The position numbers were made by a program, and so were the translations under genes. The notes beneath the pieces are model-generated. The model was not told the origin of the DNA. It saw nothing but the letters and a program-made list of their open reading frames with translations, and did not search any database. Shown piece by piece: positions 1 to 64,000 of a stretch of 64,000 nucleotides of DNA. Position 1 is the first letter of the stretch. Every line of letters begins with the position of its first letter. This DNA comes from Desulfomonilia bacterium (GTDB taxonomy: Bacteria > Desulfobacterota > Desulfomonilia > UBA1062), in NCBI GenBank assembly GCA_050014195.1, contig JBEKDT010000001.1, forward strand, positions 224,001 to 288,000. Direction: 5' to 3'.

Positions 1-1
1 G

Positions 2-610
2 ATCTGCAAGGACAACGGCATCCTCTTCATAGCCGACGAGATCCAGTCAGGCATGGGCAGAACGGGCAAGCAGATGTTCGCCATTGAGCACTGGGGCGTA
101 GAGCCCGATCTGATCACCGTTGCCAAGAGTCTGGCAGCCGGCTTGCCGCTAAGCGCTGTTGTCGGCAAGCAAGAGATCATGGATTCGGTACATGCGGGCG
201 GCATCGGCGGCACCTACGGCGGCAACCCGGTGTGCTGCGCGGCAGCCCTGGCGGTCCTTGAGGTGTACGAGGAAGAGAAACTGCTCGACAAGAGCGAAAG
301 GCTCGGCAAGAAGCTCAGGAAGTACTTCCATGAGCTCAAGGCCAAGCACGAGATCATCGGCGATGTGAGGGGCTTAGGTCCAATGCTGGCGTTAGAGCTG
401 GTCAAGGACCGCAAGACCAAGAAGCCTGCACCTGATGAGACTGCGGCCGTTGTGAAGTATGCCTTTGAGAAGGGATTGAACATCCTGTCCTGCGGCCAGT
501 ACAGCAACGTCATCCGCACCATGATGCCGCTGGTTATAACCGATGAGCAGGTGGCCAAAGGGGTATCCATCCTCGATGACGCATTTGCTTCACTGAAAAA
601 GAAGAAATAA
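2..610 (+). CDS. gabT: Class III PLP aminotransferase, 4-aminobutyrate aminotransferase-like (5' truncated by window)
   Basis: Frame open from base 2: LFIADEIQSGMGRTG, PLP lysine in TVAKSLAAGLPL, GGTYGGNP, GDVRGLG motifs. Confidence 0.8.
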   Translation: MCKDNGILFIADEIQSGMGRTGKQMFAIEHWGVEPDLITVAKSLAAGLPLSAVVGKQEIMDSVHAGGIGGTYGGNPVCCAAALAVLEVYEEEKLLDKSERLGKKLRKYFHELKAKHEIIGDVRGLGPMLALELVKDRKTKKPAPDETAAVVKYAFEKGLNILSCGQYSNVIRTMMPLVITDEQVAKGVSILDDAFASLKKKK

Positions 611-710
611 CGAGGGCGCATATTGAACCTGCCCTTTTTACGGCTACTATACTAAAGAAGTAAGTTCCCGTAAGGGGAATGAGTACAAACAAAACTAAAG
701 GGGGAGTTAT

Positions 711-1982
711 ATGAACAAGAGGACTTTCTGGCGTAATTATCTGAGTATCGTGGTTTTCGCTCTTACCTGCGCGCTGGTCTTCATATCAGGTACATCGGTG
801 CTGGCAGCAGGAGCGAAAGAGGTTAAGATCGGCAATATCCTGCCGCTTTCAGGGCCGTCCGCTTCGGTGGGTGAACAGAACAAGAGGGCCATCGAACTGG
901 CCACCGAGTACATCAATAAGGCCGGCGGCATCAAGTCATTGGGCGGCGCCAAGCTCGTAAACATCTTCACGGACAGCAAGGGCGATCCGACCGTGGGTGT
1001 ATCCGCTGCAGAACAGCTCATCAACTCCGATAAGGTCAGCCTCATCTCCGGCTGCTGGAACTCGGCGGTCACCTATCCGTCCACCCAGGTTGCAGAGCGC
1101 TATCAGGTTCCATTCTTGGTCCCCGTCTCTGTAGCAGACAAGATCACGGAACGCGGCTTCAAGTACACCTTCCGCATCGCTGCAAAAGACAGCTGGTGGG
1201 CCCGTGACCAGTTCCGGTTCCTCGAGGACATGAAGAAGGCACATGGAACAAAACTCGAGACCATCGCCTTTGTCTATGAGAATGGCGACTGGGGAACCGG
1301 GATGGAGAAGCAGTGGGATATACTCGCCAAGCAGTACGGCTACAAGGTCGTCCTTGATGAGCCCTATCCCAGCACAGCGTCCGACCTGACCCCTGTGGCC
1401 ATGAAGATCAAGACCGCAAAGCCCGATGTCATCCTTTTAACCTCCAATGCGGCTGACGCCATCCTGCTGACCAACACTATGGCCACCATGAAGGTGAAGG
1501 CAAAGGCCATCATCGGCACAGGTGGCGGCCATGCCGACCCCATGTTCCGGAAGAACACTGCAAAGAACTGCGAGTACATGTTTGACGTGGTAGAGTGGGA
1601 GACCGACCTCGGCAGGCCGGAAATCCCGAAGCTCAATGCCGAGTTCAAGAAGCGCAACGGCTATGACCTGGCAGGGGAATCTGTTGATGCCTTTGCATCG
1701 GTCTACGTAATCGCAGATGCCCTGGAGCGTGCGAAATCCACCGATCCGAAAAAGATCAGGGATGCCCTGGCCACCACAAAACTCTGCCAGGGACCCAAGG
1801 CCCCGCTCGGCATCAACATCCTCTCGTATCCCTGCATTGGGTTTGACGAGACCGGCCAGAACAAAGAGGCAGGTATTGTGCTTGTCCAGTTCCGTGATGT
1901 CAAGGGAACCATGGAGCGCGTAACGGTGTGGCCGATCCCCGCAGCAAGGAAGGGAGTCAAGGCTGTATTCCCCATGCCGTAA
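711..1982 (+). CDS. Branched-chain amino acid-type ABC transporter substrate-binding protein (LivJ/K family)
   Basis: Signal peptide, VKIGNILPLSGP, INKAGGI motif; GGGGAG RBS; precedes livHMGF. Confidence 0.9.
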   Translation: MNKRTFWRNYLSIVVFALTCALVFISGTSVLAAGAKEVKIGNILPLSGPSASVGEQNKRAIELATEYINKAGGIKSLGGAKLVNIFTDSKGDPTVGVSAAEQLINSDKVSLISGCWNSAVTYPSTQVAERYQVPFLVPVSVADKITERGFKYTFRIAAKDSWWARDQFRFLEDMKKAHGTKLETIAFVYENGDWGTGMEKQWDILAKQYGYKVVLDEPYPSTASDLTPVAMKIKTAKPDVILLTSNAADAILLTNTMATMKVKAKAIIGTGGGHADPMFRKNTAKNCEYMFDVVEWETDLGRPEIPKLNAEFKKRNGYDLAGESVDAFASVYVIADALERAKSTDPKKIRDALATTKLCQGPKAPLGINILSYPCIGFDETGQNKEAGIVLVQFRDVKGTMERVTVWPIPAARKGVKAVFPMP

Positions 1983-2041
1983 GGAAATAATCTAAGTTGA
2001 AGTGAAAGGAAAGAATATCTCAAAGGAGTAATCGTGGAAAA

Positions 2042-2066
2042 GCCGGGCCCCTTCAAGGAGCCCGGC
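2042..2066 (+). other. GC-rich intercistronic stem-loop after the binding-protein gene (possible mRNA stabiliser or attenuator)
   Basis: gccgggc..cctt-c-aagg..gcccggc inverted repeat, no U-tract. Confidence 0.4.
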
Positions 2067-2097
2067 CCCCCACGACCAAATCAAAAACGAGGTCACC

Positions 2098-2982
2098 ATG
2101 GACGTTATTATTCAGGCAATCATAAACGGGGTCATGTCCGGCTCATACTATGGTCTTGCAGCGCTTGGCCTCACGCTCGTATTCGGGGTCATCAAGGTCA
2201 TCAACTTCGCCCACGGGTCTCTCCTGATGGTGGGCATGTTCACCGCATACTGGATCGTGATGCTAACCGGATGGAATCCCTATGCAGCCCTTTTCCTGGT
2301 AGTGCCCATGCTCTTCATCTTCGGGTATGCGCTGCAGGGCATCGTGATCAAGCCGATCCTTGAGGCCCAGCGTGAGGTCAGGGAGCCCGTCGAGGTCATC
2401 ATCGTGACAACGGGCGTGTGGTACATCCTTGACAATCTGGCCCTCATGTCCTTCGGCGCCGAGTATCGGGTTGTGCAGACGAGCATGTCCGGCCAAATCT
2501 TCATGTTAGGCGACTACATCTTTCCCAAAGCGCAGACCTATGGATTGATTACGACAATCGTCACCTCTGGTCTTCTGCTCTGGTTCCTCAAATACACCAG
2601 GATGGGAAAATCCATCAGGGCCGCCTCCCTTGACCGTGATGCAGCAAGCCTCATGGGGATCAATCAGTACCGTGTCTACAATATAGCCTTCGGTATAGGG
2701 GCCGCCATCGCAGGGATCGTTGGATGCGTCTTAATTCCTTTCTACTATGTGTTTCCCTCGGTGGGGGTCGTCTTTGATGTGAAGTGTTTCATCATCGTGG
2801 TCTTGGGAGGTCTGGGCAGCATCCCCGGGGCACTCATCGGCGGTCTAATTATCGGGCTCATCGAGTCCATCTTCGCCCAGTACATGGCCTCCACGTGGAC
2901 AGAGCTCATCGTCTATGTGGTGTTCCTGGCAGTGCTGTTTATCAGACCGGCCGGCCTCTTTGGTGAGAAGAGGGATTGGTAA
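2098..2982 (+). CDS. livH: Liv-type ABC permease
   Basis: ALGLTLVFGVIKVINFAHG, IVVLGGLGSIPGALIGG. Confidence 0.9.
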   Translation: MDVIIQAIINGVMSGSYYGLAALGLTLVFGVIKVINFAHGSLLMVGMFTAYWIVMLTGWNPYAALFLVVPMLFIFGYALQGIVIKPILEAQREVREPVEVIIVTTGVWYILDNLALMSFGAEYRVVQTSMSGQIFMLGDYIFPKAQTYGLITTIVTSGLLLWFLKYTRMGKSIRAASLDRDAASLMGINQYRVYNIAFGIGAAIAGIVGCVLIPFYYVFPSVGVVFDVKCFIIVVLGGLGSIPGALIGGLIIGLIESIFAQYMASTWTELIVYVVFLAVLFIRPAGLFGEKRDW

Positions 2983-2999
2983 GAAAGGAGACAACGAAG

Positions 3000-4034
3000 A
3001 TGAATGCTTCGTCAAAAAGAAAAACCATCGATACCATACTGAAGATCGTATTGGCCGGCATCGTATTCACGCTGCCGCTGTGGATGACGAGCCCCACCTA
3101 TCTCCAGATCCTCATTCTGCTGTTCTTCTACGCCTACCTTACCACCTGCTGGAACCTGGTTGGCGGCTTTGCCGGGGTACTGCCGCTGGGGCATTCCGCC
3201 TATGTCGGGATCGGTGCATATACCTCCACGGTCCTGTTCATGACCTACGGGTTAAGCCCCTGGCTTGGTATGTTCGTCGGGGGGATCCTGGCAGCCATCG
3301 TGGGCCTGATCATCGGCATACCGACACTGAAGCTCCGGGGTGCATACTTCGCGCTCTCCACCATGGCCTTTGGTGAAGGGGTGCGGGTGCTGGTGGAGAA
3401 CACCATGAAACTCGGGCCCTTCGAGATCAACGGCCCCCGGGGCATCAGCGTCCCCTTGAAGATGGGCACGCCCTTGGAAAACCTGATCAACTACCAGTTC
3501 GTGGACAAGCTCCCCTACTACTACATCATCCTCATTCTGCTGTGCATAGCGATCTTCGTCACCTGGTACGTTTCAAGAATCAGGCCAGGCTACTACATCA
3601 TCGCGGGCGGCGAAGAACCCGAGGCTGCGCAGGCTTTAGGCATAAACGTAGCAAGGTACAAGGAGATGTTCATGGCGCTGAGCTGCTTTCTCACGGCATT
3701 TGCCGGTACGTTCTATGCCCAGCTCAACTTATACTTCTTCCCCAAGGGGATCTTGAGCCTGGATTTCTCCTTCGAACTCGCGTTCATAGCACTCATCGGT
3801 GGCCGGGGCACCATCGCAGGCCCGGTCATTGGTGCGCTCCTGCTCAGGCCTGTGGGAGAATTCTCCCGGATCTACCTGAGCGCGGTCCTGCCGGGCCTCC
3901 ACCTGGTGATCTATGGGCTCATCCTGATCCTGGTCATGCTCTTCCAGCCCAGAGGATTGGTGGAGCCGCTGACAAGGTTCTACAACTGGATCCTCGACAA
4001 GCTGAGCGGTGAGAGAAAGGAGGTCAAGGCATAA
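3000..4034 (+). CDS. livM: Liv-type ABC permease
   Basis: LPLGHSAYVGIGAY, LRGAYFALST, IGGRGTIAGP; start set at ATG 3000 behind AAGGAG. Confidence 0.9.
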   Translation: MNASSKRKTIDTILKIVLAGIVFTLPLWMTSPTYLQILILLFFYAYLTTCWNLVGGFAGVLPLGHSAYVGIGAYTSTVLFMTYGLSPWLGMFVGGILAAIVGLIIGIPTLKLRGAYFALSTMAFGEGVRVLVENTMKLGPFEINGPRGISVPLKMGTPLENLINYQFVDKLPYYYIILILLCIAIFVTWYVSRIRPGYYIIAGGEEPEAAQALGINVARYKEMFMALSCFLTAFAGTFYAQLNLYFFPKGILSLDFSFELAFIALIGGRGTIAGPVIGALLLRPVGEFSRIYLSAVLPGLHLVIYGLILILVMLFQPRGLVEPLTRFYNWILDKLSGERKEVKA

Positions 4035-4035
4035 C

Positions 4036-4761
4036 ATGGCTTATCTCGAGATTAACAACGTATCAAAGCACTTCGGAGGACTGAAGGCCGTTGATGAAGT
4101 AAGCATAAAGATAGAGAAGGGCCAGATCTACGGCCTCATCGGGCCCAACGGCGCAGGCAAGTCGACCCTGTTCAACTGTGTGGCAGGAACATACGCCCCG
4201 ACCTCCGGCTCCATACTCTATCAAGGGGAAGACATCACGGGTTGGAAATCGTGGAACATCTGCAAGAAAAAGATCGCCCGCACCTTCCAGATCGTGAAGC
4301 CCTTCCAGACCAAAACAGTGCTCTACAATACCATGGTCGGTGCATTCATCAATACCGCAAGCACTTCGGAGGCTAAGGACAGGGCCATGGAGGTCCTCAA
4401 GCGGTTCCAGTTGGGCGATAAATGGAACGTGCAGGCTAAGAACCTCACCATTGCAGACCGCAAGCGCCTCGAGATCGCCCGGGCCATGGCCACAAAGCCG
4501 GATATGTTCCTTATGGATGAAAGCATGGCAGGGCTTCGCCCTAATGAGGTGGACGAGATGCTGGATGAGATACGGAAAATAAGGGACAGTGGTGTAACCA
4601 TCTTCATGATCGAACACATCATGCGGGCCATCATGTCGGTATCTGACAGAATCACGGTCATCCAGTTCGGCAAGAAGATTATGGACGGCACACCGCAGGA
4701 AGTATCGAAGGACGAGCGGGTCATCAAAGCATACCTGGGGGAAAGTTATGGCGCTGCTTGA
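4036..4761 (+). CDS. livG: Liv-type ABC ATP-binding subunit
   Basis: GPNGAGKST, RTFQ, IEH, C-terminal VIKAYLG. Confidence 0.9.
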   Translation: MAYLEINNVSKHFGGLKAVDEVSIKIEKGQIYGLIGPNGAGKSTLFNCVAGTYAPTSGSILYQGEDITGWKSWNICKKKIARTFQIVKPFQTKTVLYNTMVGAFINTASTSEAKDRAMEVLKRFQLGDKWNVQAKNLTIADRKRLEIARAMATKPDMFLMDESMAGLRPNEVDEMLDEIRKIRDSGVTIFMIEHIMRAIMSVSDRITVIQFGKKIMDGTPQEVSKDERVIKAYLGESYGAA

Positions 4762-5458
4762 TATCAAAAACATCAACTGCTACTACGGCGATGTGCAGGT
4801 CATCTATGATGTGTCCATGCACATAGATGAAGGCGAGGTCATCAGCCTCATCGGTGCCAACGGCGCCGGTAAGTCCACCATGCTCAGGACCATATCCGGG
4901 CTCATGCGAGTTCGCTCCGGGGAGATCATCTTCGAGAACCAGCCCATCCACCATCTGCGCCCCGAAAAGATCGTGGAAAGGGGCATCATCCAGGTCCCTG
5001 AGGGGAGGAAGCTCTTCAGCCTCATGACAGTCCGCGAAAACCTGGATGTCGGGGCCCATAACTCCCGGGCTTACCCTCACCTGCAGGATACCCTCAAGGA
5101 CATCTACAAACTCCTGCCCCGGCTCGAAGAGCGGGAAAAACAGCAGGCCATAACGCTCTCCGGTGGCGAGCAGCAGATGGTGGCCATCGGCAGGGGCATG
5201 ATGGCCATGCCCAAGATCCTCATGATGGACGAACCATCTCTGGGACTGGCGCCGGTTCTCATCAAGGAGATCTTCACCACAATCCGCAAGATCGCAGACC
5301 AGGGGACCACGGTGCTCCTGGTGGAGCAGGATGTGCAGCACTCGCTGAATCTGTCGGACCGCGGGTACGTGCTGGAGCACGGACGTATCGTCATGGAAGG
5401 GAAAGGCAAGGAGCTCTTGGAGAATCCCAATATCCGGGAAGCATACCTCGGAATCTAG
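4748..5458 (+). CDS. livF: Liv-type ABC ATP-binding subunit
   Basis: GANGAGKST, VPEGR, LSGGEQQM, DEPSLGLAP, EAYLG. Confidence 0.92.
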   Translation: MALLDIKNINCYYGDVQVIYDVSMHIDEGEVISLIGANGAGKSTMLRTISGLMRVRSGEIIFENQPIHHLRPEKIVERGIIQVPEGRKLFSLMTVRENLDVGAHNSRAYPHLQDTLKDIYKLLPRLEEREKQQAITLSGGEQQMVAIGRGMMAMPKILMMDEPSLGLAPVLIKEIFTTIRKIADQGTTVLLVEQDVQHSLNLSDRGYVLEHGRIVMEGKGKELLENPNIREAYLGI

Positions 5459-5510
5459 CAATGAAGGTGATCATGACACTGGATAGATACTCATAGCCCC
5501 TTTTCATATC

Positions 5511-5545
5511 GTTCCATCCATCCACCCCTCACGGATGGATGGAAC
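5511..5545. repeat. Perfect 13-bp inverted repeat between livF and gdhA
   Basis: gttccatccatcc (5511-5523), 9-nt loop, ggatggatggaac (5533-5545). Confidence 0.8.
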
Positions 5546-5732
5546 ACCCCCAATTCACCACGAAGCTTCTAAGAACAGGCAGGAAGAAGAGAGAGGTACA
5601 TGTGTGAGGGATAGTTCCATCATCACAGAGGTGAGACAATTTTCATAGGCGGATCAAGGTATAGCCGGGCTCACTTCGTGATTGAAAAATAAGGATGCCC
5701 TAAGACGAACGATAAAGGAGGATTCAAAAGTT

Positions 5733-7082
5733 ATGGAAGATTTTCTAAAGAAGTGTGAGGAATGCAACCCCGGGGAAAAGGAATTTCTCCAGGCTGTGAC
5801 TGAGGTTGTGAAGTCTGTAAAACCGGTCCTCGACAAACATCCCGAATACCGGAAGGAAAAGATCCTTGACCGGATGGTGGAGCCGGAGCGATTGGTCATC
5901 TTCAGAGTACCCTGGGTTGACGACAAGGGAGATGTACAGGTGAACCGTGGCTACCGCATCCAGATGAACAGTGCCATCGGCCCCTATAAGGGCGGGTTCA
6001 GGTTCCATCCTTCCGTTAACCTCTCCATACTCAAGTTCCTGGCCTTTGAACAGGTATTCAAGAACTCGCTCACAACCCTACCCATGGGCGGCGGCAAGGG
6101 CGGCTCCAACTTCGACCCCAAGGGCAAGTCCGACCGCGAGGTCATGAGATTCTGCCATAGCTTTATGAGCGAGATCTTCCGTCATGTCGGCCAGTTCACC
6201 GATGTCCCGGCAGGTGATATCGGCGTGGGTGCCCGAGAGATCGGGTATTTGTTCGGGATGTATAAGAAACTCAGGAACGAGTTTGTGGGTGTTCTTACCG
6301 GCAAAGGACTGAATTTCGGCGGTAGCCTCATCAGGCCCGAGGCCACCGGCTACGGCTCGGTCTACTTTGCGTCGGAAATGCTCTCGACCAAAAATCAGAC
6401 CCTTGAAGGCAAGCTATGCCTCGTCTCGGGCTCCGGCAACGTTGCACAGTACACCGTGGAAAAGATCCTGGATCTCGGCGGCAAGCCTGTGACCATGTCT
6501 GACTCCAACGGATACATCTACGACGAGGCGGGCATCAACAGAGAGAAACTCGCTTTCATTATGGAGCTCAAAAACATCCGCAGGGGCCGCATCAAAGAAT
6601 ATGCCGACAAATATAAGGGCGTGCTCTATACCCCGATCGATCCGGCGCAGGAGTTCAACCCCCTGTGGGACCACAAGGCCGACTGCGCATTCCCATCTGC
6701 CACCCAGAACGAGATCAACGGCAAGGATGCGGCAAACCTCATAAAGAACGGCGTCTACGTCGTGAGTGAAGGCGCCAATATGCCCACCACGCCTGACGGT
6801 GTCGAGATCTTCCTCGATCAGAAGATCCTTTATGGACCGGGCAAGGCTGCGAATGCAGGCGGCGTATCCGTGTCCGGACTGGAGATGACACAGAACAGCA
6901 TGCGCCTCAACTGGACAAGGGAAGAAGTGGACAACCGCTTAAGGATGATTATGAAGGCCATCCACAGTGCCTGTGTGAATGCCTCGACAACATACGGCTC
7001 TCCGGGAAACTATGTAAACGGGGCCAACATCGCGGGCTTCGTAAAGGTTGCCGATGCCATGATGGCCCAAGGTATCGTGTAA
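5733..7082 (+). CDS. gdhA: NADP-specific glutamate dehydrogenase
   Basis: GPYKGGFRFHPSV, LPMGGGKGG, DVPAGDIGVG, RPEATGYG, GSGNVA, KAANAGGV; AAGGAGG RBS before ATG 5733. Confidence 0.95.
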   Translation: MEDFLKKCEECNPGEKEFLQAVTEVVKSVKPVLDKHPEYRKEKILDRMVEPERLVIFRVPWVDDKGDVQVNRGYRIQMNSAIGPYKGGFRFHPSVNLSILKFLAFEQVFKNSLTTLPMGGGKGGSNFDPKGKSDREVMRFCHSFMSEIFRHVGQFTDVPAGDIGVGAREIGYLFGMYKKLRNEFVGVLTGKGLNFGGSLIRPEATGYGSVYFASEMLSTKNQTLEGKLCLVSGSGNVAQYTVEKILDLGGKPVTMSDSNGYIYDEAGINREKLAFIMELKNIRRGRIKEYADKYKGVLYTPIDPAQEFNPLWDHKADCAFPSATQNEINGKDAANLIKNGVYVVSEGANMPTTPDGVEIFLDQKILYGPGKAANAGGVSVSGLEMTQNSMRLNWTREEVDNRLRMIMKAIHSACVNASTTYGSPGNYVNGANIAGFVKVADAMMAQGIV

Positions 7083-7104
7083 GTAAAACGAATGAATGCA
7101 TGGG

Positions 7105-7136
7105 GCGGCGGTTCCTCTCGATAAGGGAACCGCCGC
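7105..7136 (+). terminator. Stem-loop downstream of gdhA (terminator or processing hairpin; no clear U-tract)
   Basis: gcggcggttcc / ggaaccgccgc 11-bp stem. Confidence 0.55.
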
Positions 7137-7258
7137 GATAAATCATGTTGATACATGAGGAGGCCGGTGGACTAAAGAAAACTCCTTCGATTTCTTGCTT
7201 GATTCTGCAATGGCTGTATGATGAACCTAAAGACAGCACCATGGTTGTGGGGGGTTCC

Positions 7259-10243
7259 ATGAAACTGAAAGAGCGCGAGCTATCCAGTAAATACCACTTG
7301 AATTTCAAGGTCTTCCTGGAGCTTATGTCTGCAAAAGTCCGCGAGATCCTGCTGATCTCGAGCCGTTATGATGCTTTCATCATCGAAGAAGACGTCACGC
7401 TGGCCTCCCGGATCATCTCCGAATACAGCGGGCTTAACCTCTCCCAGCCTCCCCGGGTGACGCGGACATCATCCGCCCTGCATGCACTCAAACTCCTGGA
7501 TGAGAAGAATTTCGACCTGGTCTTTTCCATGCCGAACCTCGAGGATATGGATGCCTTCACGCTGGGCAAAAAGATCAAAGAAAAGATGCCTCATCTGCCT
7601 GTCTATCTGCTGGCGCACAGCCTCAGGGGCATCCAGACTTCGAATGAGGCCATTCTCTACGAAGGGATCGACAAGGTCTTCATCTGGTCGGGGAACGCCG
7701 ACCTCCTGCTTGCCATCATCAAGAGCACGGAAGATGCACTGAACGTTGATTATGATACCACACATGCCCAGGTTTGCGTGCTCATTTTTGTCGAAGACTC
7801 ACCGCTCTACTATTCAACGCTGCTCCCCATCTTCTACAAGGAGGTGGTCCGCCAGATCCAGGCCGTTTTAGAGCTCGGGGTGAACGAGGAAGAGCGGCTG
7901 CTGATCATGCGCACCAGGCCCAAGATACTGTCCGCGCAGACCTTTGAAGAGGCCTCTGAGCTCTACGAGAAGTACAAGCCCTACCTGCTGGGTATCATCT
8001 CGGACACGCGCTTTCCAAAGCAGGGTAAAGTATACGGCAATGCCGGGGTTGATCTGCTTTCCCGGGCCAGGCAGGAGATGCCCTATCTACCCCTGCTCCT
8101 CTTCAGCTCCGAGCCGGAGAACCGGCCCAAGGCCGGGCGCATCCCGGCTGAGTTTATCGACAAGAACTCACCGAAGCTCTTAGATGAGATACACAACTTC
8201 TTCCTCACCCACCTGGGCTTCGGAGAATTTGTGTTCCACAAGCCCGACGGAACCGAAGTGGGCCGGGCAAACAAGCTGCGCATGCTCGAGGACAAGCTCG
8301 CCACGATCCCGGATGAGTCGCTGTGCCATCACATAGAAAAGAAGGACATGGCCAACTGGCTCATGATGCGCTCCGAAATCCCGCTTGCCTCCACTATCAG
8401 GGACCTGTCCTGCTCTTCGTTCACTTCCACCCGGGAGATGAGGGAGTACATCATATCCCTTATACACCTGGTGCGGAAATGGCGGCAGAAAGGCGTGGTG
8501 GCCAAGTTCAACAGGAAGGAGTTCAATATAGACCTCCTGGACTTCGCCAAGATCGGCCAGGGGTCTCTGGGAGGAAAGGCACGGGGCCTGGCGTTCATGT
8601 CATCCATGCTTCAGGAGGATATCAGCTTCTTAGAGAAGTACCGGCAGTGCACCATCCAGATTCCGCAGACTATCGTACTCGGCACCGATATCTTCGAAGA
8701 CTTCGTCGAGAGCAACAACCTTAAACGCTTCGCCTCGGAGGGATACACCGATGAGGAAGTGGCGCAGGCCTTCATGAGTGCAAAGATGCCCTATGGAATC
8801 GTTAAGGATCTTCAGACATACCTTGAACAGGTAGTCTACCCCCTTTCCGTGCGCTCATCGAGTCTGCTGGAAGACGCCCAGTTTCAGCCCTATGCAGGCC
8901 TGTATGAGACCTACATGATCCCCAATAACAACCCGGATTTTTCAAAACGGATCGAAGACCTCATCACTGCCATCAAGCTTGTGTATGCATCCACCTATTA
9001 CGAGAGCCCCAAGGCATTTGCAAAGAGCACTGCCAGCCAGGCCAAGGACGAGTCGATGGCAGTGGTCATCCAGCAGCTCGTGGGTGATGAGCACGGAGAC
9101 TATTACTATCCTACCATCTCCGGGGTGGCCCAGTCCCACAACTACTATCCCGTCTCGCACATGAAGCCCGAAGAAGGGATCGTGCAGATGGCCATCGGCT
9201 TCGGAAAGACCGTGGTCGAAGGAGGGAAGTCCCTGCGGTTCTCACCCAGATACCCCGAGATCCTGCCGCAGTTCTCCACGGTGGATGACATGATTACGAA
9301 TTCCCAGCGCTTCTTCTATTCACTTAAGATGAAGAACCATGACGACGGCGCACACCTCGGGGTGCATTCACACCTCGCCAGACGTGATATCTACGATGCA
9401 CGCGAAGAGTACCCCGTAGTTGCATGTGCAAGCACCTATGACGCAGCAGAACATCGGATAAGGGACACGAGCGAGGGCCCCGGCGGCAAGATCATCACCT
9501 TCTCCCAGATCCTGAAATACAAGAGCATACCTCTGCCTGAGATGCTCTCGGATATCATGGAGCTTGCCCGCAAGAATATGGGCTGCGCTGTTGAAATGGA
9601 GTTCGCGGTTAATCTCAAGAAAGACAAACCCGGCGCATGCGACTTCTACCTCCTCCAGGTGCGCCCTATGGTGACCGAGGAAGACCGCTTCGAGGTGGAG
9701 ATCACGGAAAAGGACCGCTCAAAGTCATTCTGCTACTCCAACCTCGCGCTCGGCAACGGCAAGCGGCAGGACATAGCGGACATCATCTTCGTGAAACCCG
9801 ATGATTTCAAGATCGAGGCCACACCGGAGATCGCCGAGGAAGTGGGCAGGCTCAACGGAATGCTGATTACGAAGAAGCTCCCCTACCTCCTCATCGGTCC
9901 GGGCAGGTGGGGCTCATTTGACCGGTGGCTGGGCATCCCGGTCCAGTGGAGACACATCTCGGGCGTAGGAGCGATCGTGGAGATCCGCGGCTCCCTGCTC
10001 AAGGCGGATCCGTCCCAGGGGTCACACTTCTTCCAGAACATCACCTCACTGGGTGTTCCATACGTGACCGTCACCGAAGGCAGCACCGACTTCCTCGACT
10101 GGAAGTGGCTTGAGTCTCTGAGCGTGATAACCGAGACGGCCTTCCTCAAGCATGTGAGGCTCGACGACCCGATCGTGATCAAGATCAACGGGAGAAAATC
10201 CCTGTGCGTCATGTATGTGGCCTTTGAGGACGACGTCCAATAA
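7259..10243 (+). CDS. Receiver-like domains fused to a PEP synthase/PPDK N-terminal (ATP-grasp) domain; function unknown
   Basis: N-terminal VEDS..ISDTRFP..FIDK receiver-like pattern; GSLGGKARGL, VRSSSLLED, FAGLY-like YAGLYET, MAVVIQQLVG, FYLLQVRPM PPDK_N motifs. Confidence 0.8.
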   Translation: MKLKERELSSKYHLNFKVFLELMSAKVREILLISSRYDAFIIEEDVTLASRIISEYSGLNLSQPPRVTRTSSALHALKLLDEKNFDLVFSMPNLEDMDAFTLGKKIKEKMPHLPVYLLAHSLRGIQTSNEAILYEGIDKVFIWSGNADLLLAIIKSTEDALNVDYDTTHAQVCVLIFVEDSPLYYSTLLPIFYKEVVRQIQAVLELGVNEEERLLIMRTRPKILSAQTFEEASELYEKYKPYLLGIISDTRFPKQGKVYGNAGVDLLSRARQEMPYLPLLLFSSEPENRPKAGRIPAEFIDKNSPKLLDEIHNFFLTHLGFGEFVFHKPDGTEVGRANKLRMLEDKLATIPDESLCHHIEKKDMANWLMMRSEIPLASTIRDLSCSSFTSTREMREYIISLIHLVRKWRQKGVVAKFNRKEFNIDLLDFAKIGQGSLGGKARGLAFMSSMLQEDISFLEKYRQCTIQIPQTIVLGTDIFEDFVESNNLKRFASEGYTDEEVAQAFMSAKMPYGIVKDLQTYLEQVVYPLSVRSSSLLEDAQFQPYAGLYETYMIPNNNPDFSKRIEDLITAIKLVYASTYYESPKAFAKSTASQAKDESMAVVIQQLVGDEHGDYYYPTISGVAQSHNYYPVSHMKPEEGIVQMAIGFGKTVVEGGKSLRFSPRYPEILPQFSTVDDMITNSQRFFYSLKMKNHDDGAHLGVHSHLARRDIYDAREEYPVVACASTYDAAEHRIRDTSEGPGGKIITFSQILKYKSIPLPEMLSDIMELARKNMGCAVEMEFAVNLKKDKPGACDFYLLQVRPMVTEEDRFEVEITEKDRSKSFCYSNLALGNGKRQDIADIIFVKPDDFKIEATPEIAEEVGRLNGMLITKKLPYLLIGPGRWGSFDRWLGIPVQWRHISGVGAIVEIRGSLLKADPSQGSHFFQNITSLGVPYVTVTEGSTDFLDWKWLESLSVITETAFLKHVRLDDPIVIKINGRKSLCVMYVAFEDDVQ

Positions 10244-10296
10244 ACCTTGAAAAAGCGAGGCCAAAACGCTATCTACAAAGGAAAAGGTCTTATAGC

Positions 10297-10488
10297 ATGA
10301 AGTTATCAAGGAATAAGATAGTCCCCCTGCTCTTTACCCTGCTCGGTGTGATCGACTTCATATACGGCATCATGAGGCATGACATGATAAGCCTGGGCAT
10401 GGGTGCGCTTCTGGTGGTCATCTCGCTCTATGTACTCAAGAGGGAGAGCACATCAAGTTCTCATGAACAAAAGAGGCCTAAAGAGTGA
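10297..10488 (+). CDS. Small two-TM hypothetical protein
   Basis: 63-aa ORF filling the intergenic gap, two hydrophobic segments. Confidence 0.55.
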   Translation: MKLSRNKIVPLLFTLLGVIDFIYGIMRHDMISLGMGALLVVISLYVLKRESTSSSHEQKRPKE

Positions 10489-10508
10489 TGAGAAGGAGTT
10501 TTTAAAGC

Positions 10509-11696
10509 ATGGACGATAAGAAAAATCCGGGAGCCGGGACCATTGCCGTGTGGGGGGGCGAGGAGAAGAGCGCGTCCGGCAGGCCCACCCAGGTGCCCAT
10601 CGTGCAGAGCGTCTCCTTTGGGTACGACGATATGGATCAGTGGCTGCAGGTGGGCAAGGGCTTAGAGAAGGGCCACATCTACAGCCGCAACACCAATCCT
10701 ACCCTGGAGGCCTTTGAAGAAAAGATCCGTCTGCTCGAAGGGGCCGGGGCCGCTACATCCTTTTCCAGCGGCATGGCCGCCATCAGCAACACCCTGTTCA
10801 CCCTCCTGTCTCCCGGAGACCGCATCGTTTCCATCAAGGACAGCTATGGCGGCACAAGCAAGCTCTTCATCGAATTTCTCCCCAGGTTCAATATTGAGGC
10901 CATATTGTGTGAAACCACTGATCACGAGCAGATCGAGGCCGAGGTAATGAAAGGCTGCAAGGTGCTTTACCTCGAAACACCCACAAACCCTACGCTCAAG
11001 GTTGTAGATATCTCACGTCTGGCAAAGTCAGCCCATGATGCCGGGGCGATTGTGGCCATGGACAACACCTTTGCCACACCCATCAACCAGCAGCCGCTTA
11101 CTTTAGGTGCCGACCTGGTCATCCACAGCGCCACCAAGTTCCTGGGAGGGCATGCCGATGCTTTGGGCGGGGCCGTGTGCGGACCGGAAGAGCTGATAAA
11201 GAAGATTTACCACTTCCGGGAGATCAATGGCGCTGCCCTGGACCCCATGGCTGCCTACCTCCTGCTTCGCGGCATGAAGACCCTGCACCTGCGCGTGGGA
11301 AGACAGAACGAAAGCGCCCTTGCCATTGCCCGCCACCTGGAGAAACACCCTGCGGTGAGCCGGGTCTTTTATCCGGGATTGATCAGCCACCCTCAGCACG
11401 AAATCGCCAAGAAGCAGATGAGCGGATTCGGCGGGGTGTTGAGCTTTATCCTGAAAGGTGATTTTTCTGCCCTCAAGGTCTTCCTGCCCAGGCTCCTTCT
11501 TGCCCACAGGGCTGCAAACCTTGGGGCGGTGGAGACCATTGCAGGCCCGCCCGCGCTCACCAGCCACGTAGAATGTACCCCGGAGGAACGCGCTGCCATG
11601 GGCATCCCCGAGGGGCTCATCCGGTATTCCGTGGGGATCGAGGACGCGAGTGATCTTATATCTGATCTAAACAACGCCCTTGATGGGCTGGCGTGA
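10509..11696 (+). CDS. Cys/Met metabolism PLP enzyme (cystathionine gamma-synthase/methionine gamma-lyase family)
   Basis: YSRNTNPT, SSGMAAI, LETPTNP, DNTFATP, HSATKFLGGH, IRYSVGIE. Confidence 0.9.
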   Translation: MDDKKNPGAGTIAVWGGEEKSASGRPTQVPIVQSVSFGYDDMDQWLQVGKGLEKGHIYSRNTNPTLEAFEEKIRLLEGAGAATSFSSGMAAISNTLFTLLSPGDRIVSIKDSYGGTSKLFIEFLPRFNIEAILCETTDHEQIEAEVMKGCKVLYLETPTNPTLKVVDISRLAKSAHDAGAIVAMDNTFATPINQQPLTLGADLVIHSATKFLGGHADALGGAVCGPEELIKKIYHFREINGAALDPMAAYLLLRGMKTLHLRVGRQNESALAIARHLEKHPAVSRVFYPGLISHPQHEIAKKQMSGFGGVLSFILKGDFSALKVFLPRLLLAHRAANLGAVETIAGPPALTSHVECTPEERAAMGIPEGLIRYSVGIEDASDLISDLNNALDGLA

Positions 11697-11705
11697 GGGT
11701 AATCA

Positions 11706-12785
11706 TCAATAACGAATGGGGTATAGAATGGTATACTTCATCCCTGACCATGTCCCCGGAATAACAATCAGATAGGAATCCATGGCAAAGAGGCCATCGC
11801 TTTTTCTCCTGGCAGTTACAATGATACGGTTCGTCTTCCTGGTCAGGTGAAAGGGTCCTTTGCAGCTTAAAACCCCTGTCCTGGAATCAAATTGGGCATT
11901 GAGTCTCTTCTTCTCAGAGAGAAACAGGTTGATCCGGCCAGGTTCATAGAGCCCGGGATCTTTCAGGGTGATGGACACCTCGGGAATGGTATCGGATGCA
12001 AGCATCCCGCTTTCAGGGAAACGCCAAGTCACGGGAAGGGGGGGATTCATGAGTTTCTTGGCAAAATCATTGAGGCTCATCTCGGCGCCTACTACGGCCT
12101 GGCGGGGTAAGCGGTCGAACTCGGCGCCTTCTCCGACGCTCCCGGGGTCGGATGTGAGCATGAGACGGAAGCCTGCACGTTTTGCAACAGCACGGACAGT
12201 GTCATTATATTGGCCATAAGGATATGCGAAGTACTTAATCCGGCGGCCCAGGTTCTTTTCCAGGGTTTCCTTGGAGCCTTTGACCTCCTGTTCTATTTCC
12301 TTTTCCTTGAGATTTATCAATCGTGGGTGTGTATAGGTGTGGCACCCCACCTCACCTCCCCAGGCGTCAAGCTGCTTAAGCTGTTCCCAGCTCATGTAAT
12401 TTTTAACACCTATGCCATGGGTGAAGACAAAGATGCAGAAGGGAAAATGGTACTTCTTGAGGATGGGGACCGCCTTATCATACCCTGAGATAAATCCGTC
12501 ATCGATGGTTATGACAACGCCCTTTTCAGGAACGGGACGCTTGCCCTCCAAACAATCGGCAAGCTGATCCATGGAGAGCACCGTATACCCGTGAGACTTT
12601 AAGTATTCCATCTGCAGGTCAAATTGGGTGCTGGAGGTTGTAGTGGTGGGAAATCTGTTTTCATCGAATCTGTGGTAGAGGAGCACCGAGATGTATGCGG
12701 ATGCTGCTGTCGTCAGGCCCGGCATCAGGCAGATTCCAGCAGCGATAATCAGCACCAGGCGAAAATGAAGAGATGCCCTCATCAT
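11706..12785 (-). CDS. Secreted polysaccharide deacetylase (CE4/NodB)
   Basis: LLYHRF, ITIDDG, HTYTHP, FAYPYG; signal peptide; start uncertain. Confidence 0.85.
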   Translation of the reverse strand: MMRASLHFRLVLIIAAGICLMPGLTTAASAYISVLLYHRFDENRFPTTTTSSTQFDLQMEYLKSHGYTVLSMDQLADCLEGKRPVPEKGVVITIDDGFISGYDKAVPILKKYHFPFCIFVFTHGIGVKNYMSWEQLKQLDAWGGEVGCHTYTHPRLINLKEKEIEQEVKGSKETLEKNLGRRIKYFAYPYGQYNDTVRAVAKRAGFRLMLTSDPGSVGEGAEFDRLPRQAVVGAEMSLNDFAKKLMNPPLPVTWRFPESGMLASDTIPEVSITLKDPGLYEPGRINLFLSEKKRLNAQFDSRTGVLSCKGPFHLTRKTNRIIVTARRKSDGLFAMDSYLIVIPGTWSGMKYTILYPIRY

Positions 12786-12840
12786 AAACAAACTCTGAAG
12801 AGATCCACTCTCGTAGGCTTTATCCGCCTTCAGGTAAGCG

Positions 12841-13665
12841 CTATTGGAGCCGGTAGTCATCATAGCTCTTCAGCGCATTGTAGCTGATGAGCAGCTCCAC
12901 CCTGCGCACATACTCGATTCCCATCTGGGAATAATTCCGCAGCCCCTGTGCCAAGGCGAAAGAATCATACGGCGGCTGACTCAAAGAACGTATGTATCTC
13001 AGTTCTTCATATTGCGGGTTGGTGTTGATGTTCCACATATAATAATCAATGCACGACTGCAGGTCATTGAAAACAGACACGGTGAATTCCTTATCACTAT
13101 CCTGTTCCTTGGGTACCATGCCATAACCCGAAGGGGTGCGCAGACCGAAGATATTGTTCCCTTTAATGCAGAAACGTGAGGTCCCCCATCCTGACTCAAT
13201 GGCGGCCTGGGCAATGATGAGGGAGACAGGGAGAACGTTTACCCTCTTGAGAAGCTCTTGAACCATCATCTCGTAGGAGTTGGATTCCACCAGATACACG
13301 CGGGCGAATGAGATGAGAGTCTCTTTTTCCTGCGGGGTCAGGTACGGCAGCCTCTGCCGTAGATGCTCTATGACGAGTCGCTGATTGCGGATAGCCCCGT
13401 TTGCTCGCAGCACGAGCGGCAACAGAATCTCGATAAGATACTGTTTCCTTTCCTGCACGTCATCGATTTGTGCAAGCTGGTCCGGCATACTCGCGGTGTA
13501 TTGGTATTCGATGGAGGGACTCTGCGCGGGTACGGCACGAGGTGCGCCTGTACCTGTGTTCATCCTCGTCGGTATTAAGGCAGCCCCGATCAGTGAAGCA
13601 AAAAAACACACCGAAATAACCGTGAGTCTTCGCAGCTGACCCTTATTACTTTGTGTACCATCCAT
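12841..13665 (-). CDS. Bax-like glucosaminidase (GH73) peptidoglycan hydrolase
   Basis: IAQAAIESGWGTSRF, NNIFG, YMWNINT..Y, N-terminal TM. Confidence 0.85.
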   Translation of the reverse strand: MDGTQSNKGQLRRLTVISVCFFASLIGAALIPTRMNTGTGAPRAVPAQSPSIEYQYTASMPDQLAQIDDVQERKQYLIEILLPLVLRANGAIRNQRLVIEHLRQRLPYLTPQEKETLISFARVYLVESNSYEMMVQELLKRVNVLPVSLIIAQAAIESGWGTSRFCIKGNNIFGLRTPSGYGMVPKEQDSDKEFTVSVFNDLQSCIDYYMWNINTNPQYEELRYIRSLSQPPYDSFALAQGLRNYSQMGIEYVRRVELLISYNALKSYDDYRLQ

Positions 13666-13819
13666 AGTGCACTCTGTGCTGAAGTCATGTGCTCAAACTC
13701 GTTTTATTTACCTGACATATTTTCACAGAGCAAGAAAAAAATGCTGCAACGTTCCAAAGAATCAGGAACCTTCACCCCAAACCGTTTTACACATGAAAAA
13801 CACTTCGCCAAAAACTTCC

Positions 13820-13848
13820 TTGCATTATGAATCATGATTCAGTAATAT
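13820..13848 (+). promoter_or_regulatory. Sigma70-type promoter of the atp F0 operon, with a 14-bp palindrome in its spacer
   Basis: TTGCAT-17 nt-TAATAT; spacer contains TGAATCATGATTCA (13828-13841). Confidence 0.55.
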
Positions 13849-13883
13849 GTCTTGAAATTATTTGTAAGGGGTAGGCCTACATA

Positions 13884-14138
13884 ATGGCGGATGACAAGGA
13901 CAAGGAAAGAAGAAAGATGTACCTCACCGTTGCGGATCTGAGCACGATGGGATTCGCCATGGTATTCTCTATTGTCCTCGGCCTTATTGCAGGCTTCTAC
14001 CTTGACAGCAAATTCGGTACAGAGCCGATCCTAACCTTTGTCTTTCTCTTCGGCGGTATCATGGCAGGGTTCAGGATGATGTATAAGACATACATGCGAT
14101 TTTTCAACGAGGATAAGTCAGGTGAAAAGCACAAGTAA
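13884..14138 (+). CDS. AtpZ/AtpI family protein (ATPase gene 1)
   Basis: MGFAMVFSIVLG..GFYLDSKFGTEP; first gene of the atp operon. Confidence 0.85.
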   Translation: MADDKDKERRKMYLTVADLSTMGFAMVFSIVLGLIAGFYLDSKFGTEPILTFVFLFGGIMAGFRMMYKTYMRFFNEDKSGEKHK

Positions 14139-14505
14139 GGACCCTGTTCAGAAGAGGATCGAGCTCATCGCGCTAGCCCTCTGGGCAACGTTTTGTATTA
14201 TCAGTCTTCCGCTGTTCGGCTCGAAGTTTGCCCTGGGGGTCCTGCTTGGCGGCGCCCTATGCCTTGCGAATTACCAGTTGCTCTGGCGTCATGCAAAGTC
14301 CTCGGTTACATTTGAAGCCAAACAGGGCAAGGCCTTCATGATCAGACGCTACATCCTGCGGCTCGCTTTAACAGGGGCTGCCCTCTACGTCCTTATCGCG
14401 CTGCTGCATGTCGACATCTTAGGGCTGCTGCTGGGCCTGTCCGTTATCATGCTCGGCGTCATGAGTTACGCATGCTACACCTACATCTGTGCAGGAGGAG
14501 ATTAG
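14122..14505 (+). CDS. atpI: ATP synthase protein I
   Basis: 4-TM protein, RYILRL motif, position before atpB. Confidence 0.75.
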   Translation: MKSTSKDPVQKRIELIALALWATFCIISLPLFGSKFALGVLLGGALCLANYQLLWRHAKSSVTFEAKQGKAFMIRRYILRLALTGAALYVLIALLHVDILGLLLGLSVIMLGVMSYACYTYICAGGD

Positions 14506-14506
14506 T

Positions 14507-15214
14507 ATGGAACACGGGTACCTCGTTCTGAATTTCATCACCCATCCCCTTTATGAACTCATCCATGAAAAGTTCGGCCTGACTGACGGCAACCACATGC
14601 ACCAGGTCACCTTTACCTGGCTCTACATGCTCTTTCTCATCGTGATTTCTCTAATTGTGTCCAGGAATCTGAAGATGGTTCCGGGAAGGCTTCAAAATTT
14701 TTTAGAGGTGGTCATCGGCGGACTGAAGTCACTTGTGGTGGACACCATGAGCGAGCACGGCATGAGGTTCTTCCCACTCATAGCCACTATCGCGGTATAC
14801 ATCTTCACATGCAACATGGGAGGCGTTATTCCCGGCTTCTATTCACCCACGGCAAACCTCAATACCAACCTGTCCATGGCACTCACCGTGTTTCTATTGA
14901 CACACATCGTGGGCGTGAAGATCCATGGCTTCAAATATCTCAAACATTTCCTGGGTCCGGTGTGGTGGATGGCGCCCATCATGTTGCCGGTGGAGCTCAT
15001 CGGCCACCTGGCGCGGCCGCTTTCTCTCACCATGCGGCTCTTTGGGAATATATTCGGTGAAGACCTGGTGCTCGTGGTTCTCTTGGCACTGGTCCCGTTC
15101 CTCCTTCCCATGCCCATGCTTGTACTCATGATATTCACCTCGATCCTGCAGGCATTCGTGTTCACGCTGCTTGCCATGATGTATATAAGCGGCGCTATGG
15201 AGGAGTCCCACTAA
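14507..15214 (+). CDS. atpB: F0 ATP synthase subunit a
   Basis: PTANLN, RPLSLTMRLFGNI, LQAFVFTLL..Y. Confidence 0.95.
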   Translation: MEHGYLVLNFITHPLYELIHEKFGLTDGNHMHQVTFTWLYMLFLIVISLIVSRNLKMVPGRLQNFLEVVIGGLKSLVVDTMSEHGMRFFPLIATIAVYIFTCNMGGVIPGFYSPTANLNTNLSMALTVFLLTHIVGVKIHGFKYLKHFLGPVWWMAPIMLPVELIGHLARPLSLTMRLFGNIFGEDLVLVVLLALVPFLLPMPMLVLMIFTSILQAFVFTLLAMMYISGAMEESH

Positions 15215-15366
15215 GCGAGAATAATAACAGGCATGTTTGCGGAAACCCGCCAGTTTGATGTTTTATGTGCCGGACAACGATTTTGACGGCTACCAAGAAA
15301 GCTGGGTAGGATACAATCCTGGCCGCCTTTGGTAATATGAATATAATAAAATAGTTGGAGGATTGT

Positions 15367-15723
15367 ATGAAGAAATTTTTATGTTTATCAGGAGTTTCAG
15401 TATTCTTGGTCCTGGGGTTCTCATCACTAGTCTTTGCAGCAGGAGGCACGGCAAGCCCTGAAGCCATCCAGTATTTCTCCTGGGCCTCTGTAGCTGCGGG
15501 TATCGGTATGGCTCTCGCAGCCTTCGGTACCGGCATAGGCCAGGGCCACGGTGTTCAGGGCGCCTGCGATGGTATTGCCCGCAACCCTGAGGCATCGGGC
15601 AAAATACTGACAGCGCTCATCCTTGGCCTGGCCATGATCGAGTCCCTGGCCATCTATGCGCTGGTTATCGAGCTTATCCTGCTCTACGCAAATCCGTTCA
15701 TCAAGTTCATGGGCCTGCAGTAA
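15367..15723 (+). CDS. atpE: F0 ATP synthase subunit c with N-terminal leader
   Basis: [25 protein letters not shown]. Confidence 0.95.
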
Positions 15724-15753
15724 AAAGATATCGAAATCAAGCAAGAATCCACA

Positions 15754-15790
15754 AAGAGGGGCTCTTAAAAGAGAGCCCCTCTTCTTAATC
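15754..15790. terminator. Probable bidirectional intrinsic terminator between convergent genes
   Basis: aagaggggctct / agagcccctctt 12-bp stem after atpE. Confidence 0.75.
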
Positions 15791-15858
15791 TGGTCACTGT
15801 TCACCATGCAGGTTTATGAACAAACTACCTGAAGAAAATATAAAGAGCTCAACGAGCC

Positions 15859-16110
15859 CTACATCCCTAGTAAGGCCTTGACCTTCTTCTTCTGCTCCTC
15901 GCTGGCAAAGTAGAAGGCAGCGGCACCACCCGCGAGTAAAAGCAGGGTAAAGGGTCTGAATATAAGTCTGAAGATGGCCTTCACCACCGATTTAATCACT
16001 GAGACAACCCCGCCGATGATGCCGAAAAGAACGACATCGGCCACGATGAATTTAATCAGCTTAAATGGGGCAAGGATAATCGATGTAATAAGGTTAAAAA
16101 GAAAGCGCAT
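15859..16110 (-). CDS. Small hydrophobic hypothetical protein
   Basis: 83-aa ORF, AGGAGG RBS, amphipathic/hydrophobic. Confidence 0.65.
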   Translation of the reverse strand: MRFLFNLITSIILAPFKLIKFIVADVVLFGIIGGVVSVIKSVVKAIFRLIFRPFTLLLLAGGAAAFYFASEEQKKKVKALLGM

Positions 16111-16166
16111 GGTCTTACACCTCCTGCTTTAATATTTTTTTAAGAGTTTCGGTATAGACTCTGTTC

Positions 16167-16403
16167 TTACGAGTCCTTTTTCAAGAGCAGATCCTCTACG
16201 GACCCTAACGCGTCTTTCGATACTAAAGCGGCCCGCTTGTTCTCTTCCTGTATTTTTAAATAAATCTCTTCTCGGTGCACCGTCACGTCTTTGGGCGCTC
16301 GAATACCGAGCTTGACCTGGGTACCCTTGATCTCGACCACGGATACCTGGATATCATCGCCGATGGCGACAGATTCGCCGACTTTCCTTGTCAGTATCAG
16401 CAA
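16167..16403 (-). CDS. csrA: Carbon storage regulator
   Basis: [33 protein letters not shown]; TTG start. Confidence 0.95.
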
Positions 16404-16445
16404 TGAGACCCCCGAAACGTGTCTTTTGAAGAAAGTATTACATGA

Positions 16446-16532
16446 TTATTGTATTGAAAGCAACGACTGCATCATCGTATTGCTCATGGATATCAGACTC
16501 ACAGAGCCCTGATAAAGATATTGATCCCTCAT
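16446..16532 (-). pseudogene. 28-aa ORF resembling the FlgK C-terminus (relic or micro-protein)
   Basis: MRDQYLYQGSVSLISMSNTMMQSLLSIQ*; ATGA overlap with the flgK stop; parallels FlgK tail NQYLYQASAKLISICDSMMQYLLSL. Confidence 0.6.
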
Positions 16533-18337
16533 GAGGTGGAGAGGCTAAGCAGATACTGCATCATTGAATCGCAGATGGAGATTAGCTTTGCAGAGGCCTG
16601 GTAAAGGTATTGATTCTGCAGGAGATTGGTCATTTCATCATCCAGATTGACACCGGTGACACTCTGCTTTTGCGTGGTATACTCACTCAACAATGAGTCG
16701 TTGAATGTGACGTTCTGCTTCACATTTTGATCATCCATACCAACCTGGGCTACCAACGAATTGTAATAGCCATCCATGGTTGTGTCCACCCCGGCACCAC
16801 CCATGTCGGAGATGTTCTTGTCCTGGAGGGCGGAGATGGCGCTTGCTACATCATTGGCCCCTGATGCGACTTGATGATCGCTATCAAGATAGCCGGTTGA
16901 GATCAAATCAGGGTTATCGGTTAAGGCCTGATTGACACCAGCGCCCTGAATGATGTCGGTTGTCGGCTGCCCTACTTTTTCATCCCAAGAAAAGAACGTA
17001 TTGACCCCAAGGATGGCCAGTGCATTGCTGGAAGATCCGCTGGCGCTGGGGTTAACGGCGAAGGTATCGCCGGTGGTCGATGCAGTCATCTGGAAATGCC
17101 CGTCAGCGTCCAGGCTGGCCGTGACGTTACCTCCGGTTTGGGAATTGATCGCACCGATGAGATCGCCGACCGTGGTCCCGCTTGTCCCGTTTGCAGTCCC
17201 GTACGCGGCAGTATCAATGGTATAGTTCGTCGGATTGCCGCTACTGTCATATACCGTGATGTCGAAGGTGCCGCTCGAGTTGTACCGGTCACCGAAAAGA
17301 AAGGTTGAGCTTGAGGAAAGGTCATCGCTAAGCCCGGAACACTGAACCGTTCCCGTCATCTGGCTGACGCTCTGAAGACCTGTGCCTTCACTATGGAGTG
17401 CGTTCACCTGCCAGATGAGTTCCTTTGTGAACGAGTTTAAAGAATCCAGGTAAGAACTGATCTGGGTGTCCCTTACATCCGCCGACCCTGCAATATCTCC
17501 ACCCTGGAGCTTATTGGTGATATCGATACTCCTCCCCGAGGAATCATTCCATAACACCTTGAGAAAACCGGTGGTAGAATCACGCTGGGTAGTCAGAGTG
17601 TTTGAGTCATTTCCCTCCACAAGAGGGGTGCCTCCCAGGATGTACACATTGACCGCGCCTGTGTTGGAATCCTCATGGTATGAGATATTAAGATGTTTAG
17701 CAAGATTTTGCAGATCAAGGTCTCTCTCATCCCGCAGGTCGTTGGCATTGGTCTGGCCTTTGACCTCCACACTTGTTATTTCAGTGTTCAGGCTCGCAAT
17801 CTGCTTGATGAGCGTGTTCACATCGTCTACATCGCTATTAATGGTGGTATCAAGGTTTTGCTGGGAAGATGTCAGGTTCGTATCCATCTCTTGGAGCGTG
17901 GAAATCAGGTTGTCCGAATCGGAAAGCAAAGTCTGCCTCGCTGAAGTGTTATCGGGGGTAGTTGCAAGGTTACTCCAGTCATTCCAGAAGGTACTCATCA
18001 GCGAATTGATCCCATCTCCGCTACTCTCATTGAATATATTGTTGACATCATCCATGGTGCTTTGCTGGGCATTCCAGTAAGAATCATCGGATGTTTTCTG
18101 AATCACCTGTTGATTGATGTAGGCATTGTACTGCCTCGTCACCTGGGTAGCGATCACACCGGTCCCGATCTGTCCCGGCGCCGTATTGATAGGGTTGTTG
18201 GCCTTGACCTGCAACGTCTGTTCGGAATATCCATCCGTGTTTGCATTGGCGATGTTGTGCGAAATTACTTCCAAGGAAAGCTGGGAGGTTAAAAGTGAAC
18301 CACGGGCAATATTGAGTGCTCCGGTAATACCCGACAT
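16529..18337 (-). CDS. flgK: Flagellar hook-associated protein 1
   Basis: SHNIANANTDGYS, IGTGV, ANDLRDERD, GVNLDDEMTNL. Confidence 0.93.
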   Translation of the reverse strand: MSGITGALNIARGSLLTSQLSLEVISHNIANANTDGYSEQTLQVKANNPINTAPGQIGTGVIATQVTRQYNAYINQQVIQKTSDDSYWNAQQSTMDDVNNIFNESSGDGINSLMSTFWNDWSNLATTPDNTSARQTLLSDSDNLISTLQEMDTNLTSSQQNLDTTINSDVDDVNTLIKQIASLNTEITSVEVKGQTNANDLRDERDLDLQNLAKHLNISYHEDSNTGAVNVYILGGTPLVEGNDSNTLTTQRDSTTGFLKVLWNDSSGRSIDITNKLQGGDIAGSADVRDTQISSYLDSLNSFTKELIWQVNALHSEGTGLQSVSQMTGTVQCSGLSDDLSSSSTFLFGDRYNSSGTFDITVYDSSGNPTNYTIDTAAYGTANGTSGTTVGDLIGAINSQTGGNVTASLDADGHFQMTASTTGDTFAVNPSASGSSSNALAILGVNTFFSWDEKVGQPTTDIIQGAGVNQALTDNPDLISTGYLDSDHQVASGANDVASAISALQDKNISDMGGAGVDTTMDGYYNSLVAQVGMDDQNVKQNVTFNDSLLSEYTTQKQSVTGVNLDDEMTNLLQNQYLYQASAKLISICDSMMQYLLSLSTS

Positions 18338-18338
18338 A

Positions 18339-18764
18339 TCAGGCTCCTGCTTTTATAGTATGTGATGGAATGGCGGATTTCTTGCCGGCCCTGGTGTAGC
18401 CGTCCTTCTTCAGGCCGGTAAAGAATATATCGATCTGAGCATCGATCTCAGAGAGTTTTTGGGATACAAACTTCTTGGAGAGATCGTTAAGCCCGGATGC
18501 CTTTTTCCAGAGCACAACGAGTTCCTGCTGAAGGCTTCGCATCCTCTTCGTGTGCTCGGGCACAAGCCCGGAACGCGGCACTTCAGACCCTTCACGGAGT
18601 TTGGCAATGCTCTTGATGAGTCTTTGCTTGAGCGGCATCGATTCTTCGAGTGCCTGGACATCCCCCTGAGAAATGAATGTCAGCTCCGTTTCCAGCTGAA
18701 TGACGAGCTTCTCCAAAAGCTCCTTTTCCCGCTCAAGACTCTCGATCACTTCCATATATGTCAT
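18339..18764 (-). CDS. flgN: FlgN-like export chaperone
   Basis: Helical 141-aa protein directly upstream of flgK, C-terminal GYTRAG. Confidence 0.65.
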   Translation of the reverse strand: MTYMEVIESLEREKELLEKLVIQLETELTFISQGDVQALEESMPLKQRLIKSIAKLREGSEVPRSGLVPEHTKRMRSLQQELVVLWKKASGLNDLSKKFVSQKLSEIDAQIDIFFTGLKKDGYTRAGKKSAIPSHTIKAGA

Positions 18765-18808
18765 GGTGCCTCCCTGGTCATGCTCAACGAAACATCACCT
18801 TATATTCT

Positions 18809-19135
18809 TTATCGGTTATTCTCATTTATCTGGTGAACATTACCCTGCCTTGTCTTCCCGTCCTCGCCGAAATTCTGCTGTATGTGCTTCTTGAGGATAT
18901 CGGCAATGCCTAAGGCGCCGGATTGTCCAATGCTTTTGGCAAGCTCTTCATTAAACATATCCTTATAGATATCATTCGCAAAACCTTCCTCCAAGAACCC
19001 TTCCGGAATGGATTCGGACATAGTTTTTAAGAGCTGATGGGCAAACATGGTCTCAAACTCTTTACACACCTTATCCAGGGCCTTGACCGGGTCGCTCTTG
19101 TTCATATGAGTGAGCATGCTGACATCTTGAATCAT
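18809..19135 (-). CDS. flgJ: FlgJ rod-binding domain only (no muramidase domain)
   Basis: CKEFETMFAHQLLKTM..IYKDMF..LGIAD. Confidence 0.85.
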   Translation of the reverse strand: MIQDVSMLTHMNKSDPVKALDKVCKEFETMFAHQLLKTMSESIPEGFLEEGFANDIYKDMFNEELAKSIGQSGALGIADILKKHIQQNFGEDGKTRQGNVHQINENNR

Positions 19136-20226
19136 ATGATCTCCAGATCTGCGTACAAGGCGCCTGCCCGCTTGATGGCCTGTATGATGATGATAAGGTC
19201 TCTCGGTGACACGCCGACGGCATTTAATGAAGCAACGAGGTCACCTATGCTGGCCCCGCTCTTGAGCAGGATGAGCCGCTTACCGCCCTCCTCCACCTGA
19301 ACCCCGGACTGCGGGACAACAGTGGTGGCTCCTTGTGAAAATGGCATGGGCTGGGATACCTGCGGCCGCTCGGAAATCTTGATACTCAGATTGCCATGTG
19401 CGATAGCAACGGTCGAGATCTTTACCTCACTACCCATGACCACCGTGCCGGTCCGCTCGTTCACAATGACTCTTGCCCGGTTGTCCGGCGTCACATCGAC
19501 CCCTTCGATGAGCGCCACGAAATCTACAAGTCTGTTCTGGTAGGATGCCGGCACATCAAGCCGGATGGTAGAAAGGTCTTGGGCACTGGCCACCTGGGAA
19601 CCCAGTTTTTCGTTGATGGATCGTACGAGTCTGCCCACGGTTGTGAAATCAGGATTATTCATGACCAGCGTCATCTGCGGGCCCATGCTCAGATCAAGCG
19701 AACGCTCAACCACAGCGCCATTCGAGATCACCCCCGCTGTGGGGAAGTTTTTGGTAACCCCGGAACCCGAGGCACCGCTTACGGCAAAACCGCCGACCGA
19801 TATAGGACCCTGGGCTAGGGCATAGACCTTTCCATCAGGGCCATAGAGCGGTGTAGAAATCAGGGTTCCGCCTGCAATAGAGGTGGCATCACCCATGGAC
19901 GAAACCGTGCAATCAATCTTTTGTGAGCTCTTGGCAAACGGCGGAAGCGACGAGGTGACGATGACCGCCGCCACGTTCTTCATCTTCAGGTCATTAGCAT
20001 TAACCTTGATACCCATATTCCGGAGCATGTTTGTTACGGAATAGATAGTATATTCATTGCCTGTTCCGGCCTTGTCACCGGTACCGTTCAGACCCACTAC
20101 CAACCCGTACCCTGACAACTTGTTCTCCCTCACCCCTTGGATCTCGACAAGGTCCTTCACGCGTACTGCCAGGAGTGGCTGTACTGTGAGGAGTATAATA
20201 ACAATAGCTAGGGTTATCTTCTTCAT
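19132..20226 (-). CDS. flgI: Flagellar P-ring protein
   Basis: GVRENKLSGYGLVVGLNGTGD, VNERTGTVV, GALYADL. Confidence 0.95.
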   Translation of the reverse strand: MKKITLAIVIILLTVQPLLAVRVKDLVEIQGVRENKLSGYGLVVGLNGTGDKAGTGNEYTIYSVTNMLRNMGIKVNANDLKMKNVAAVIVTSSLPPFAKSSQKIDCTVSSMGDATSIAGGTLISTPLYGPDGKVYALAQGPISVGGFAVSGASGSGVTKNFPTAGVISNGAVVERSLDLSMGPQMTLVMNNPDFTTVGRLVRSINEKLGSQVASAQDLSTIRLDVPASYQNRLVDFVALIEGVDVTPDNRARVIVNERTGTVVMGSEVKISTVAIAHGNLSIKISERPQVSQPMPFSQGATTVVPQSGVQVEEGGKRLILLKSGASIGDLVASLNAVGVSPRDLIIIIQAIKRAGALYADLEII

Positions 20227-20235
20227 GATCCACCT

Positions 20236-20901
20236 CTAAAACGGCCATAACTTGTCGAAAGCCTTTGCAAGGAAGCCCTTATCCTGCTGGTCGCCAAGAA
20301 TACCTTTTCCATAATACTCGACTTTCAGATCGGCTACATTGGCCGATAAGACAGAATTATCCCCCTGTATGTCATCGGGTCTGATGATCCCGGAGACCAT
20401 TATGTACTGAGACTCATCGTTCACCCTGATCTGTTTCTTGCCCCTGATGACAAAGTTCCCCTCAGGCAGGACCCTTATTATGCGGGCAGATACGACTGCA
20501 TTCAGGGTGCCGCTCCGTGAAGTCTCCCCATCCCCGGTAAACGTCGAAGCGCTGCTGGTCTGTACCTGTGGGTGAACGTGAAAGCCAAGAAAGTCCGTTA
20601 CCGTGCTGGCTATGCTGCTGTCCTTCGAGGTATCGGTCTTTGCCTGTTTATCCGCCGACGAGCTCTCAGATATCTGGATAATGACAAGGTCCCCGACCTG
20701 CCGTGCCTTATGGTCGCTATACATATCTGAATATTTGACGGTCGGCGCCCACAGGGAACCTGGGCTCTGGGTGTAATCGGTCTGATCTCCCATGGGTATT
20801 GAAAGCTCATCCTCGGTACGATCGAAATCTTTGGGGGCATGGGAGCATGCGCTTAGAGCAGCCACCATAACAAAGAGTATCAGGTTATACCATAACTTCA
20901 T
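20236..20901 (-). CDS. flgH: Flagellar L-ring lipoprotein
   Basis: Lipobox LSAC, DHKARQVGD, SGIIRPDDI, C-terminal LWPF. Confidence 0.93.
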   Translation of the reverse strand: MKLWYNLILFVMVAALSACSHAPKDFDRTEDELSIPMGDQTDYTQSPGSLWAPTVKYSDMYSDHKARQVGDLVIIQISESSSADKQAKTDTSKDSSIASTVTDFLGFHVHPQVQTSSASTFTGDGETSRSGTLNAVVSARIIRVLPEGNFVIRGKKQIRVNDESQYIMVSGIIRPDDIQGDNSVLSANVADLKVEYYGKGILGDQQDKGFLAKAFDKLWPF

Positions 20902-20909
20902 ATTGCCTC

Positions 20910-21857
20910 CTACAGCTCAACTTGCACTAATGATGCAGCAATAATGGTGCCAACCACCTGTCTGCCCGAAGAGATGTTCTTTACGGGGATCGTCTCACCC
21001 TGATACCCGTCCTTCATGGCCACACCCTTATCTCTGACCACAAGGTCATTCACCCTGACCTCGATGGAGACGATCTCTCCGGAGCAGACATCCGGCTTTC
21101 TCTGCACCTGAGAAGGCAGGATGGGGTTGCCTTCCAGCAGTGTCACCCTTGACCGCTTGCCTACACAGTCTTCAAGGCGGGTATAGGCATAGGGGCATGA
21201 TGAGATATCACAAGACCGCACCACGAGATCACCAGGCATAATGATCTTACGGGAGGCTACCTTTGCCCTTGCCACGGGGACATCCGCTATGAGCTTGACT
21301 CTCCCGGTCACGGTCACCCTCTCCGGGAATGGCCCGCCACCGACGATCATGGTGGCCGTGACGAATCCCAGATACTTTTCGCGGGAGGAAAATTTTGCCC
21401 GTATGAAGCTCGAATCTGCCTGGAGGACCTTCGGAATCCTTGACACCCTTATGTCAGCCACCTCGATCCTGCCGGAATCCTTCCAGGGACTGTTCTTAAC
21501 GATCTCTTCGATGAAGACCTTTTTAAGGACTCCTTCAGGAACCTCCACAGTGCATGAAGAGACATGTGTCTTTGTCGCACCTGTATAGATCACTGACCCC
21601 AGGTAATGGGAACGGACCTTGTCTGCCACCGCCTTGGCGGAGATATTCAAGTCAAAAGAGCCGTCAGGCGACTTGGCAATTGCTATGCGGGAGAGCAAAG
21701 GCGCATCCTCTCCGCTGATCTCGGCCAAATCTGAAAGCATTACGGTCTTTCCGGTAACCTCCGCCTCGTCTTTGAGATCGACAACCGTGTCTGCAAATAC
21801 GCTCACCGGTATAAAAAGCCCGCAGAAAAGACACACCGCCAGAATAAGATCCCGCAT
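20910..21857 (-). CDS. flgA: P-ring formation chaperone
   Basis: Signal peptide, SAF-like C-terminus GVAMKDG..GETIPVKN.SSGR; position between flgG and flgH. Confidence 0.85.
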   Translation of the reverse strand: MRDLILAVCLFCGLFIPVSVFADTVVDLKDEAEVTGKTVMLSDLAEISGEDAPLLSRIAIAKSPDGSFDLNISAKAVADKVRSHYLGSVIYTGATKTHVSSCTVEVPEGVLKKVFIEEIVKNSPWKDSGRIEVADIRVSRIPKVLQADSSFIRAKFSSREKYLGFVTATMIVGGGPFPERVTVTGRVKLIADVPVARAKVASRKIIMPGDLVVRSCDISSCPYAYTRLEDCVGKRSRVTLLEGNPILPSQVQRKPDVCSGEIVSIEVRVNDLVVRDKGVAMKDGYQGETIPVKNISSGRQVVGTIIAASLVQVEL

Positions 21858-21863
21858 CTAATG

Positions 21864-22646
21864 CTACCTCACAATACCTGCGGCAGTCTGGAGCATCTCA
21901 TCCGAGGCTGTTATGCACTTGGAGTTGAGCTCATATGCCCTTTGGGCTGCTATCATATTGACCATCTCCGAAACGGCATCCACATTCGACATCTCCAAAT
22001 TTCCTTGTGAGATCGTGCCGAAGTTGTCCTTGCCCGGTGTACCCTCAATGGCATCCCCTGATGCAGGGGTCGGTGTATACTGATTCATGCCGATGGATTG
22101 CAGGCCTGCTGTGTTAGGGAAGATGTAGGTGGGGATGTTCCCGGTGGCCAGAACCGTGCCGCTACTCGACATGCAATTGATCTGTCCCGCATTGGAAATC
22201 GTTATGTTGGCGGTCTGCTGCGGAACTTTGAATTCGGGCTGCAACCGGTCTCCCCTGGAATCCACGATATAACCTTCGGAGTCCATATTGAAAGAACCGT
22301 CTCGTGTATAGACATCGGTCCCGTCTGCGATGAGGTGGAAAAACCCGTTGCCCTGGATGGCCATATCCAGGTTATTACTGGTCTGGAGGTAGTCACCCTG
22401 GGTAAAGATCTTCTGAATGGACACCGGTTGCACACCCATGCCCACCTGAATCCCCACAGGTACGGTTCCACCTGTAGGGGTAGGACTACCCGGTTGATTA
22501 TAGGTGGCATAATAAAGATCCTCAAAATCCACCCTGCTCTTCTTGTAGCTCGTCGTGTTCGTGTTCGCCAGGTTATTTGCAATGGTATTGACCATCAACT
22601 CCTGGGCATTCATGCCCGTGGCAGCGGTCCACATCGCTCGAATCAT
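21864..22646 (-). CDS. flgG: Distal rod protein
   Basis: TAATGMNAQ..IANNLAN, YTRDGSF, LEMSNV..EMVNMI.AQRAYE. Confidence 0.95.
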   Translation of the reverse strand: MIRAMWTAATGMNAQELMVNTIANNLANTNTTSYKKSRVDFEDLYYATYNQPGSPTPTGGTVPVGIQVGMGVQPVSIQKIFTQGDYLQTSNNLDMAIQGNGFFHLIADGTDVYTRDGSFNMDSEGYIVDSRGDRLQPEFKVPQQTANITISNAGQINCMSSSGTVLATGNIPTYIFPNTAGLQSIGMNQYTPTPASGDAIEGTPGKDNFGTISQGNLEMSNVDAVSEMVNMIAAQRAYELNSKCITASDEMLQTAAGIVR

Positions 22647-22661
22647 AGCCTTTCCTCCTTT

Positions 22662-23405
22662 CTATGCTACTGTCCCGACATTATGCATCGAGTATGAATA
22701 GGCATCGTTTGCCGACCTGATCACCTTCTGAAAGACATCGTAAGCCCTCTGGGCCGCGATCAGCTCCACCATTTCATTGATGGGCTCCACATTGGCTGTC
22801 TCCAAGCTACCCTGGATGACAGACGGGATCTCAACGGGTTCCGGCGTGAACCCCTCTTTGACGGAGAATAGGTTATTGCCTTCACGTACAAGATCTTCAG
22901 GCGGGATTTTAACCACCTGTAGGGTACTCACTTCATCACCATCCTGGGAAACTTTCCCTTGGGAATCGATAACCAACTGGCCCTTATTGGGGTCGATGGT
23001 GATATCGCCTCCATTCCCCTGCACAGTATATCCCTGAGAGGTTATAATCGTGTTTTCCGTACTGAGCTGGAATGATCCTGCCCTGGTATATCGAGGACCA
23101 TCATCAGTATTGACGACGAAGAACCCGTCTCCCGCCAGTGCGATATCGAGCGGGTTACCTGTTTTCACAGGGGGGCCGGGCGTAAGGTCAATGGAAGTGC
23201 TGACGGGGATTACATCGATGGGCACTGTTTTGTATTGTCCGCTGTACAGCATAGAGGTATCCAGCTGTCTGACAAACTGTTCGAAGCTCATCTGGTCTTT
23301 CTTGAATCCGGTTGTATTGAGGTTGGCGATGTTGTTGGAGATGATGTTGAGCCTCTCCTCCATGGCAATCGCCCCTGCCGCCGCCGTGTAAATACCCTGA
23401 TCCAT
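22662..23405 (-). CDS. flgF: Proximal rod protein
   Basis: ISNNIANLNTTGFK, TGNPLDIAL.GDGFF, YTRAGSF; AAGGAGG RBS before ATG 23405. Confidence 0.88.
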   Translation of the reverse strand: MDQGIYTAAAGAIAMEERLNIISNNIANLNTTGFKKDQMSFEQFVRQLDTSMLYSGQYKTVPIDVIPVSTSIDLTPGPPVKTGNPLDIALAGDGFFVVNTDDGPRYTRAGSFQLSTENTIITSQGYTVQGNGGDITIDPNKGQLVIDSQGKVSQDGDEVSTLQVVKIPPEDLVREGNNLFSVKEGFTPEPVEIPSVIQGSLETANVEPINEMVELIAAQRAYDVFQKVIRSANDAYSYSMHNVGTVA

Positions 23406-23430
23406 ATGCCCTCCTTGCTGGGACCATATG

Positions 23431-23446
23431 AGCAAAGAGGGTGCCA
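23431..23446 (-). promoter_or_regulatory. Sigma54 (-24/-12) promoter of the flgF operon
   Basis: Minus strand TGGCAC-CCTCT-TTGCT, matching TGGCAC-N5-TTGCW. Confidence 0.85.
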
Positions 23447-23629
23447 GTGTCTTTAAAATGGCTCCAGTCCAATATCCGGTATTTCAGCCTCAGGAAAAAA
23501 ATGCCTGTAGGTAAGTAAAATTTGTTTTTAAGTTTTAGGTTTAAGGTTGTAGGTCATTGATGATGTCTGTGAATCTTTCCCTTTTTTAAAACCCAACACC
23601 TGAAACTTATAACCTTTCAATAAAAAAGT

Positions 23630-23656
23630 TAAAGGATTTCAGTAAGAATCCGATAA
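23630..23656 (+). promoter_or_regulatory. Sigma28 (FliA) promoter of the hypothetical-flgM unit
   Basis: TAAA-N15-TCCGATAA (consensus TAAA-N15-GCCGATAA). Confidence 0.8.
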
Positions 23657-23694
23657 ACATATTACGGACGGTTGAATAAACACAAGGAGTGTGT

Positions 23695-23910
23695 ATGGAG
23701 GTCAAGAGTATCTTCATGAATCTCATCATGAGGACCTACGAGAAACAGAATGCGATTTCAACGTCTAAACATGATGTGGATAAGACTGCTGGCGAGCACA
23801 CAGCCGACACCGTCACGATATCCCAACGTGCGAGCAAAAGGCTCTTCAGGGATATTATGGAAAGCAGCCTACAAAAAGGATTGAGCGAGGTCCCAATCGA
23901 TGAAAATTAA
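23695..23910 (+). CDS. FlgM-associated small protein (DVU0524-like)
   Basis: IMRTYEKQ..DTVTISQRA pattern; AAGGAG RBS; overlaps flgM start. Confidence 0.6.
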   Translation: MEVKSIFMNLIMRTYEKQNAISTSKHDVDKTAGEHTADTVTISQRASKRLFRDIMESSLQKGLSEVPIDEN

Positions 23911-24217
23911 CAATACTTCAAATACGGATGCCCTTAAGGCATATAACACACAATCACTACAGGGTGTTCACCGTTATAAGGATAAAGATTCTGATACCAC
24001 TTCGAAAACGAACGGTGCCGCATCTTCCGACAAGGTGAACATCTCAAGCACCGTAAAGTTTATGCAGGATATTCATAAGGCCGTATCCGACTCTCCTGAT
24101 ATCCGCACCGATAAGGTCAAGGACATTGAGACAAAGATCAATAATGGCACCTACAAGCCTGACATGAGCCTTGTGGCGGATAAGCTATTGAGCCCTAATA
24201 TGAGCGACCGGATCTGA
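23900..24217 (+). CDS. flgM: Anti-sigma28 factor
   Basis: DKVNIS, PDIRTDKV..I..GTYKPD...VADKLL. Confidence 0.9.
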   Translation: MKINNTSNTDALKAYNTQSLQGVHRYKDKDSDTTSKTNGAASSDKVNISSTVKFMQDIHKAVSDSPDIRTDKVKDIETKINNGTYKPDMSLVADKLLSPNMSDRI

Positions 24218-25429
24218 ACCGGAAAAGGCAACCGATGCCACATACTTCAAAACGGCATCGCCTAAGAAAACTCTCTTAATACGTCCGAAACAGAGGTGTT
24301 TTTGCACCGTGCCCCCAGGTTTTGAGAGGGTAATCCCAAGTAGTAACGGCCTCCATGAAGGATCTGTTGAGGATGTCTCATTAGGCATTGCCTTTTGTTG
24401 CCTCGAAACCATATCAAGCATCAAAAAATAGGAATCGGCACCGGTAGCCATACTTGAGCCAAGGTATGTCCGCTTTTGAGCATGCTTGCGAAAGAATTCG
24501 ATAAATTCCTTGCCAGCTGTTGATTTTACTGTCTCCTCAATGAAGTCCGACTGAATATAGAGCCCTTCTAAAGATTTGTCCACCTCGTGCATGAACGTCT
24601 CCTCAGGTTGAATATTGCTCACGAGGATGGGTCTGGCTGCATCGAGCAAACGGGCTTTTAATAGTGCTGCATGGGTATTCGACCCGGAGAACGGTATATA
24701 AACGGCATCAGGCTTACCATACATAAGGTGTGTAATTCCCGGTGAAGGGTCTTCCCCCTTCTTTATGTATGCGATATCCACAATCCTGCCGTTCATCTTC
24801 ACTATATATGAAGAGAACAGGCTGGCCAGCCGGACACAGCTTTCGTCCTGAACGTCCACGACAAGCGCGATCCTAAAGGCATGGAGTACATTTGTCATGA
24901 ACCGTGAGCAGGCATAGGCCTGATCCTCAAGGCTTGTACCCATCCTTATTACTGTGCCCCCCTCTTTTGTCTTCCAGTCAAGTCCGGCCGAGGTGGTCGC
25001 AATAAACGGCACCACCCTTTGTTTCATGACATAAAAAGCCTTAGCGATCATATCGGCTGATACGCACGAGATGACACCTGAGACTTTATCTTCCATGAGA
25101 AGATCCTTAAGCGCCTGGGAGAAGTCCTGGAAAGATGTACCTGCATCCTTGAATATGAGCTCAACTTGCCTGCCCGCCTTTCCTTTCTCCATTTCATGCG
25201 CCATCTTTATACCTTCGGCCTGAACCCCGGCAACTTCGGCCAATGCTCCCGCCTGAGGCATTAAGATACCGATCCTGATGGGATCACCCTTGGTGGGTAC
25301 AAGGGCCTCACTACTCTTGGCCCGCAAGCCGCTGCCGGCGAAGAAAATGGGCCCACAGACGATCATTATGATGAGTACAATAAAGACATAGGTTCGTGAT
25401 GTGTTCATGGCAAGGCCTACTCCTGTCAT
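24185..25429 (-). CDS. Orphan periplasmic binding protein (Leu/Ile/Val-binding fold)
   Basis: IRIGILMPQAG, GIKMA, PDAVYIP; 3' end overlaps convergent flgM; start uncertain. Confidence 0.7.
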   Translation of the reverse strand: MTGVGLAMNTSRTYVFIVLIIMIVCGPIFFAGSGLRAKSSEALVPTKGDPIRIGILMPQAGALAEVAGVQAEGIKMAHEMEKGKAGRQVELIFKDAGTSFQDFSQALKDLLMEDKVSGVISCVSADMIAKAFYVMKQRVVPFIATTSAGLDWKTKEGGTVIRMGTSLEDQAYACSRFMTNVLHAFRIALVVDVQDESCVRLASLFSSYIVKMNGRIVDIAYIKKGEDPSPGITHLMYGKPDAVYIPFSGSNTHAALLKARLLDAARPILVSNIQPEETFMHEVDKSLEGLYIQSDFIEETVKSTAGKEFIEFFRKHAQKRTYLGSSMATGADSYFLMLDMVSRQQKAMPNETSSTDPSWRPLLLGITLSKPGGTVQKHLCFGRIKRVFLGDAVLKYVASVAFSGSDPVAHIRAQ

Positions 25430-25527
25430 GATTTCTCCTTTATGCAAAGCCCGTAGTATATATCATGGAAGTATGGTACCCAATCAATGCTTATTGTGCC
25501 AAACACGTATCTCATAGGAGGATTCAG

Positions 25528-26271
25528 GTGGCAACAATACATGTACTGGGAAAAGAGTATGCAACCAAGCTCGTGATCTTCGATAAGGACGGCACATTAA
25601 TCGATTTCGCCCAGACATGGATCGGTATCATAGGTAAGCTCCTTACAGCCATGGGGGAGTATGTCTTGATGACTGAACCCTTAAGAATCCGGGTTCAGGA
25701 AGCGCTCGGCATCTCGGTTGACCACGGCACAATCGACGGATCCGGACCGCTTGCCATGGGCACCTTTACCGAGTGCGACGCCCTGTTGACCTATTGCCTT
25801 TATCGTGAAGGCATCAGATGGGACGAGGCCCAGGAGATCGTTCGCAAGCTCGGTGATGAGATCTTCCGCTCAGACGTACGCGATAGGTGCATCAGACCTG
25901 CAAATGGTGCCAAGCAACTGTTGGCCAGACTCAAGGACAAGGGGATCCATGTAGCCGTGGCAACAAATGACAACGCAAAAGATGCCTTGTCAGACATGGT
26001 ATCTATTGGTGTCGCCCCCTACATAGACATCGTAATAGGGGCCGACAGTGTGGAAAACTCCAAGCCCGCCCCGGATATGGTGATGAAGATCTGCGAACAC
26101 TTTCACGTGGAACCTCCCACCGTGATTCTTATCGGCGATACCATCATGGATGCCATGCTGGGCAGAAATTCGGGTGTCATGCTCACCATCGGAGTGCCTG
26201 GCATCGTGTCGAAAGAGGTACTTCAAGGGCATATGGACGTGGTTATGGATTCGCTGAATGATATCTATTAA
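25528..26271 (+). CDS. HAD-family hydrolase (phosphoglycolate phosphatase-like)
   Basis: FDKDGTL, VATND, KPAPD, IGDTIMD; GTG start behind AGGAGG. Confidence 0.88.
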   Translation: MATIHVLGKEYATKLVIFDKDGTLIDFAQTWIGIIGKLLTAMGEYVLMTEPLRIRVQEALGISVDHGTIDGSGPLAMGTFTECDALLTYCLYREGIRWDEAQEIVRKLGDEIFRSDVRDRCIRPANGAKQLLARLKDKGIHVAVATNDNAKDALSDMVSIGVAPYIDIVIGADSVENSKPAPDMVMKICEHFHVEPPTVILIGDTIMDAMLGRNSGVMLTIGVPGIVSKEVLQGHMDVVMDSLNDIY

Positions 26272-26283
26272 TTTATTTAGTGC

Positions 26284-26313
26284 TTGACAGGGTGGTCATC
26301 ACATGCCTAGTGT
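26284..26313 (+). promoter_or_regulatory. Putative sigma70 promoter of csp, implying a long 5' leader
   Basis: TTGACA-18 nt-TAGTGT about 175 nt upstream of the csp ATG; long leaders are typical of cspA-like genes. Confidence 0.45.
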
Positions 26314-26487
26314 ACACACATATCTGAAATGAGAATATATGAGTTTGAATCTTGCCTTAAGAATGGTACCTACTAATACACTTCATTAAGTCAAAATTTC
26401 ACTGACGATACATTCCCTTTTCAGAAATAAAAAAAACAGAGTCCTTTATTTTGAAAAGAAGGGATCTGGAAAAAAAAGAGGTAATCA

Positions 26488-26688
26488 ATGTCACAAGGAA
26501 CAGTAAAATGGTTTAACGATTCAAAAGGATTTGGTTTCATCACCGTAGATAGTGGGGAAGACATATTCGTGCACCACACATCGATTAAACAGGAAGGCTT
26601 CAGGTCACTCGAAGAGGGCCAGCGTGTAACTTTCGACATAGTCGCTGGACCGAAGGGGCCTCAGGCTTCAAATGTTTACAAAGCCTAA
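26488..26688 (+). CDS. Cold-shock protein (CspA family)
   Basis: [31 protein letters not shown]. Confidence 0.95.
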
Positions 26689-26696
26689 ACAACTCG

Positions 26697-26727
26697 AAGA
26701 GGCAGGCATGCCTGCCTCTTTTTCTTT
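26697..26727 (+). terminator. Intrinsic terminator of csp
   Basis: Palindrome aagaggcaggcatgcctgcctctt followed by T-tract. Confidence 0.85.
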
Positions 26728-26845
26728 CAAATCCTCCACCACGTCTGGGATGTTCTTCTGGGAGATCTGTCCAAACAAGCAGGATAAATGAAGCGACGAT
26801 TGTTTGAGCATACTTACTGCTTAGATCGATAGGGGCAAATTACTG

Positions 26846-26974
26846 ATGAAAGATAAAACAGCAAAGACGGATTTAATAGAGAAAAAAGGGAGCAGGTCAC
26901 AGAACCGGCTTAAGCGGCTCCAGAACATAAAAGAAGCGGCAGAGCGTCACAAGATGAAGTATCATTCGGCATAA
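26846..26974 (+). CDS. Possible small basic protein (42 aa), below the ORF-track cutoff
   Basis: MKDKTAKTDLIEKKGSRSQNRLKRLQNIKEAAERHKMKYHSA*, upstream AGGGG. Confidence 0.3.
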   Translation: MKDKTAKTDLIEKKGSRSQNRLKRLQNIKEAAERHKMKYHSA

Positions 26975-27140
26975 GCTGTAATATTGCTGAATAATACGTT
27001 GATAAAAAGTTTACAATGAGTAAGTAAACCTCTCTTTATCAGAGTTCTTCAAACCTAAGTAATTACTATTGGATCATGTCCGTTGGTCTTAGTTCTTCTA
27101 AGATGCCGCAGATTCTTGGGCATAAGCCGCATGTTTCCAT

Positions 27141-28622
27141 TTACGAGCGCCTTAGGAGATCCGGGATCACTTTTCCCTTCTCATCCCTAGGGATCTCAGA
27201 GACGAAATCTACCTTTCTGGGGGTCTTATAAGATGCAAGGTGTTTACGGGCAAACTTTTTAACATCATCCTCGGTGATGGAAGGATCGTCACTGACGACA
27301 AAAGCCCTTATTATCGAGCCCCTCATGAGATCAGGCTCACCGATGATGGCTGAGTCGGATATCCCGGGCAGTGAATTCAGCACGCTTGTTACCTCCCGGG
27401 AATACACATTGAACCCGGAGGTAATGATCATGTCCTTCTTGTATCCCGTGATGAACAGATAACCATCCTCGTCCATGTACCCGATATCACCTGTATGGAG
27501 CCATCCATCTTTTATGATCTCACTCGTTTCCAGTGGATGTCTGTAATAGCCTTTCATAATGTTCGGCCCTCTGAACAAGAGCTCTCCCGTCTCATGCGGA
27601 TTGAGGGCATTACTGGAATCATCAACAATCTTCGCATCCACCTCGGGAACAGGGAGTCCTATAGAGGTGGGCTTTATGGGTGCATGCTTTCTATTAACCG
27701 AGCACACAGGGGATGCTTCGGTTATACCGTAACCCTGTCTGATCTCCGCATGGAAGCGTTCTTTGAAAGCGTTGTAGATCTCAAAAGACAGGGCAGAGCC
27801 GCCTGCAACGAGCGTGCTCATTCCGGAGTATTCAATATCATTTAAGTCCGGGTGGTGCACCAGGCCATAAAAGAGTGTAGGCACCGCGCTTATCGTGGTG
27901 ATGCCCCCCTCAAGAAGAACATGCCTCAGTTCCTTGAAATCGAGCTTTTTCATGAGATAGATGGCGCCGCCTAAGCGAAGCATGGTGAGCATATTGGCGG
28001 TGGCACTGAATGAATGGAACAAGGGGATTATGGCAAGCGTGGTATCCGTATCATCACCATCCGCGCACAGGCGCAGGAGGTCTGATTGGTGCATAAGATT
28101 ACCTTGAGTGAGCATGGCACCCATTGAATAACCCGTGAGGCCCGAGGAATAGATCATAACAGCCACATCGTCCGGTTCCCTCTCCTCTACTATGCCTTTG
28201 CCTGCGCTTGAGACCCATTTGGAAAAATCCCCATCCTGACCTACGGTGATGAGGACCTTCTGGGGACACTCCTTATGGATGGCTTCATAGGTCTCTTTGT
28301 TATTATGCTCGATGATTATGCCCTGGGAACCGGAATCACTGAGTATATGCTTGAGCTCATATGAGGTATAAGATGGGTTCACAGGGGTGACGATGGCCCC
28401 TATACCGATGATGGCCATATAGGAGATTACAAACTCGGGAATATTCGGCAGCATGATGGTTACATGGTCATCTCTTTTGATGCCGGCGTTTCTGAGGGCA
28501 CTCCCCAGAGAATCGGTGAGATGAAAGAGCTCGGCATAGGTTAATCCTTTGTCGTGATACTTGATTGCAACCTTATTGGGTCTAAGTCGATTATGAATTT
28601 GCAGCCACGAATAGAGATTCAT
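27141..28622 (-). CDS. Long-chain acyl-CoA synthetase / AMP-binding enzyme
   Basis: YSSGLTG, QGYGITEASP, GWLHTGD, C-terminal PR...GK. Confidence 0.88.
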   Translation of the reverse strand: MNLYSWLQIHNRLRPNKVAIKYHDKGLTYAELFHLTDSLGSALRNAGIKRDDHVTIMLPNIPEFVISYMAIIGIGAIVTPVNPSYTSYELKHILSDSGSQGIIIEHNNKETYEAIHKECPQKVLITVGQDGDFSKWVSSAGKGIVEEREPDDVAVMIYSSGLTGYSMGAMLTQGNLMHQSDLLRLCADGDDTDTTLAIIPLFHSFSATANMLTMLRLGGAIYLMKKLDFKELRHVLLEGGITTISAVPTLFYGLVHHPDLNDIEYSGMSTLVAGGSALSFEIYNAFKERFHAEIRQGYGITEASPVCSVNRKHAPIKPTSIGLPVPEVDAKIVDDSSNALNPHETGELLFRGPNIMKGYYRHPLETSEIIKDGWLHTGDIGYMDEDGYLFITGYKKDMIITSGFNVYSREVTSVLNSLPGISDSAIIGEPDLMRGSIIRAFVVSDDPSITEDDVKKFARKHLASYKTPRKVDFVSEIPRDEKGKVIPDLLRRS

Positions 28623-28846
28623 AAATTCCCCTATAGCCATGGCCTTGATCAGCCATTATTTTTTATCATCTTCAGAAAGATATAAACAAAAAAGTGTCTC
28701 TTGGGAATATACATTAATGATTGTGTAGCCCCAAATCCAAGAATGATACATCTTCCTTTCTCTTCCCTGAGAGGAAAAGGCCGAAGATGAGTATCTCAAA
28801 GTCCTCAAGGCATGAGCAAGAGTACTTTACAAAAAAGCGAAGGCAT

Positions 28847-29419
28847 CTAGGGCCTAAAGTCCTTCGCCCTCTCTGATATCACCTCTGCATTAAAGATCTC
28901 CCACATCTCGGGTGTGTCATGATCATCATCCTGTATGTCCGCCTTGGCCTTTAGGTTTGCGAAGAACTCACCCTTGTCATGGGGTACATATTCTAATGAA
29001 CCCGGCAGGAATACCTCCTTTCTGAACCCCTTCGTGAGAATGATGCCGTGGATGCCTGCCTGAAGCTCTGAGATGTCCGACAGAGGTCTTGGAGTGTCAA
29101 TTATGGCAATCTCGAAGCTCATGTAGTCCATCTCATCTATGTGAAGCGGCATAAACCGGGGATCCTTATAGGCAGCGTTACGGGCGTTCTCCATACATGA
29201 GAGCCAAATGGGCATTACAGCAAGGACGTTCCCCATGACCCCCCTGAGCTCGCTTCCCCGGTAGATGGCTACAAAGACACCTTTTTTCTCGGTAAGGGAC
29301 CGAGGGAGGCTCCCTGGATCAACAGTAAGGTCATCCTGAAGGCCCTTTTCCATGAAGCCTTTTACCGCACTGCGGGCAAGGTCGATGAGTATGTTTTTTT
29401 CGTATACGGAAAGTCCCAT
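28847..29419 (-). CDS. AMMECR1-domain protein (AmmeMemoRadiSam protein A-like)
   Basis: GVFVAI...[25 protein letters not shown]. Confidence 0.8.
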
Positions 29420-29563
29420 GGTTCTCCCTGTGATACGATTTTACCCGAAGGGCTTACCCCTTACCAGAGGAATCACCTGCAACCTTTCATCCCCTATTGG
29501 TGTTTTATTGACTCGGTGCAGGAAATTAACTATATATGCGCTCAATTTGAAGCATGTGGAGAT

Positions 29564-31048
29564 ATGCACGTGGAAGATGTGAACCGGCTCATACGCCAGC
29601 GGATCGAGAAGTTCGAACAATTGAAGCGGGAATCGCTCGTTAAGCATTTCCCCAATACGTATAGGAAAGACACCGATGTTTCTGCCTATATCTCTCTCTA
29701 TCAAGATCGAAACGCCGAGGAACTCCTTGCAATACAAGATGTTCATTGCCTTGCGGGCAGGATCATTGCAGCCCGTAAATTCGGCAAGGCCTCCTTCATC
29801 CACTTCTTGGACGGCACGGGCAAGCTCCAGGCCTTCTTCGAAGAGGCAAAGCTCGGCAAGGATGCCTACGCGCTCTTCAAGAGGCTCGATATCGGCGACA
29901 TCATCGGCCTGTGGGGCACACCCGTCAAGACCAAGACGGGAGAGCTTAGCGTCTACGTGCAGGGTTTCGAGCTGCTCACAAAGTCTTTCAGGCCTCTGCC
30001 TGAGAAGTGGCACGGCCTGAAAGACGTGGAGACCAGGTACCGCCAGCGTTATGTCGATCTCATCGTCTCACCCGAGGTGAAGCAGACCTTCCTGACTCGG
30101 ACCAGGATCATCACCTCGCTTCGCCGATACATGGACTCATTTTCCTTCATCGAGGTGGAGACGCCCATGATGCAGAGCATTCCCGGAGGGGCAACGGCAA
30201 AGCCGTTCCTTACGCACCATAACGCGCTGGACATGGATCTGTACCTGAGGATCGCACCCGAGCTTTACCTCAAGAGGCTCATGGTAGGCGGCTTCGAGCG
30301 GGTCTACGAGATCAACCGCAACTTCCGCAATGAGGGCATCTCAACCAGGCATAATCCAGAGTTCACCATGATGGAATTCTACATGGCATATGCCGACTAT
30401 TCAGACCTCATGGCCTTCACAGAGGATATGATCTCGACGGTGGCCAAGGAAGTGCTGGGAACAACCGTCATTACCTACCAGGGTGCCACCATTGATCTGA
30501 CTCCGCCCTGGAAGCGCCATACCCTGAAGGCCGCCGCCTGTGAGATAGGGGGCGTCGTCCCTGAGGTCCTGGAGGATCTCAACAAGGCCAGGGCCTTCTG
30601 CAGGAACGCCGGCATCGAACTTCAAGGAGACGAATCCTTAGGCGATCTCCAGCTCATCATCTTCGAGACCGCTGCTGAAGACAAACTCATTGATCCTACA
30701 TTTATCACCTCCTATCCCACCGAGGTCTCTCCGCTCTCAAGGAAGAACAACGACGACCCGAGCATAGTCGACCGCTTTGAGCTCTACATCGCTGGCCGCG
30801 AGATTGCGAATGCCTTCAGCGAGCTGAATGACCCCCTCGACCAGAGAGAGCGTTTCGTAGAGCAGGTCCGAAAGAAGGAAGGGCCATCGGAAGTCGATGA
30901 GGATTATATCAGGGCACTTGAGTACGGCATGGCACCTGCTGCAGGTGAAGGCATCGGCATCGACCGGCTCGTTATGCTTTTGACGGATAGCCCTTCCATC
31001 AGGGACGTCATCCTCTTCCCCCTGCTTCGAAAAGGAGAGTCATCCTGA
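29564..31048 (+). CDS. lysS: Lysyl-tRNA synthetase, class II
   Basis: [48 protein letters not shown]. Confidence 0.97.
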
Positions 31049-32277
31049 GATTCGAGTTCATCGTTGCCAAGAAATATCTCCGGGCCAAGAAGAGCCAGGG
31101 CTTCATCAGCTTTACTTCCGGTCTGTCCGTGGTAGGCATAGCCATCGGCGTCATGGCGCTGATCGTAGTCCTTTCCGTGATGAACGGCTTTGAGAATGAC
31201 ATCACGACCAAGCTCTTGGGCACACAGTCTCATATCGTCATCTCCAATTACAAGGGCGGCATCAGCGATCCGAAGGCAGTAATGGATGTTGCAATGAAAG
31301 TAACAGGGGTTGTGGCTGCCACCCCTTTTATCCTTTCCCAGGGTCTTGTTTCAGCACCCGGAGGGATATCCGGGGTTGTTATCAGAGGAATAGATCCTGA
31401 AAGCGCCTCTCAGGTCATCCGCCTGAAAGATATCATTTCTCACGGCACGAGCAGACTGGATAATACGGGTGTTTTGGTGGGCTCAGAGCTGGCCGCCTCA
31501 TCCGGCCTCACAGTGGGTGATGCCGTGACGCTGATCTCTCCCATGGGCACCATAACCCCCTTGGGTATGATCCCCAAGTCCATGACCTTTATTGTCCGGG
31601 GCATCTTCTCCACAGGCATGTATGAATTTGACAGCAACATGGTCTACATCTCGCTTGCAGCGGCCAAAAAACTGTTCATGCTGGACATGGCTTCAGGCGT
31701 TGAGATCAAGGTAGCCGATATCTACCAGGCCGAAACCATATCCAAGACCATCCTTAAAAACCTGAAAGAAGGTTTCTGGGCAAAGACATGGAAGGACATG
31801 AACAGGAGCCTCTTCTCCGCACTGAGGCTTGAGAAGACCATCATGTTCATCATCCTGCTTTTCATCATCCTGGTTGCCGCATTCAGCATCATCAGCACAC
31901 TCATCATGATGGTCATGGAGAAGCGCAAAGAGATTGCAATTTTAAAGTCCATGGGGGCCACTACCGAGCAGATTCTGAAAATCTTCATCACGGTCGGCAT
32001 GACCATCGGCATCACAGGTACAGCCGTGGGACTCGTGCTGGGACTCCTGCTCACCTACAACCTGAATGCCGTTGTGGCTGCCGTTGAATTCGTCTTTCAT
32101 ATCCAAGTCATGCCCAAAGACGTGTACTACATCACGGGCCTGCCCACCAAGGTCGATGCCCTTGAGGTAACCCTCATCGCGGTGGCATCGGTGCTGCTGT
32201 CGTTCTTCGCCACCATATACCCTGCCAGACAGGCCGCAAAACAAGACCCTGTGGAGGTAATCCGTTATGAAGGATGA
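31045..32277 (+). CDS. Lipoprotein-releasing ABC permease LolC/E; probable CTG start
   Basis: In-frame (L/M)[16 protein letters not shown]-terminus, [24 protein letters not shown]; AAGGAG 7 nt before CTG. Confidence 0.9.
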
Positions 32278-32956
32278 GCTTGTTCTCACCGTAGAGGACC
32301 TCCACAAGTCCTTTCACAAAGGACCTGAGGTTATTGAGGTGCTCAAGGGTGTGAACATTGATGTGCACCAGGCGGAAGGCATCGCAATTGTGGGGGCTTC
32401 AGGATCGGGTAAAAGCACATTGCTGCATCTGCTCGGGGGCTTGGAAAAGCCTGATTCAGGTAGCATCGTCTATGGGGACAGTAACATCTCCACCATGAAG
32501 GAGCGCGAGATTGCCCAATTCAGGAATAAAAAGATCGGATTTGTATTCCAGTTCCACTATCTGCTGCCCGAGTTTACGGCATTGGAGAATGTGATGGTCC
32601 CGGCACTGCTTTCCTCAAAGATGTCCCGCCGGATCAGAGAGCGTTCCGTCGAGCTGCTCGATGTGGTGGGGCTTGCAGACCGCAGGAAACACAAGCCCGG
32701 GGAGCTCTCGGGGGGCGAGCAGCAGAGAGTCGCCATCGCGCGGGCCCTTATGATGTCACCCGGGATCCTCCTGGCCGACGAGCCTACCGGCGACCTTGAT
32801 CCGGAGACCGGTCACAAGGTCATCGAACTCTTCTCAGGGCTCAAAACAAAGCTCTGTGTCACCTTAATAATTGCCACACATAATATGGAACTCGCCCATA
32901 CCATGGATAAGGTACTTGTGCTGAAAGGGGGTCACCTTGAACCAACTGCACAGTAG
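32267..32956 (+). CDS. lolD: Lipoprotein-releasing ABC ATPase
   Basis: [35 protein letters not shown]. Confidence 0.92.
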
Positions 32957-35369
32957 GGTTCTGATCTTCTTCGCCCTCTTTATGCTCCTGTCCGCTTCAG
33001 CATCTGCAGATCAGTATCTTGTGATGACGCACGATCGGGCCATATCTGAATATCTCGCCGATGTCCCCTGTATTACCTTCTCCGACACTGCACCTACAGA
33101 ACTTTCTCTCGAACACAAGGAGGGGGTCTACCGCGTTACGGACGACAAAGGAGTGGGATACAGTGCAGCTACTCTAGCAGATGCCGCAGACGGTTACCTG
33201 CGGCTCAAAGGCGTGTGTGTGATCAAGGATGTAACCATCAAGGGCTATTCGCGCATAAGCGCAGACGCAATAAGGTTCCGTATCAAAACCGCCAAGGGTG
33301 ATATCCTCCATAAAAATGCCACGAGAAAGGACATCGAGGAGATCTATTCCATGGGATACTTCGAGAAGTGCGATGCCACATTTGAGGACAACGCCGTGGT
33401 CTTTCTCGTGAATGAGTATCCCATCATCATCAAGATCGAGGTCAAGGGCAATAAAGAAATCAAGGAGAAGGACATCCTGGATGCCATCGGACTGAAAAAG
33501 TTCGATATCTTAAATACCAGGCTGTTAAAGACAAGCATCGACCGTATCAAAGGGCTCTATCGCGAGAGGGGTTATTATAAGGTTGATGTCAAGTCCGAGA
33601 CGAATACCACGGAAGGAGGGATTAACCTCACCTTCACCGTGTCTGAGAACAAGCAGCTCTACATCAAGGAGATCACCTTTGACGGAAACGAGCATCTATC
33701 CTCCCGAAAGATCAAAGGCGCCATTGAGACCTCGACCCGCTGGCCGCTGGGTATTTTCAGCCACGAGGGCACATACCAGGACAGCGTGCTCGACACCGAC
33801 CTGCTCCGGATCGAACAGTTCTACGCAGACAACGGCTACATGCAGGTTAAAGTAGGCAGGCCCAAGATCGATATCAAGGAAGACGACGGCATCTATATCT
33901 CCATACCCATCTCGGAAGGGCCGCTCTTTACCGTCGGCACAATCGATGTGGCAGGAGACCTCATCCTGCCCAAAAAAAATCTATACGCAAAGATCGACCT
34001 CAAGCCCGGGGATGTCATGAGCAAGAGCAAGGTCCAGCAGAGCATTGAACACCTGCGGGACATCTACATGGACAAGGGGTACGCCTATGTCCAGATCAAA
34101 CCCGAGAGCACTGAGGAGGGAGAAAACAAGATCGGGCTGACCTTCCATATCACCCAGGGTAAACCCGTTACCATCGACTCGATTCAGATCAAGGGCAACA
34201 CCAAGACCAGGGACAAGGTCATCAGGCGGGAGCTCGAGGTGGAGGAAGGCAAGCTTTTCTCCTCCACGGCCATCAAGGAGAGCAAAGACAACCTTAATCG
34301 GCTCGGATTTTTCAAGTCCACCAATATCGATCCGGTGCCTAAAAACGATGAAAACACGTCGCTGCTGGTGGATGTAGAAGAGACAACCACCGGCTCATTC
34401 TCATTTGGAGCTGCTTACTCCTCCCAGGACGGCCCCATGGGAACCCTTGGTTTGAGTGAGATGAATCTGATGGGCCTCGGCCTGAAGAGCAAGGCAAACG
34501 TAGAATACGGTCCAAAAATAAGGAATTTCACGTTGGACTTTGAGGAGCCCTGGGTCTTCGACCATCCGGTATCGCTTGGTGAACTTCTTTACAACACAAA
34601 AAGGGATTACCTCTACTATACAGAAGAGTCCAGAGGCGGGAATATACGCTTAAGTTACCCTTTCTATGAGAAGATCCGTCACTCTATCATATATTCCTAC
34701 AATGATGTCGTGGGGCTTACCGACATCAATGCAAGCTACCGGCCTTCTCTGACCACGCAGGATATCGAGGGTGGAACCACGAGCAGCATCACAAACAGCC
34801 TTTATCGGGACACCACCAACGACTATTTCCGTCCGACACAAGGTTCCAATCTAAATGTGTCATATGAGTATGCCGGGTTAGGCGGTACATATCACTTCAC
34901 CCGGGCCACCGCATCCGCTGCACAGTTCTTTCCCCTCTGGACCGACAAACTCGCCTTGATGTTGAAACTGAGATGGGGTACAGTAAATCCCATCCGTGGC
35001 GATGACCTCCCTGAATATGAGCGATTCATCCTCGGTGGTTTGAATAGCATTCGAGGCTTCAAATCCGGCCAGATCGGCCCGAGAGACAGCCTGGGTAACA
35101 TCCTGGGGGGAAGGCTCATGGCGATAATGAACATCGAGGTCACTTTCCCTCTTGGTCCGATTCCCGGTCTCTATGGTGTTATCTTCCATGATGAGGGTAA
35201 TGGCTATGAGAAACGCATCGACCTGACGGACCTTAAAAAGTCCTACGGTGCAGGCATCAGGTGGGTGACGCCTATGGGACCGTTGCGGATAGAGTATGCA
35301 AAGGTCATCAACCCCGCGTCTGACGAATCTCCGTCACGGTGGGATTTCACCGTCGGGACTTTTTTCTAG
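32937..35369 (+). CDS. bamA: Outer membrane protein assembly factor
   Basis: POTRA repeats (GNTKTRDKVIRRE), IRGF motif, WVTPMGPL, terminal F. Confidence 0.93.
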   Translation: MNQLHSRVLIFFALFMLLSASASADQYLVMTHDRAISEYLADVPCITFSDTAPTELSLEHKEGVYRVTDDKGVGYSAATLADAADGYLRLKGVCVIKDVTIKGYSRISADAIRFRIKTAKGDILHKNATRKDIEEIYSMGYFEKCDATFEDNAVVFLVNEYPIIIKIEVKGNKEIKEKDILDAIGLKKFDILNTRLLKTSIDRIKGLYRERGYYKVDVKSETNTTEGGINLTFTVSENKQLYIKEITFDGNEHLSSRKIKGAIETSTRWPLGIFSHEGTYQDSVLDTDLLRIEQFYADNGYMQVKVGRPKIDIKEDDGIYISIPISEGPLFTVGTIDVAGDLILPKKNLYAKIDLKPGDVMSKSKVQQSIEHLRDIYMDKGYAYVQIKPESTEEGENKIGLTFHITQGKPVTIDSIQIKGNTKTRDKVIRRELEVEEGKLFSSTAIKESKDNLNRLGFFKSTNIDPVPKNDENTSLLVDVEETTTGSFSFGAAYSSQDGPMGTLGLSEMNLMGLGLKSKANVEYGPKIRNFTLDFEEPWVFDHPVSLGELLYNTKRDYLYYTEESRGGNIRLSYPFYEKIRHSIIYSYNDVVGLTDINASYRPSLTTQDIEGGTTSSITNSLYRDTTNDYFRPTQGSNLNVSYEYAGLGGTYHFTRATASAAQFFPLWTDKLALMLKLRWGTVNPIRGDDLPEYERFILGGLNSIRGFKSGQIGPRDSLGNILGGRLMAIMNIEVTFPLGPIPGLYGVIFHDEGNGYEKRIDLTDLKKSYGAGIRWVTPMGPLRIEYAKVINPASDESPSRWDFTVGTFF

Positions 35370-35404
35370 GATTTTTAAGAATAAACTCTTAAAGAGGAGT
35401 ATAT

Positions 35405-35944
35405 ATGAAAAGAATTATAGCTTTTTTTACAGCCTGCTTCATCTTCAGTATGTCGGGCCCGCTTATGGCCCTGGACACGAAAATTGCCTATATCGACTCG
35501 CAGAAGATTCTTTATGAATCTCAGGCGGGCAAGGAGGCATACAAGCAACTCAGTGCGATGAAGGATCAGAGGGCTGCTGAGCTCGAGAAGAAGCAGGAGA
35601 AGCTCAAGGCCATGAACGAGCAGCTTCAGGCAAAGTCAGCCACCATGTCAACGGCGGCCCGAGATGATATGGAGGCGAAATATGACAAGGAGCTCAAGGA
35701 ATACAACCGCACACTCAAGGATGCCCAGGACGATCTTAAGCGCAAGGAAATGGAATTCTTAAAGCCTTTCAGCAAGGATCTCGATGAGATCATCAAGACC
35801 TACAGCGAGAAGAACGGAATCGATATCGTCCTTGACAAACAGAACCCAGCCGTTGTCTATGCAGCCCCCAAGATCGACATCACAAGCCAGATCATAACTG
35901 CGTTTGATAAGCGCAATCAGGAAAAGAAAGGAAAGACAAAGTAA
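35405..35944 (+). CDS. skp: Periplasmic chaperone Skp/OmpH
   Basis: KIAYID.QKI...S.AGK, coiled coil, DIT; follows bamA. Confidence 0.9.
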   Translation: MKRIIAFFTACFIFSMSGPLMALDTKIAYIDSQKILYESQAGKEAYKQLSAMKDQRAAELEKKQEKLKAMNEQLQAKSATMSTAARDDMEAKYDKELKEYNRTLKDAQDDLKRKEMEFLKPFSKDLDEIIKTYSEKNGIDIVLDKQNPAVVYAAPKIDITSQIITAFDKRNQEKKGKTK

Positions 35945-35953
35945 GAGAAACCC

Positions 35954-36964
35954 ATGCTGCTGTCCAGGCTTGTAGAGCTTCTTGGCGGGACCTTACAGGG
36001 TAAAGACAGGGAAATCACCGGCGCATGCACCCTGGAGGAGGCCTCTGCCGATGACATAACTTTCCTGGCCAATCCCAGGTATAAGGGCCAGGTGAAGGAT
36101 ACCAAGGCCGGTGCCGTCATAGTTCAGGAAACCCTCGATCTGCCCATTTCCCAGATCAGAGCCGAGAATGCTTATCTCTATTTCGCCCGGGTCTTGCACC
36201 TCATCTACCCGGAAAAGCCTGTACGCCCAGGTATATCAAAGATGGCCTATGTCCACCCCGAAGCACAAGTACATCCGGGTGCCTGCATCGAAGCGCACGT
36301 ATATGTGGGTGCCAAGGCTCGCATCTTCGAGAACAGCGTGATCTATCCGGGCTGCTTCATCGGGGAGGAGGCCTCGATAGGCGAGCACACAATTCTGTAT
36401 CCCAATGTCGTCGTCTATGACGGGTGCACCATCGGCAGGCACTGTAACATACATGCAGGTGTCGTCATCGGTTCCGACGGGTTCGGCTTTGCATGGGACG
36501 GGAAGCGCCACGTTAAAGTGCCCCAGAAGGGGATCGTTATTATCGGCGACCACGTGGAGATAGGCAGCAACTGTACTATCGACCGTGCAGCACTCACCAG
36601 CACCAGGATCGGGTCGGATGTGAAGATGGACAACCTTGTGCAGATCGGCCATAACGTGGTGGTAGGCGACCATACCATCATCGTCGCCCAGACGGGCATA
36701 TCAGGCAGCGCCCGCATAGGCGCGGGTGTAATTCTGGCCGGTCAGTGCGGTGTGGCAGGCCACATAACCATCGGCGATGGTGTGACTGCAGCGGCCCGTA
36801 CCGGCATTGCCGCAGACATACCCGCCGGCAAGGTGATTTCGGGCTTCCCTGCCATGGACCATAGACACTGGCTCAGGGTCCAGAAGGTCTACAAGGATCT
36901 GCCGGAACTCTTAAAACGTGTTCGCGAGTTGGAAAGAAAGGTAAATGAACTTGCCAAAGATTGA
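35954..36964 (+). CDS. lpxD: UDP-3-O-acyl-glucosamine N-acyltransferase
   Basis: Hexapeptide repeats, IGSDGFGF, TIDR, DNLVQIGHNV. Confidence 0.95.
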   Translation: MLLSRLVELLGGTLQGKDREITGACTLEEASADDITFLANPRYKGQVKDTKAGAVIVQETLDLPISQIRAENAYLYFARVLHLIYPEKPVRPGISKMAYVHPEAQVHPGACIEAHVYVGAKARIFENSVIYPGCFIGEEASIGEHTILYPNVVVYDGCTIGRHCNIHAGVVIGSDGFGFAWDGKRHVKVPQKGIVIIGDHVEIGSNCTIDRAALTSTRIGSDVKMDNLVQIGHNVVVGDHTIIVAQTGISGSARIGAGVILAGQCGVAGHITIGDGVTAAARTGIAADIPAGKVISGFPAMDHRHWLRVQKVYKDLPELLKRVRELERKVNELAKD

Positions 36965-37727
36965 CCCGACTGCTCGTATATCTCCAAAAGCTATCCTGGC
37001 CGAGAATGTGACCATCGGCCCTTACACGGTTGTGGGAGACAACGTAGAGTTCGGTGAGGGGACTGTTGTCGGCCCCCACTGTATGATCGAAGGCCCCACC
37101 GTTATCGGCAAAGGGTGCATATTCACGGGTTATGCCAGCATCGGCACCCCACCCCAGGACCATTCGTACAAGGGCGAGGAAACCCGCCTTGAGATCGGTG
37201 ACGGCAACACATTCCGTGAATTTGTGACCGTAAACAGGGGCACAACCAAAGACCGCGGCGTAACCAGCATAGGCAGCCATAACCTAATCATGGCCTACTG
37301 CCATGTAGCCCACGATTGTGTAGTCGGCAGCCATGTGGTCATGGGGAATCTGGCCACGCTCGCAGGTCATGTGGAGATCCAGGACAATGCCATCTTCGGC
37401 GGCATGTCGGCAATCCATCAGTTTACTCGTGTGGGAACTTATGCCTTCGTGGGCGGCGGATCCAGGGTGAGCCTGGACATCGTGCCCTTTGCCAAGGCCT
37501 CGGGAGATAGGGCGACACTCTACGGAGTGAACACCATCGGACTCAAGAGAAACGGTTTTAGCAAGGAGCACATCACACGGATTGAAAAGGCCTTCCGGAT
37601 CCTGTTTAAACAGGGCCTGCTCTTGAAAGACGCCTTACGCGTGCTGGAACAAGAATTTCCTGACTCTATTGAGATCATCCGGCTGGTAACCTTCCTCAAA
37701 TCGACCCGCAGGGGGATCGCCAGGTGA
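36945..37727 (+). CDS. lpxA: UDP-N-acetylglucosamine acyltransferase
   Basis: PQD, REFVTVNRGT, HVAHDC, LAGHV, HQF. Confidence 0.95.
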   Translation: MNLPKIDPTARISPKAILAENVTIGPYTVVGDNVEFGEGTVVGPHCMIEGPTVIGKGCIFTGYASIGTPPQDHSYKGEETRLEIGDGNTFREFVTVNRGTTKDRGVTSIGSHNLIMAYCHVAHDCVVGSHVVMGNLATLAGHVEIQDNAIFGGMSAIHQFTRVGTYAFVGGGSRVSLDIVPFAKASGDRATLYGVNTIGLKRNGFSKEHITRIEKAFRILFKQGLLLKDALRVLEQEFPDSIEIIRLVTFLKSTRRGIAR

Positions 37728-38653
37728 AGGCGAACAAGCTCAAGGTCGCAGTGATCGGGGTGGGCTACCTGGGGAGATTTCATGCCCAGAAATTCGCTTC
37801 CATGGAAAATGTTGAGCTTGTCGGTGTGGTGGACATCAACAAGTCCAGGGCGGAAGAGGTGGCCCGTGAGGTGGGCACAATCCCTTCCACCACTATAGAT
37901 ACCCTAGGCCCCCTCGATGCCGTCAGCATTGCAGTGCCCACGTCATCCCATGCAGAGGTGGCCATACCCCTGCTGGAACAAGGGATCGCAGTACTGCTGG
38001 AGAAACCGATAGCAGGGAGTCTTGACGATGCCGCTTCCATCATCGATGCCTCCCACACAGGTGGAGCCATCCTCCAGATCGGCCACCTGGAACGGTTCAA
38101 CCCGGCATTACTTGAGCTGAGAGGAAGCATCACACAGCCCATGTTCATAGAGGCGCATCGCATCAGTCCGTTCAGGGCCCGAGGAACGGATGTCGATGTG
38201 GTCCTGGATATCATGATACACGACCTGGATATCATATTGTCCCTGGTGGATTCCGAGGTGGCCTCCCTGGAGGCCGTAGGCGTGCCCGTGTTGACGGATT
38301 CGGTGGACATTGCAAACGCCAGGTTGCGCTTCAAATCCGGCTGTATCGCCAACATAACGGCCAGCAGGGTGAGCGCGGATGTGATGCGCAAGATCAGGAT
38401 CTTCCAGCCTGACTCCTACATTTCACTGGATTTTGCCAAGGCCAAGGTGGATGTCTATACCTTAAGTGAGACCAGGCAGATCCAGCACAAGCACCTTGCC
38501 ATATCCGAATCGGACGCATTGGCCTCCGAGATCCGCTCCTTTGTCGATGCAGTACTTCATGGCGGTTCCGTCATGGTGGACGGGACTGCAGGGCTCAGGG
38601 CTCTTAAAATGGCCTATGCCGTGAAAGATGCCCTGATCGTACCTAAAAAATGA
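37724..38653 (+). CDS. Gfo/Idh/MocA oxidoreductase, GnnA-like (UDP-GlcNAc 3-dehydrogenase candidate)
   Basis: GVGYLG, EKP, GHLERFNP, DVVLDIMIHDLD; located between lpxA and lpxB. Confidence 0.8.
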   Translation: MKANKLKVAVIGVGYLGRFHAQKFASMENVELVGVVDINKSRAEEVAREVGTIPSTTIDTLGPLDAVSIAVPTSSHAEVAIPLLEQGIAVLLEKPIAGSLDDAASIIDASHTGGAILQIGHLERFNPALLELRGSITQPMFIEAHRISPFRARGTDVDVVLDIMIHDLDIILSLVDSEVASLEAVGVPVLTDSVDIANARLRFKSGCIANITASRVSADVMRKIRIFQPDSYISLDFAKAKVDVYTLSETRQIQHKHLAISESDALASEIRSFVDAVLHGGSVMVDGTAGLRALKMAYAVKDALIVPKK

Positions 38654-39741
38654 CAGCACAAAGAATCCTCATGGTGGCGGGCGAGGCAAGTGCGGACCGG
38701 CATGCTGCTTGCGTGATAAGGGCCGTCAAACAACTCATACCCGACTCTGAGATCTTCGGCATGGGCGGCCCGGAGATGGCCGGGGCCGGTATGCAATGCA
38801 TCTTCAGTATGGACGAGCTTTCCGTCATGGGTTTCACGGATGTCATCCCGAAGATCCGAAGGATCTTTAAGATCTATACCGGGATTAAACGGCTCATGGA
38901 GGAGAAGAGACCTGAGCTCTTCATACCGGTGGACCTGCCGGATTTCAACATGCGCTTGGCCAGGCATGCCAAAATCAGAGGGTTAAGGGTGCTTTACTAC
39001 ATAGCACCCCAGGCATGGGCATGGAGGAGTTCCCGGTCCAGGACGATGGCCAGGGTCACCGATGGCCTGGCCGTGATATTCCCCTTTGAGGAGCGTTTCT
39101 TCACCTCCTATGGAGTGAACACACGGTATGTGGGCCACCCCTTCCTGGAAGAACTGGATCTTTCATGGAAGGCATCATGGCCGCCAAGACGCATAGGGAT
39201 CATGCCAGGCAGCAGGTATCATGAAATCATAAGGATCCTTCCCGTGATGATGGCTGCCAAGCGCCGCATCGAGGAAAGACATCCGGAGCTCTCCTGGCAC
39301 CTGAGAGTGGCGCCGGGGCTTGATTCAAACGACATCAATGCCCTGGTAGATAAGAATGTTCAGCTCGAAAGCGGCTTAGCCGAAGTGGACCTCGCCATGG
39401 TGAAATCCGGTACCTCTTCTTTAGAGATGGCACTTCAAGGCGTGCCCGAGGTCATCTGCTACAAGACATCGCCGTTGAACTACCTCCTTGCACGGACCTT
39501 CGTAAAGATCGCAAACATCGGAATGCCCAATATCATCGCAGGCAAGAAAATCGTCCCCGAGCTCATCCAGAACCATCTTACGTCGGAAGACCTCGCCCGA
39601 ACGATCCTCTTATACCTGGAAGAGAAGTCTTTATTTGAAGCGACACAGAGATCCTTTGGAGAGTTGCGGGAGTCGTTGGGGACCATGAAGGCGTCCAAAG
39701 GAGTAGCCATGTGGTCACAGGAACTTATGGAGGGGGCATGA
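38650..39741 (+). CDS. lpxB: Lipid-A-disaccharide synthase
   Basis: AGEASAD, DLPDFN, PQAWAWR, YVGHP, PGSR, SGT..LE, PELIQ. Confidence 0.95.
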   Translation: MTAQRILMVAGEASADRHAACVIRAVKQLIPDSEIFGMGGPEMAGAGMQCIFSMDELSVMGFTDVIPKIRRIFKIYTGIKRLMEEKRPELFIPVDLPDFNMRLARHAKIRGLRVLYYIAPQAWAWRSSRSRTMARVTDGLAVIFPFEERFFTSYGVNTRYVGHPFLEELDLSWKASWPPRRIGIMPGSRYHEIIRILPVMMAAKRRIEERHPELSWHLRVAPGLDSNDINALVDKNVQLESGLAEVDLAMVKSGTSSLEMALQGVPEVICYKTSPLNYLLARTFVKIANIGMPNIIAGKKIVPELIQNHLTSEDLARTILLYLEEKSLFEATQRSFGELRESLGTMKASKGVAMWSQELMEGA

Positions 39742-41474
39742 AAGGTCTTACTACATACCGGCGGTTGCTGACTTATATCATTCCCTATAAATACAAACTG
39801 CTGGTCTCGCTGATCCTGTCACTGATCATAGCCGCCTGCATGCCGGCCATTGCCCTGCTCGTCAAGAACGTCATGGACGACATTTTTATTGCCAGGAAAC
39901 TTGTCATGCTCTATTTCATTGTAATGGCCGTCGTGGCCATCTACCTCATCAAGACGGTCTGCGACTACTTCAGTTTCTACTTCATGAACGACATCGGCCA
40001 GCGTACCATCATGACCCTCAGGGACGATCTCTATGCACATATCCAGACCCTTTCCATGCCCTACTTCATCCGCACCCCCACCGGGATACTCATCTCGAGG
40101 ATCACGAATGATGTCAACCTGGTCCAGCTCTCTGTCACTGAGTCGGTCACAGAATTCATCCGCCAGTCCCTAACGCTGCTCGGACTCATGGCGGCGGTAT
40201 TCTGGCGTGACTGGCGCCTTGCACTTATTGCGATGATCGTATTTCCTCTTGTCATCTATCCTATCAACAAATTCGGCCAGAGGCTCAAGCGTTATTCCAT
40301 TAAGAGCATGAAGGTGATGGGCAATGTCATGAGCATCCTTGATGAGGCCATCAGCGGCATCAGGATCGTGAAGGCCTACAACATGGAGGACTACGAAACA
40401 AGGAGATTTTCTGCTGAAAACAGAAATTACTATACGAACTGGATGAAGAGGATCAGGGTAAGGGCCATTTCCGGCCCGCTCATGGAGCTCATCGGCGGCC
40501 TGGCTACCGCGCTGCTCCTTTGGTACGGGGGCCTAAGGGTGATCAGGGGGGTGATGACCTCGGGCGAGTTCTTGTCGTTTATAACGGGGTTGTCAATGCT
40601 CTATTCGCCGATCCGCAAGCTCAACAAGGTGAACATTGAAATCCAGGAGGGGATTGCTGCAGCCAGCAGGATCTTCGACCTTCTGGATACCAGGCCCGAG
40701 ATCATGGAGAAGGCCGGAGCGAAGGCACTCCCCAGGGTTGAGGGCCATTTTGAATTCAAGGATGTATGGTTCAGCTACACGAACGATGATAGGTACGCCC
40801 TGGAGGGGATCACCTTCCGGGCGGATAAAGGCAGACAGATCGCGCTTGTCGGTGAATCAGGATCAGGCAAGTCAACAATGGCAAACCTCTTGCCGAGGTT
40901 CTTCGACGTAAGCTCCGGACAGATCCTTGTAGGCGGGACTGACATCAGGGAGGTAACTCTGGCATCGCTGAGGGAAAACATCGCCATGGTAACCCAGGAG
41001 ATGATCCTGTTCAATGACACCATCAGGGCCAACATTGCCTATGGAACCCAAAGTTCTTCCCTGGATAAGATCATCGAGGCGGCCAAGGCGGCCAATGCCC
41101 ACGATTTCATCATGAGCCAGAAAAACGGCTATGACACCGTGGTGGGAGAGAGCGGGATAAGGCTCTCCGGAGGCCAGCGGCAGAGATTGTGCATCGCGAG
41201 GGCCATCATCAAGAACGCCCCGATCCTCATCCTTGATGAGGCTACATCGGCACTGGATACAGAGTCGGAGCGCGAAGTCCAGGCTGCCCTGGACATACTC
41301 ATGAAGGGAAGGACCACCCTCGTGATCGCCCACCGTCTCTCCACCATCGTAGGGGCGGATGAGATCATCGTGCTCAGCAGAGGCCGTATCGTGGAAAAGG
41401 GAACTCACGACGCGCTGCTGAAGAATAACGGCCATTATGCGAGGCTCTATGCCCTTCAGTTCGGGAATGCTTGA
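39738..41474 (+). CDS. msbA: Lipid A flippase
   Basis: 6-TM plus ABC ([25 protein letters not shown]); lpxB-lpxK context. Confidence 0.9.
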   Translation: MKGLTTYRRLLTYIIPYKYKLLVSLILSLIIAACMPAIALLVKNVMDDIFIARKLVMLYFIVMAVVAIYLIKTVCDYFSFYFMNDIGQRTIMTLRDDLYAHIQTLSMPYFIRTPTGILISRITNDVNLVQLSVTESVTEFIRQSLTLLGLMAAVFWRDWRLALIAMIVFPLVIYPINKFGQRLKRYSIKSMKVMGNVMSILDEAISGIRIVKAYNMEDYETRRFSAENRNYYTNWMKRIRVRAISGPLMELIGGLATALLLWYGGLRVIRGVMTSGEFLSFITGLSMLYSPIRKLNKVNIEIQEGIAAASRIFDLLDTRPEIMEKAGAKALPRVEGHFEFKDVWFSYTNDDRYALEGITFRADKGRQIALVGESGSGKSTMANLLPRFFDVSSGQILVGGTDIREVTLASLRENIAMVTQEMILFNDTIRANIAYGTQSSSLDKIIEAAKAANAHDFIMSQKNGYDTVVGESGIRLSGGQRQRLCIARAIIKNAPILILDEATSALDTESEREVQAALDILMKGRTTLVIAHRLSTIVGADEIIVLSRGRIVEKGTHDALLKNNGHYARLYALQFGNA

Positions 41475-42423
41475 TTGCCTGGCGCTGATCTACGGCGCTG
41501 TGGTGAAAGTCCGAAACACCTTGTACGACCTGGGTGTATTGAATATTCATAAGGTACCTTTACTTGTGGTGAGCGTGGGCAATATTGAATCAGGTGGAAC
41601 GGGCAAGACCCCCTTTACCATGGCACTGGCAGGCGGGCTCTTTCAGAGAGGCCGTAAGGTTTCCATCATAACGCGAGGATACAAAGGCATACTGAAAGGT
41701 CCCGTCCTCGTCGAACACCGCCACCTAAGCGAGGAAGTGGGTGATGAGGCTCTGCTCATGTCACGGCTCATGAAGGTACCTGTCGTCAAGAGCCCCGACA
41801 GGGTTAAAGGTGCACTCTTCGCTCATACAAATCTCGGCAGCGAGATCGTTGTGCTGGACGATGGATTCCAGCATCGCAGGCTCCACCGTGACCTGGACAT
41901 TGTCCTTGTAAGCAGGGACGTCAAGGGCGAGAAGCTCCTGCCTGCCGGGACGCTGCGTGAACACGCAACATCACTCAAACGTGCGAATGTCATCGTGTCA
42001 TTGAAAGGCGCTGACTATGACGGACTCAAGGCCGAGCTGATACCGTCGGCCCTTGTGGATCTTCACGGAAATACTTACGGTCTTGAACTCGTTTCAGGCA
42101 AGCGGGTGCTCGCTTTCTGCGCCATCGGCAGACCCGAACACTTTATCGCAATGCTTCATGGGCTGGGCGCTGATGTGGATGGGCTTGTCTTTAAGGACCA
42201 TCATTCCTACACATTATCCGATGTAAGAGATATCATGGACCGGTCCGCAGGCAGGGATTTGGCGATTACCACCGAGAAAGATCTGGTGAAGATAAATCCT
42301 GCTTGGTTCACCGGAATTACAGAGAAGCTTTTTGCAGTGCGGGTGGGTATAGAGATGAGAGGATTGGCGGGTATGCTGGATGAGATCGAACAGTTGGCCG
42401 AGAACAGCCGTTTTCCTGGATAG
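41467..42423 (+). CDS. lpxK: Tetraacyldisaccharide 4'-kinase
   Basis: SVGNIESGGTGKTP, RGY, GDE, LDDGFQH, TEKD. Confidence 0.93.
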   Translation: MLDCLALIYGAVVKVRNTLYDLGVLNIHKVPLLVVSVGNIESGGTGKTPFTMALAGGLFQRGRKVSIITRGYKGILKGPVLVEHRHLSEEVGDEALLMSRLMKVPVVKSPDRVKGALFAHTNLGSEIVVLDDGFQHRRLHRDLDIVLVSRDVKGEKLLPAGTLREHATSLKRANVIVSLKGADYDGLKAELIPSALVDLHGNTYGLELVSGKRVLAFCAIGRPEHFIAMLHGLGADVDGLVFKDHHSYTLSDVRDIMDRSAGRDLAITTEKDLVKINPAWFTGITEKLFAVRVGIEMRGLAGMLDEIEQLAENSRFPG

Positions 42424-42946
42424 GGATGACACGATCATCAGGGATACGGGATATTTGAGCGACCCCTTAAGGATCGAGATCCTGCCGGGTGCAGTGAAGG
42501 CCGTCCAAGCACTCAATGAGGCAGGCATCCCGGTTATCATCATTACCAATCAGTCCGGCATTGCACGAGGGTTTCTCGATGAGGACACCTTAGAGGCGAT
42601 CCACTTAAGGCTTACCACCCTTCTCTCGGAGCAGGGGGCCCGGATTGATGCCGTCTATTATTGTCCCCACCATCCGGAAGGAATCAGGGAAAAGTATCGG
42701 GTGGAGTGTACCTGCCGCAAGCCCGAACCCGGGCTTCTACTCCGGGCTGCCGACGAATTCGGGCTTGATCTGATGCGCTGTTACCTGGTAGGGGACAAGC
42801 CCATTGACATAGAGACCATACACCGGGTGGGCGGCAAAGGCATTCTTATCGGATCCGGAAAGGACACTGGTCTGACAGATAGACCCGATTTCTCGGCAAC
42901 CACCTTGGAAGATGCAGTGTACTGGATACTCAAGGACATGAAGTGA
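42380..42946 (+). CDS. gmhB: D,D-heptose 1,7-bisphosphate phosphatase
   Basis: FLDRDDTI, TNQSGIARG, CPHHP..CTCRKP, VGD. Confidence 0.85.
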   Translation: MRSNSWPRTAVFLDRDDTIIRDTGYLSDPLRIEILPGAVKAVQALNEAGIPVIIITNQSGIARGFLDEDTLEAIHLRLTTLLSEQGARIDAVYYCPHHPEGIREKYRVECTCRKPEPGLLLRAADEFGLDLMRCYLVGDKPIDIETIHRVGGKGILIGSGKDTGLTDRPDFSATTLEDAVYWILKDMK

Positions 42947-43914
42947 TGAGTTTTGTTGACAGGCTAAACAGCGATATACAGTACTATGGGACACTCGCCA
43001 TGATCCGGCTTATCCGTGCCATGCCGTACCATGCTGCCATAGCCCTCGGCAGGTCCATCATGCTCCTCGTCTGGATCTTCATGCCGCTGCGGAGAAAGAT
43101 CGTGAAGATCCAGATGAGCTCCGCCCTCGGGCTGGATAACCCGTGGCGTCTTGGATTGAAGGTGTTTATGAACCAGGGGGAGATCATGGTGGATGCGATA
43201 AAGTATGTATACATGAGTGATGAGGAGATCAAGGCCAGGATCATAGTGGAGGGGAAAGAATATCTGGATGAGGCGCTGGCAAGCGGACGGGGGCTCATGA
43301 TGTTCACGGGCCACATCGGGAACTGGGAGGTTCTCTCCAATGCCCCGAGGCTGCTTGGCACCCAGTTCTGCCACATGGCCGTCATACGCAAGGATGCCAG
43401 GCTCGAATCCATCATAACTGAGATGCGCACCCGCTCGGGTGTCACCATCCTGCCGCCGAAAGGTAAGGGCCTCATGCTCATAAAACAACTCAGGAAGGGC
43501 AGGACCATCAGCCTGATAGTGGACCAGCGGGGCAAAAGCAGAGACGGGCTGCTCTGTGATTTCTTCGGCTTGCCTGCCGTCACCAATCCGGGGCCGGCGT
43601 TCCTTGCTCTCAAGGGTAATGCCCTGGTGCTGCCGGCATATACAGTCAAACTGGGTGGCGTCCATCGGATCTGCATAACAAAGGCCGTGGATGCTTCTGC
43701 CTTCGGGGAGGGGGATGAAGCGATACAGCGCTTAAGTGACTTCATGCAGTCCTTTATAGCATCGGTGGTGGAGCAATACCCGGACCAGTGGTTCTGGCTG
43801 CACAGCAGGTGGATACGGCGCAAGGACTTTCAAAATATCAAGACCGATAAGGACTTCAGGGACATGGTATTTGCCGAGGCAGAGCGAATACGATCAAAAA
43901 AGAAGAGAGCATGA
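42943..43914 (+). CDS. Lipid A late acyltransferase (LpxL/HtrB family), paralogue 1
   Basis: GHIGNWE, DQ, FFG, PDQWFWLHSRW. Confidence 0.88.
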   Translation: MMSFVDRLNSDIQYYGTLAMIRLIRAMPYHAAIALGRSIMLLVWIFMPLRRKIVKIQMSSALGLDNPWRLGLKVFMNQGEIMVDAIKYVYMSDEEIKARIIVEGKEYLDEALASGRGLMMFTGHIGNWEVLSNAPRLLGTQFCHMAVIRKDARLESIITEMRTRSGVTILPPKGKGLMLIKQLRKGRTISLIVDQRGKSRDGLLCDFFGLPAVTNPGPAFLALKGNALVLPAYTVKLGGVHRICITKAVDASAFGEGDEAIQRLSDFMQSFIASVVEQYPDQWFWLHSRWIRRKDFQNIKTDKDFRDMVFAEAERIRSKKKRA

Positions 43915-44864
43915 AGCCGCTTAGGTCCATACTCCAAGAGATCAGGTACCGGGCATCGCTCCTTGTCCTTGCCCTTGTCAGGTTCCTGCCATATGTCCTC
44001 ATCATAACCCTGTTCCGTTTTTTTGCCGTCCTCGCCTTTTTTTTAGACCCGTTCCACCGGAAGGTGGCGGGCATCCAGATGCGCTCTGCACTGGGGTTTG
44101 CACATGTCCGGCTCCTGGTGCTGAAGGTGTTTATGAACCAGGCGGAGATCCTGGTGGATACCGTGCGGTATGCATACATGAGCGATGAAGAGATCAGAAA
44201 CAAGGTGAAGGTCGAGGGGAAGCAACATCTCGATACCGCCTTGTCAAGCGGCAGGGGTATCATGATGATCACGGGCCACATCGGCAACTGGGAGATCATC
44301 TCGCACATACCCCGGGTGCTTGGCATTCAGTTCTGCGTCATGGCGGATGTCCGCAAGGACAAGCGGCTCGAATCCATCGTAGATCGCATACGATCCCGTT
44401 CTGGTGCTACCATCCTGCCGCCCAAGGGTAAGGCGCTCATGCTTATCAAGGAGTTGAAAAAGGGCCATACCATCGGCATGGTAGTTGACAACCGGAGTGA
44501 GAAGAAAGACGGTCTGCTGTGCAATGTCTTTGGCATGCCGGCACCGACGAACCCCGCACCCGCCTTTATTGCCATCAAAGGCAATGCGCTGGTATTGCCT
44601 GTATATGCGATAAAGCAGAGAGGCAGCTATATCATCCGCTTTTCAAAGGCCCTTGATGCAGGCACGTTCGGCATTGGAGAGACGGCAATGCGGCATCTGA
44701 GCGACTTCATGCAGTCATGGGTGTCATCAGTGGTCAAGGAACATCCCCACCAGTGGTTCTGGCTCTACAGCAGATGGGTCAAACGATCGGACATGAGAAG
44801 GATTATAAAGAAGGGTTTGGATTTCAGAGAGTATGTCCTCAGGCAAGCGGAAATAAATTTGTAG
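43911..44864 (+). CDS. Lipid A late acyltransferase (LpxL/HtrB family), paralogue 2
   Basis: GHIGNWE, PHQWFWLYSRW; long shared blocks with the upstream gene. Confidence 0.88.
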   Translation: MKPLRSILQEIRYRASLLVLALVRFLPYVLIITLFRFFAVLAFFLDPFHRKVAGIQMRSALGFAHVRLLVLKVFMNQAEILVDTVRYAYMSDEEIRNKVKVEGKQHLDTALSSGRGIMMITGHIGNWEIISHIPRVLGIQFCVMADVRKDKRLESIVDRIRSRSGATILPPKGKALMLIKELKKGHTIGMVVDNRSEKKDGLLCNVFGMPAPTNPAPAFIAIKGNALVLPVYAIKQRGSYIIRFSKALDAGTFGIGETAMRHLSDFMQSWVSSVVKEHPHQWFWLYSRWVKRSDMRRIIKKGLDFREYVLRQAEINL

Positions 44865-44996
44865 GAGCGCCTTTAGGCGCGACAAGCAAGGTACGATCAT
44901 GCTTTCTGCCCGGCCAAGCCATACGATTTTACCCGCGGCAGCAAGCATTTCAGTCATCGAGATTCAGGATAGGTCGCGGCTGAAGCCGCTCCTACA
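44860..44996. repeat. Inverted doublet of GTAG-type REP sequences (REPIN-like)
   Basis: tgtaggagcgcctttaggcgcgac (44860-44883) and inverted tgtaggagcggcttcagccgcgac (44973-44996). Confidence 0.8.
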
Positions 44997-45066
44997 AGGG
45001 TACATACTGAGTCTTGACTTTCCATGGGTCTCACCAGTATACCTAATAGGCTCTCAAGAGGACTAA

Positions 45067-45141
45067 GGCGGCATAGCCAAGTGGTAAGGCGACGGTCTGC
45101 AAAACCGTTATTCACCGGTTCAAATCCGGTTGCCGCCTCCA
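45067..45141 (+). tRNA. tRNA-Cys (GCA)
   Basis: Acceptor GGCGGCA/TGCCGCC, D-loop AGCCAAGTGGTAAGGC, anticodon loop CTGCAAA, T-loop GGTTCAAATCC, encoded CCA. Confidence 0.97.
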
Positions 45142-45210
45142 GTTTTAAACCTGCTTCAGCCATCGTTTTCAAGGGATCAGATGTTTCTCAGAATTCGCTC
45201 GTTTATTGAC

Positions 45211-45232
45211 TTACTAGAGAATTACTAGAGAA
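45211..45232. repeat. Tandem 11-bp direct repeat near the tRNA 3' end
   Basis: TTACTAGAGAA x2; inverted core CTAGTAA at 45352-45358. Confidence 0.7.
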
Positions 45233-45554
45233 TATTAGAAATAAACGCAGATCTTGATTGTAAGTTGGAGCATAAAACGAACTGGGTATTTGAGACTGCA
45301 AACCTTCATTGGGCCTACAGACTCGTACAGTTATCTCTATAGAGTCTTGTCCTAGTAATAATCATGAGATATCAGTTCGTATAATCGAGAGAAGCCTATA
45401 TGTAATAATACTATTTAACTTATGATCAATTATCGGCGATTTATCATTACATAATTTTCTGAGTAAAAAAGTAGAGATATAAAAGCTGCTGTGCTTTTTG
45501 CGCAGAAATATCTAGAGACCTAGAGAGACATTTCTCATCAATGATTACTGTATA

Positions 45555-46715
45555 TTATACAGATATTTCTTTAAGTTTAGCCAAGTATAATATTCCCTCA
45601 TTTAATGTATTAAATGTGACATCGGCGCATGCATGGATCATTGCTAAATACTTTGATATCTCATCATTTGATTTAGATTTCTCATCTACAAAAATAATAT
45701 GTTTTCCAAGTGCCTTCGCATATCCTATTTCCAAAGCTAAAGCATAACCCCCCGGATTATTTTTTTCTAAGTAAGCAAAAATGAGATCAGATTTCCGAAT
45801 AGCTTGAAGATCCCAATTTGTATACTGAAGAGTCTCTGATAATTGATGGTTGCGAGGATCAAGAAAACTTAATGAAGGATTTAATTTTATAACATCACTT
45901 TGCCAATTTGATGTAAATCCCCCAGCTAAATATATAACCATATTTTTATTCTCTTTAGGAGCTTCGTTACGAAGGCTATCCACTGCCATGCTGAAAGGAA
46001 TAGTTAATGCCCGCTTGTTAAATTCATATCTTCTGTCTAGAAATATTATAAAAAGAAACAACATAAACCATGCATACATTGTACTGTAGTTTATTGATAA
46101 AATGCTATCGTTGCCAAATATACTAGTTAGCCACCATACCAACAATAGTATGATTATTACAGTAGCAATACCTTGACTTAGTAATGAAAGGAACATGAAA
46201 CGATAAGTTAAATCTCTATCTATCCCAGGAATACTCATTGCGACATTTCGTAAAGAATGTAATTTACTGATTGAGTTACTAAAGTTCATGTTTTTTGTTA
46301 GTTCTAATGGCATTCTCTCAATAAAATATTTAACAGAAGGATCATCAACAAATTCATTAGACCATACTTCTTCTGGCACTAAGGAAGAAGGGAGTACCTT
46401 ATAGATATCAGGAAGAAACTTGAACTTGCATAATAAGAATTTGTTTAGCTTTATAATATACTTTAAAATAAAATTTATAGGCCGGATTACCAGCCAATTA
46501 CCGAAGCTAGTAATACCATTACCTAATACATATGCTAAAATTATAAAAAACCATATTTTTGCTGCCTCTCCGAGGCCACAAGTAATTATTAAATGTTGAA
46601 ACATTTTGGGGAGTAGAATCCCAATACCAAGCAAAAGAATTGCTCCAGGAATTATTGAGCCAATAATATCGTTAAAAAATCTTAAAGAGATCGTTAAAAC
46701 ATCTTCTGATTTCAT
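45555..46715 (-). CDS. Multi-TM protein with C-terminal nucleoside 2-deoxyribosyltransferase/N-glycosidase-like domain
   Basis: About four hydrophobic segments, then IYLAGGF..DP..WDLQAIRKSDLIFAY..GYALALEIGYAKALGKHII; AGGAGG RBS. Confidence 0.75.
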   Translation of the reverse strand: MKSEDVLTISLRFFNDIIGSIIPGAILLLGIGILLPKMFQHLIITCGLGEAAKIWFFIILAYVLGNGITSFGNWLVIRPINFILKYIIKLNKFLLCKFKFLPDIYKVLPSSLVPEEVWSNEFVDDPSVKYFIERMPLELTKNMNFSNSISKLHSLRNVAMSIPGIDRDLTYRFMFLSLLSQGIATVIIILLLVWWLTSIFGNDSILSINYSTMYAWFMLFLFIIFLDRRYEFNKRALTIPFSMAVDSLRNEAPKENKNMVIYLAGGFTSNWQSDVIKLNPSLSFLDPRNHQLSETLQYTNWDLQAIRKSDLIFAYLEKNNPGGYALALEIGYAKALGKHIIFVDEKSKSNDEISKYLAMIHACADVTFNTLNEGILYLAKLKEISV

Positions 46716-46880
46716 CGGATCATACCTCCTAATAAAATCAAGCGATTATTTTTCCTAAAAATTCAGTTTGCGGGGATGCAATTAAATGCGAAAACTTCAA
46801 CTAACCAATCTAACTCAAGTTTAATTAAATAGCTTTCAATATGCTTCATATATCTAGTATGAATTGCACTGTATTCCATA

Positions 46881-48098
46881 TTATAATCCCCTACCTGTCT
46901 TACAAGGCTTAATTTTGTTCATAACTTCATGCAAAGCATCAATTGATTCGTGTATATCTATACCTGAAGTGAATCGTCCAATACTAAACCGTATCGAGGC
47001 CCTCGCATCAGTATCAGAAAGTCCTATTGCGCGTAACACATGTGAGGGTTCTGGAATACCTGACGTACAGGCAGCACCGGTTGAGGCGGCTACAAAAGGC
47101 TGAAGTGCCCCAATAAGTTCATGCGCATCTAAGCTTCTGAAACATATATTTGCGTTGCCCGGATGCCTGAGGTCACCGCTTGCGCCGTTAATATGGATGT
47201 TTGTGGTAATGAGGTTAAGTTGTTCAATGAATTGGTCACGCAATGCACGGATCTTTATGCGTTCCATAACCGCGTCTGCTGATGTGACGAGTTCTATCGC
47301 CGCACCAAATCCAACACAAAGAGGAACAGGAAGAGTTCCGGCTCGGAGACCATTCTGTTGACCTCCACCATAGATAAGAGGTTTGACCAATCGCTGAACA
47401 TCGCGTCTAATAAATAGAGCACCAATGCCTTTCGGCCCATAAAGTTTGTGAGCAGATAGGCTAAGAAAATCGACATCGAGCTCATTAACATCTAGCGGCA
47501 TTGCCGTGAGGGCTTGTACAGCATCTGTATGTATTAGTGCTCCAACATTTCGGCAAAGTGATGTTACATCTTTCACGGGCTGAATAGTTCCGATCTCGTT
47601 ATTTACAGTCATTACTGAGACAAGTAATACATCAGTGGCTAAACGTTCTTCTAATATATCAAGTCGAATGATGCCATTATGATCAACAGGCAATTGTTCA
47701 ATAACAAGATCAAACTGTTCACTAGCTGCATAAGCAGCTGCAAAGACAGATTTGTGCTCTATTGAGCTGACAAGGATTCGACGACGGTCTGCACTTGCAT
47801 ATCCCGCAGCACCTATGATTGCTAAATTATTCCCCTCTGTGGCCCCTGATGTAAAAATGATCTCATCAGGATCTGCAACGATAGCAGATGCAATTTTTTG
47901 GGTTGCTTCATCTATTGCAGCATTTGCCTCCCAACCAAAGGCATGGTCAGAAGAATGTGGGTTACCGGGATGATCAAAAAAGAAAGGCTTCATGGCTTCA
48001 ATCACCCGTTGATCAACGGGCGTCGAAGCCTGATAGTCCATGTATATTCGATTCTTTATCAATTTACACATCTTATCAAATTTAGGGCACTCGCTCAT
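46881..48098 (-). CDS. Cysteine desulfurase (IscS/DndA/SspA-like)
   Basis: YMDYQASTP, GNPHS, TSGATE, NNEIG, HTDAVQ, SAHKLYGPKG, catalytic STGAACTSG; start uncertain (48062-48098). Confidence 0.92.
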   Translation of the reverse strand: MSECPKFDKMCKLIKNRIYMDYQASTPVDQRVIEAMKPFFFDHPGNPHSSDHAFGWEANAAIDEATQKIASAIVADPDEIIFTSGATEGNNLAIIGAAGYASADRRRILVSSIEHKSVFAAAYAASEQFDLVIEQLPVDHNGIIRLDILEERLATDVLLVSVMTVNNEIGTIQPVKDVTSLCRNVGALIHTDAVQALTAMPLDVNELDVDFLSLSAHKLYGPKGIGALFIRRDVQRLVKPLIYGGGQQNGLRAGTLPVPLCVGFGAAIELVTSADAVMERIKIRALRDQFIEQLNLITTNIHINGASGDLRHPGNANICFRSLDAHELIGALQPFVAASTGAACTSGIPEPSHVLRAIGLSDTDARASIRFSIGRFTSGIDIHESIDALHEVMNKIKPCKTGRGL

Positions 48099-48135
48099 TT
48101 CACTTATTAAGAACTGGAGATAGCCTCCAGGTTCC

Positions 48136-48167
48136 TTGACAATACTCAAGGCATTATGTATTGTCAA
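48136..48167. promoter_or_regulatory. Symmetric bidirectional sigma70 promoter between the desulfurase and DUF4007 genes
   Basis: TTGACAATAC-N12-GTATTGTCAA reads TTGACA-17 nt-TATTGT on both strands. Confidence 0.75.
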
Positions 48168-48195
48168 CCTGGATGAAACCTCCAGGAAAGAACTT

Positions 48196-49167
48196 ATGGT
48201 AAGAGGCCCTCTTTATCAAGCCGAGAGCAAGCCCCTTTTTTCAGGACATGAAACCTTTCCTCTCCGGTATGGTTGGTTAAAAAAAGTATATGATACTATT
48301 TCAAAAAATTCTAACGACCCTGACAACAAACATATTTTCCTAAAAGACGACGCAATAGCCCGTTTTGGTGTTGGAAAAAACATGGTAGCATCAATGCGAC
48401 ATTGGGCGATGTGTTGTGGAGTGATTACTGAAGACGAACCGACGGGGCATCTTATCCCAACAGCATTTGGTGATTTTCTCTTCGGCCCAAGAGGAAATGA
48501 TCCATATTTAGAGAATCTTGCTTCTATCTGGCATCTTCATTGGTACCTTTGCTCCTGCGATAATAGCCGGCCGCTTAAAACAACATGGTTTTGGGTCTTC
48601 AATCATTTTAATGAAGTTAATTTCAAAAGGGATGATCTTGTCGAAGGACTAATGAAACTTGCCAAGGCTCGCAATTGGCAACGTGTTTCAAGGACAACAG
48701 TTCAACGAGATGTTGAATGTCTTGTTAGAATGTATGAGACACGAACGTCAAACAACATTGGGACAGTTGAGGACAACTTAGAATCTCCTATGGCAGAGCT
48801 TGGTCTCATTCGTGGTATTAAAGGTTATTTTCACCTTGTCCGTGGTCCCAAACCAACACTTCCTAATGGCATTTTTACTATGGCCCTGGACTCCTTTTGG
48901 AACCATATTGGTACTTCACACTCCATCTCTTTCGAAATGATCGCTCATGAGCCTGGATCACCCGGACGAATATTCCTTCTTGATGAATCAGACATAATAG
49001 ACCGTTTACTTGTTCTTGAAAATTTAACGCAGGGTACTCTTAGATGGTCGGAGACAGCAGGATTGAAGCAAGTTCTTCGAGATCATCCTCTTGGTGAAAA
49101 AGACCGACAAACACTATTGGTTAATGATTATCGGGAATCGCACCATCGGAAGGAGGCGTTCCGATGA
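48196..49167 (+). CDS. DUF4007 protein, SspB-like (putative nickase)
   Basis: FSGHETFPLRYGWLKK, FGVGKNMV.SMRHW, DPYLE, WHLHW, ELGL, PGRIF, ETAGL. Confidence 0.85.
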   Translation: MVRGPLYQAESKPLFSGHETFPLRYGWLKKVYDTISKNSNDPDNKHIFLKDDAIARFGVGKNMVASMRHWAMCCGVITEDEPTGHLIPTAFGDFLFGPRGNDPYLENLASIWHLHWYLCSCDNSRPLKTTWFWVFNHFNEVNFKRDDLVEGLMKLAKARNWQRVSRTTVQRDVECLVRMYETRTSNNIGTVEDNLESPMAELGLIRGIKGYFHLVRGPKPTLPNGIFTMALDSFWNHIGTSHSISFEMIAHEPGSPGRIFLLDESDIIDRLLVLENLTQGTLRWSETAGLKQVLRDHPLGEKDRQTLLVNDYRESHHRKEAFR

Positions 49168-52100
49168 GCCTTTCTGATCTTGTTCACGTTGCTAGCCGGT
49201 TTCAACGCTCAATCCGCATAGATACGGATCTTCATGATTCGAAGATACTTGAAGGATTTGTTTGTCCAAGATCATCAGCATATGTGCTCCTTACAATGGC
49301 CCAGCACATTGTGGATACAGGCCACACGGCATTCACATGGACCGGTCCATACGGTAGTGGCAAATCAAGCCTAGTTGTTGCTTTAAGCGCACTTCTTAAT
49401 GGTAATTCCACACTACAAAACCAAGCTGTGGCTATTGTTGGAAAAAACATTACAGACACTCTATGGAAAGCCTTACCTCTTAAAAAGAAAGGGTGGCGTA
49501 TACTTCCTGTTGTTGGTCAACGTTCCGTTCCAGCAGAAGTTATTGGTAAAGCACTTATTACAAATGGCTTTATTAAAAAGAAGGATGTAGGAACCTGGAC
49601 AGATGATCTCGTGATTTCTCTTCTGATCAAGCTAGCCAAAGAGCGTTCCAATATATATGGCGGATTAATTGTCTTCCTCGATGAAATGGGGAAGTTTCTT
49701 GAGGGGGCTGCTCAAGATGGTGTTGATATCTACTTTTTTCAACAACTTGCTGAAATAGCCGTTCGAAGTAAAGGCCGCCTTCTTGTTATTGGTGTTCTGC
49801 ATCAAGCTTTTGAGGAATATGCACAGCGATTAACTCGTGATCAACGTGATGAATGGGCAAAAGTCCAAGGTCGTTTTATTGATCTTATTGTTAATACTGC
49901 AGGTGAAGAACAATTAGATCTGCTTGCCCGAGCTATTCAGAGCGATTATTCAGCCAAGCATCTAACATCTTTATGCCAAACGGTTGCGAATGTAGTAAGA
50001 GCTGGCAGGCCAAGTGCTGCTATTGATATGGCAATCACTTTAGAGCGTTGTTGGCCCCTTCATCCAGTAGTAGCGTGCCTACTCGGACCTATCTCTCGCC
50101 GACGATTTGGGCAAAATCAACGCAGCTTGTTTGGTTTTCTGAACTCGGCTGAACCTTTCGGGTTCCAAGACTTCCTTCACAATGCCAACGAGAAAGATAT
50201 CTTTGGTCCGGATCACTTATGGGACTACCTCCGAGTTAATTTGGAGCCTGCAATCATGTCTTCCCCAGATAGCCACAGGTGGTCTATAGCAGTGGAGGCA
50301 ATCGAACGTTGTGAGACTATGGGAGCATCTATGGTCCACATCCAACTTCTGAAGACTATAGCTCTTTTAGATCTTTTCCGTGAGCGATCAGGGTTAAGTG
50401 CAACCTATGACTTGTTAACAGATTCTGTACTAGGAAAGGTCTCTAATACAGAAGTGATTGATATTCTCAAGCAACTTCAATCCTGGTCATTAATTATTTA
50501 TCGTAAACATCTTGGTGCATTTGCTATTCATGCTGGAAGCGATTTTGATCTCGATCACGCTTTAAAGGAAATGCTTGTCTCTTTTCAAGATGTGGATTTC
50601 CGAGAACTACGTGCATTAGCAGGATTACAGCCTATCTTAGCAAAACGACATTACCACGAAACGGGAGCTCTTCGATGGTTTGACGTTGACCTTGCACCCC
50701 TCACTGATGTGACGACACATATATCTATAGAATCCTCCTCCAACGGAGCTATTGGCCGCTTTCTGCTTGTTATACCAACTGCAAATGAATCAAAATCTAT
50801 GGCTTCTCAAATCTGTCAGGCTGTTGTCCATACATCGAGTGAGAATGTTGTAATTGGGTTATCTACTGCTTCCTGGCGAGTGATAGATTTAGCTCGAGAG
50901 TTTATTGCTATCACAAAAATTAGCGAAGAACGCCCTGAACTGAGCGGAGATCCAGTAGCACGACGTGAAGTATTCGCCCATATAGCCGATGTCAGATCAC
51001 GATTAGAAGCAGAACTCCAAAAGATGTTTGATACTGCAAATTGGTATCGCTCTGGTGTTGATCCAGTTCGATATAGCTATTCTGAGCTTAACACTTTGGC
51101 CTCAAACATAGCAGATACTATGTATAGTCAAGCTCCAAAGCTTCCCAATGAACTACTAAATCGAAAAAAACCCTCATCGAATGCTGTTGCTGCTCAGAAA
51201 GCATTACTGAAATTGATGGTACAGCATGAGGGCGAACCACGTCTCTCAATTCGAGGATTTCCTGCAGAGGGTGGTCTCTTAGAGTCCTTACTCTTAAAAA
51301 CAGATCTTTACCGGTTCCTTCCAAAACGAGGCTGGCAGTTTTTAACCCCGTCAAAAAGACACGATCCATGCGGGCTACTTCCTGCTTGGAAAGCTGTAAC
51401 CGAAATCTTGAAAAATAATTCCCACCGCACTGTCTCCTTGGCTGAAATTTTTACAATATGGCAACAACCACCTTATGGAATTAAGAATGGCCTCTTACCT
51501 ATTCTCGCTGTAGCATTTCTTCTTGCCCAACGAGATAAATTGGCCTTTTATCGTGATGGCATATTCCAAGCTCGTTTTACTGATCTAGATGTTGATTACT
51601 TAACTAATGATCCATCATCGATCCAGTTTCGATGGATGGATTTATCATTCCTTTCAAGAAAATTTCTTTCGGGTCTTGCTAAGATAGTATGCGAACTTGA
51701 TAATCAGAATAGCCTTGTTCATTTGGAACCAATCGATGTGGCACGTGGGCTCGTAGGTATTTTTGAGAATCTCAGACCATGGGTGAAGAGGACTAGTCGC
51801 CTCTCTGCAAGTGCTCTCCAAGTCCGTTCAATCTTTAAATCAGCTTCGGATCCGAACAAGTTCCTGTTCGATGATATACCGGGAATATTTGGAGAGATTG
51901 ATGCGAAAGAACCAGAACTTAATATAGAGCAAGTTATTAATTGTGTTCGAGAAGGTCTCTTTGAACTGATTCAGGCTTATTCTCATATGCTAGATAGGCT
52001 TCAACAAATGATGCTCATGGAACTTCAAGTCCCTAATACATCTCCCCAAGCATATGGTGAGCTGCGTGATCGCGCAGAAAACATTATTCAACTAACAGGG

Positions 52101-52559
52101 GATTTTCGACTAAATGCTTTTATAGGCCGATTGAGTCAGTTTAATGGTTCCGAAATGGACATTGAGGGAATTGCAAGTCTTGCAGCTAACAAACCCCCTC
52201 GAGACTGGGTCGATGCTGACCTTGATCAAGCGGGGATAGAAATTGCAGACTTAGCGCAAAGATTTATTCGAGCAGAAGCGTACGCCCGAGTGAAAGGGCG
52301 CCCAGATAAACGGCAAGCCATGGCAGTCGTTATCGGAATGGATGGGCGCCCAACGCCAGTAACAGGTGAGTTTACAATTACTGATACAGAGAGAGTTGCA
52401 GTTGATGATATAGTTGCAAAGGTCGAGCAAGCTCTTTCGAGCACAGATCAGCATGGAAGAAATATTATTCTTGCCGCACTTGCTGAGATGAGTGCCCGGT
52501 ATTTGAATGATGATATTGAGGGTCAAATATCAAAGATGGTAGCCAAGAAAGTAGGCTGA
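49164..52559 (+). CDS. Large P-loop ATPase, SspC-like
   Basis: RFQRSIRI, Walker A GPYGSGKS, Walker B FLDEMGKFLE, LHQAF, WAKVQGRF, WPLHP, FGQNQRSLFGFL, PPYGIK. Confidence 0.82.
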   Translation: MSLSDLVHVASRFQRSIRIDTDLHDSKILEGFVCPRSSAYVLLTMAQHIVDTGHTAFTWTGPYGSGKSSLVVALSALLNGNSTLQNQAVAIVGKNITDTLWKALPLKKKGWRILPVVGQRSVPAEVIGKALITNGFIKKKDVGTWTDDLVISLLIKLAKERSNIYGGLIVFLDEMGKFLEGAAQDGVDIYFFQQLAEIAVRSKGRLLVIGVLHQAFEEYAQRLTRDQRDEWAKVQGRFIDLIVNTAGEEQLDLLARAIQSDYSAKHLTSLCQTVANVVRAGRPSAAIDMAITLERCWPLHPVVACLLGPISRRRFGQNQRSLFGFLNSAEPFGFQDFLHNANEKDIFGPDHLWDYLRVNLEPAIMSSPDSHRWSIAVEAIERCETMGASMVHIQLLKTIALLDLFRERSGLSATYDLLTDSVLGKVSNTEVIDILKQLQSWSLIIYRKHLGAFAIHAGSDFDLDHALKEMLVSFQDVDFRELRALAGLQPILAKRHYHETGALRWFDVDLAPLTDVTTHISIESSSNGAIGRFLLVIPTANESKSMASQICQAVVHTSSENVVIGLSTASWRVIDLAREFIAITKISEERPELSGDPVARREVFAHIADVRSRLEAELQKMFDTANWYRSGVDPVRYSYSELNTLASNIADTMYSQAPKLPNELLNRKKPSSNAVAAQKALLKLMVQHEGEPRLSIRGFPAEGGLLESLLLKTDLYRFLPKRGWQFLTPSKRHDPCGLLPAWKAVTEILKNNSHRTVSLAEIFTIWQQPPYGIKNGLLPILAVAFLLAQRDKLAFYRDGIFQARFTDLDVDYLTNDPSSIQFRWMDLSFLSRKFLSGLAKIVCELDNQNSLVHLEPIDVARGLVGIFENLRPWVKRTSRLSASALQVRSIFKSASDPNKFLFDDIPGIFGEIDAKEPELNIEQVINCVREGLFELIQAYSHMLDRLQQMMLMELQVPNTSPQAYGELRDRAENIIQLTGDFRLNAFIGRLSQFNGSEMDIEGIASLAANKPPRDWVDADLDQAGIEIADLAQRFIRAEAYARVKGRPDKRQAMAVVIGMDGRPTPVTGEFTITDTERVAVDDIVAKVEQALSSTDQHGRNIILAALAEMSARYLNDDIEGQISKMVAKKVG

Positions 52560-52561
52560 AA

Positions 52562-53398
52562 ATGAGTGAAGGGGAAAGGCATGTGCTTGGCCTATCAGGG
52601 GGGCGTGATAGCGCCGCATTGGCTGTGTACATGCGACAACACCATCCTGAACTTGACATCGACTTCTTTTTTACTGACACAGGGAAGGAACTACCTGAAG
52701 TTTATGAATTTCTCGGACGCTTGGAAGGTTTTCTGGGAAAACCAATTTTACGATTAAATCCCGACCGAGATTTTGATTTCTGGTTAAAACAGTATAACAA
52801 CTTCCTTCCCTCAGCTCAGACGAGGTGGTGTACCCGTCAGTTGAAGCTTCGCCCTTTTGAAGATTGGTTGCGTCCTCAATTGGATGCAGGGATGAAGATA
52901 TTTAGTTATGTGGCAATTCGAGCAGATGAAAACTACCGAGATGGCTATACTTCAAAAAAAGAAAGATTGACTGTATGCCTACCCTTCAAATCCGCCGGGA
53001 TTGACAAAATCGGTGTTTTAGATATTTTGGATAATGCTGGCCTAGGTCTCCCGAAATACTACGCATGGAGAACTCGCTCCGGGTGCACCTTCTGCTTTTT
53101 TCAACAGAAGATTGAGTGGGTTCGTTTATTAGAACATCACCCCGACAAATTCGATGAGGCAAAGCAATATGAGAAAACAGCAGTGGAACACTGTTCACCA
53201 TTTACATGGAGCCAAGGAGAATCGCTAGAGGCCTTATCAAAACCAGAACGTATCGAAGCCATTAAGAATGATCACGAAATGCGTTTGTCACGTTTAAAGT
53301 GTAATACCAGGCCAAATCCTTTACGGTCAGAAAATGAACCGCTTGATATTGATGACCTTTACGGGCAAGCTAAAGTATGTTTAGCCTGCCATAAGTAA
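52562..53398 (+). CDS. PAPS-reductase-fold protein, SspD-like
   Basis: PP-loop SGGRDS, DTGKELPE, RWCTRQLK, IRADE, RSGCTFCFFQ, C-terminal CLACH. Confidence 0.87.
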   Translation: MSEGERHVLGLSGGRDSAALAVYMRQHHPELDIDFFFTDTGKELPEVYEFLGRLEGFLGKPILRLNPDRDFDFWLKQYNNFLPSAQTRWCTRQLKLRPFEDWLRPQLDAGMKIFSYVAIRADENYRDGYTSKKERLTVCLPFKSAGIDKIGVLDILDNAGLGLPKYYAWRTRSGCTFCFFQQKIEWVRLLEHHPDKFDEAKQYEKTAVEHCSPFTWSQGESLEALSKPERIEAIKNDHEMRLSRLKCNTRPNPLRSENEPLDIDDLYGQAKVCLACHK

Positions 53399-53418
53399 TT
53401 TCCTAGGAGGACAAAAGA

Positions 53419-55056
53419 ATGTCCGGAGCCCCAGGAATCTCGATTCAAAATGTCCTTAGAAGTGCTCCGGAGAAAGCACTTCGAGACTTTGTAGGTGATT
53501 CGACGATCAATGTTTTATCAGCACTTAATCCAGACTTGGTCACAAAAGATAATTTAGTGGAGCTTGCAAATCAATCAGCATCCCCATTTGAAATTATACA
53601 GCGAAAGGCATTGCGTGATCGTCTTATTGGACTTCTTCCAATCAATAAGGCGCAAGAGCTCGCAAAAAAGATGGGTATACCTGCAGAGAGTAAGTTCCTC
53701 TATGACCGTCTTATTATTGAAGCAAACGAAAGGCGAGCAGAGTCTATTCTTCTAAGTTTCTTTGGTGTTGTCATTCCCGATCGGGCACGAGGGGCTGAAG
53801 AGGCAGCCCAAAAGGAAATATTTCCGACATATAGCTTGTTTCCTCACCAAAGAAGTGTTGTAGAGCGCGCTCTTGTTGCGTTACATGAAGATCCATACAA
53901 GACGGTGGTACATATGCCTACAGGGTCGGGTAAGACACGCACTGCGATGCATATAGTGGCTGATGTACTTAATAAGAACCCCAATCGTTTGGTGATATGG
54001 CTGTCACAGAGTGCAGAATTATTGGAGCAAGCTGCAGATGAATTTGAGAAAGCATGGGGAGCTCTTGGCTCGTTTTCCACATCAGTTTACCGTTTCTGGG
54101 GGGATCATGATCCAAACATAGAAGAAGCTCGTAAGGGGTTTCTTGTTGCTGGTCTAGGTAAGCTTCATGCTTTATCAAAGCGTGATGCTAACATGATAAT
54201 GAGGCTTGGTGATCGTGCACCGTTAACGGTTTTTGATGAGGCGCACCAGGCAATTGCCCCAACATTCAAGTCTCTTATTAATTATCTTAAAGATAAGAAG
54301 CCAGGAAACGCTCTATTAGGTTTAACCGCAACACCTGGTAGAACATGGGCAAATATAGCAGCCGATGCTGTTTTGTCTGATTTTTTCGGTAACCATAAGG
54401 TGGTCTTAGAAATTGAAGGTTACACTAATCCCGTCCACTATTTAATTGAAGAAGGGTATCTTGCTCGACCAACATTCAGAACCTTGAATGTTGACCCAGG
54501 CTTTAATATTTCAGAAAAAGATTTAAATGATATGTCCGAGGAATATGACATCCCCACCTCAGTGCTCGATAAACTTGCCATGAATGATCAGCGGAACATC
54601 CGAATTATCACAACAGTTGAGGATTTATGCCAGAGGCATAATAGAATAATAGTTTTTGCTGCAACAGTTGGACATGCTCACTTGATCTCATCCATACTGA
54701 CTTTACGTGGAACTCACTCATTTGTAATAACCGGTTATACAGATCGTACAACCCGTGAGAGTATCATTGCTAAGTTCAAAAGCAATACCTCTGAACCGTT
54801 GGTTCTTTGTAATTTTGGCGTACTTACAACAGGTTTTGATGCTCCAAAGACAAGTGCTTTAATTATTGCCCGCCCTACCAGGTCTCTGGTATTATATAGT
54901 CAAATGGTTGGCCGTGCCATTCGTGGCGAACGTGCGGGGGGCAACAAATCCGCAGAAATCGTTACAGTCGTAGACCCACAGTTGCCCGGATTTGGTGATA
55001 TTGCAGATGCATTCACAAATTGGGAGGATGTTTGGGGCGATGACAAATGCATGTGA
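53419..55056 (+). CDS. SF2 DEAH helicase (Res-subunit-like)
   Basis: MPTGSGKT, DEAH, TATP, LTTGFDAP, QMVGRAIR. Confidence 0.9.
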   Translation: MSGAPGISIQNVLRSAPEKALRDFVGDSTINVLSALNPDLVTKDNLVELANQSASPFEIIQRKALRDRLIGLLPINKAQELAKKMGIPAESKFLYDRLIIEANERRAESILLSFFGVVIPDRARGAEEAAQKEIFPTYSLFPHQRSVVERALVALHEDPYKTVVHMPTGSGKTRTAMHIVADVLNKNPNRLVIWLSQSAELLEQAADEFEKAWGALGSFSTSVYRFWGDHDPNIEEARKGFLVAGLGKLHALSKRDANMIMRLGDRAPLTVFDEAHQAIAPTFKSLINYLKDKKPGNALLGLTATPGRTWANIAADAVLSDFFGNHKVVLEIEGYTNPVHYLIEEGYLARPTFRTLNVDPGFNISEKDLNDMSEEYDIPTSVLDKLAMNDQRNIRIITTVEDLCQRHNRIIVFAATVGHAHLISSILTLRGTHSFVITGYTDRTTRESIIAKFKSNTSEPLVLCNFGVLTTGFDAPKTSALIIARPTRSLVLYSQMVGRAIRGERAGGNKSAEIVTVVDPQLPGFGDIADAFTNWEDVWGDDKCM

Positions 55057-56863
55057 TGATGTTCAAAATGGAAGTGTAATTATCCCTACCAATCTTGCTA
55101 TCCGCGCAATGCGTGATAGTGGTTATCGTAATACTGCTCATGCTTTAGCAGAGTTAATAGATAACTCTGTACAAGCGACAGCAACAACAGTCGAAGTCTT
55201 CTGTATAGAGGAGATGGTCAGTGTAAACGGAAAACAGCGACGTCGGGTCACCAAGATCGCTGTTCTAGATAATGGTACGGGCATGCCACCAGAAGTACTA
55301 CGAATGGCTCTTCAATTTGGTAATGGCACTCACCTAAATGATCGATCTGGAATTGGACGTTTCGGGATAGGACTCCCGAATGCCTCCATCTCTCAAGGAA
55401 AACGAGTTGACATCTGGACATGGCAAAGCGGTCCAGACAATGCAATTTATAGCTATCTGGATGTTGATGAGATTGAAAAAGGGCAGATTCAGTTTGTTCC
55501 CGAACCGGAACATGATCCTATACCATCTGAATGGCGTAATCGAGGTAGAAGCTTTGGAACGACAGGATCTCTCGTCGTTTGGAGTAATTTCGATGATCAA
55601 CGACTAACATGGAAGAGTGCTCGGGCAACTCTTGAGAACACTGAGTGGATCGTTGGTAGGATATATCGCAAGTATATACATAAAGGTGATCTACGGATTC
55701 AGTTACGTGCTTTTGATGGAATGAATATTCTTTTCGAAAGGGATACATGCGTAAATGATCCACTATATCAAATGGCCCCATCCTCAACGCCGGCACCATT
55801 CAATAACAAACCGATGTTCGAGCAATGGGGTGAAGATGATCAAGTCTTCGATATAAATTTCAAAGGAACGAATCACAAAGTCATAGTCCGAGCTTCTTGG
55901 GCAAATCGAGAAACACTACCCGAGGACGGAACAGATCGTGGTTCTAAAGACTATGGTAAGCATGCAGGGAAGAATATTGGTGTCTCAATTGTAAGGGCTG
56001 ATCGAGAACTTGTTTTGGATCCTTCCTGGGCTATTGGATATGACCCCGTTGAGCGGTGGTGGGGTATTGAAGTTAACTTTCCTCCTGAACTTGATGAGAT
56101 CTTTGGCGTCACAAACAACAAGCAGGCAGCAACAATTTTTTCCCACATGGTCAACTTCGATTGGAAAACCGAAGCGGATCCGGGAGAGGAGTACCTTGAC
56201 TTCAAACGCCGGATCTCTGAAGAAGGTGATCATCGTGCAGATCTACTAGATATCGTTAATTACATCCGGACAATTCTCTCACGCATCCGAAGTGCATTAA
56301 GTGACCAAACTAAGGGAAGACGATCAGGGGCGAAGCGTCATGATGATACTTCTGTAGAAGACCGCGCCTCGACAAAGTTCAAGGAAAGAGCACGTTCTGG
56401 CCATGAAGCAGAATCCGACAGTGGTGTTTTTGACAAAGATGCTCAAAACGCCCTTCTGGAAGATTTGGTAACAGAAAAGAACTATGAAGAAGACACAGCA
56501 AAACAGATGGTTGAAGCAACCCTACGTCGAGGTCGAAATGTAATTTTCATAGAGTCCGCAAGCGAGATGGACGCCTTTTTTTCTGTGGAGCAAAAACCCG
56601 GCGGCATCACCCAAGTTATCTTTAATAGCTCACACCCAGCTTATGATTATCTCATCAAAACACTTGAATCAGATACTACAGAGGCAACAGATAAAGAATT
56701 AATAGGTCGTATTCAAAATGCTTCTGATACAATCTGGATGCTCTTCGCGGCATGGGCGCGACAAGAGATCGAGGACATGCCTGGGCGTGAAAAGCTACGT
56801 CGGATGCGACATGACTGGGGGCGGATGGCTCGGGATTTCCTCTCCGATGATACAGAGGACTAA
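55040..56863 (+). CDS. MORC-like GHKL ATPase
   Basis: AMRDSGY, ALAELIDNS, DNGTGM, GRFGIGL Bergerat motifs, S5-like region with GVTNNKQ. Confidence 0.85.
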   Translation: MTNACDDVQNGSVIIPTNLAIRAMRDSGYRNTAHALAELIDNSVQATATTVEVFCIEEMVSVNGKQRRRVTKIAVLDNGTGMPPEVLRMALQFGNGTHLNDRSGIGRFGIGLPNASISQGKRVDIWTWQSGPDNAIYSYLDVDEIEKGQIQFVPEPEHDPIPSEWRNRGRSFGTTGSLVVWSNFDDQRLTWKSARATLENTEWIVGRIYRKYIHKGDLRIQLRAFDGMNILFERDTCVNDPLYQMAPSSTPAPFNNKPMFEQWGEDDQVFDINFKGTNHKVIVRASWANRETLPEDGTDRGSKDYGKHAGKNIGVSIVRADRELVLDPSWAIGYDPVERWWGIEVNFPPELDEIFGVTNNKQAATIFSHMVNFDWKTEADPGEEYLDFKRRISEEGDHRADLLDIVNYIRTILSRIRSALSDQTKGRRSGAKRHDDTSVEDRASTKFKERARSGHEAESDSGVFDKDAQNALLEDLVTEKNYEEDTAKQMVEATLRRGRNVIFIESASEMDAFFSVEQKPGGITQVIFNSSHPAYDYLIKTLESDTTEATDKELIGRIQNASDTIWMLFAAWARQEIEDMPGREKLRRMRHDWGRMARDFLSDDTED

Positions 56864-56868
56864 TATCT

Positions 56869-57792
56869 GTGCTCGGTGAAAAGCTTCTTATAGCTGCTCG
56901 TGATGCGCAGCACGATATTACACTCATTGCCCCTTTTATAAAGGTTGATGCGTTGACGAAGGTTCTTGATAATGTTAATGCATCCATACCTCTCCGAATT
57001 ATTACAAGATGGATTCCAGCCGAAATCGCCGCAGGCATCTGTGACCTGGAAATTTTCGATATACTACAAGGAAGATCAAATTCTGAATTATTTGTTCATC
57101 CTTTTCTACACGCGAAGCTCTTCCGTTTTGATGATGTGGCCTTCTTTGGTTCAGCTAACCTAACTCGTAAAGCTCTTGGTTGGGCTGCACCTGCAAATGT
57201 CGAATTACTGCATGCCCCAAAAGATATGCTCAACGAGCTCAAAACCTTTGAAGTTGAGCTCATGGCATCTGTAATCCGAGTAGATGAGGTATATCGTGAC
57301 TTTATGTGCAAGCTAGTGGAGAAAGCAAAATCACAACCAATTGCAATAGCAGAGTTATTTGATGCAGAAACACACCAAGTGGAGTATTCTTGGCTGCCGA
57401 AATGTCGTACACCTGAATGGTTGTGGTTAGTGTACACTAACCCAGAAAAAGCAAGAACTCACATGGTTGAGTCGGCTTTTGAGGCTGCACAAATGGATTT
57501 GGTTACGCTTTACATCACACCAGGACTCCCCGAAACGTTATTCAATCAGCATGTGGCTGCTATTTTTGGAAGGATGCCATTGGTACAAGAGATCGATATC
57601 AGCGCCCGCGAAGGTGTAACAACAGATAAAGCAGTAGAGCTAATTGAAAGTGCAGCTAGTGGAGCTGAGTTACCCTATTCACCTTCTGATACTTGGGAAG
57701 TTTTAATGATGTGGCTTATGCATTTCTTCCCGCAACGTTATCGTAGAGAGCCAGAGACAGAGGTGTTTAGGCAAGGGCGTGTAATTGGTTGA
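56869..57792 (+). CDS. Phospholipase D-fold (single HKD) putative nuclease
   Basis: IAPF, HAKLFRFDD..FGSANLT, NVE motifs. Confidence 0.82.
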   Translation: MLGEKLLIAARDAQHDITLIAPFIKVDALTKVLDNVNASIPLRIITRWIPAEIAAGICDLEIFDILQGRSNSELFVHPFLHAKLFRFDDVAFFGSANLTRKALGWAAPANVELLHAPKDMLNELKTFEVELMASVIRVDEVYRDFMCKLVEKAKSQPIAIAELFDAETHQVEYSWLPKCRTPEWLWLVYTNPEKARTHMVESAFEAAQMDLVTLYITPGLPETLFNQHVAAIFGRMPLVQEIDISAREGVTTDKAVELIESAASGAELPYSPSDTWEVLMMWLMHFFPQRYRREPETEVFRQGRVIG

Positions 57793-58013
57793 TCTATGCA
57801 CTCAATAATATTGTAACCTTCATTTATCACAGGAACTTTCTTTCCTTATATAACAAATCTATATTCAATCCCATACTCCATAGTGGCACATTCTATGTGC
57901 AATTGCCTAGGCACTCCAGATTTACATACTCCTTGTTATCGGCTATTTCATACCCATAAATTTTCCCTGTGTAGGTCCATTATCTACAGAAGCAGACCCA
58001 TTGTTAATATATA

Positions 58014-59292
58014 GGGTACCTCTAAAAATTCATTAGGATCAGAGTAGATATAAAGTGCTATAATACATTGAATATGTTATATAAATAGTGGTTTTTGATA
58101 GATTTTGAGGGGGTTAAGATGAAGCAGCTTGGGTTGTTTGATATTGAGAATAGATATGACCGGATAGATAAATGCGGAGACCCGCTTATGAAGTTGAACG
58201 AGGTGATAGACTGGGAAGAGTTTCGCCCGGGGCTCATGAAGGTGAGGGAGAAAGAACGGAAGAGCAATGCTGGAGCGAAGCCGTACGATGTAGTGCTGAT
58301 GTTCAAGAGCTTGATCATCCAGTCTCTGTACAATCTTTCTGATGAAGAGCTGGAGTATCAGATGTTGGATCGGTGGACATTCATGAGGTTTTTGGGAGTT
58401 GGACCTGGGGATCGGATACCTGATGCGAAGACGATCTGGCTTTTCCGGGAGCAGTTGAAGGAGGCTGGGCTTGTAGAGGAGCTGTTTAAGATGTTTGATA
58501 GGCATCTTCAGGTGAGTGGATATGTAGCCCGGAAGGGGCAGATTGTGGATGCCAGCATAGTGTCGGTACCGAAGCAGAGGAACACCAGGGAGGAGAATGC
58601 ATTGATCAAGGAGGGCTCTGAGCCAGAGGACTGGAATGAAGCGAAGCGTCGGCAGAAGGACACAGACGCAAGGTGGTTGAAGAAGAACGGCAAGAACTAT
58701 TATGGGTATAAGAACCATGTCAATGTGGATGTGAAGCACAAGCTGATACGGGGCTATGCGGTTACGGATGCAAGCGTGCATGACTCTCAGGTTTTTGGAG
58801 ATCTTCTCCATGAAGGGAACCGGAGTAAGGATGTGTATGGTGATAGTGCCTATCGATCTGAGGAAATCCTGGAGATGCTGAAGGGGCAAGGATATCGTGA
58901 GCATCTACAGCGCAAGGGATACCGTCATCGTAAGTTAACAGACTGGGAGAAACAAGGGAATCACACCAGGTCAAAGATACGATCCCGCATAGAGCATGTA
59001 TTTGGAGTGCAAGCCATGATGGCTGGAGATCTGATATTACGGACAATAGGGATTGCACGTGCACGGGTAAAAATAGGGTTGAGGAACTTGGCCTACAACA
59101 TGTTTCGTTTCCATACGCTTGCTGCTGTCAGGTGAAGTGCGTCCAAATGGTTGGAATCATGTTACAGAGGGATCAGAAATCGCAGATTACCCCCATAAAG
59201 AATCGCTTCAGTGGCTATGATTCACAGGTAATGCATGGACAAATCAATTCCATTATAATGATTTTCAGAAAAGTGAATTATTAGAGGTGGCC
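58014..59292 (+). mobile_element. IS5-family insertion sequence, 1279 bp, apparently intact
   Basis: Terminal IRs GGGTACCTCTAAAAATTCA / GGCCACCTCTAATAATTCA (16/19), TATA on both flanks (58010-58013, 59293-59296). Confidence 0.88.
58119..59135 (+). CDS. IS5-family DDE transposase
   Basis: YNLSD..E, PDAKTIWLFRE, IVDASI, YGYKNH, YGDSAY, RSRIEHVFG. Confidence 0.93.
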   Translation: MKQLGLFDIENRYDRIDKCGDPLMKLNEVIDWEEFRPGLMKVREKERKSNAGAKPYDVVLMFKSLIIQSLYNLSDEELEYQMLDRWTFMRFLGVGPGDRIPDAKTIWLFREQLKEAGLVEELFKMFDRHLQVSGYVARKGQIVDASIVSVPKQRNTREENALIKEGSEPEDWNEAKRRQKDTDARWLKKNGKNYYGYKNHVNVDVKHKLIRGYAVTDASVHDSQVFGDLLHEGNRSKDVYGDSAYRSEEILEMLKGQGYREHLQRKGYRHRKLTDWEKQGNHTRSKIRSRIEHVFGVQAMMAGDLILRTIGIARARVKIGLRNLAYNMFRFHTLAAVR

Positions 59293-59415
59293 TATATTCA
59301 TTGCCGTTTGGTACAACAGAGAGTCGCTTTTCCTGTGAATCGAGGTATAAAGAGAATGTGTCCCTGATTTCGTTTCCCTCAGCCCTCAGCAGTTCCTTGT
59401 TTCGTGATAGTCAAC

Positions 59416-62400
59416 TCAAATCCTTTGGCATCCGGGTCCGATCAGGCTGCTACGCCCCCCTGTTTCGGGGATTACCTGTATCTGAGTGCTGATCCGCTCC
59501 TTCAGAGCCGTGACATGTGATATGACGCCGATCAGCTTTCCGTCCTGGCGTAGGCCGGCAAGGGTCTCTAGGGCCATTTCAAGTGCATCTTCATCAAGTG
59601 TCCCGAATCCTTCGTCGAGGAAGAGCGAATCCACACGAACCTTGTGGCTTGCCATCTGGGAAAGGCCCAATGCCAGAGCAAGGCTTACAATGAAACTTTC
59701 ACCGCCTGAGAGGTTCTTAGTCGAACGGATTTCTCCTGCCTGATAGTTGTCGATAACATTCAACTCGAGCGGTTGTGACACGTCACGTATGAGAACATAG
59801 CGATCCGTCATCTTCCTGAGCTGACGATTGGCATGCATGGTCATCATCTCAAACGTCAGGCCTTGGGCAAAATTTCTGAATTTCTTACCGTCGGCCGAGC
59901 CGATAAGTTCATGTAAGGCATCCCAACGGGTACATTCAGTTTTCTGGGCGTCAATGTTTTTGATTTTTTCCTGCTGCTTTACCCGTAGTTTTTCATTCTC
60001 GCTCAAGCTATTTATGATGCCGCCGATTTCTAGCCTTGTTTGTTTCAAGCTCGATTCGCATGAATTGATGCTTTCCTTAAGCGTCTCCAGGGGCTGATCT
60101 GTCAAATGTTTCTCTCGCTCCGCCGCCAGGGCTGCCGACTTGTCCTTCCGCCGGGCGTCAAGTTCCGTCTTCTCCCTGATCATGGCCTTCTCTTGTTCAG
60201 CGAGCCGTTCCCTCTCTTCTTCATTCATACAGGCAGACAGATAGTCGATCTCGTCTTCGAACCCAGTCCTCTTGATCCGCGCCATCAGATTTTGTTCCGC
60301 CTGTAGCAATTCGGTTGCTCGAAGGCCTGTTTTTTTTATCAGAGAATCTATCTTCTCCTTAAGGGCACTGATTTCTTTTTCTATCTGCACATGTTCTTCA
60401 CGTGCTTTTTCAAAGGCTTTATTGGCTTGATCCACTACATCCGCCAGGAGTTTTTCCTCTTGGTCGGCGTTCTTCTCCCCAAACAGATCACGGCGGGAAG
60501 CGCCCAAGGACTCATACTGTGCAATCAGATTATCGCGGTCCTTGCGCCTGTCCTCCGTATCATTTTCTAGTTTTCCCAGCAAGGCCTTGTCCTTATCAAT
60601 TCCAGCTTTTACGTCATTGATCTTTTTCTCAAGACCGTTTTTCTCTTCCTGCTTCGTCTGCCATGCATCTTTGCGCTCCGCAAGGTCTTTTAGGATGGAT
60701 TCAAGATCGGTTGAGGGGATCTCCCTGATCCCAAAAGGCTCGACATCCTTAAGCATAGTGATGCGAACTCTCTCCGTCTCTTCTTCTATGACTTCTATGT
60801 CTTTCTTCAGCCGCTCATGCTCACGACCGGCCGTATCGAGTCTATGCTTGGCGTCTTGTAGAGCCTTGACTGAGTTATCCAATTGCGTTCTTAATGCTTC
60901 CAGTACGTTTTGAGCTTGCTTATGCTTTTGGCCCATCTCTTCGGCTGCGGCTACAATTCCCGATATTTCAGCAATTCTTGCTTGAACATCTGCAATCTCA
61001 TCGTGTACTTTCCCGGCTCGATCTTCAGGGCTGGCCTTGATATTCAGTTTCAGCATGTTTTCGTCACATTGTTTTTCATCAGCATCCAGAGCTGACTTTT
61101 TCTCCTCCTGCTCTTTTTCAGCATGCCGTATATCCGCAATCGTCTTAGCTTGTCCGGTTTCCAGCTTGCTCAGCTTCTCAGAGACTCGTTTGAGTTCAGC
61201 CTTGGCTCTCTTTAAATCTTTTTCCGTTTTGTTCAATTCAGGGACATTACCCTTTGCATAGGGATGATCGATAGCACCGCACAGTGGGCATGGTTTACCG
61301 TCTTCAAGTCGCGCCCTCTCTTCTTCAAGGTCCCTGATACGACTGAGGAGAACGACTTGTGTCTCCAAATTTCCAATATTCCCTTCCAAAAGAATCTTTT
61401 TCTCGGCATGGGATTTTATCTCATCCGATACTTTCTCTTGATCAGTCGTTAATGTTTCAAGGCTTTTTTTCAGACTATCCAAGACCGAGCAAGTCTTGTC
61501 GATCCGATCAATGATTTCTCCTGTCTGTTTCAGAATACCCTCACGTTCTTTATGGGCATTATTTTCCTGATGCCACTGGCTGATCTCTCGTCCCTTGAGA
61601 GTGGCTGTGATCTTGTCGGTCAGAATCTTAAGGTCGTTTTGAGCCTTTTCAAATTCCTTGAGGGATTTTTCATGGTTGACCTCTATCGTCTTACACGCTG
61701 CAAGAGAAGACTTGTTTTCCTTGTCAGCGGCAGTAAGTGCTTTATGAGCTTTGATATTCCTTTCATCGAGGTCAAGTAGTGAAGTGAATACCTTGGAGAT
61801 TGCAGCAAGGTTTGTCTGAAGTGCGGCATCGGCAGCATTCTGTGTCAGGTAACCTAGGTTCGCTTTTAGCGCATCCTCCAATTTTTGCAGGTTCTGCAAG
61901 GCTTCATTGATTCTTATTTTATAATCCTCACTCTGCGTCGAAGCATCCGATATAGACTTCTCCTTGTCTTCAATATTCTTTTTCTGCTCGTTCATTCTGG
62001 CATCGAGGACGCGCACCTTTTTGATGACATCCGCTTCGGAACTCTGCTTTTTCCCTGCCTCATTCAGCCCTGTCTCTGCGGCCGTTTTTCTGTTCAACGC
62101 CTCTTCACAGGTTTTTCCCTTTACCGGCAGTGCGTTAAGTGCACCATCGAGTTCCTTTTTCTCGATGTCCTGCTGAGCACGCAAAGCAGCCACTACCCGG
62201 TAGTCTCCTTCGAGAGCGAGCGCCCTGCGCGATTTCTCAAGCTTCTTCCCATACGGCTCAAACGCCTGGAAGCGTTTCTCAAAATCCTCCTTCTGTTTAT
62301 CAAGTTCGCTGATTCCCTTTTCCAGGGTAGCAATGGTTTCAAGCCATGCGGTAGCCTTGCGAAGGCTTTCGAGCTGAACACCCAGTTCCATTTCAGAAGA

Positions 62401-63087
62401 CTGCTTTTCTTTAAGATTCGTTTGCAGAACCCTTTCCTCATCCGTGCTTAATAACTGGATGCCTTTCAATTCAGCCAGTAACAACTCAAGCTTGTCCCGC
62501 TCTTCTCCCCGGCGCTCATGGACCTTCATGGATATCAGGCTGTAGATTTCGGTTCCGGTAATCTGTTCAAGGATTGGTGCTCTCCCATCAGGAGGGGCCT
62601 GGAGAAACGCGGCGAATCCACCCTGTGCTAGCAGCATGGAACGGGTGAAGCGCTCAAAGTCCATGCCGGTTGCTTCTTCAATGAATCCGGCCACCTGGAG
62701 TATCCTTGATTCCAAGACCGTCCCGGATACGGCGTCTGCCACTTCATGCCTTGCCGGCTGCAGCTCCCCTTCAGGTTTTCTTCTGGCCCGATGCTGGCTC
62801 CAGTGGCAACGGTAGCGGCCTTTCTGCGTCTCAAAGGTGACCTCGGCAAAGCATTCTCCTGTCTGGCGCGACATGATCTCGTTGCTGCTTTTTGTAACCT
62901 TATCGAGGCGTGGTGTGCTGCCATAAAGCCCGAGGCATATGGCATCAAGGATGGTTGTCTTTCCTGAGCCCGTGGGGCCGGTGATGGCAAATATGCCGTC
63001 GGATGAATACTCCGGGTGGGTAAAATCGATATACCATCCCCCGGTGAGTGAATTCAGGTTCTTGAATCGAACACCGAGTATCCTCAT
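59416..63087 (-). CDS. sbcC: SbcC/Rad50-family SMC ATPase
   Basis: GPTGSGKT, LAQGGFAAFL, coiled coils, zinc hook CPLCG, LSGGE, DEGFGTLD, ISH. Confidence 0.93.
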   Translation of the reverse strand: MRILGVRFKNLNSLTGGWYIDFTHPEYSSDGIFAITGPTGSGKTTILDAICLGLYGSTPRLDKVTKSSNEIMSRQTGECFAEVTFETQKGRYRCHWSQHRARRKPEGELQPARHEVADAVSGTVLESRILQVAGFIEEATGMDFERFTRSMLLAQGGFAAFLQAPPDGRAPILEQITGTEIYSLISMKVHERRGEERDKLELLLAELKGIQLLSTDEERVLQTNLKEKQSSEMELGVQLESLRKATAWLETIATLEKGISELDKQKEDFEKRFQAFEPYGKKLEKSRRALALEGDYRVVAALRAQQDIEKKELDGALNALPVKGKTCEEALNRKTAAETGLNEAGKKQSSEADVIKKVRVLDARMNEQKKNIEDKEKSISDASTQSEDYKIRINEALQNLQKLEDALKANLGYLTQNAADAALQTNLAAISKVFTSLLDLDERNIKAHKALTAADKENKSSLAACKTIEVNHEKSLKEFEKAQNDLKILTDKITATLKGREISQWHQENNAHKEREGILKQTGEIIDRIDKTCSVLDSLKKSLETLTTDQEKVSDEIKSHAEKKILLEGNIGNLETQVVLLSRIRDLEEERARLEDGKPCPLCGAIDHPYAKGNVPELNKTEKDLKRAKAELKRVSEKLSKLETGQAKTIADIRHAEKEQEEKKSALDADEKQCDENMLKLNIKASPEDRAGKVHDEIADVQARIAEISGIVAAAEEMGQKHKQAQNVLEALRTQLDNSVKALQDAKHRLDTAGREHERLKKDIEVIEEETERVRITMLKDVEPFGIREIPSTDLESILKDLAERKDAWQTKQEEKNGLEKKINDVKAGIDKDKALLGKLENDTEDRRKDRDNLIAQYESLGASRRDLFGEKNADQEEKLLADVVDQANKAFEKAREEHVQIEKEISALKEKIDSLIKKTGLRATELLQAEQNLMARIKRTGFEDEIDYLSACMNEEERERLAEQEKAMIREKTELDARRKDKSAALAAEREKHLTDQPLETLKESINSCESSLKQTRLEIGGIINSLSENEKLRVKQQEKIKNIDAQKTECTRWDALHELIGSADGKKFRNFAQGLTFEMMTMHANRQLRKMTDRYVLIRDVSQPLELNVIDNYQAGEIRSTKNLSGGESFIVSLALALGLSQMASHKVRVDSLFLDEGFGTLDEDALEMALETLAGLRQDGKLIGVISHVTALKERISTQIQVIPETGGRSSLIGPGCQRI

Positions 63088-63097
63088 GCCTGTTCTC

Positions 63098-64000
63098 CTA
63101 CTGCGCCATCGGATCTGCCTCATTCAGGGATACGATGATCTCCTGGTAGGCACTCAAAAGAACCGGTTGCTGATCCTCAGGGACCTCGTGCGATTGAAGG
63201 CAGCGTTTGAACACGTCGGTCACATCCAGGTTGTCAAGCGTTTCCTCCGTGTCCATGCCCTTCATAGACAATTCCAGTACCCGGTTGTTCTTAATGCGGA
63301 GGATCTCAAGGCCGGTATTTTCGATGGTCTCGTCCAACCGATCGCGCAGACTTCCTGCGATCTCATCACCTTCATAGACTATCTCCAGCCATGCACTGCT
63401 ACCTTCAGCCTTCAGGTCATTGATGGCACTTTCAATGATCTGCCAATCCCCCCGCAGGGTCTTCAGCATCTGGAACCTGGGGATGGGAACATTCGTGACA
63501 TTGGGTGCATTACCTGAAAACTCCACGAAGACTAAGCTCTTTTCCTGTTGCGCCTCTCCAAACCCGATGGGCAGGGGTGAACCTGAATAGCGTATGAAAT
63601 CAGATCCGCCCACCCTTTGTGGGACATGGAGATGCCCAAGGGCAAGGTAGTCGATGGATTCAGGGAATACATCCGATCTGACTTGGGCCAGGGAACCGAT
63701 ATAGAGTTCACGCACTCCATCACCGTCAACAGTCTGGCCGCCTGCGGCGAAAAGATGCCCCATGGCGACGATGGGTATGGGCTTCTCCATCTGTGACCTC
63801 TTCTGTTCGGCTGCTTCACACACCATACGGTAATGGGTTCTGATACCTTCTATGATCTTACGTTCCTTGTCCTCAACGCTCTCTCCGGCCTCAGCGGTGC
63901 GGATATCACGGTCCCGTAAATAAGGAATGGCGCAGACGATGAGCCGAGGCTCGTGATCTGGACCGGTCAGCACAATGAGTTCATTTGTGGGGGGGTCAGA
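63098..64000 (-). CDS. sbcD: SbcD/Mre11-family nuclease (5' truncated by window)
   Basis: MGHLF, DYLALGHLH, RYSGSP..F.E; upstream of sbcC. Confidence 0.92.
   Translation of the reverse strand, partial: SDPPTNELIVLTGPDHEPRLIVCAIPYLRDRDIRTAEAGESVEDKERKIIEGIRTHYRMVCEAAEQKRSQMEKPIPIVAMGHLFAAGGQTVDGDGVRELYIGSLAQVRSDVFPESIDYLALGHLHVPQRVGGSDFIRYSGSPLPIGFGEAQQEKSLVFVEFSGNAPNVTNVPIPRFQMLKTLRGDWQIIESAINDLKAEGSSAWLEIVYEGDEIAGSLRDRLDETIENTGLEILRIKNNRVLELSMKGMDTEETLDNLDVTDVFKRCLQSHEVPEDQQPVLLSAYQEIIVSLNEADPMAQ

Follow-up and report, generated by a model that had tools for sequence, protein, structure and literature searches.

We consider it quite probable that a low-GC island in the window (the whole 64,000-nt stretch of Desulfomonilia bacterium DNA that was analysed) carries a complete self/non-self defence locus based on phosphorothioate (PT), in which an SspABCD modification module is joined to a restriction cassette of an SF2 helicase, a MORC-type GHKL ATPase and a PLD-family protein, hereafter the triad. 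The triad is probably a restriction partner of Ssp because it is almost always found with ssp genes in other bacteria, and it probably represents a third, unnamed kind of such partner. Interchangeable effector modules are already well known from PT systems; if our reading is true, the DNA-backbone PT mark has a restriction partner besides SspE and SspFGH. The locus and its borders comprise the following features, with positions counted in the window:

45067-45141, plus strand: tRNA-Cys (GCA), by ARAGORN; left island border
45555-46715, minus strand: TM-NDT gene, 386 aa; Pfam PF15891 (Nuc_deoxyri_tr2) 1.5e-9
46881-48071, minus strand: sspA, IscS/DndA-like cysteine desulfurase; PADLOC SspA 6.7e-132
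48114-48185, no strand: nested palindrome between the divergent sspA and sspB genes, by inverted-repeat analysis
48196-49167, plus strand: sspB (DUF4007); PADLOC SspB 2.7e-103, Pfam DUF4007 5.3e-85
49164-52559, plus strand: sspC, large BrxC-like P-loop ATPase, 1131 aa; PADLOC SspC E=0, 1315 bits
52562-53398, plus strand: sspD, PAPS-reductase fold, 278 aa; PADLOC SspD 1.4e-133, full model
53419-55056, plus strand: SF2 helicase/translocase, 545 aa; Pfam ResIII 3.8e-23, Helicase_C 2.2e-12
55040-56863, plus strand: MORC-type GHKL ATPase, 607 aa from ATG 55040; Pfam HATPase_c_3 2.6e-22
56869-57792, plus strand: single-HKD PLD-family putative nuclease, 307 aa, GTG start; Pfam PLDc_2 9.8e-5, below cut-off
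58095-59135, plus strand: IS5-like DDE transposase; Pfam DDE_Tnp_1 1.1e-26, DUF772 1.7e-20; right island border

The eight open reading frames (ORFs) of the locus (45555-57792) all lie where a preliminary description had placed them, with sspA and the TM-NDT gene forming a minus-strand arm and sspB-sspC-sspD-helicase-GHKL-PLD a divergent, closely packed plus-strand arm. From sspB to the PLD gene every junction is an overlap or a gap of at most 20 nt, and the tight coupling described earlier was recovered from the coordinates: sspB and sspC overlap by 4 nt (49164-49167), gaps of 2, 20 and 5 nt separate sspC from sspD, sspD from the helicase gene and the GHKL gene from the PLD gene, and the helicase gene runs 17 nt into the GHKL gene if the latter starts at the in-frame ATG 55040, and 65 nt into it if the start is TTG 54992, from which the GHKL frame is open. 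The earlier family assignments also hold in PADLOC and Pfam searches (SspA-D at E<=1e-103; ResIII with Helicase_C, HATPase_c_3, PLDc_2 with an HKD motif, and Nuc_deoxyri_tr2). The GC content of the locus is 0.38-0.44, compared with ~0.54 around it, and falls to 0.38-0.45 directly after tRNA-Cys, the probable integration site of the island; a search for an att-like direct repeat of the tRNA end found none. The IS5-like transposase on the right side of the island does not belong to the defence system.

The modification module is complete, with all four Ssp genes present, as the earlier assignment of an SspABCD composition had it. The SspB, SspC and SspD alignments cover their PADLOC models over nearly the whole length (positions 1-1044 of 1045 for SspC), SspA additionally matches PADLOC DndA (8.6e-129) and Pfam Aminotran_5 (2.1e-80), and SspD has a Pfam PAPS_reduct match (3.9e-6); matches of SspC and SspD to BrxC and BrxP are only secondary in PADLOC. 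Models for SspE, PglZ and methyltransferases match none of the eight locus proteins (PADLOC, Pfam), upholding the earlier statement that the locus lacks these genes and is not BREX. The gene starts need one correction: the sspA and sspB frames themselves are confirmed (open over 46881-48167 on the minus and 48136-49167 on the plus strand), while the TTG starts listed for them, which overlap within the palindrome, give way to the likelier ATG 48071 for sspA and ATG 48196 for sspB. The palindrome has as its core a perfect 10-nt inverted repeat, TTGACAATAC-N12-GTATTGTCAA, within 20-nt arms that are 80% complementary, and it holds mirror-image promoter-like TTGACA-N17-TATTGT matches, making it a candidate bidirectional promoter or operator. 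We offer the promoter reading as an observation only, because the scan as a whole did not exceed chance (22 matches found, 31.5 expected).

The helicase consists of an uncharacterised N-terminal region (~1-135), a RadD-like core of two RecA domains and a C-terminal tail in which LPGFG...NWEDVW is invariant; its Q motif, PTGxGKT, DEAH, TATPGR and QMVGRAxRG motifs are likewise invariant in all 23 aligned sequences. Its closest relatives are RadD (NCBIfam 1.1e-38, below cut-off; PDB profile 6jde, 6.9e-40) and SauUSI, the latter through PDB entry 7clg (1.3e-14), which we take to be SauUSI itself. That entry is cited by a paper on SauUSI, a type IV enzyme. The helicase further matches the PADLOC type IV mREase model (1.7e-13) and, partially, PbeA (core residues 127-333, 6.5e-22, PADLOC).

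The GHKL protein combines a GHKL domain, an S5/transducer-like domain and a helical C-terminal region of ~250 aa for which profile and structure comparison returned no known relative. Residues E38, N42, D77, G79, G81, G104, G106 and G109 are invariant in 24/24 sequences, and the closest relative is MORC2 (best PDB profile match, 1.7e-5), followed by MORC4 and SMCHD1. An AF2 model of moderate confidence (pLDDT 67.7) aligned to N-terminal ATPase modules, those of MutL and MLH1 over ~356-375 columns and those of MORC2/3/4 and SMCHD1 over ~360-470 columns, consistent with a predicted S5/transducer domain following the GHKL domain. Its S5 region reads GVSIVRADREL in the window (family consensus GVSIVRAGREL) and departs from the MORC-specific S5 motif GhXhhpXXRhl (PMC2292703) at a single position: R is followed by E, where the motif has a hydrophobic residue.

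The third protein of the triad joins an N-terminal Nuc/NucT-like domain to an all-helical C-terminal domain (~135-290), for which a Foldseek search with the AF2 model (pLDDT 90.6) found no structural match. Its H81, K83, G94, S95 and N97 are invariant in 28/28 sequences, its closest relative is NucT (Foldseek best hit 6ehi, 1.9e-5, TM 0.66 by target), with Zucchini next, and its profile also matches 7clg. With HxK...GSxN on a PLD fold, it fits the single-HKD Nuc/NucT/Zucchini type and is predicted to be a nuclease.

To characterise the genomic context of the triad we retrieved 80 metagenome loci by searching with the GHKL alignment, giving 66 non-self clusters; the linkage counts cover only GHKL relatives down to ~38-43% identity, above the 29-33% at which more distant plasmid relatives match over the N-terminal half alone. 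The preliminary description had proposed a neighbourhood analysis of the triad, and its outcome bears out the association with sspBCD: ssp genes adjoin the triad in 29/30 non-redundant loci with at least 2.5 kb on both flanks and in all 23 loci with at least 4 kb, including three whose divergent ssp module was detectable only by PADLOC. Among the 66 clusters, 26 are co-linear, 19 tail-to-tail and 3 carry variant ssp genes, the remaining 18 being too short. The triad is complete in 49 of the 50 metagenome loci with room for it. One locus (L030) has GHKL and PLD genes without a helicase and without ssp genes. Two side observations concern placement: the triad occupies positions where other loci carry SspE-like or SspFGH-like genes, and in several loci DndB-like regulators lie between sspD and the helicase gene.

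The same linkage was seen on plasmids, where 6/6 examined of 12 full-length matches have ssp genes beside the triad: Roseobacter litoralis pROLI83, a Hymenobacter sp. GOD-10R plasmid locus, Mesorhizobium onobrychidis pOM4, Agrobacterium pAtCFBP7129b (a variant triad), Trichormus variabilis ATCC 29413 plasmid A and Planktothrix agardhii p2. In Trichormus the order on a single strand is sspB-C-D ... helicase-GHKL-PLD-cysteine desulfurase, and since sspD and the cysteine desulfurase gene enclose the triad, it is embedded within the ssp operon. The third gene of the Agrobacterium variant is not PLD, and the nuclease is therefore exchangeable; here the helicase-GHKL pair coexists with an SspFGH-like trio as separate genes. 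Adjacent ssp genes also occur in a Rhizomicrobium MAG and in genome G038. Overall the linkage spans Pseudomonadota, Bacteroidota and Cyanobacteriota in at least three gene orders (co-linear, tail-to-tail, embedded). Moreover, in a sample of 401 genomes, 13 of which have SspD, the GHKL gene was found in two, both SspD-positive.

These counts bear on the possibility that the triad works independently, as an ATP-dependent MORC-helicase-HKD restriction system, possibly type IV-like, which neighbours Ssp by chance and neither needs nor reads PT. Defence islands do place unrelated systems side by side, L030 has no ssp genes, and the type IV mREase match of the helicase, together with the shared match of the helicase and PLD profiles to 7clg, would suit such a system. 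However, a chance neighbour would hardly remain ssp-linked in 29/30 and 23/23 loci, across three phyla and no fewer than three gene orders, lie between sspD and the cysteine desulfurase gene on one strand in Trichormus, follow sspD by only 20 nt in the window, and appear in the genome sample only where SspD is present, and we regard this explanation as very improbable.

The linkage thus supports the helicase-GHKL-PLD arm of the defence system that the preliminary description had put forward, but not the membrane toxin that it had added as a possible back-up. The TM-NDT protein has an N-terminal hydrophobic region of ~4 TM-like segments (hydropathy windows) and a nucleoside 2-deoxyribosyltransferase-like C-terminal domain (residues 258-385 match an NDT cluster, TM 0.95, Atlas structure), with no PADLOC match. 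Outside self-identical loci it occurs only in L056/L057, that is, in 1/66 non-self clusters; it is not conserved and lies outside the core system, being an island passenger or an occasional accessory.

Within the triad, pairwise identities rise and fall together (Spearman 0.79 for GHKL-helicase, 0.62 for GHKL-PLD and 0.64 for helicase-PLD, the points not being independent), whereas the correlations of triad genes with SspD, calculated from equally non-independent points, are only 0.15-0.22. The three genes form a cohesive cassette that co-evolves and whose catalytic motifs are intact, and the correlation pattern fits a cassette that has been re-paired with different Ssp lineages, reading the Ssp product and not the Ssp proteins. 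We regard it as very unlikely that the triad instead serves modification, whether by searching or reshaping DNA on behalf of SspBCD or through the processing or repair of PT sites or nicks. Such a role would be in keeping with the DNA-handling nature of SspB and SspC, with the remodelling of DNA by MORC and SF2 ATPases and with the DndB-like regulators between sspD and the helicase gene; yet sspBCD with IscS, in the absence of genes like these, is reported to be enough for PT in E. coli (PMC8092258), 11 of the 13 SspD-positive genomes in the sample lack the triad, the HKD catalytic residues are invariant, and the cassette sits where effector genes of the SspE or SspFGH type sit elsewhere.

Judging by the protein families, SspABCD would put single-strand PT marks on host DNA, and the triad would form an ATP-dependent restriction machine, like a split PLD-SF2 enzyme of the SauUSI or PbeA type, with a MORC clamp added. 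A MORC dimer would load on DNA, the helicase would then translocate, and a dimer of the HKD protein would nick or cleave the DNA. PT status may be read by one of three uncharacterised domains (the helicase N-terminus, the MORC C-terminus or the PLD C-terminus); Pfam, PDB profiles and Foldseek recognised no PT-binding domain in the triad proteins.

By analogy with DndFGH and SspFGH, we lean towards a logic in which unmarked DNA is attacked and PT protects, and the triad would therefore be toxic without ssp. Under the opposite, SspE-like logic, the triad would be inert alone and not toxic without ssp, and host PT would license the cutting of unmarked incoming DNA by stimulating its ATPase. SspE, a characterised effector, is described as being licensed in this way by PT marks on host DNA (PMC13251355, PMC8092258); strict ssp linkage is expected equally under licensing and protection, and re-pairing among divergent Ssp lineages fits the reading of a mark. 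Against licensing, SspFGH, the other multi-gene partner, is reported to attack unmodified DNA and to be toxic without PT (PMC8092258), MORC/helicase/nuclease operons are described as usually accompanying methylases, in classical R-M logic (PMC2292703), and the searches above found no PT-sensing domain in the triad. Neither the linkage nor our other results tell the two modes apart; we see licensing as possible but less probable than protection.

Among known systems, SspABCD-SspFGH (Wang et al. 2021, mBio; PMC8092258) resembles the locus in pairing sspBCD (plus sspA/iscS) with a three-gene effector operon, and the two have in common co-linear or tail-to-tail placement and a sporadic, horizontally mobile distribution; the same source reports ~85% of 2,678 sspBCD loci to be without a known partner, and effector stacking on one ssp module, seen here in Agrobacterium, is described there for SspE with SspFGH. 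A divergent SspFGH, and hence an already named system, could be suspected from three genes beside sspBCD, one with a P-loop NTPase motif, and SspF is described in PMC8092258 only as having a Walker A motif. We compared the triad with an SspFGH-like trio that adjoins sspBCD in E. coli S10 (proteins of 605 and 510 aa and one of 1803 aa with an FtsK/SpoIIIE domain), used in place of the published V. anguillarum FF-93 SspFGH proteins, and found no similarity by blastp (best E 0.06), nothing by phmmer and nothing with family HMMs at E up to 10. Furthermore, Pfam recognises no domain in the S10 F and G proteins, in contrast to the ResIII/Helicase_C, HATPase_c_3 and PLDc_2 of the triad; the Walker A protein, protein without recognised domains and FtsK-like translocase of SspFGH differ from SF2 helicase, MORC GHKL and HKD proteins; and Agrobacterium holds both sets separately. 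By these sequence comparisons the triad is unrelated to the other Ssp partners examined, in line with the earlier view of a non-canonical effector set; the match to SspFGH or another named system that would have refuted that view was not found, and its being SspFGH is extremely unlikely. In the genome, no SspG-like match was found, and the sole SspH-like hit is to an FtsK motor domain.

SspABCD-SspE (Xiong et al. 2020, via PMC13251355 and PMC8092258) has the same modification module, and by analogy the triad would share with SspE the role of a nuclease effector for which PT is the self mark. SspE is a single protein of DUF262 NTPase and HNH domains; it is rejected for the locus, where none of the eight proteins matches SspE or DUF262 (PADLOC, Pfam), and no SspE-like gene was found in the 100%-complete genome. 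Its only DUF262 (GmrSD_N) protein, 90 kb off, is of the PADLOC 'Orf5'/HEC-06 type (1.8e-196, full length) and matches SspE models over residues ~11-106 only. BREX type 4 resembles the locus in its PAPS reductase, BrxC-like ATPase and DUF4007, and was rejected as no PglZ or BrxL model matches the eight proteins (PADLOC, Pfam). DISARM, too, relies on modification, is encoded by several genes and includes a helicase and a PLD nuclease; it was rejected as DrmA, DrmB (DUF1998) and a methylase are absent among the eight proteins, and the DrmC matches of the PLD protein are weak (1.8e-6, PADLOC).

Ssp was unknown in 2008. In that year Iyer, Abhiman and Aravind (PMC2292703) predicted operons of MORC/paraMORC, SFII helicase and nuclease to be R-M-like, which, with swappable PT effectors being known, trims the novelty of the present locus. 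These operons likewise combine a GHKL+S5 ATPase with an SF2 helicase and with a nuclease that is occasionally of the HKD type; in the accessible text they are linked to DNA methylases and Vsr-like endonucleases, with no link to PT made and no stand-alone HKD protein with the C-terminal domain of our PLD protein described. We found no paper tying MORC, SF2 helicase and nuclease operons to Ssp. The species lists of PMC2292703 include Nitrococcus mobilis and Anabaena variabilis, and members of the family of our GHKL protein were found in both organisms.

Finally, PbeA of the Dnd-PbeABCD system, an HKD-SF2 fusion tied to Dnd PT modification (PMC10853773), and SauUSI-type ATP-dependent enzymes are like the triad in that an HKD/PLD nuclease works with an SF2 ATPase. 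PbeABCD itself was rejected, as PbeA matches only the helicase core and the linked module is Ssp; PbeB, PbeC (CxC ABC ATPase) and PbeD (DndE-like), as defined in PMC10853773, had no PADLOC match at the locus. Unlike PbeA/SauUSI-type enzymes, the triad has no SRA-like reader domain and encodes nuclease and ATPase in two genes that flank the gene of a MORC ATPase, and whereas the partner of PbeABCD is Dnd, that of the triad is Ssp.

All eight open reading frames named in the preliminary description are present with their coordinates unchanged, and they lie on a low-GC island (GC 0.38-0.44, against ~0.54 in the flanks) with the following features:

45067-45141, tRNA-Cys gene, left island border
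45555-46715, minus strand, TM-NDT gene (386 aa; hydrophobic N-terminal region and nucleoside 2-deoxyribosyltransferase-like domain)
46881-48071, minus strand, sspA
48114-48185, nested palindrome between sspA and sspB
48196-49167, plus strand, sspB
49164-52559, plus strand, sspC
52562-53398, plus strand, sspD
53419-55056, plus strand, SF2 helicase gene
55040-56863, plus strand, MORC-type GHKL ATPase gene
56869-57792, plus strand, single-HKD PLD nuclease gene
58095-59135, IS5-like DDE transposase gene, right island border

Core genes lie beyond the island, namely LpxK plus a pair of lipid-A acyltransferases on its left side and SbcC on its right; a search of the right border gave no att repeat matching the tRNA-Cys end. 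The right arm is operon-like, with a 4-nt overlap between sspB and sspC, gaps of 2, 20 and 5 nt at sspC/sspD, sspD/helicase and GHKL/PLD, respectively, and a helicase/GHKL overlap of 17 nt if the GHKL gene starts at the in-frame ATG 55040. The TTG starts listed for sspA (48167) and sspB (48136) overlap one another within the palindrome, and starts at ATG 48071 and ATG 48196 agree better with the family alignments. The palindrome contains a perfect 10-nt inverted repeat (TTGACAATAC-N12-GTATTGTCAA), has 20-nt outer arms that are 80% complementary and overlaps mirror-image promoter-like hexamers; it is possibly a bidirectional promoter or operator. A scan for promoters and terminators did not rise above shuffled expectation (22 promoters against 31.5 expected, and 12 terminators against 10.4).

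The proposed SspABCD composition was borne out by PADLOC models, which were matched near full length by SspA (6.7e-132), SspB (2.7e-103), SspC (E=0, 1315 bits) and SspD (1.4e-133), in concordance with the Pfam domains Aminotran_5, DUF4007 and PAPS_reduct. The three downstream proteins had no named PADLOC or NCBIfam system match above cut-off, as the preliminary description had anticipated.

We looked at the neighbourhoods in which these three genes occur. The GHKL family is large (~605 aa; 3,634 matches at E <=0.001 among 8,000 scored candidates), and the best 120 of these 3,634 matches, at 55-74% identity, are named, where a name is given, only 'ATP-binding protein' or 'hypothetical protein'. 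While a single-protein scan of genome contigs returned one locus, an alignment-based scan of metagenome contigs yielded 80 loci, onto which the eight window proteins were mapped by tblastn; clustering at 95% nucleotide identity and removal of three self-identical loci left 66 clusters. Of the 50 metagenome loci with room for the helicase-GHKL-PLD triad, 49 had all three genes, in unchanged order. The suggested pairing with ssp genes recurred in 29/30 clusters with at least 2.5 kb on both flanks (23/23 with at least 4 kb) and, among annotated plasmids, in all six loci examined out of 12 records covering at least 80% of the query. Across the 66 clusters, triad and ssp genes were co-linear in 26, tail-to-tail in 19 and in a variant arrangement in 3, with 18 too short to classify. 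The variant loci (L025, L070 and L078) were ssp-negative by tblastn, but PADLOC revealed a divergent ssp module in them (BrxP-like PAPS reductase, 4.1e-93; SspB, 1.2e-59; SspC, 8.8e-154; SspA, 7.5e-30). The exception on both counts is L030 (9839-12737), which has GHKL and PLD genes and no helicase, is the sole well-flanked locus lacking ssp genes, has neighbours without a PADLOC match, and may be a decayed remnant. Culturable carriers include Trichormus variabilis ATCC 29413 (plasmid A), where the triad lies between sspD and a cysteine desulfurase gene on one strand, Roseobacter litoralis (pROLI83) and Mesorhizobium onobrychidis (pOM4).

Two effector partners of Ssp are named, SspE and SspFGH, and the triad had been held to be neither. 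In the text of PMC8092258, SspF is described with a Walker A motif only, SspG with no domains and SspH with an FtsK-like C-terminus. In E. coli S10, sspBCD is followed tail-to-tail by genes for 605-aa, 510-aa and 1803-aa proteins, the last with an FtsK/SpoIIIE domain; we took this trio as SspFGH-like since it agrees with that description. The triad showed no significant similarity to the S10 trio by blastp (best E 0.06), phmmer (nothing) or HMMs of the three triad families (nothing at E up to 10), which rules out SspFGH insofar as the S10 trio, equated with it by description, represents the published proteins from V. anguillarum FF-93, themselves outside the comparison. SspE is ruled out by PADLOC searches and by a survey of the window's genome, which is 100% complete by marker genes and encodes a single DUF262 protein. 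This 707-aa protein (G000:C1:134331-134984; 1465-3588 in the fetched locus L084) lies ~90 kb upstream of the window, is matched along its whole length by the PADLOC 'Orf5' (1.8e-196) and HEC-06 models and only at its N-terminus by SspE models, and is a candidate for a separate GmrSD-like type IV restriction gene. The genome held no SspG-like match, and its sole SspH-like match was an FtsK motor domain; this leaves the triad as the genome's one Ssp effector candidate. PADLOC models likewise led us to reject membership in BREX, as the preliminary description had done, as well as in DISARM and PbeABCD.

Among 401 genomes sampled from the window's phylum, SspD occurred in 13 genomes and the GHKL gene in 2, both among these 13. 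Ten non-self Ssp loci of this sample were inspected, leaving out the SspD-positive genomes G323 and G307; one carried the triad (G038), one a 786-aa DUF262-like gene, and five had three co-directional ORFs in an F/G/H size pattern (X, ~540 aa, ~1750-1840 aa), the rest being unclassified. Three of those five showed tblastn similarity to the S10 proteins, one for all three genes (L108) and two for F only (L111 and L113).

Pairwise identities of the triad proteins correlated with one another (Spearman 0.79, 0.62 and 0.64) and hardly with those of SspD (0.15-0.22), both measured over 35 loci whose pairs are not independent, and there were clear cases of close triads paired with distant SspD and of the converse. 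Thus, the triad moves as a unit and has changed partners among several Ssp lineages. Use of the Ssp product, phosphorothioate (PT) DNA, would account for this pattern more readily than docking to specific Ssp proteins.

Ssp loci proved modular more generally: the cassette is exchanged between Ssp lineages and can share a locus with further effector modules. Several loci, the window not among them, carry a DndB-family (DGQHR) gene and a ~176-aa ORF without a Pfam domain between sspD and the helicase gene (L100, 12734-14514; L101, 7601-8131; L117, 5333-8154; L026, L032 and L043), which accounts for the ~1.9 kb sspD-helicase gaps in some loci. In the plasmid pAtCFBP7129b of Agrobacterium tumefaciens (NZ_CP039925.1; L102 and L105), sspABCD faces one convergent operon encoding, in order, a helicase, a GHKL protein (40% identity), hyp359, SspF/G/H-like proteins and hyp482. 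Homologues of the S10 605-aa and 510-aa proteins (36-39% identity) adjoin sspABCD there, and hyp359 is not a PLD protein, having neither an HKD motif nor a profile match. Judged by its gene content, this is a stack of two putative effector modules on one ssp module, with the nuclease of the helicase-MORC pair exchanged.

Other arrangements were seen at single loci or small groups of loci. Following sspBCD tail-to-tail, E. coli 042 (NC_017626.1; L098, 12983-17214) encodes a 794-aa double-GHKL protein (HATPase_c_3 N-terminal, HATPase_c C-terminal) and a protein of 614 aa that gives a weak receiver-like match. Seven triad loci (L001, L008, L017, L019, L048, L052 and L059) have a full-length homologue of the former (29-33% identity) directly after the PLD gene, and this may be another unnamed Ssp-associated module. 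The variant ssp module (L025, 163-7716 and 13350-19178; L070; L078) begins with a 577-aa BrxP-like PAPS reductase, followed by SspB, SspC and SspA; L025 has a second SspB-like/SspC-like (1494 aa) pair 3' of the PLD gene, and in L070 and L078 an extra NsnA/type II REase-like gene adjoins the triad. Just past the PLD gene of a Hymenobacter sp. GOD-10R plasmid (L101, 13257-15095) lies a convergent gene for a 612-aa GmrSD_N + GmrSD_C (DUF262) protein, possibly an additional effector of SspE type alongside the triad. In Planktothrix agardhii p2 (L118, 11917-13380), the GHKL and PLD genes are separated by an inserted gene with a DUF2779 domain.

The TM-NDT gene had been suggested as a possible membrane toxin backing up the system; it does not belong to the core. 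Its product combines an N-terminal half with about four hydrophobic segments and a C-terminal domain of NDT fold, its family is rare (98 clusters), and the remaining genomes of the 401-genome sample gave no match to it. It accompanies the system in 1/66 non-self clusters (L056/L057, ~12745-13778), where a full-length homologue, 26% identical over the TM half and 45% over the NDT domain, is co-directional with the PLD gene and begins ~12 nt past its stop codon. The gene so recurs beside the system in a different position, and is a possible occasional accessory.

The triad proteins themselves have recognizable catalytic domains and conserved motifs. The helicase (545 aa) has ResIII and Helicase_C domains, lies closest to RadD by profile (6jde, 6.9e-40; chain 7clg also matched, 1.3e-14), and all its SF2 motifs are invariant in 23/23 aligned sequences. 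The GHKL protein (607 aa) has a HATPase_c_3 domain, with human MORC2 (1.7e-5), MORC4 and SMCHD1 as its best solved relatives by profile; ~360 columns of its AF2 model (pLDDT 67.7) aligned to the GHKL and S5 modules of MutL, MLH1, SMCHD1 and MORC2/3/4. Its GHKL motifs are invariant in 24/24 aligned sequences, and its GVSIVRADREL nearly matches GhXhhpXXRhl, given as MORC-specific in the text of PMC2292703. The PLD protein (307 aa; model pLDDT 90.6) has a single HKD motif, with H81, K83, G94, S95 and N97 invariant in 28/28 aligned sequences, and its first ~150 residues are nearest the single-HKD nucleases NucT and Zucchini. Pfam and PDB-profile searches returned no relative of the helicase N-terminal or MORC C-terminal regions, nor did Foldseek with the whole PLD model match its helical C-terminal domain. 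The helicase C-terminal tail, LPGFG...NWEDVW (54960-55056, residues ~520-545), is invariant in the family alignment and may be a peptide to which a partner protein docks; its coding sequence overlaps the GHKL gene start.

Ssp modification and R-M-like MORC-helicase-nuclease operons are already known; the linkage of such a cassette to Ssp, well supported by gene neighbourhoods, would be the new part. In the portions consulted of an Ssp-field paper of May 2026 (PMC13251355), SspE and SspFGH are still the sole named effectors for SspABCD, and the text of PMC8092258 put ~85% of 2,678 sspBCD loci without a known partner in 2021. We found no paper in the open literature tying a helicase-MORC-PLD cassette to Ssp, although figures, supplements (e.g. 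Table S2 of PMC8092258) and subscription papers, which lay outside the search, could list it; the words MORC and GHKL are absent from the searched text, Supplementary Data aside, of two surveys that compare PT and BREX systems, PMC10853773 and PMC12839542. A conserved third cassette, present in 2/13 SspD-positive genomes of the 401-genome sample, explains part of the gap left by partnerless sspBCD loci and could serve as a new defence-system rule for PADLOC and DefenseFinder. For prokaryotic MORC ATPases, which have had only a predicted function since 2008, it also offers a concrete role that can be tested and that is linked to a defined DNA mark.

We propose that SspABCD would mark host DNA and that the triad would resemble an ATP-dependent restriction enzyme of PLD + SF2 type whose two parts are encoded separately, on either side of a MORC clamp ATPase. 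Candidate PT readers would be the N-terminal region of the helicase and the C-terminal regions of the MORC and PLD proteins, none with recognized relatives. Genomic linkage does not discriminate between PT protecting DNA from the triad and PT licensing it; we lean slightly towards protection, and regard licensing as the rather doubtful alternative. A more far-reaching and improbable reading makes the MORC ATPase itself the reader or enforcer of the backbone mark, its dimer clamping and compacting PT-free DNA and recruiting the helicase and HKD nuclease. The cassette would then be a prokaryotic counterpart, and possible forerunner, of eukaryotic MORC silencing of unmarked or foreign DNA, and a third class of PT-dependent immunity with a mechanism of its own; if true, this would account for part of the ~85% of sspBCD loci without a partner.

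The proposed triad mechanism has parallels in known systems. The helicase profile and the PLD profile each matched PDB entry 7clg, which we take to be SauUSI itself. The entry is cited in a SauUSI paper. PbeA is described in the text of PMC10853773 as an HKD-SF2 fusion, whereas here the helicase and PLD are separate genes. Control of a nuclease by a GHKL ATPase has a defence precedent in VcSduA, according to the text of PMC12137116, and operons combining MORC, an SFII helicase and a nuclease were predicted as R-M systems in that of PMC2292703.

Follow-up and report, generated by a model that had tools for sequence, protein, structure and literature searches.

A helicase, a MORC-like GHKL ATPase and a single-HKD PLD protein behind sspBCD as a probable third kind of PT-coupled restriction module

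The window, a whole stretch of 64,000 nucleotides from a Desulfomonilia bacterium, was found to harbor three genes at 53419-57792, exactly where the earlier note had placed them and directly 3' of sspBCD, which encode an SF2 helicase, a MORC-like GHKL ATPase and a single-HKD PLD protein. With a probability of about 0.7, this triad represents a third kind of restriction module, coupled to phosphorothioate (PT) modification by Ssp and standing in the place of SspE or SspFGH, and, with the same probability, the effector half of a seven-gene PT-based defence cassette. Pairing of the triad with ssp genes was observed over many bacterial phyla, and this recurrence makes it probable that the triad supplies the restriction side of sulfur-based defence against phage.

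Organization of the cassette

The cassette lies on a low-GC island whose left border is a tRNA-Cys (GCA) gene (45067..45141, plus strand, ARAGORN); just past this tRNA the GC content passes from 0.53-0.56 to 0.31-0.47, and msbA-like, lpxK and lipid A acyltransferase genes lie to its left. All four components of the SspABCD modification module were detected in one locus with PADLOC, which bears out the sspABCD context given in the earlier note. The sspA gene (cysteine desulfurase; 46881..48167, minus strand; Pfam Aminotran_5 2.1e-80; PADLOC SspA 6.7e-132) is divergent from sspB (DUF4007; 48136..49167, plus strand, coordinates of the longest ORF, in which the family match begins at residue 35; Pfam DUF4007 5.3e-85; PADLOC SspB 2.7e-103), which is followed on the same strand by sspC (large BrxC-like ATPase; 49164..52559; PADLOC SspC E=0, 1315 bits, full length) and sspD (PAPS-reductase-like; 52562..53398; PADLOC SspD 1.4e-133; Pfam PAPS_reduct 3.9e-6). 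The sspD stop is separated from the helicase ATG by 20 nt, with AGGAGG located 8 nt 5' of this ATG; the helicase gene overlaps the GHKL gene, which is followed after 5 nt by the PLD gene. Together, sspA and the row sspBCD-helicase-GHKL-PLD form a cassette on a mobile island of ~14 kb, and a search of the same genome returned no convincing SspE, SspH or DndB.

Domains and motifs of the three proteins

The helicase/translocase (53419..55056, plus strand; 545 aa, ATG start) is matched by the Pfam families ResIII (3.8e-23), DEAD (3.5e-13) and Helicase_C (2.2e-12), and none of its Pfam matches is to a nuclease domain. It comprises a RadD-like core at residues ~140-505 and a conserved N-terminal domain (1-139), for which the searches run gave no match to any named family. 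Motif I (Walker A, MPTGSGKT; 53914..53937, plus strand) has G169, G171, K172 and T173 invariant in 31 sequences, motif II (DEAH; 54235..54246, plus strand) has D273, E274, A275 and H276 invariant in the same 31, and FPHQR, TATPGR and QMVGRAIR were also located, all five motifs being invariant or nearly so across the 31 homologues; the intact helicase motifs and the lack of an obvious fused nuclease that the earlier note had described hold. A profile built from the 31 sequences matched the RadD structure 6jde at 4.8e-39 and SauUSI (7clg) at 7.9e-15. Assignment as a RadD equivalog was rejected, as the protein scores 132.9 bits against the NCBIfam cut-off of 720 and the core alone aligns.

The MORC-like GHKL ATPase (55028..56863, plus strand) appears to carry a middle domain of S5/transducer type and to end in a helical region. 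Its ORF is open from 54992 (54992-56863, a longest ORF of 623 aa), with ATG 55028 or 55040 as the likely start, and a 100% identical database protein of 611 aa corresponds to the start at 55028. The ATPase domain is matched by HATPase_c_3 (2.6e-22) and carries RDSGY (55112..55126), the N box or motif I ELIDNS (55151..55168; E42, I44, D45 and N46 in the 611-aa numbering invariant in 22 sequences) and DNGTGM (55268..55285), all on the plus strand, so that the MORC-like N-terminus recognized earlier stands. Three of the four GHKL motifs were located, and ELIDN, DNGxGM and GRFGxGLPN are invariant in the 22 sequences, which places the protein in the GHKL superfamily. The best solved-structure sequence matches of the 22-sequence profile were MORC2 (1.5e-5), MORC4 and SMCHD1, and the best Foldseek matches of the model were SMCHD1 (5.4e-11), Hsp90, MutL/PMS1, MORC2 and MORC4, those to SMCHD1, MORC2/4 and MutL N-terminal modules spanning 385-420 columns of alignment, from a model whose mean pLDDT is only 68.7. 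In the S5-like domain, GVSIVRADREL (55979..56011, plus strand) fits the MORC signature GhXhhpXXRhl, as defined in the part of PMC2292703 drawn on here, at 10 of 11 positions. The sole departure is an E at the h position, shared by 22/22 aligned homologues; the strict signature is thus found in 0/22 and the form with the h position after R freed in 22/22, and the ATPase may belong either to the MORCs proper or to the paraMORCs.

The PLD protein (56869..57792, plus strand; 307 aa, GTG start; model pLDDT 91.4) is matched weakly by PLDc_2 in Pfam (9.8e-5, 22.6 bits against a cut-off of 27). It contains the catalytic motif HAKLFRFD...GSANLT (57109..57165, plus strand) in one copy, that is, one HxK(x)4D...GSxN motif per chain, as in single-HKD PLD proteins and as the earlier note had it. 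Across 40 homologues that share 26-65% identity, H81, K83, G94, S95, N97, N110 and E112 do not vary, and D88 is retained in at least 90%. Residues 1-149 of the model align with the nuclease domain of SauUSI (Z 17.1, rmsd 1.9, 139 aligned), residues 1-154 with NucT (Z 14.7), Nuc (14.1), BfiI (13.8) and NgoAVII R (4rct; 12.8), and Foldseek matched NucT at 1.1e-5, all of which identify a PLD fold. There is also a second conserved domain, at residues ~170-297 and all-helical in the model, which the earlier note had missed; its matches to 3bhw (Z 6.1), N.BspD6I (5.8), BrxA (5.7), FokI (4.6) and SspB (4.3) are weak and wHTH-array-like, although Z values of 4-6 can mean merely a common helical arrangement. 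The modelled protein may accordingly be described as a predicted nuclease domain like those of SauUSI, Nuc and BfiI joined to a helical domain with weak wHTH-like matches, and because of this second domain it appears to resemble a nuclease-plus-recognition subunit.

Conservation of the triad and its linkage to PT genes

Through the GHKL gene, 77 genome loci were fetched, drawn from the 80 relatives most similar to the query out of 327. Independent assortment of the three genes, which the earlier note had named as evidence against its proposal, was not observed: they were found together in 71 of these 77 loci (the helicase was matched in 76 and the PLD protein in 72, contig ends accounting for four of the five loci without the latter), with GHKL-to-PLD gaps mostly of -4 to +20 nt. 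Matches to SspB/C/D lay within 10 kb in 65 of the 77 loci from the best 80 of 327 relatives (55 loci have all three, 8 have two, 2 have one and 12 have none), and these locus counts are non-independent and biased to close kin, since the loci were picked by similarity and most of the SspD sequences fall in one clade. Four ssp-triad arrangements were observed in the same 77 loci, co-linear upstream in 41, convergent in 16 and two others in 2 each, and the gap from SspD to the helicase was below 250 nt in 20 of the 32 co-linear loci measured. In three Chloroflexi-type loci the triad stands beside a different PT module, consisting of a PAPS reductase with a 4Fe-4S domain, a DUF4007 protein, a large ATPase and a cysteine desulfurase. 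Pairing of ssp genes with the triad was further seen in 3/3 IMG/VR loci and in 5/6 plasmid regions viewed (Roseobacter, Trichormus, Hymenobacter, Mesorhizobium and Treponema), and triads were found on plasmids and on islands that also carry IS elements and further defence genes. In an independent sample of 401 genomes from the phylum of the window, SspD was detected in 13, and the GHKL gene occurred in 2 of these 13 as against 0 of the 388 SspD-negative genomes. The gene linkage and the results of this sample lend good contextual support to the reading as a PT-coupled restriction module.

Exceptions to the linkage were also observed. The clearest counter-case is a genome without SspD (best match 2e-4), in which a Mutator-family IS splits the GHKL gene from the PLD gene and IS110 copies lie upstream; a broken triad in a genome of this kind fits the PT linkage. 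Intact triads apart from ssp occur in one locus whose SspD homologues are 1.9-2.6 Mb off (L077) and in three where SspD is on another contig (L022, L038, L070). SspD was not matched anywhere in one MAG (L047), and on an Agrobacterium plasmid the 9 kb around the helicase and GHKL genes contain no ssp gene.

Different modules occupy the position behind sspD, and in other genomes ssp modules that are nearly identical have SspE or SspFGH there. SspD-positive genomes without the triad carry SspE, SspFGH-like or other sets in that place: the closest sampled SspD (76% identity, in the 401-genome sample) is followed by SspE at 2e-282, and SspFGH-like trios are present in five other SspD-positive genomes. 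In the SspD tree, the SspE-linked row is nested inside the triad-linked clade. A DndB-like protein (PF14072, 3e-28) and a small partner are encoded next to the triad in 10-15 of the 77 loci from the best 80 of 327 relatives, the copy on the Roseobacter plasmid being annotated by NCBI as 'DGQHR domain-containing protein', and in one locus a GmrSD_N/SspE-like gene lies directly 3' of the PLD gene.

Proposed mechanism and alternative explanations

SspABCD would mark host DNA with backbone sulfur, and the three proteins may act as a complex that cuts DNA whose PT status differs from that of the host, and so counter phage. The PLD protein would bind DNA via its C-terminal helical domain, and its one HKD site would be made whole by the pairing of two copies, in the manner of Nuc, BfiI and SauUSI; ATP-powered movement on DNA would come from the RadD/HsdR-like helicase; and the MORC-like ATPase, dimerising on ATP, would serve as a clamp or matchmaker that couples nuclease and motor, like MutL for MutH/UvrD. 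Pfam reported no known PT-reading domain in any of the three proteins. The division of labour of the earlier note, in which the helicase translocates, the MORC clamps and the PLD cuts unmarked DNA, may apply by analogy, and its interpretation stands as to the domain calls and the ssp context; its proposal that the backbone sulfur directly blocks a covalent-histidine nuclease is not favoured as the discrimination step, since sulfur would protect the marked phosphates alone.

The dependence on PT might run in the opposite direction, with the complex stimulated or positioned by host PT before it nicks or cuts incoming DNA. SspE is reported to work by PT sensing (in the part of PMC8092258 drawn on here), and both the DndB-like gene found beside some triads and the GmrSD_N/SspE-like gene that follows one PLD gene would agree with such sensing, but the cassette of the window has no DndB-like or DUF262 gene and none was found in its genome, the multi-protein partners SspFGH and DndFGH are reported, in the same part of that paper, to damage non-PT DNA, and the triad broken by IS elements in the genome lacking Ssp would suit a module that does harm where modification is missing, so this direction is considered unlikely.

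It is very improbable that the triad is an autonomous ATP-dependent, type IV-like restriction system that merely shares islands with ssp and makes no use of PT status, despite the resemblance of the helicase and PLD protein to the catalytic parts of SauUSI (7.9e-15 by sequence, Z 17.1 for the PLD domain) and the few triads far from ssp, such as L077 and the Agrobacterium plasmid; operon-like spacing behind SspD recurs in 20/32 co-linear loci measured from the best 80 of 327 relatives, the linkage persists in four arrangements and with either kind of PT module, and the GHKL gene was found in none of the 388 SspD-negative sampled genomes. A repair accessory of the modification pathway, similar to MutL/UvrD/MutH and handling PT-insertion nicks or tuning the modification, would be suggested by the parallel of GHKL ATPase, helicase and nuclease with mismatch repair, noted by Iyer et al. 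(PMC2292703, in part), and by a helicase core nearest to the repair helicase RadD. Yet the RadD family score is far below its cut-off, most ssp loci do without the triad (2 of 13 SspD-positive genomes carry it, the rest having SspE, SspFGH-like or other sets), and the company of IS elements and other defence genes on plasmids and islands also argues against a repair role, for which we hold out very little prospect.

Comparison with known systems

A full-text literature search returned no paper joining PT with a GHKL/MORC ATPase. Operons of MORC/paraMORC with SFII helicases and nucleases were predicted as R-M systems by Iyer, Abhiman and Aravind in 2008 (PMC2292703), with a looping or clamp role predicted for the prokaryotic GHKL+S5 ATPase; in the portion of that text considered here, these operons go with methylases or lack a modification gene and are not linked to PT, and HKD appears just as an N-terminal fusion on Rad25-like helicases. 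Nitrococcus mobilis is among the genomes in that portion, and its genome carries a GHKL locus of 60% identity (L012). Phage protection by a GHKL-nuclease protein, with both activities needed, is described for VcSduA (paraMORC3-Shedu), which differs from the triad in not being tied to PT in the part of PMC12137116 drawn on.

Among nucleases, SauUSI (7clg, ATP-dependent type IV) is the closest structural match of the PLD domain and also matches the helicase in sequence, and its nuclease domains dimerise to form the site as its ATPase translocates (PMC7913695, in part), but it consists of a single polypeptide that includes an SRA reader, cuts modified DNA and has no GHKL partner. NgoAVII/CglI (R2H2) encodes a PLD nuclease-plus-recognition subunit apart from an SF2 helicase-like ATPase, and differs, in the available part of the same source, by a B3 recognition domain, the lack of a GHKL subunit and pairing with methylation instead of PT; the second domain of the PLD protein gave wHTH-type matches alone and no B3 match, and Pfam reported no Z1 domain, which in the R2H2 enzymes belongs, with a C domain, to the SF2 ATPase subunit H. 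DISARM shares a PLD protein, DrmC, whose partial PADLOC match (1.8e-6) covers the shared catalytic core alone, and the triad locus has no DrmA/B and no methylase.

Several PT-linked systems were rejected as identities of the triad. PADLOC models of DndFGH were without match to the three proteins. PbeA is an HKD and SF2 helicase fusion tied to Dnd PT genes (PMC10853773), PbeC a CxC ABC ATPase and PbeD DndE-like; in the triad the PbeA match is limited to profile positions 240-439 of 672 (6.5e-22, helicase core) and the nuclease is a separate gene, and no PbeB/C/D was found in the locus, where weak PbeC matches (E ~1e-4) were listed solely on the flanking sbcC. SspFGH, which the earlier note had left unconsidered, turned out to be a different system: its PADLOC models gave no match at E<=1e-3 on the three proteins, compared with 2.7e-222, 1.7e-136 and E=0 for SspF, SspG and SspH on a true example (L098), and its proteins are unrelated to those of the triad, SspF having a Walker A motif and SspH an FtsK/SpoIIIE-like C-terminus (PMC8092258, in part). 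SspE, a PT-sensing nickase made of DUF262/GmrSD_N and DUF1524/GmrSD_C, is a single protein with different folds, and Pfam and PADLOC returned no GmrSD or SspE match for the triad. By their models, the triad folds appear to match restriction nucleases and MutL/MORC-type ATPases. In position and role the two Ssp partners are close to what is proposed here: SspFGH, in the part of PMC8092258 drawn on, is likewise a three-gene module adjoining sspBCD that is patchy and swappable and supplies restriction for single-strand PT, and SspE takes the same place after sspD in the genome with the 76%-identical SspD.

Gene Order of the Low-GC Island

The triad occupies positions 53419–57792 of the plus strand, between sspD and an IS transposase gene, and encodes an SF2 helicase (53419–55056), a MORC-like GHKL ATPase (55028–56863) and a single-HKD PLD protein (56869–57792), the ORFs agreeing exactly with the coordinates claimed in the earlier note. 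It is preceded by the phosphorothioate (PT) writer genes sspA (46881–48167, −), sspB (48136–49167, +), sspC (49164–52559, +) and sspD (52562–53398, +), the identities of which are unambiguous by the PADLOC sequence models (6.7e-132, 2.7e-103, E = 0 and 1.4e-133, respectively). Judged from their motifs, three enzymes with intact catalytic residues share one operon with the PT writer. These genes lie in a low-GC stretch of about 45.1–59.3 kb (GC 0.31–0.47, against 0.53–0.56 on either flank), which begins directly after a tRNA-Cys gene (45067–45141) and has as its right edge the IS transposase gene (DUF772 and DDE_Tnp_1; 58095–59135, +), 300 nt past the PLD stop codon. The left flank of the island consists of envelope genes (an msbA-like ABC exporter, lpxK and two lipid A acyltransferases) and the right flank of sbcC and sbcD; no att-like direct repeats stood out at the island ends, and a promoter and terminator scan gave counts not above those of shuffles.

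Other genes of the region were also observed. The lowest-GC part of the island (0.31–0.36) holds the gene of a 386-aa protein (45555–46715, −) whose last ~125 residues are nucleoside 2-deoxyribosyltransferase-like (PF15891, 1.5e-9); its first ~260 residues had no match and the whole protein had no PADLOC or NCBIfam hit, and it may be a defence or effector gene in its own right. A 275-aa ORF (58077–58904) on the strand opposite the IS transposase matched no family and is probably a spurious ORF. The sbcC gene (59416–63123, −) encodes 1235 aa that reach 547.6 bits in three matching stretches, against the 750 cut-off of the E. coli-type SbcC equivalog, and its product resembles an elongated, divergent SbcC whose coiled coil is extended; the same region also shows unusually strong GC and AT skew.

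Domain Composition of the Three Proteins

The helicase (545 aa) contains the Pfam domains ResIII, DEAD and Helicase_C, and motifs Q, I, II (DEAH), III and VI could be placed in its sequence, all of them invariant or nearly so among 31 homologues. Its core is nearest to RadD in a profile search (4.8e-39 to 6jde), in which SauUSI and a type I HsdR are also matched, and its score against NCBIfam RadD is 132.9 bits, far under the 720 cut-off. Residues 1–139 are conserved among homologues and matched no named family, with the ESM Atlas returning unnamed or same-family clusters only, at scores of at most 0.83.

The longest ORF of the ATPase encodes 623 aa, and the start at 55028 was adopted because a 100%-identical database protein has 611 aa. 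Its sequence identifies the ATPase as a GHKL protein (HATPase_c_3, 2.6e-22 in Pfam), with ATP-binding motifs invariant in 22 homologues. Among solved structures its closest relatives are MORC2, MORC4 and SMCHD1 by sequence, and SMCHD1, Hsp90, MutL/PMS1, MORC2/4 and GyrB by predicted fold, from a mediocre model (pLDDT 68.7) in which the last 56 residues and residues 432–464 are unconfident. The stretch GVSIVRADREL fits 10 of the 11 positions of the MORC signature GhXhhpXXRhl, as given by Iyer et al. (PMC2292703), and the same single departure occurs in 22/22 homologues. The label MORC-like is therefore used here, to cover both MORC and paraMORC.

The PLD protein (307 aa) scores below the Pfam cut-off; the single HKD motif attributed to it in the earlier note was recovered as one canonical HxK(x)4D...GSxN motif, and H81, K83, G94, S95, N97, N110 and E112 are invariant among 40 homologues of 26–65% identity. 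In a confident model (pLDDT 91.4), residues 1–150 match the single-HKD nucleases SauUSI (Z 17.1), NucT (14.7), Nuc (14.1), BfiI (13.8) and NgoAVII R (12.8), and Foldseek agrees with this fold. Residues ~170–297 form, in the model, an all-helical second domain that has invariant residues of its own (W175, P177, P182, Y189, D210 and W282 in the 40 homologues), whose matches are all weak, such as 3bhw (Z 6.1), the N.BspD6I recognition region (5.8), BrxA (5.7), FokI (4.6), SspB (4.3) and ArsR-type winged helix-turn-helix (wHTH) proteins (~4). As every one of these is an HTH or wHTH DNA binder, the matches suggest a recognition domain, although such Z scores in helical proteins may mean no more than a common arrangement.

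Homology of the PLD C-terminal domain to SspB found no sequence support (hhalign probability 0.07, E 0.72), and residues 150–307 likewise gave unnamed or same-family clusters only in the ESM Atlas (scores ≤0.83). No fused form of the PLD protein of 539–2000 aa scored, which is weak evidence, and the complex prediction for the GHKL and PLD proteins scored 0.00 against a mark of 0.32, which counts neither for nor against a complex.

Linkage of the Triad with PT Genes

A 22-sequence alignment of the GHKL ATPase was scanned against one genome per species, where 352 stretches matched and 327 encode a relative; the best 80 of these 327 gave 77 loci (L-numbers), taken with at most 10 kb per side and scored for triad members by tblastn with the window's proteins. 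The helicase is matched in 76/77 loci, the miss (L047) being a contig end, and the PLD protein in 72/77, with four misses at contig ends and a fifth (L038) that has IS elements instead. The triad is complete in 71 of the 77 loci, 64 of which hold at least one SspB/C/D match; over all 77, SspB, SspC and SspD were all matched in 55 loci, 8 loci had two of them, 2 had one and 12 had none. In 41 loci SspD is upstream and co-linear, in 16 it is downstream and convergent, and two other arrangements account for 2 loci each. Three loci without an SspD match (L062, L066 and L067) have the triad adjoined by a different PT module, composed of a PAPS reductase with a 4Fe-4S domain, DUF4007, a large ATPase and a cysteine desulfurase. 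Median identities to the window are 54% for GHKL, 49% for the helicase, 36% for PLD and 73% for SspD, and the linkage of the triad with a PT writer is conserved over large distances.

Different situations were observed for the 12 loci without any Ssp match. Short or cut contigs account for L015, L028, L047, L055, L056 and L059; in L014 the sspABCD genes are on the contig of the triad, 11 kb upstream of it, with plasmid RepA/ParA genes between; L022, L038 and L070 have SspD on another contig; and L077 has two SspD homologues 1.9–2.6 Mb from the triad. The sole triad found in a genome without detectable SspD (best match 2e-4) is that of L033 (genome G003; 4700–14400), in which an IS of the Mutator family separates the GHKL gene from the PLD gene, IS110 copies flank the locus, including just upstream, the PLD ORF is cut down to 269 aa and a KwaB-like gene stands upstream. 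In L087 (genome G001; 6500–17600), an 11-kb insert with plasmid-type RepA_C and ParA genes and a truncated DndB-like gene splits sspABCD from the triad.

Further examples come from other collections. All three IMG/VR loci (3/3) have sspABCD with the triad, and 5/6 plasmid regions, from Roseobacter, Trichormus variabilis ATCC 29413, Hymenobacter, Mesorhizobium and Treponema saccharophilum, have the triad beside DUF4007, ATPase and PAPS reductase (or desulfurase) genes. In the sixth region, which is from Agrobacterium, the helicase and GHKL genes are present and no ssp gene lies within the stretch viewed. The plasmid triad genes are annotated generically as 'DEAD/DEAH box helicase', 'ATP-binding protein' and 'phospholipase D family protein'.

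Two accessory gene pairs recur beside the triad, neither of which is present in the window. One consists of a ~175-aa protein with no family (10 of the 77 loci) and a DndB-like protein (~420 aa, PF14072 3e-28; 15 loci), located between sspD and the helicase gene or just 3' of the PLD gene, such as in L016 (6465–8239), L019, L020, L027, L068, L050, L053 and others, and may be a regulator or sensor of the triad system. The other, in 15/77 loci, consists of a paraMORC-like histidine-kinase protein of ~785–860 aa (HATPase_c_3, HEF_HK and HATPase_c) and an unnamed ~660-aa protein, such as in L034 (3929–8271), L001 (12621–17224), L041 (12801–17041) and others.

Exchange of Partner Modules beside sspBCD

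In a less biased sample of 401 genomes evenly drawn from the window's phylum, 13 had SspD (E ≤ 1e-30) and 2 had the GHKL gene, these 2 being among the 13; in the second GHKL genome the triad is convergent on sspD. The partner beside sspBCD is the triad in 2/13 SspD-positive genomes, an SspFGH-like set in 5/13, SspE in 1/13 (with an SspD 76% identical to the window's), a DndB-like protein with a NERD helicase in 1/13, an unnamed set with a 1,350–1,370-aa protein and, where the contig reaches, a HerA-like ATPase in 2/13, and not assignable in 2/13. In a FastTree of 72 SspD sequences, 59 triad-linked rows fall in one clade (support 100) within which SspE-linked and NERD-linked rows are nested, and three triad-linked rows lie outside it, grouped with SspFGH-linked rows. 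The partner module at this position is therefore exchangeable, the triad being one alternative; the tree shows exchange and not rates, because its rows are kin picked through the triad.

Several neighbouring arrangements were also recorded. In L085 (G338; 10540–14999), the place of the triad after sspABCD is taken by genes for a 681-aa DndB-like protein, a 218-aa protein and a NERD-helicase protein, and the SspD is 73% identical to the window's. The unnamed set of five genes after sspBCD in L094 (G072; 2181–9880) and L100 (G328; 598–8281) encodes proteins of about 284, 170, 1,350–1,370, 370 and 390 aa, and may be a further Ssp partner module; in L094, the locus scanned, the first four had no PADLOC match and the ~390-aa protein is HerA-like. 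In genome G002, which has the triad on one contig, a second contig (L080; 2962–3837) has an sspCD pair and then another helicase, whose N-terminal region resembles residues 24–230 of the window helicase (23% identity), a likeness that may point to a broader family of Ssp-linked helicases with that unnamed N-terminal domain in common. L070 has a 742-aa SspE-like protein with GmrSD_N (DUF262) directly 3' of the PLD gene (12783–15008), with AddAB-like nuclease and helicase genes upstream, which suggests that the triad and an SspE-type protein can share one locus.

By profile comparison, the triad does not correspond to a known Ssp partner. Published SspFGH includes one Walker-A protein and one FtsK-like protein (PMC8092258), and the PADLOC SspF, SspG and SspH models hit a real example (2.7e-222, 1.7e-136 and E = 0) and did not list the window proteins; SspE and DndFGH had no PADLOC match to the triad proteins, and PbeA no full-length match. 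In the window's own genome (G000), the SspE model gave one weak GmrSD-like match (46.8 bits), the SspH model was matched at its FtsK-like end and nowhere else, and DndB had no match. The GmrSD-like match is a 714-aa ORF (G000:C1:134322-135854), ~140 kb from the ssp locus, and is probably an unrelated type IV enzyme.

Discussion

The triad is rated as a putative new restriction module of PT-based defence that includes a MORC-like ATPase. Wang et al. (2021) reported that 2,211/2,678 sspBCD loci (83.9%) have neither SspE nor SspFGH nearby, predicted that there are additional Ssp partners, and raised the question of further Ssp restriction partners (PMC8092258), part of which is answered by the triad in 2/13 SspD-positive sampled genomes. 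The triad is widespread, occurring in many phyla, on plasmids and in islands, and its PLD family comprises 734 representative clusters at E ≤ 1e-30. Operons of MORC/paraMORC, an SFII helicase and a nuclease were predicted as R-M systems by Iyer et al. (2008), whose Figure 2 includes Nitrococcus mobilis (PMC2292703), and the genome of this species holds the triad cassette (L012). A full-text literature search, which covered neither Xiong et al. (2020) nor Table S2 of PMC8092258 nor the additional file and Figure 2 of PMC2292703, any of which might bear on priority, returned no link of PT or Ssp to a GHKL/MORC ATPase or to the triad; the triad is not described in the passages checked of PMC10853773, PMC12839542, PMC8011034, PMC12137116, PMC8713573 and PMC3506569. 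A MORC-like ATPase is here tied to a defined DNA mark, and the 2008 prediction becomes directly testable with a compact seven-gene cassette.

The PT status set by SspABCD would decide whether cutting happens. Exclusion by PT, as in classical R-M, is favoured, because damage to unmodified DNA is reported for the multi-protein partners SspFGH and DndFGH (PMC8092258) and because the sole Ssp-less genome carries a broken triad, and activation by PT, in the manner of SspE, is less favoured. The earlier note had also raised a direct block of the PLD nuclease by sulfur at the scissile phosphate, which is not favoured, as it would shield marked phosphates alone. Cao et al. (2014) reportedly found PT at only a minority of consensus sites. 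Pfam recognised no PT-reading domain in the triad proteins, and the sensor could lie in the N-terminal domain of the helicase, the C-terminal domain of PLD or the C-terminal region of GHKL, or could work through contact with SspB/C. It seems rather unlikely that the MORC-like ATPase itself reads the mark, as a dimeric ATP-gated clamp that would sense backbone sulfur or SspBCD at marked sites and then permit or block the pairing of two PLD subunits into one active site while the helicase reels in DNA; if true, no earlier prokaryotic MORC-type machine would have both its mark and its output defined, and the system would be a bacterial model for how eukaryotic MORC/SMCHD1 couple mark recognition to DNA compaction.

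Single-HKD PLD nucleases such as Nuc and BfiI build their active site from two chains. The PLD active site of SauUSI is likewise formed by two chains, and its SF2 ATPase translocates on DNA (PMC7913695); according to Iyer et al. (PMC2292703), ATP causes GHKL+S5 ATPases to dimerise, and a nuclease is coupled to a helicase by MutL. In the proposed mechanism, the helicase would be the motor, the MORC-like dimer would gate or assemble the PLD protein and the helicase, and the PLD protein would be the nuclease-plus-DNA-binding subunit, comparable to NgoAVII and CglI, in which a PLD-plus-recognition subunit is separate from the helicase subunit (PMC7913695).
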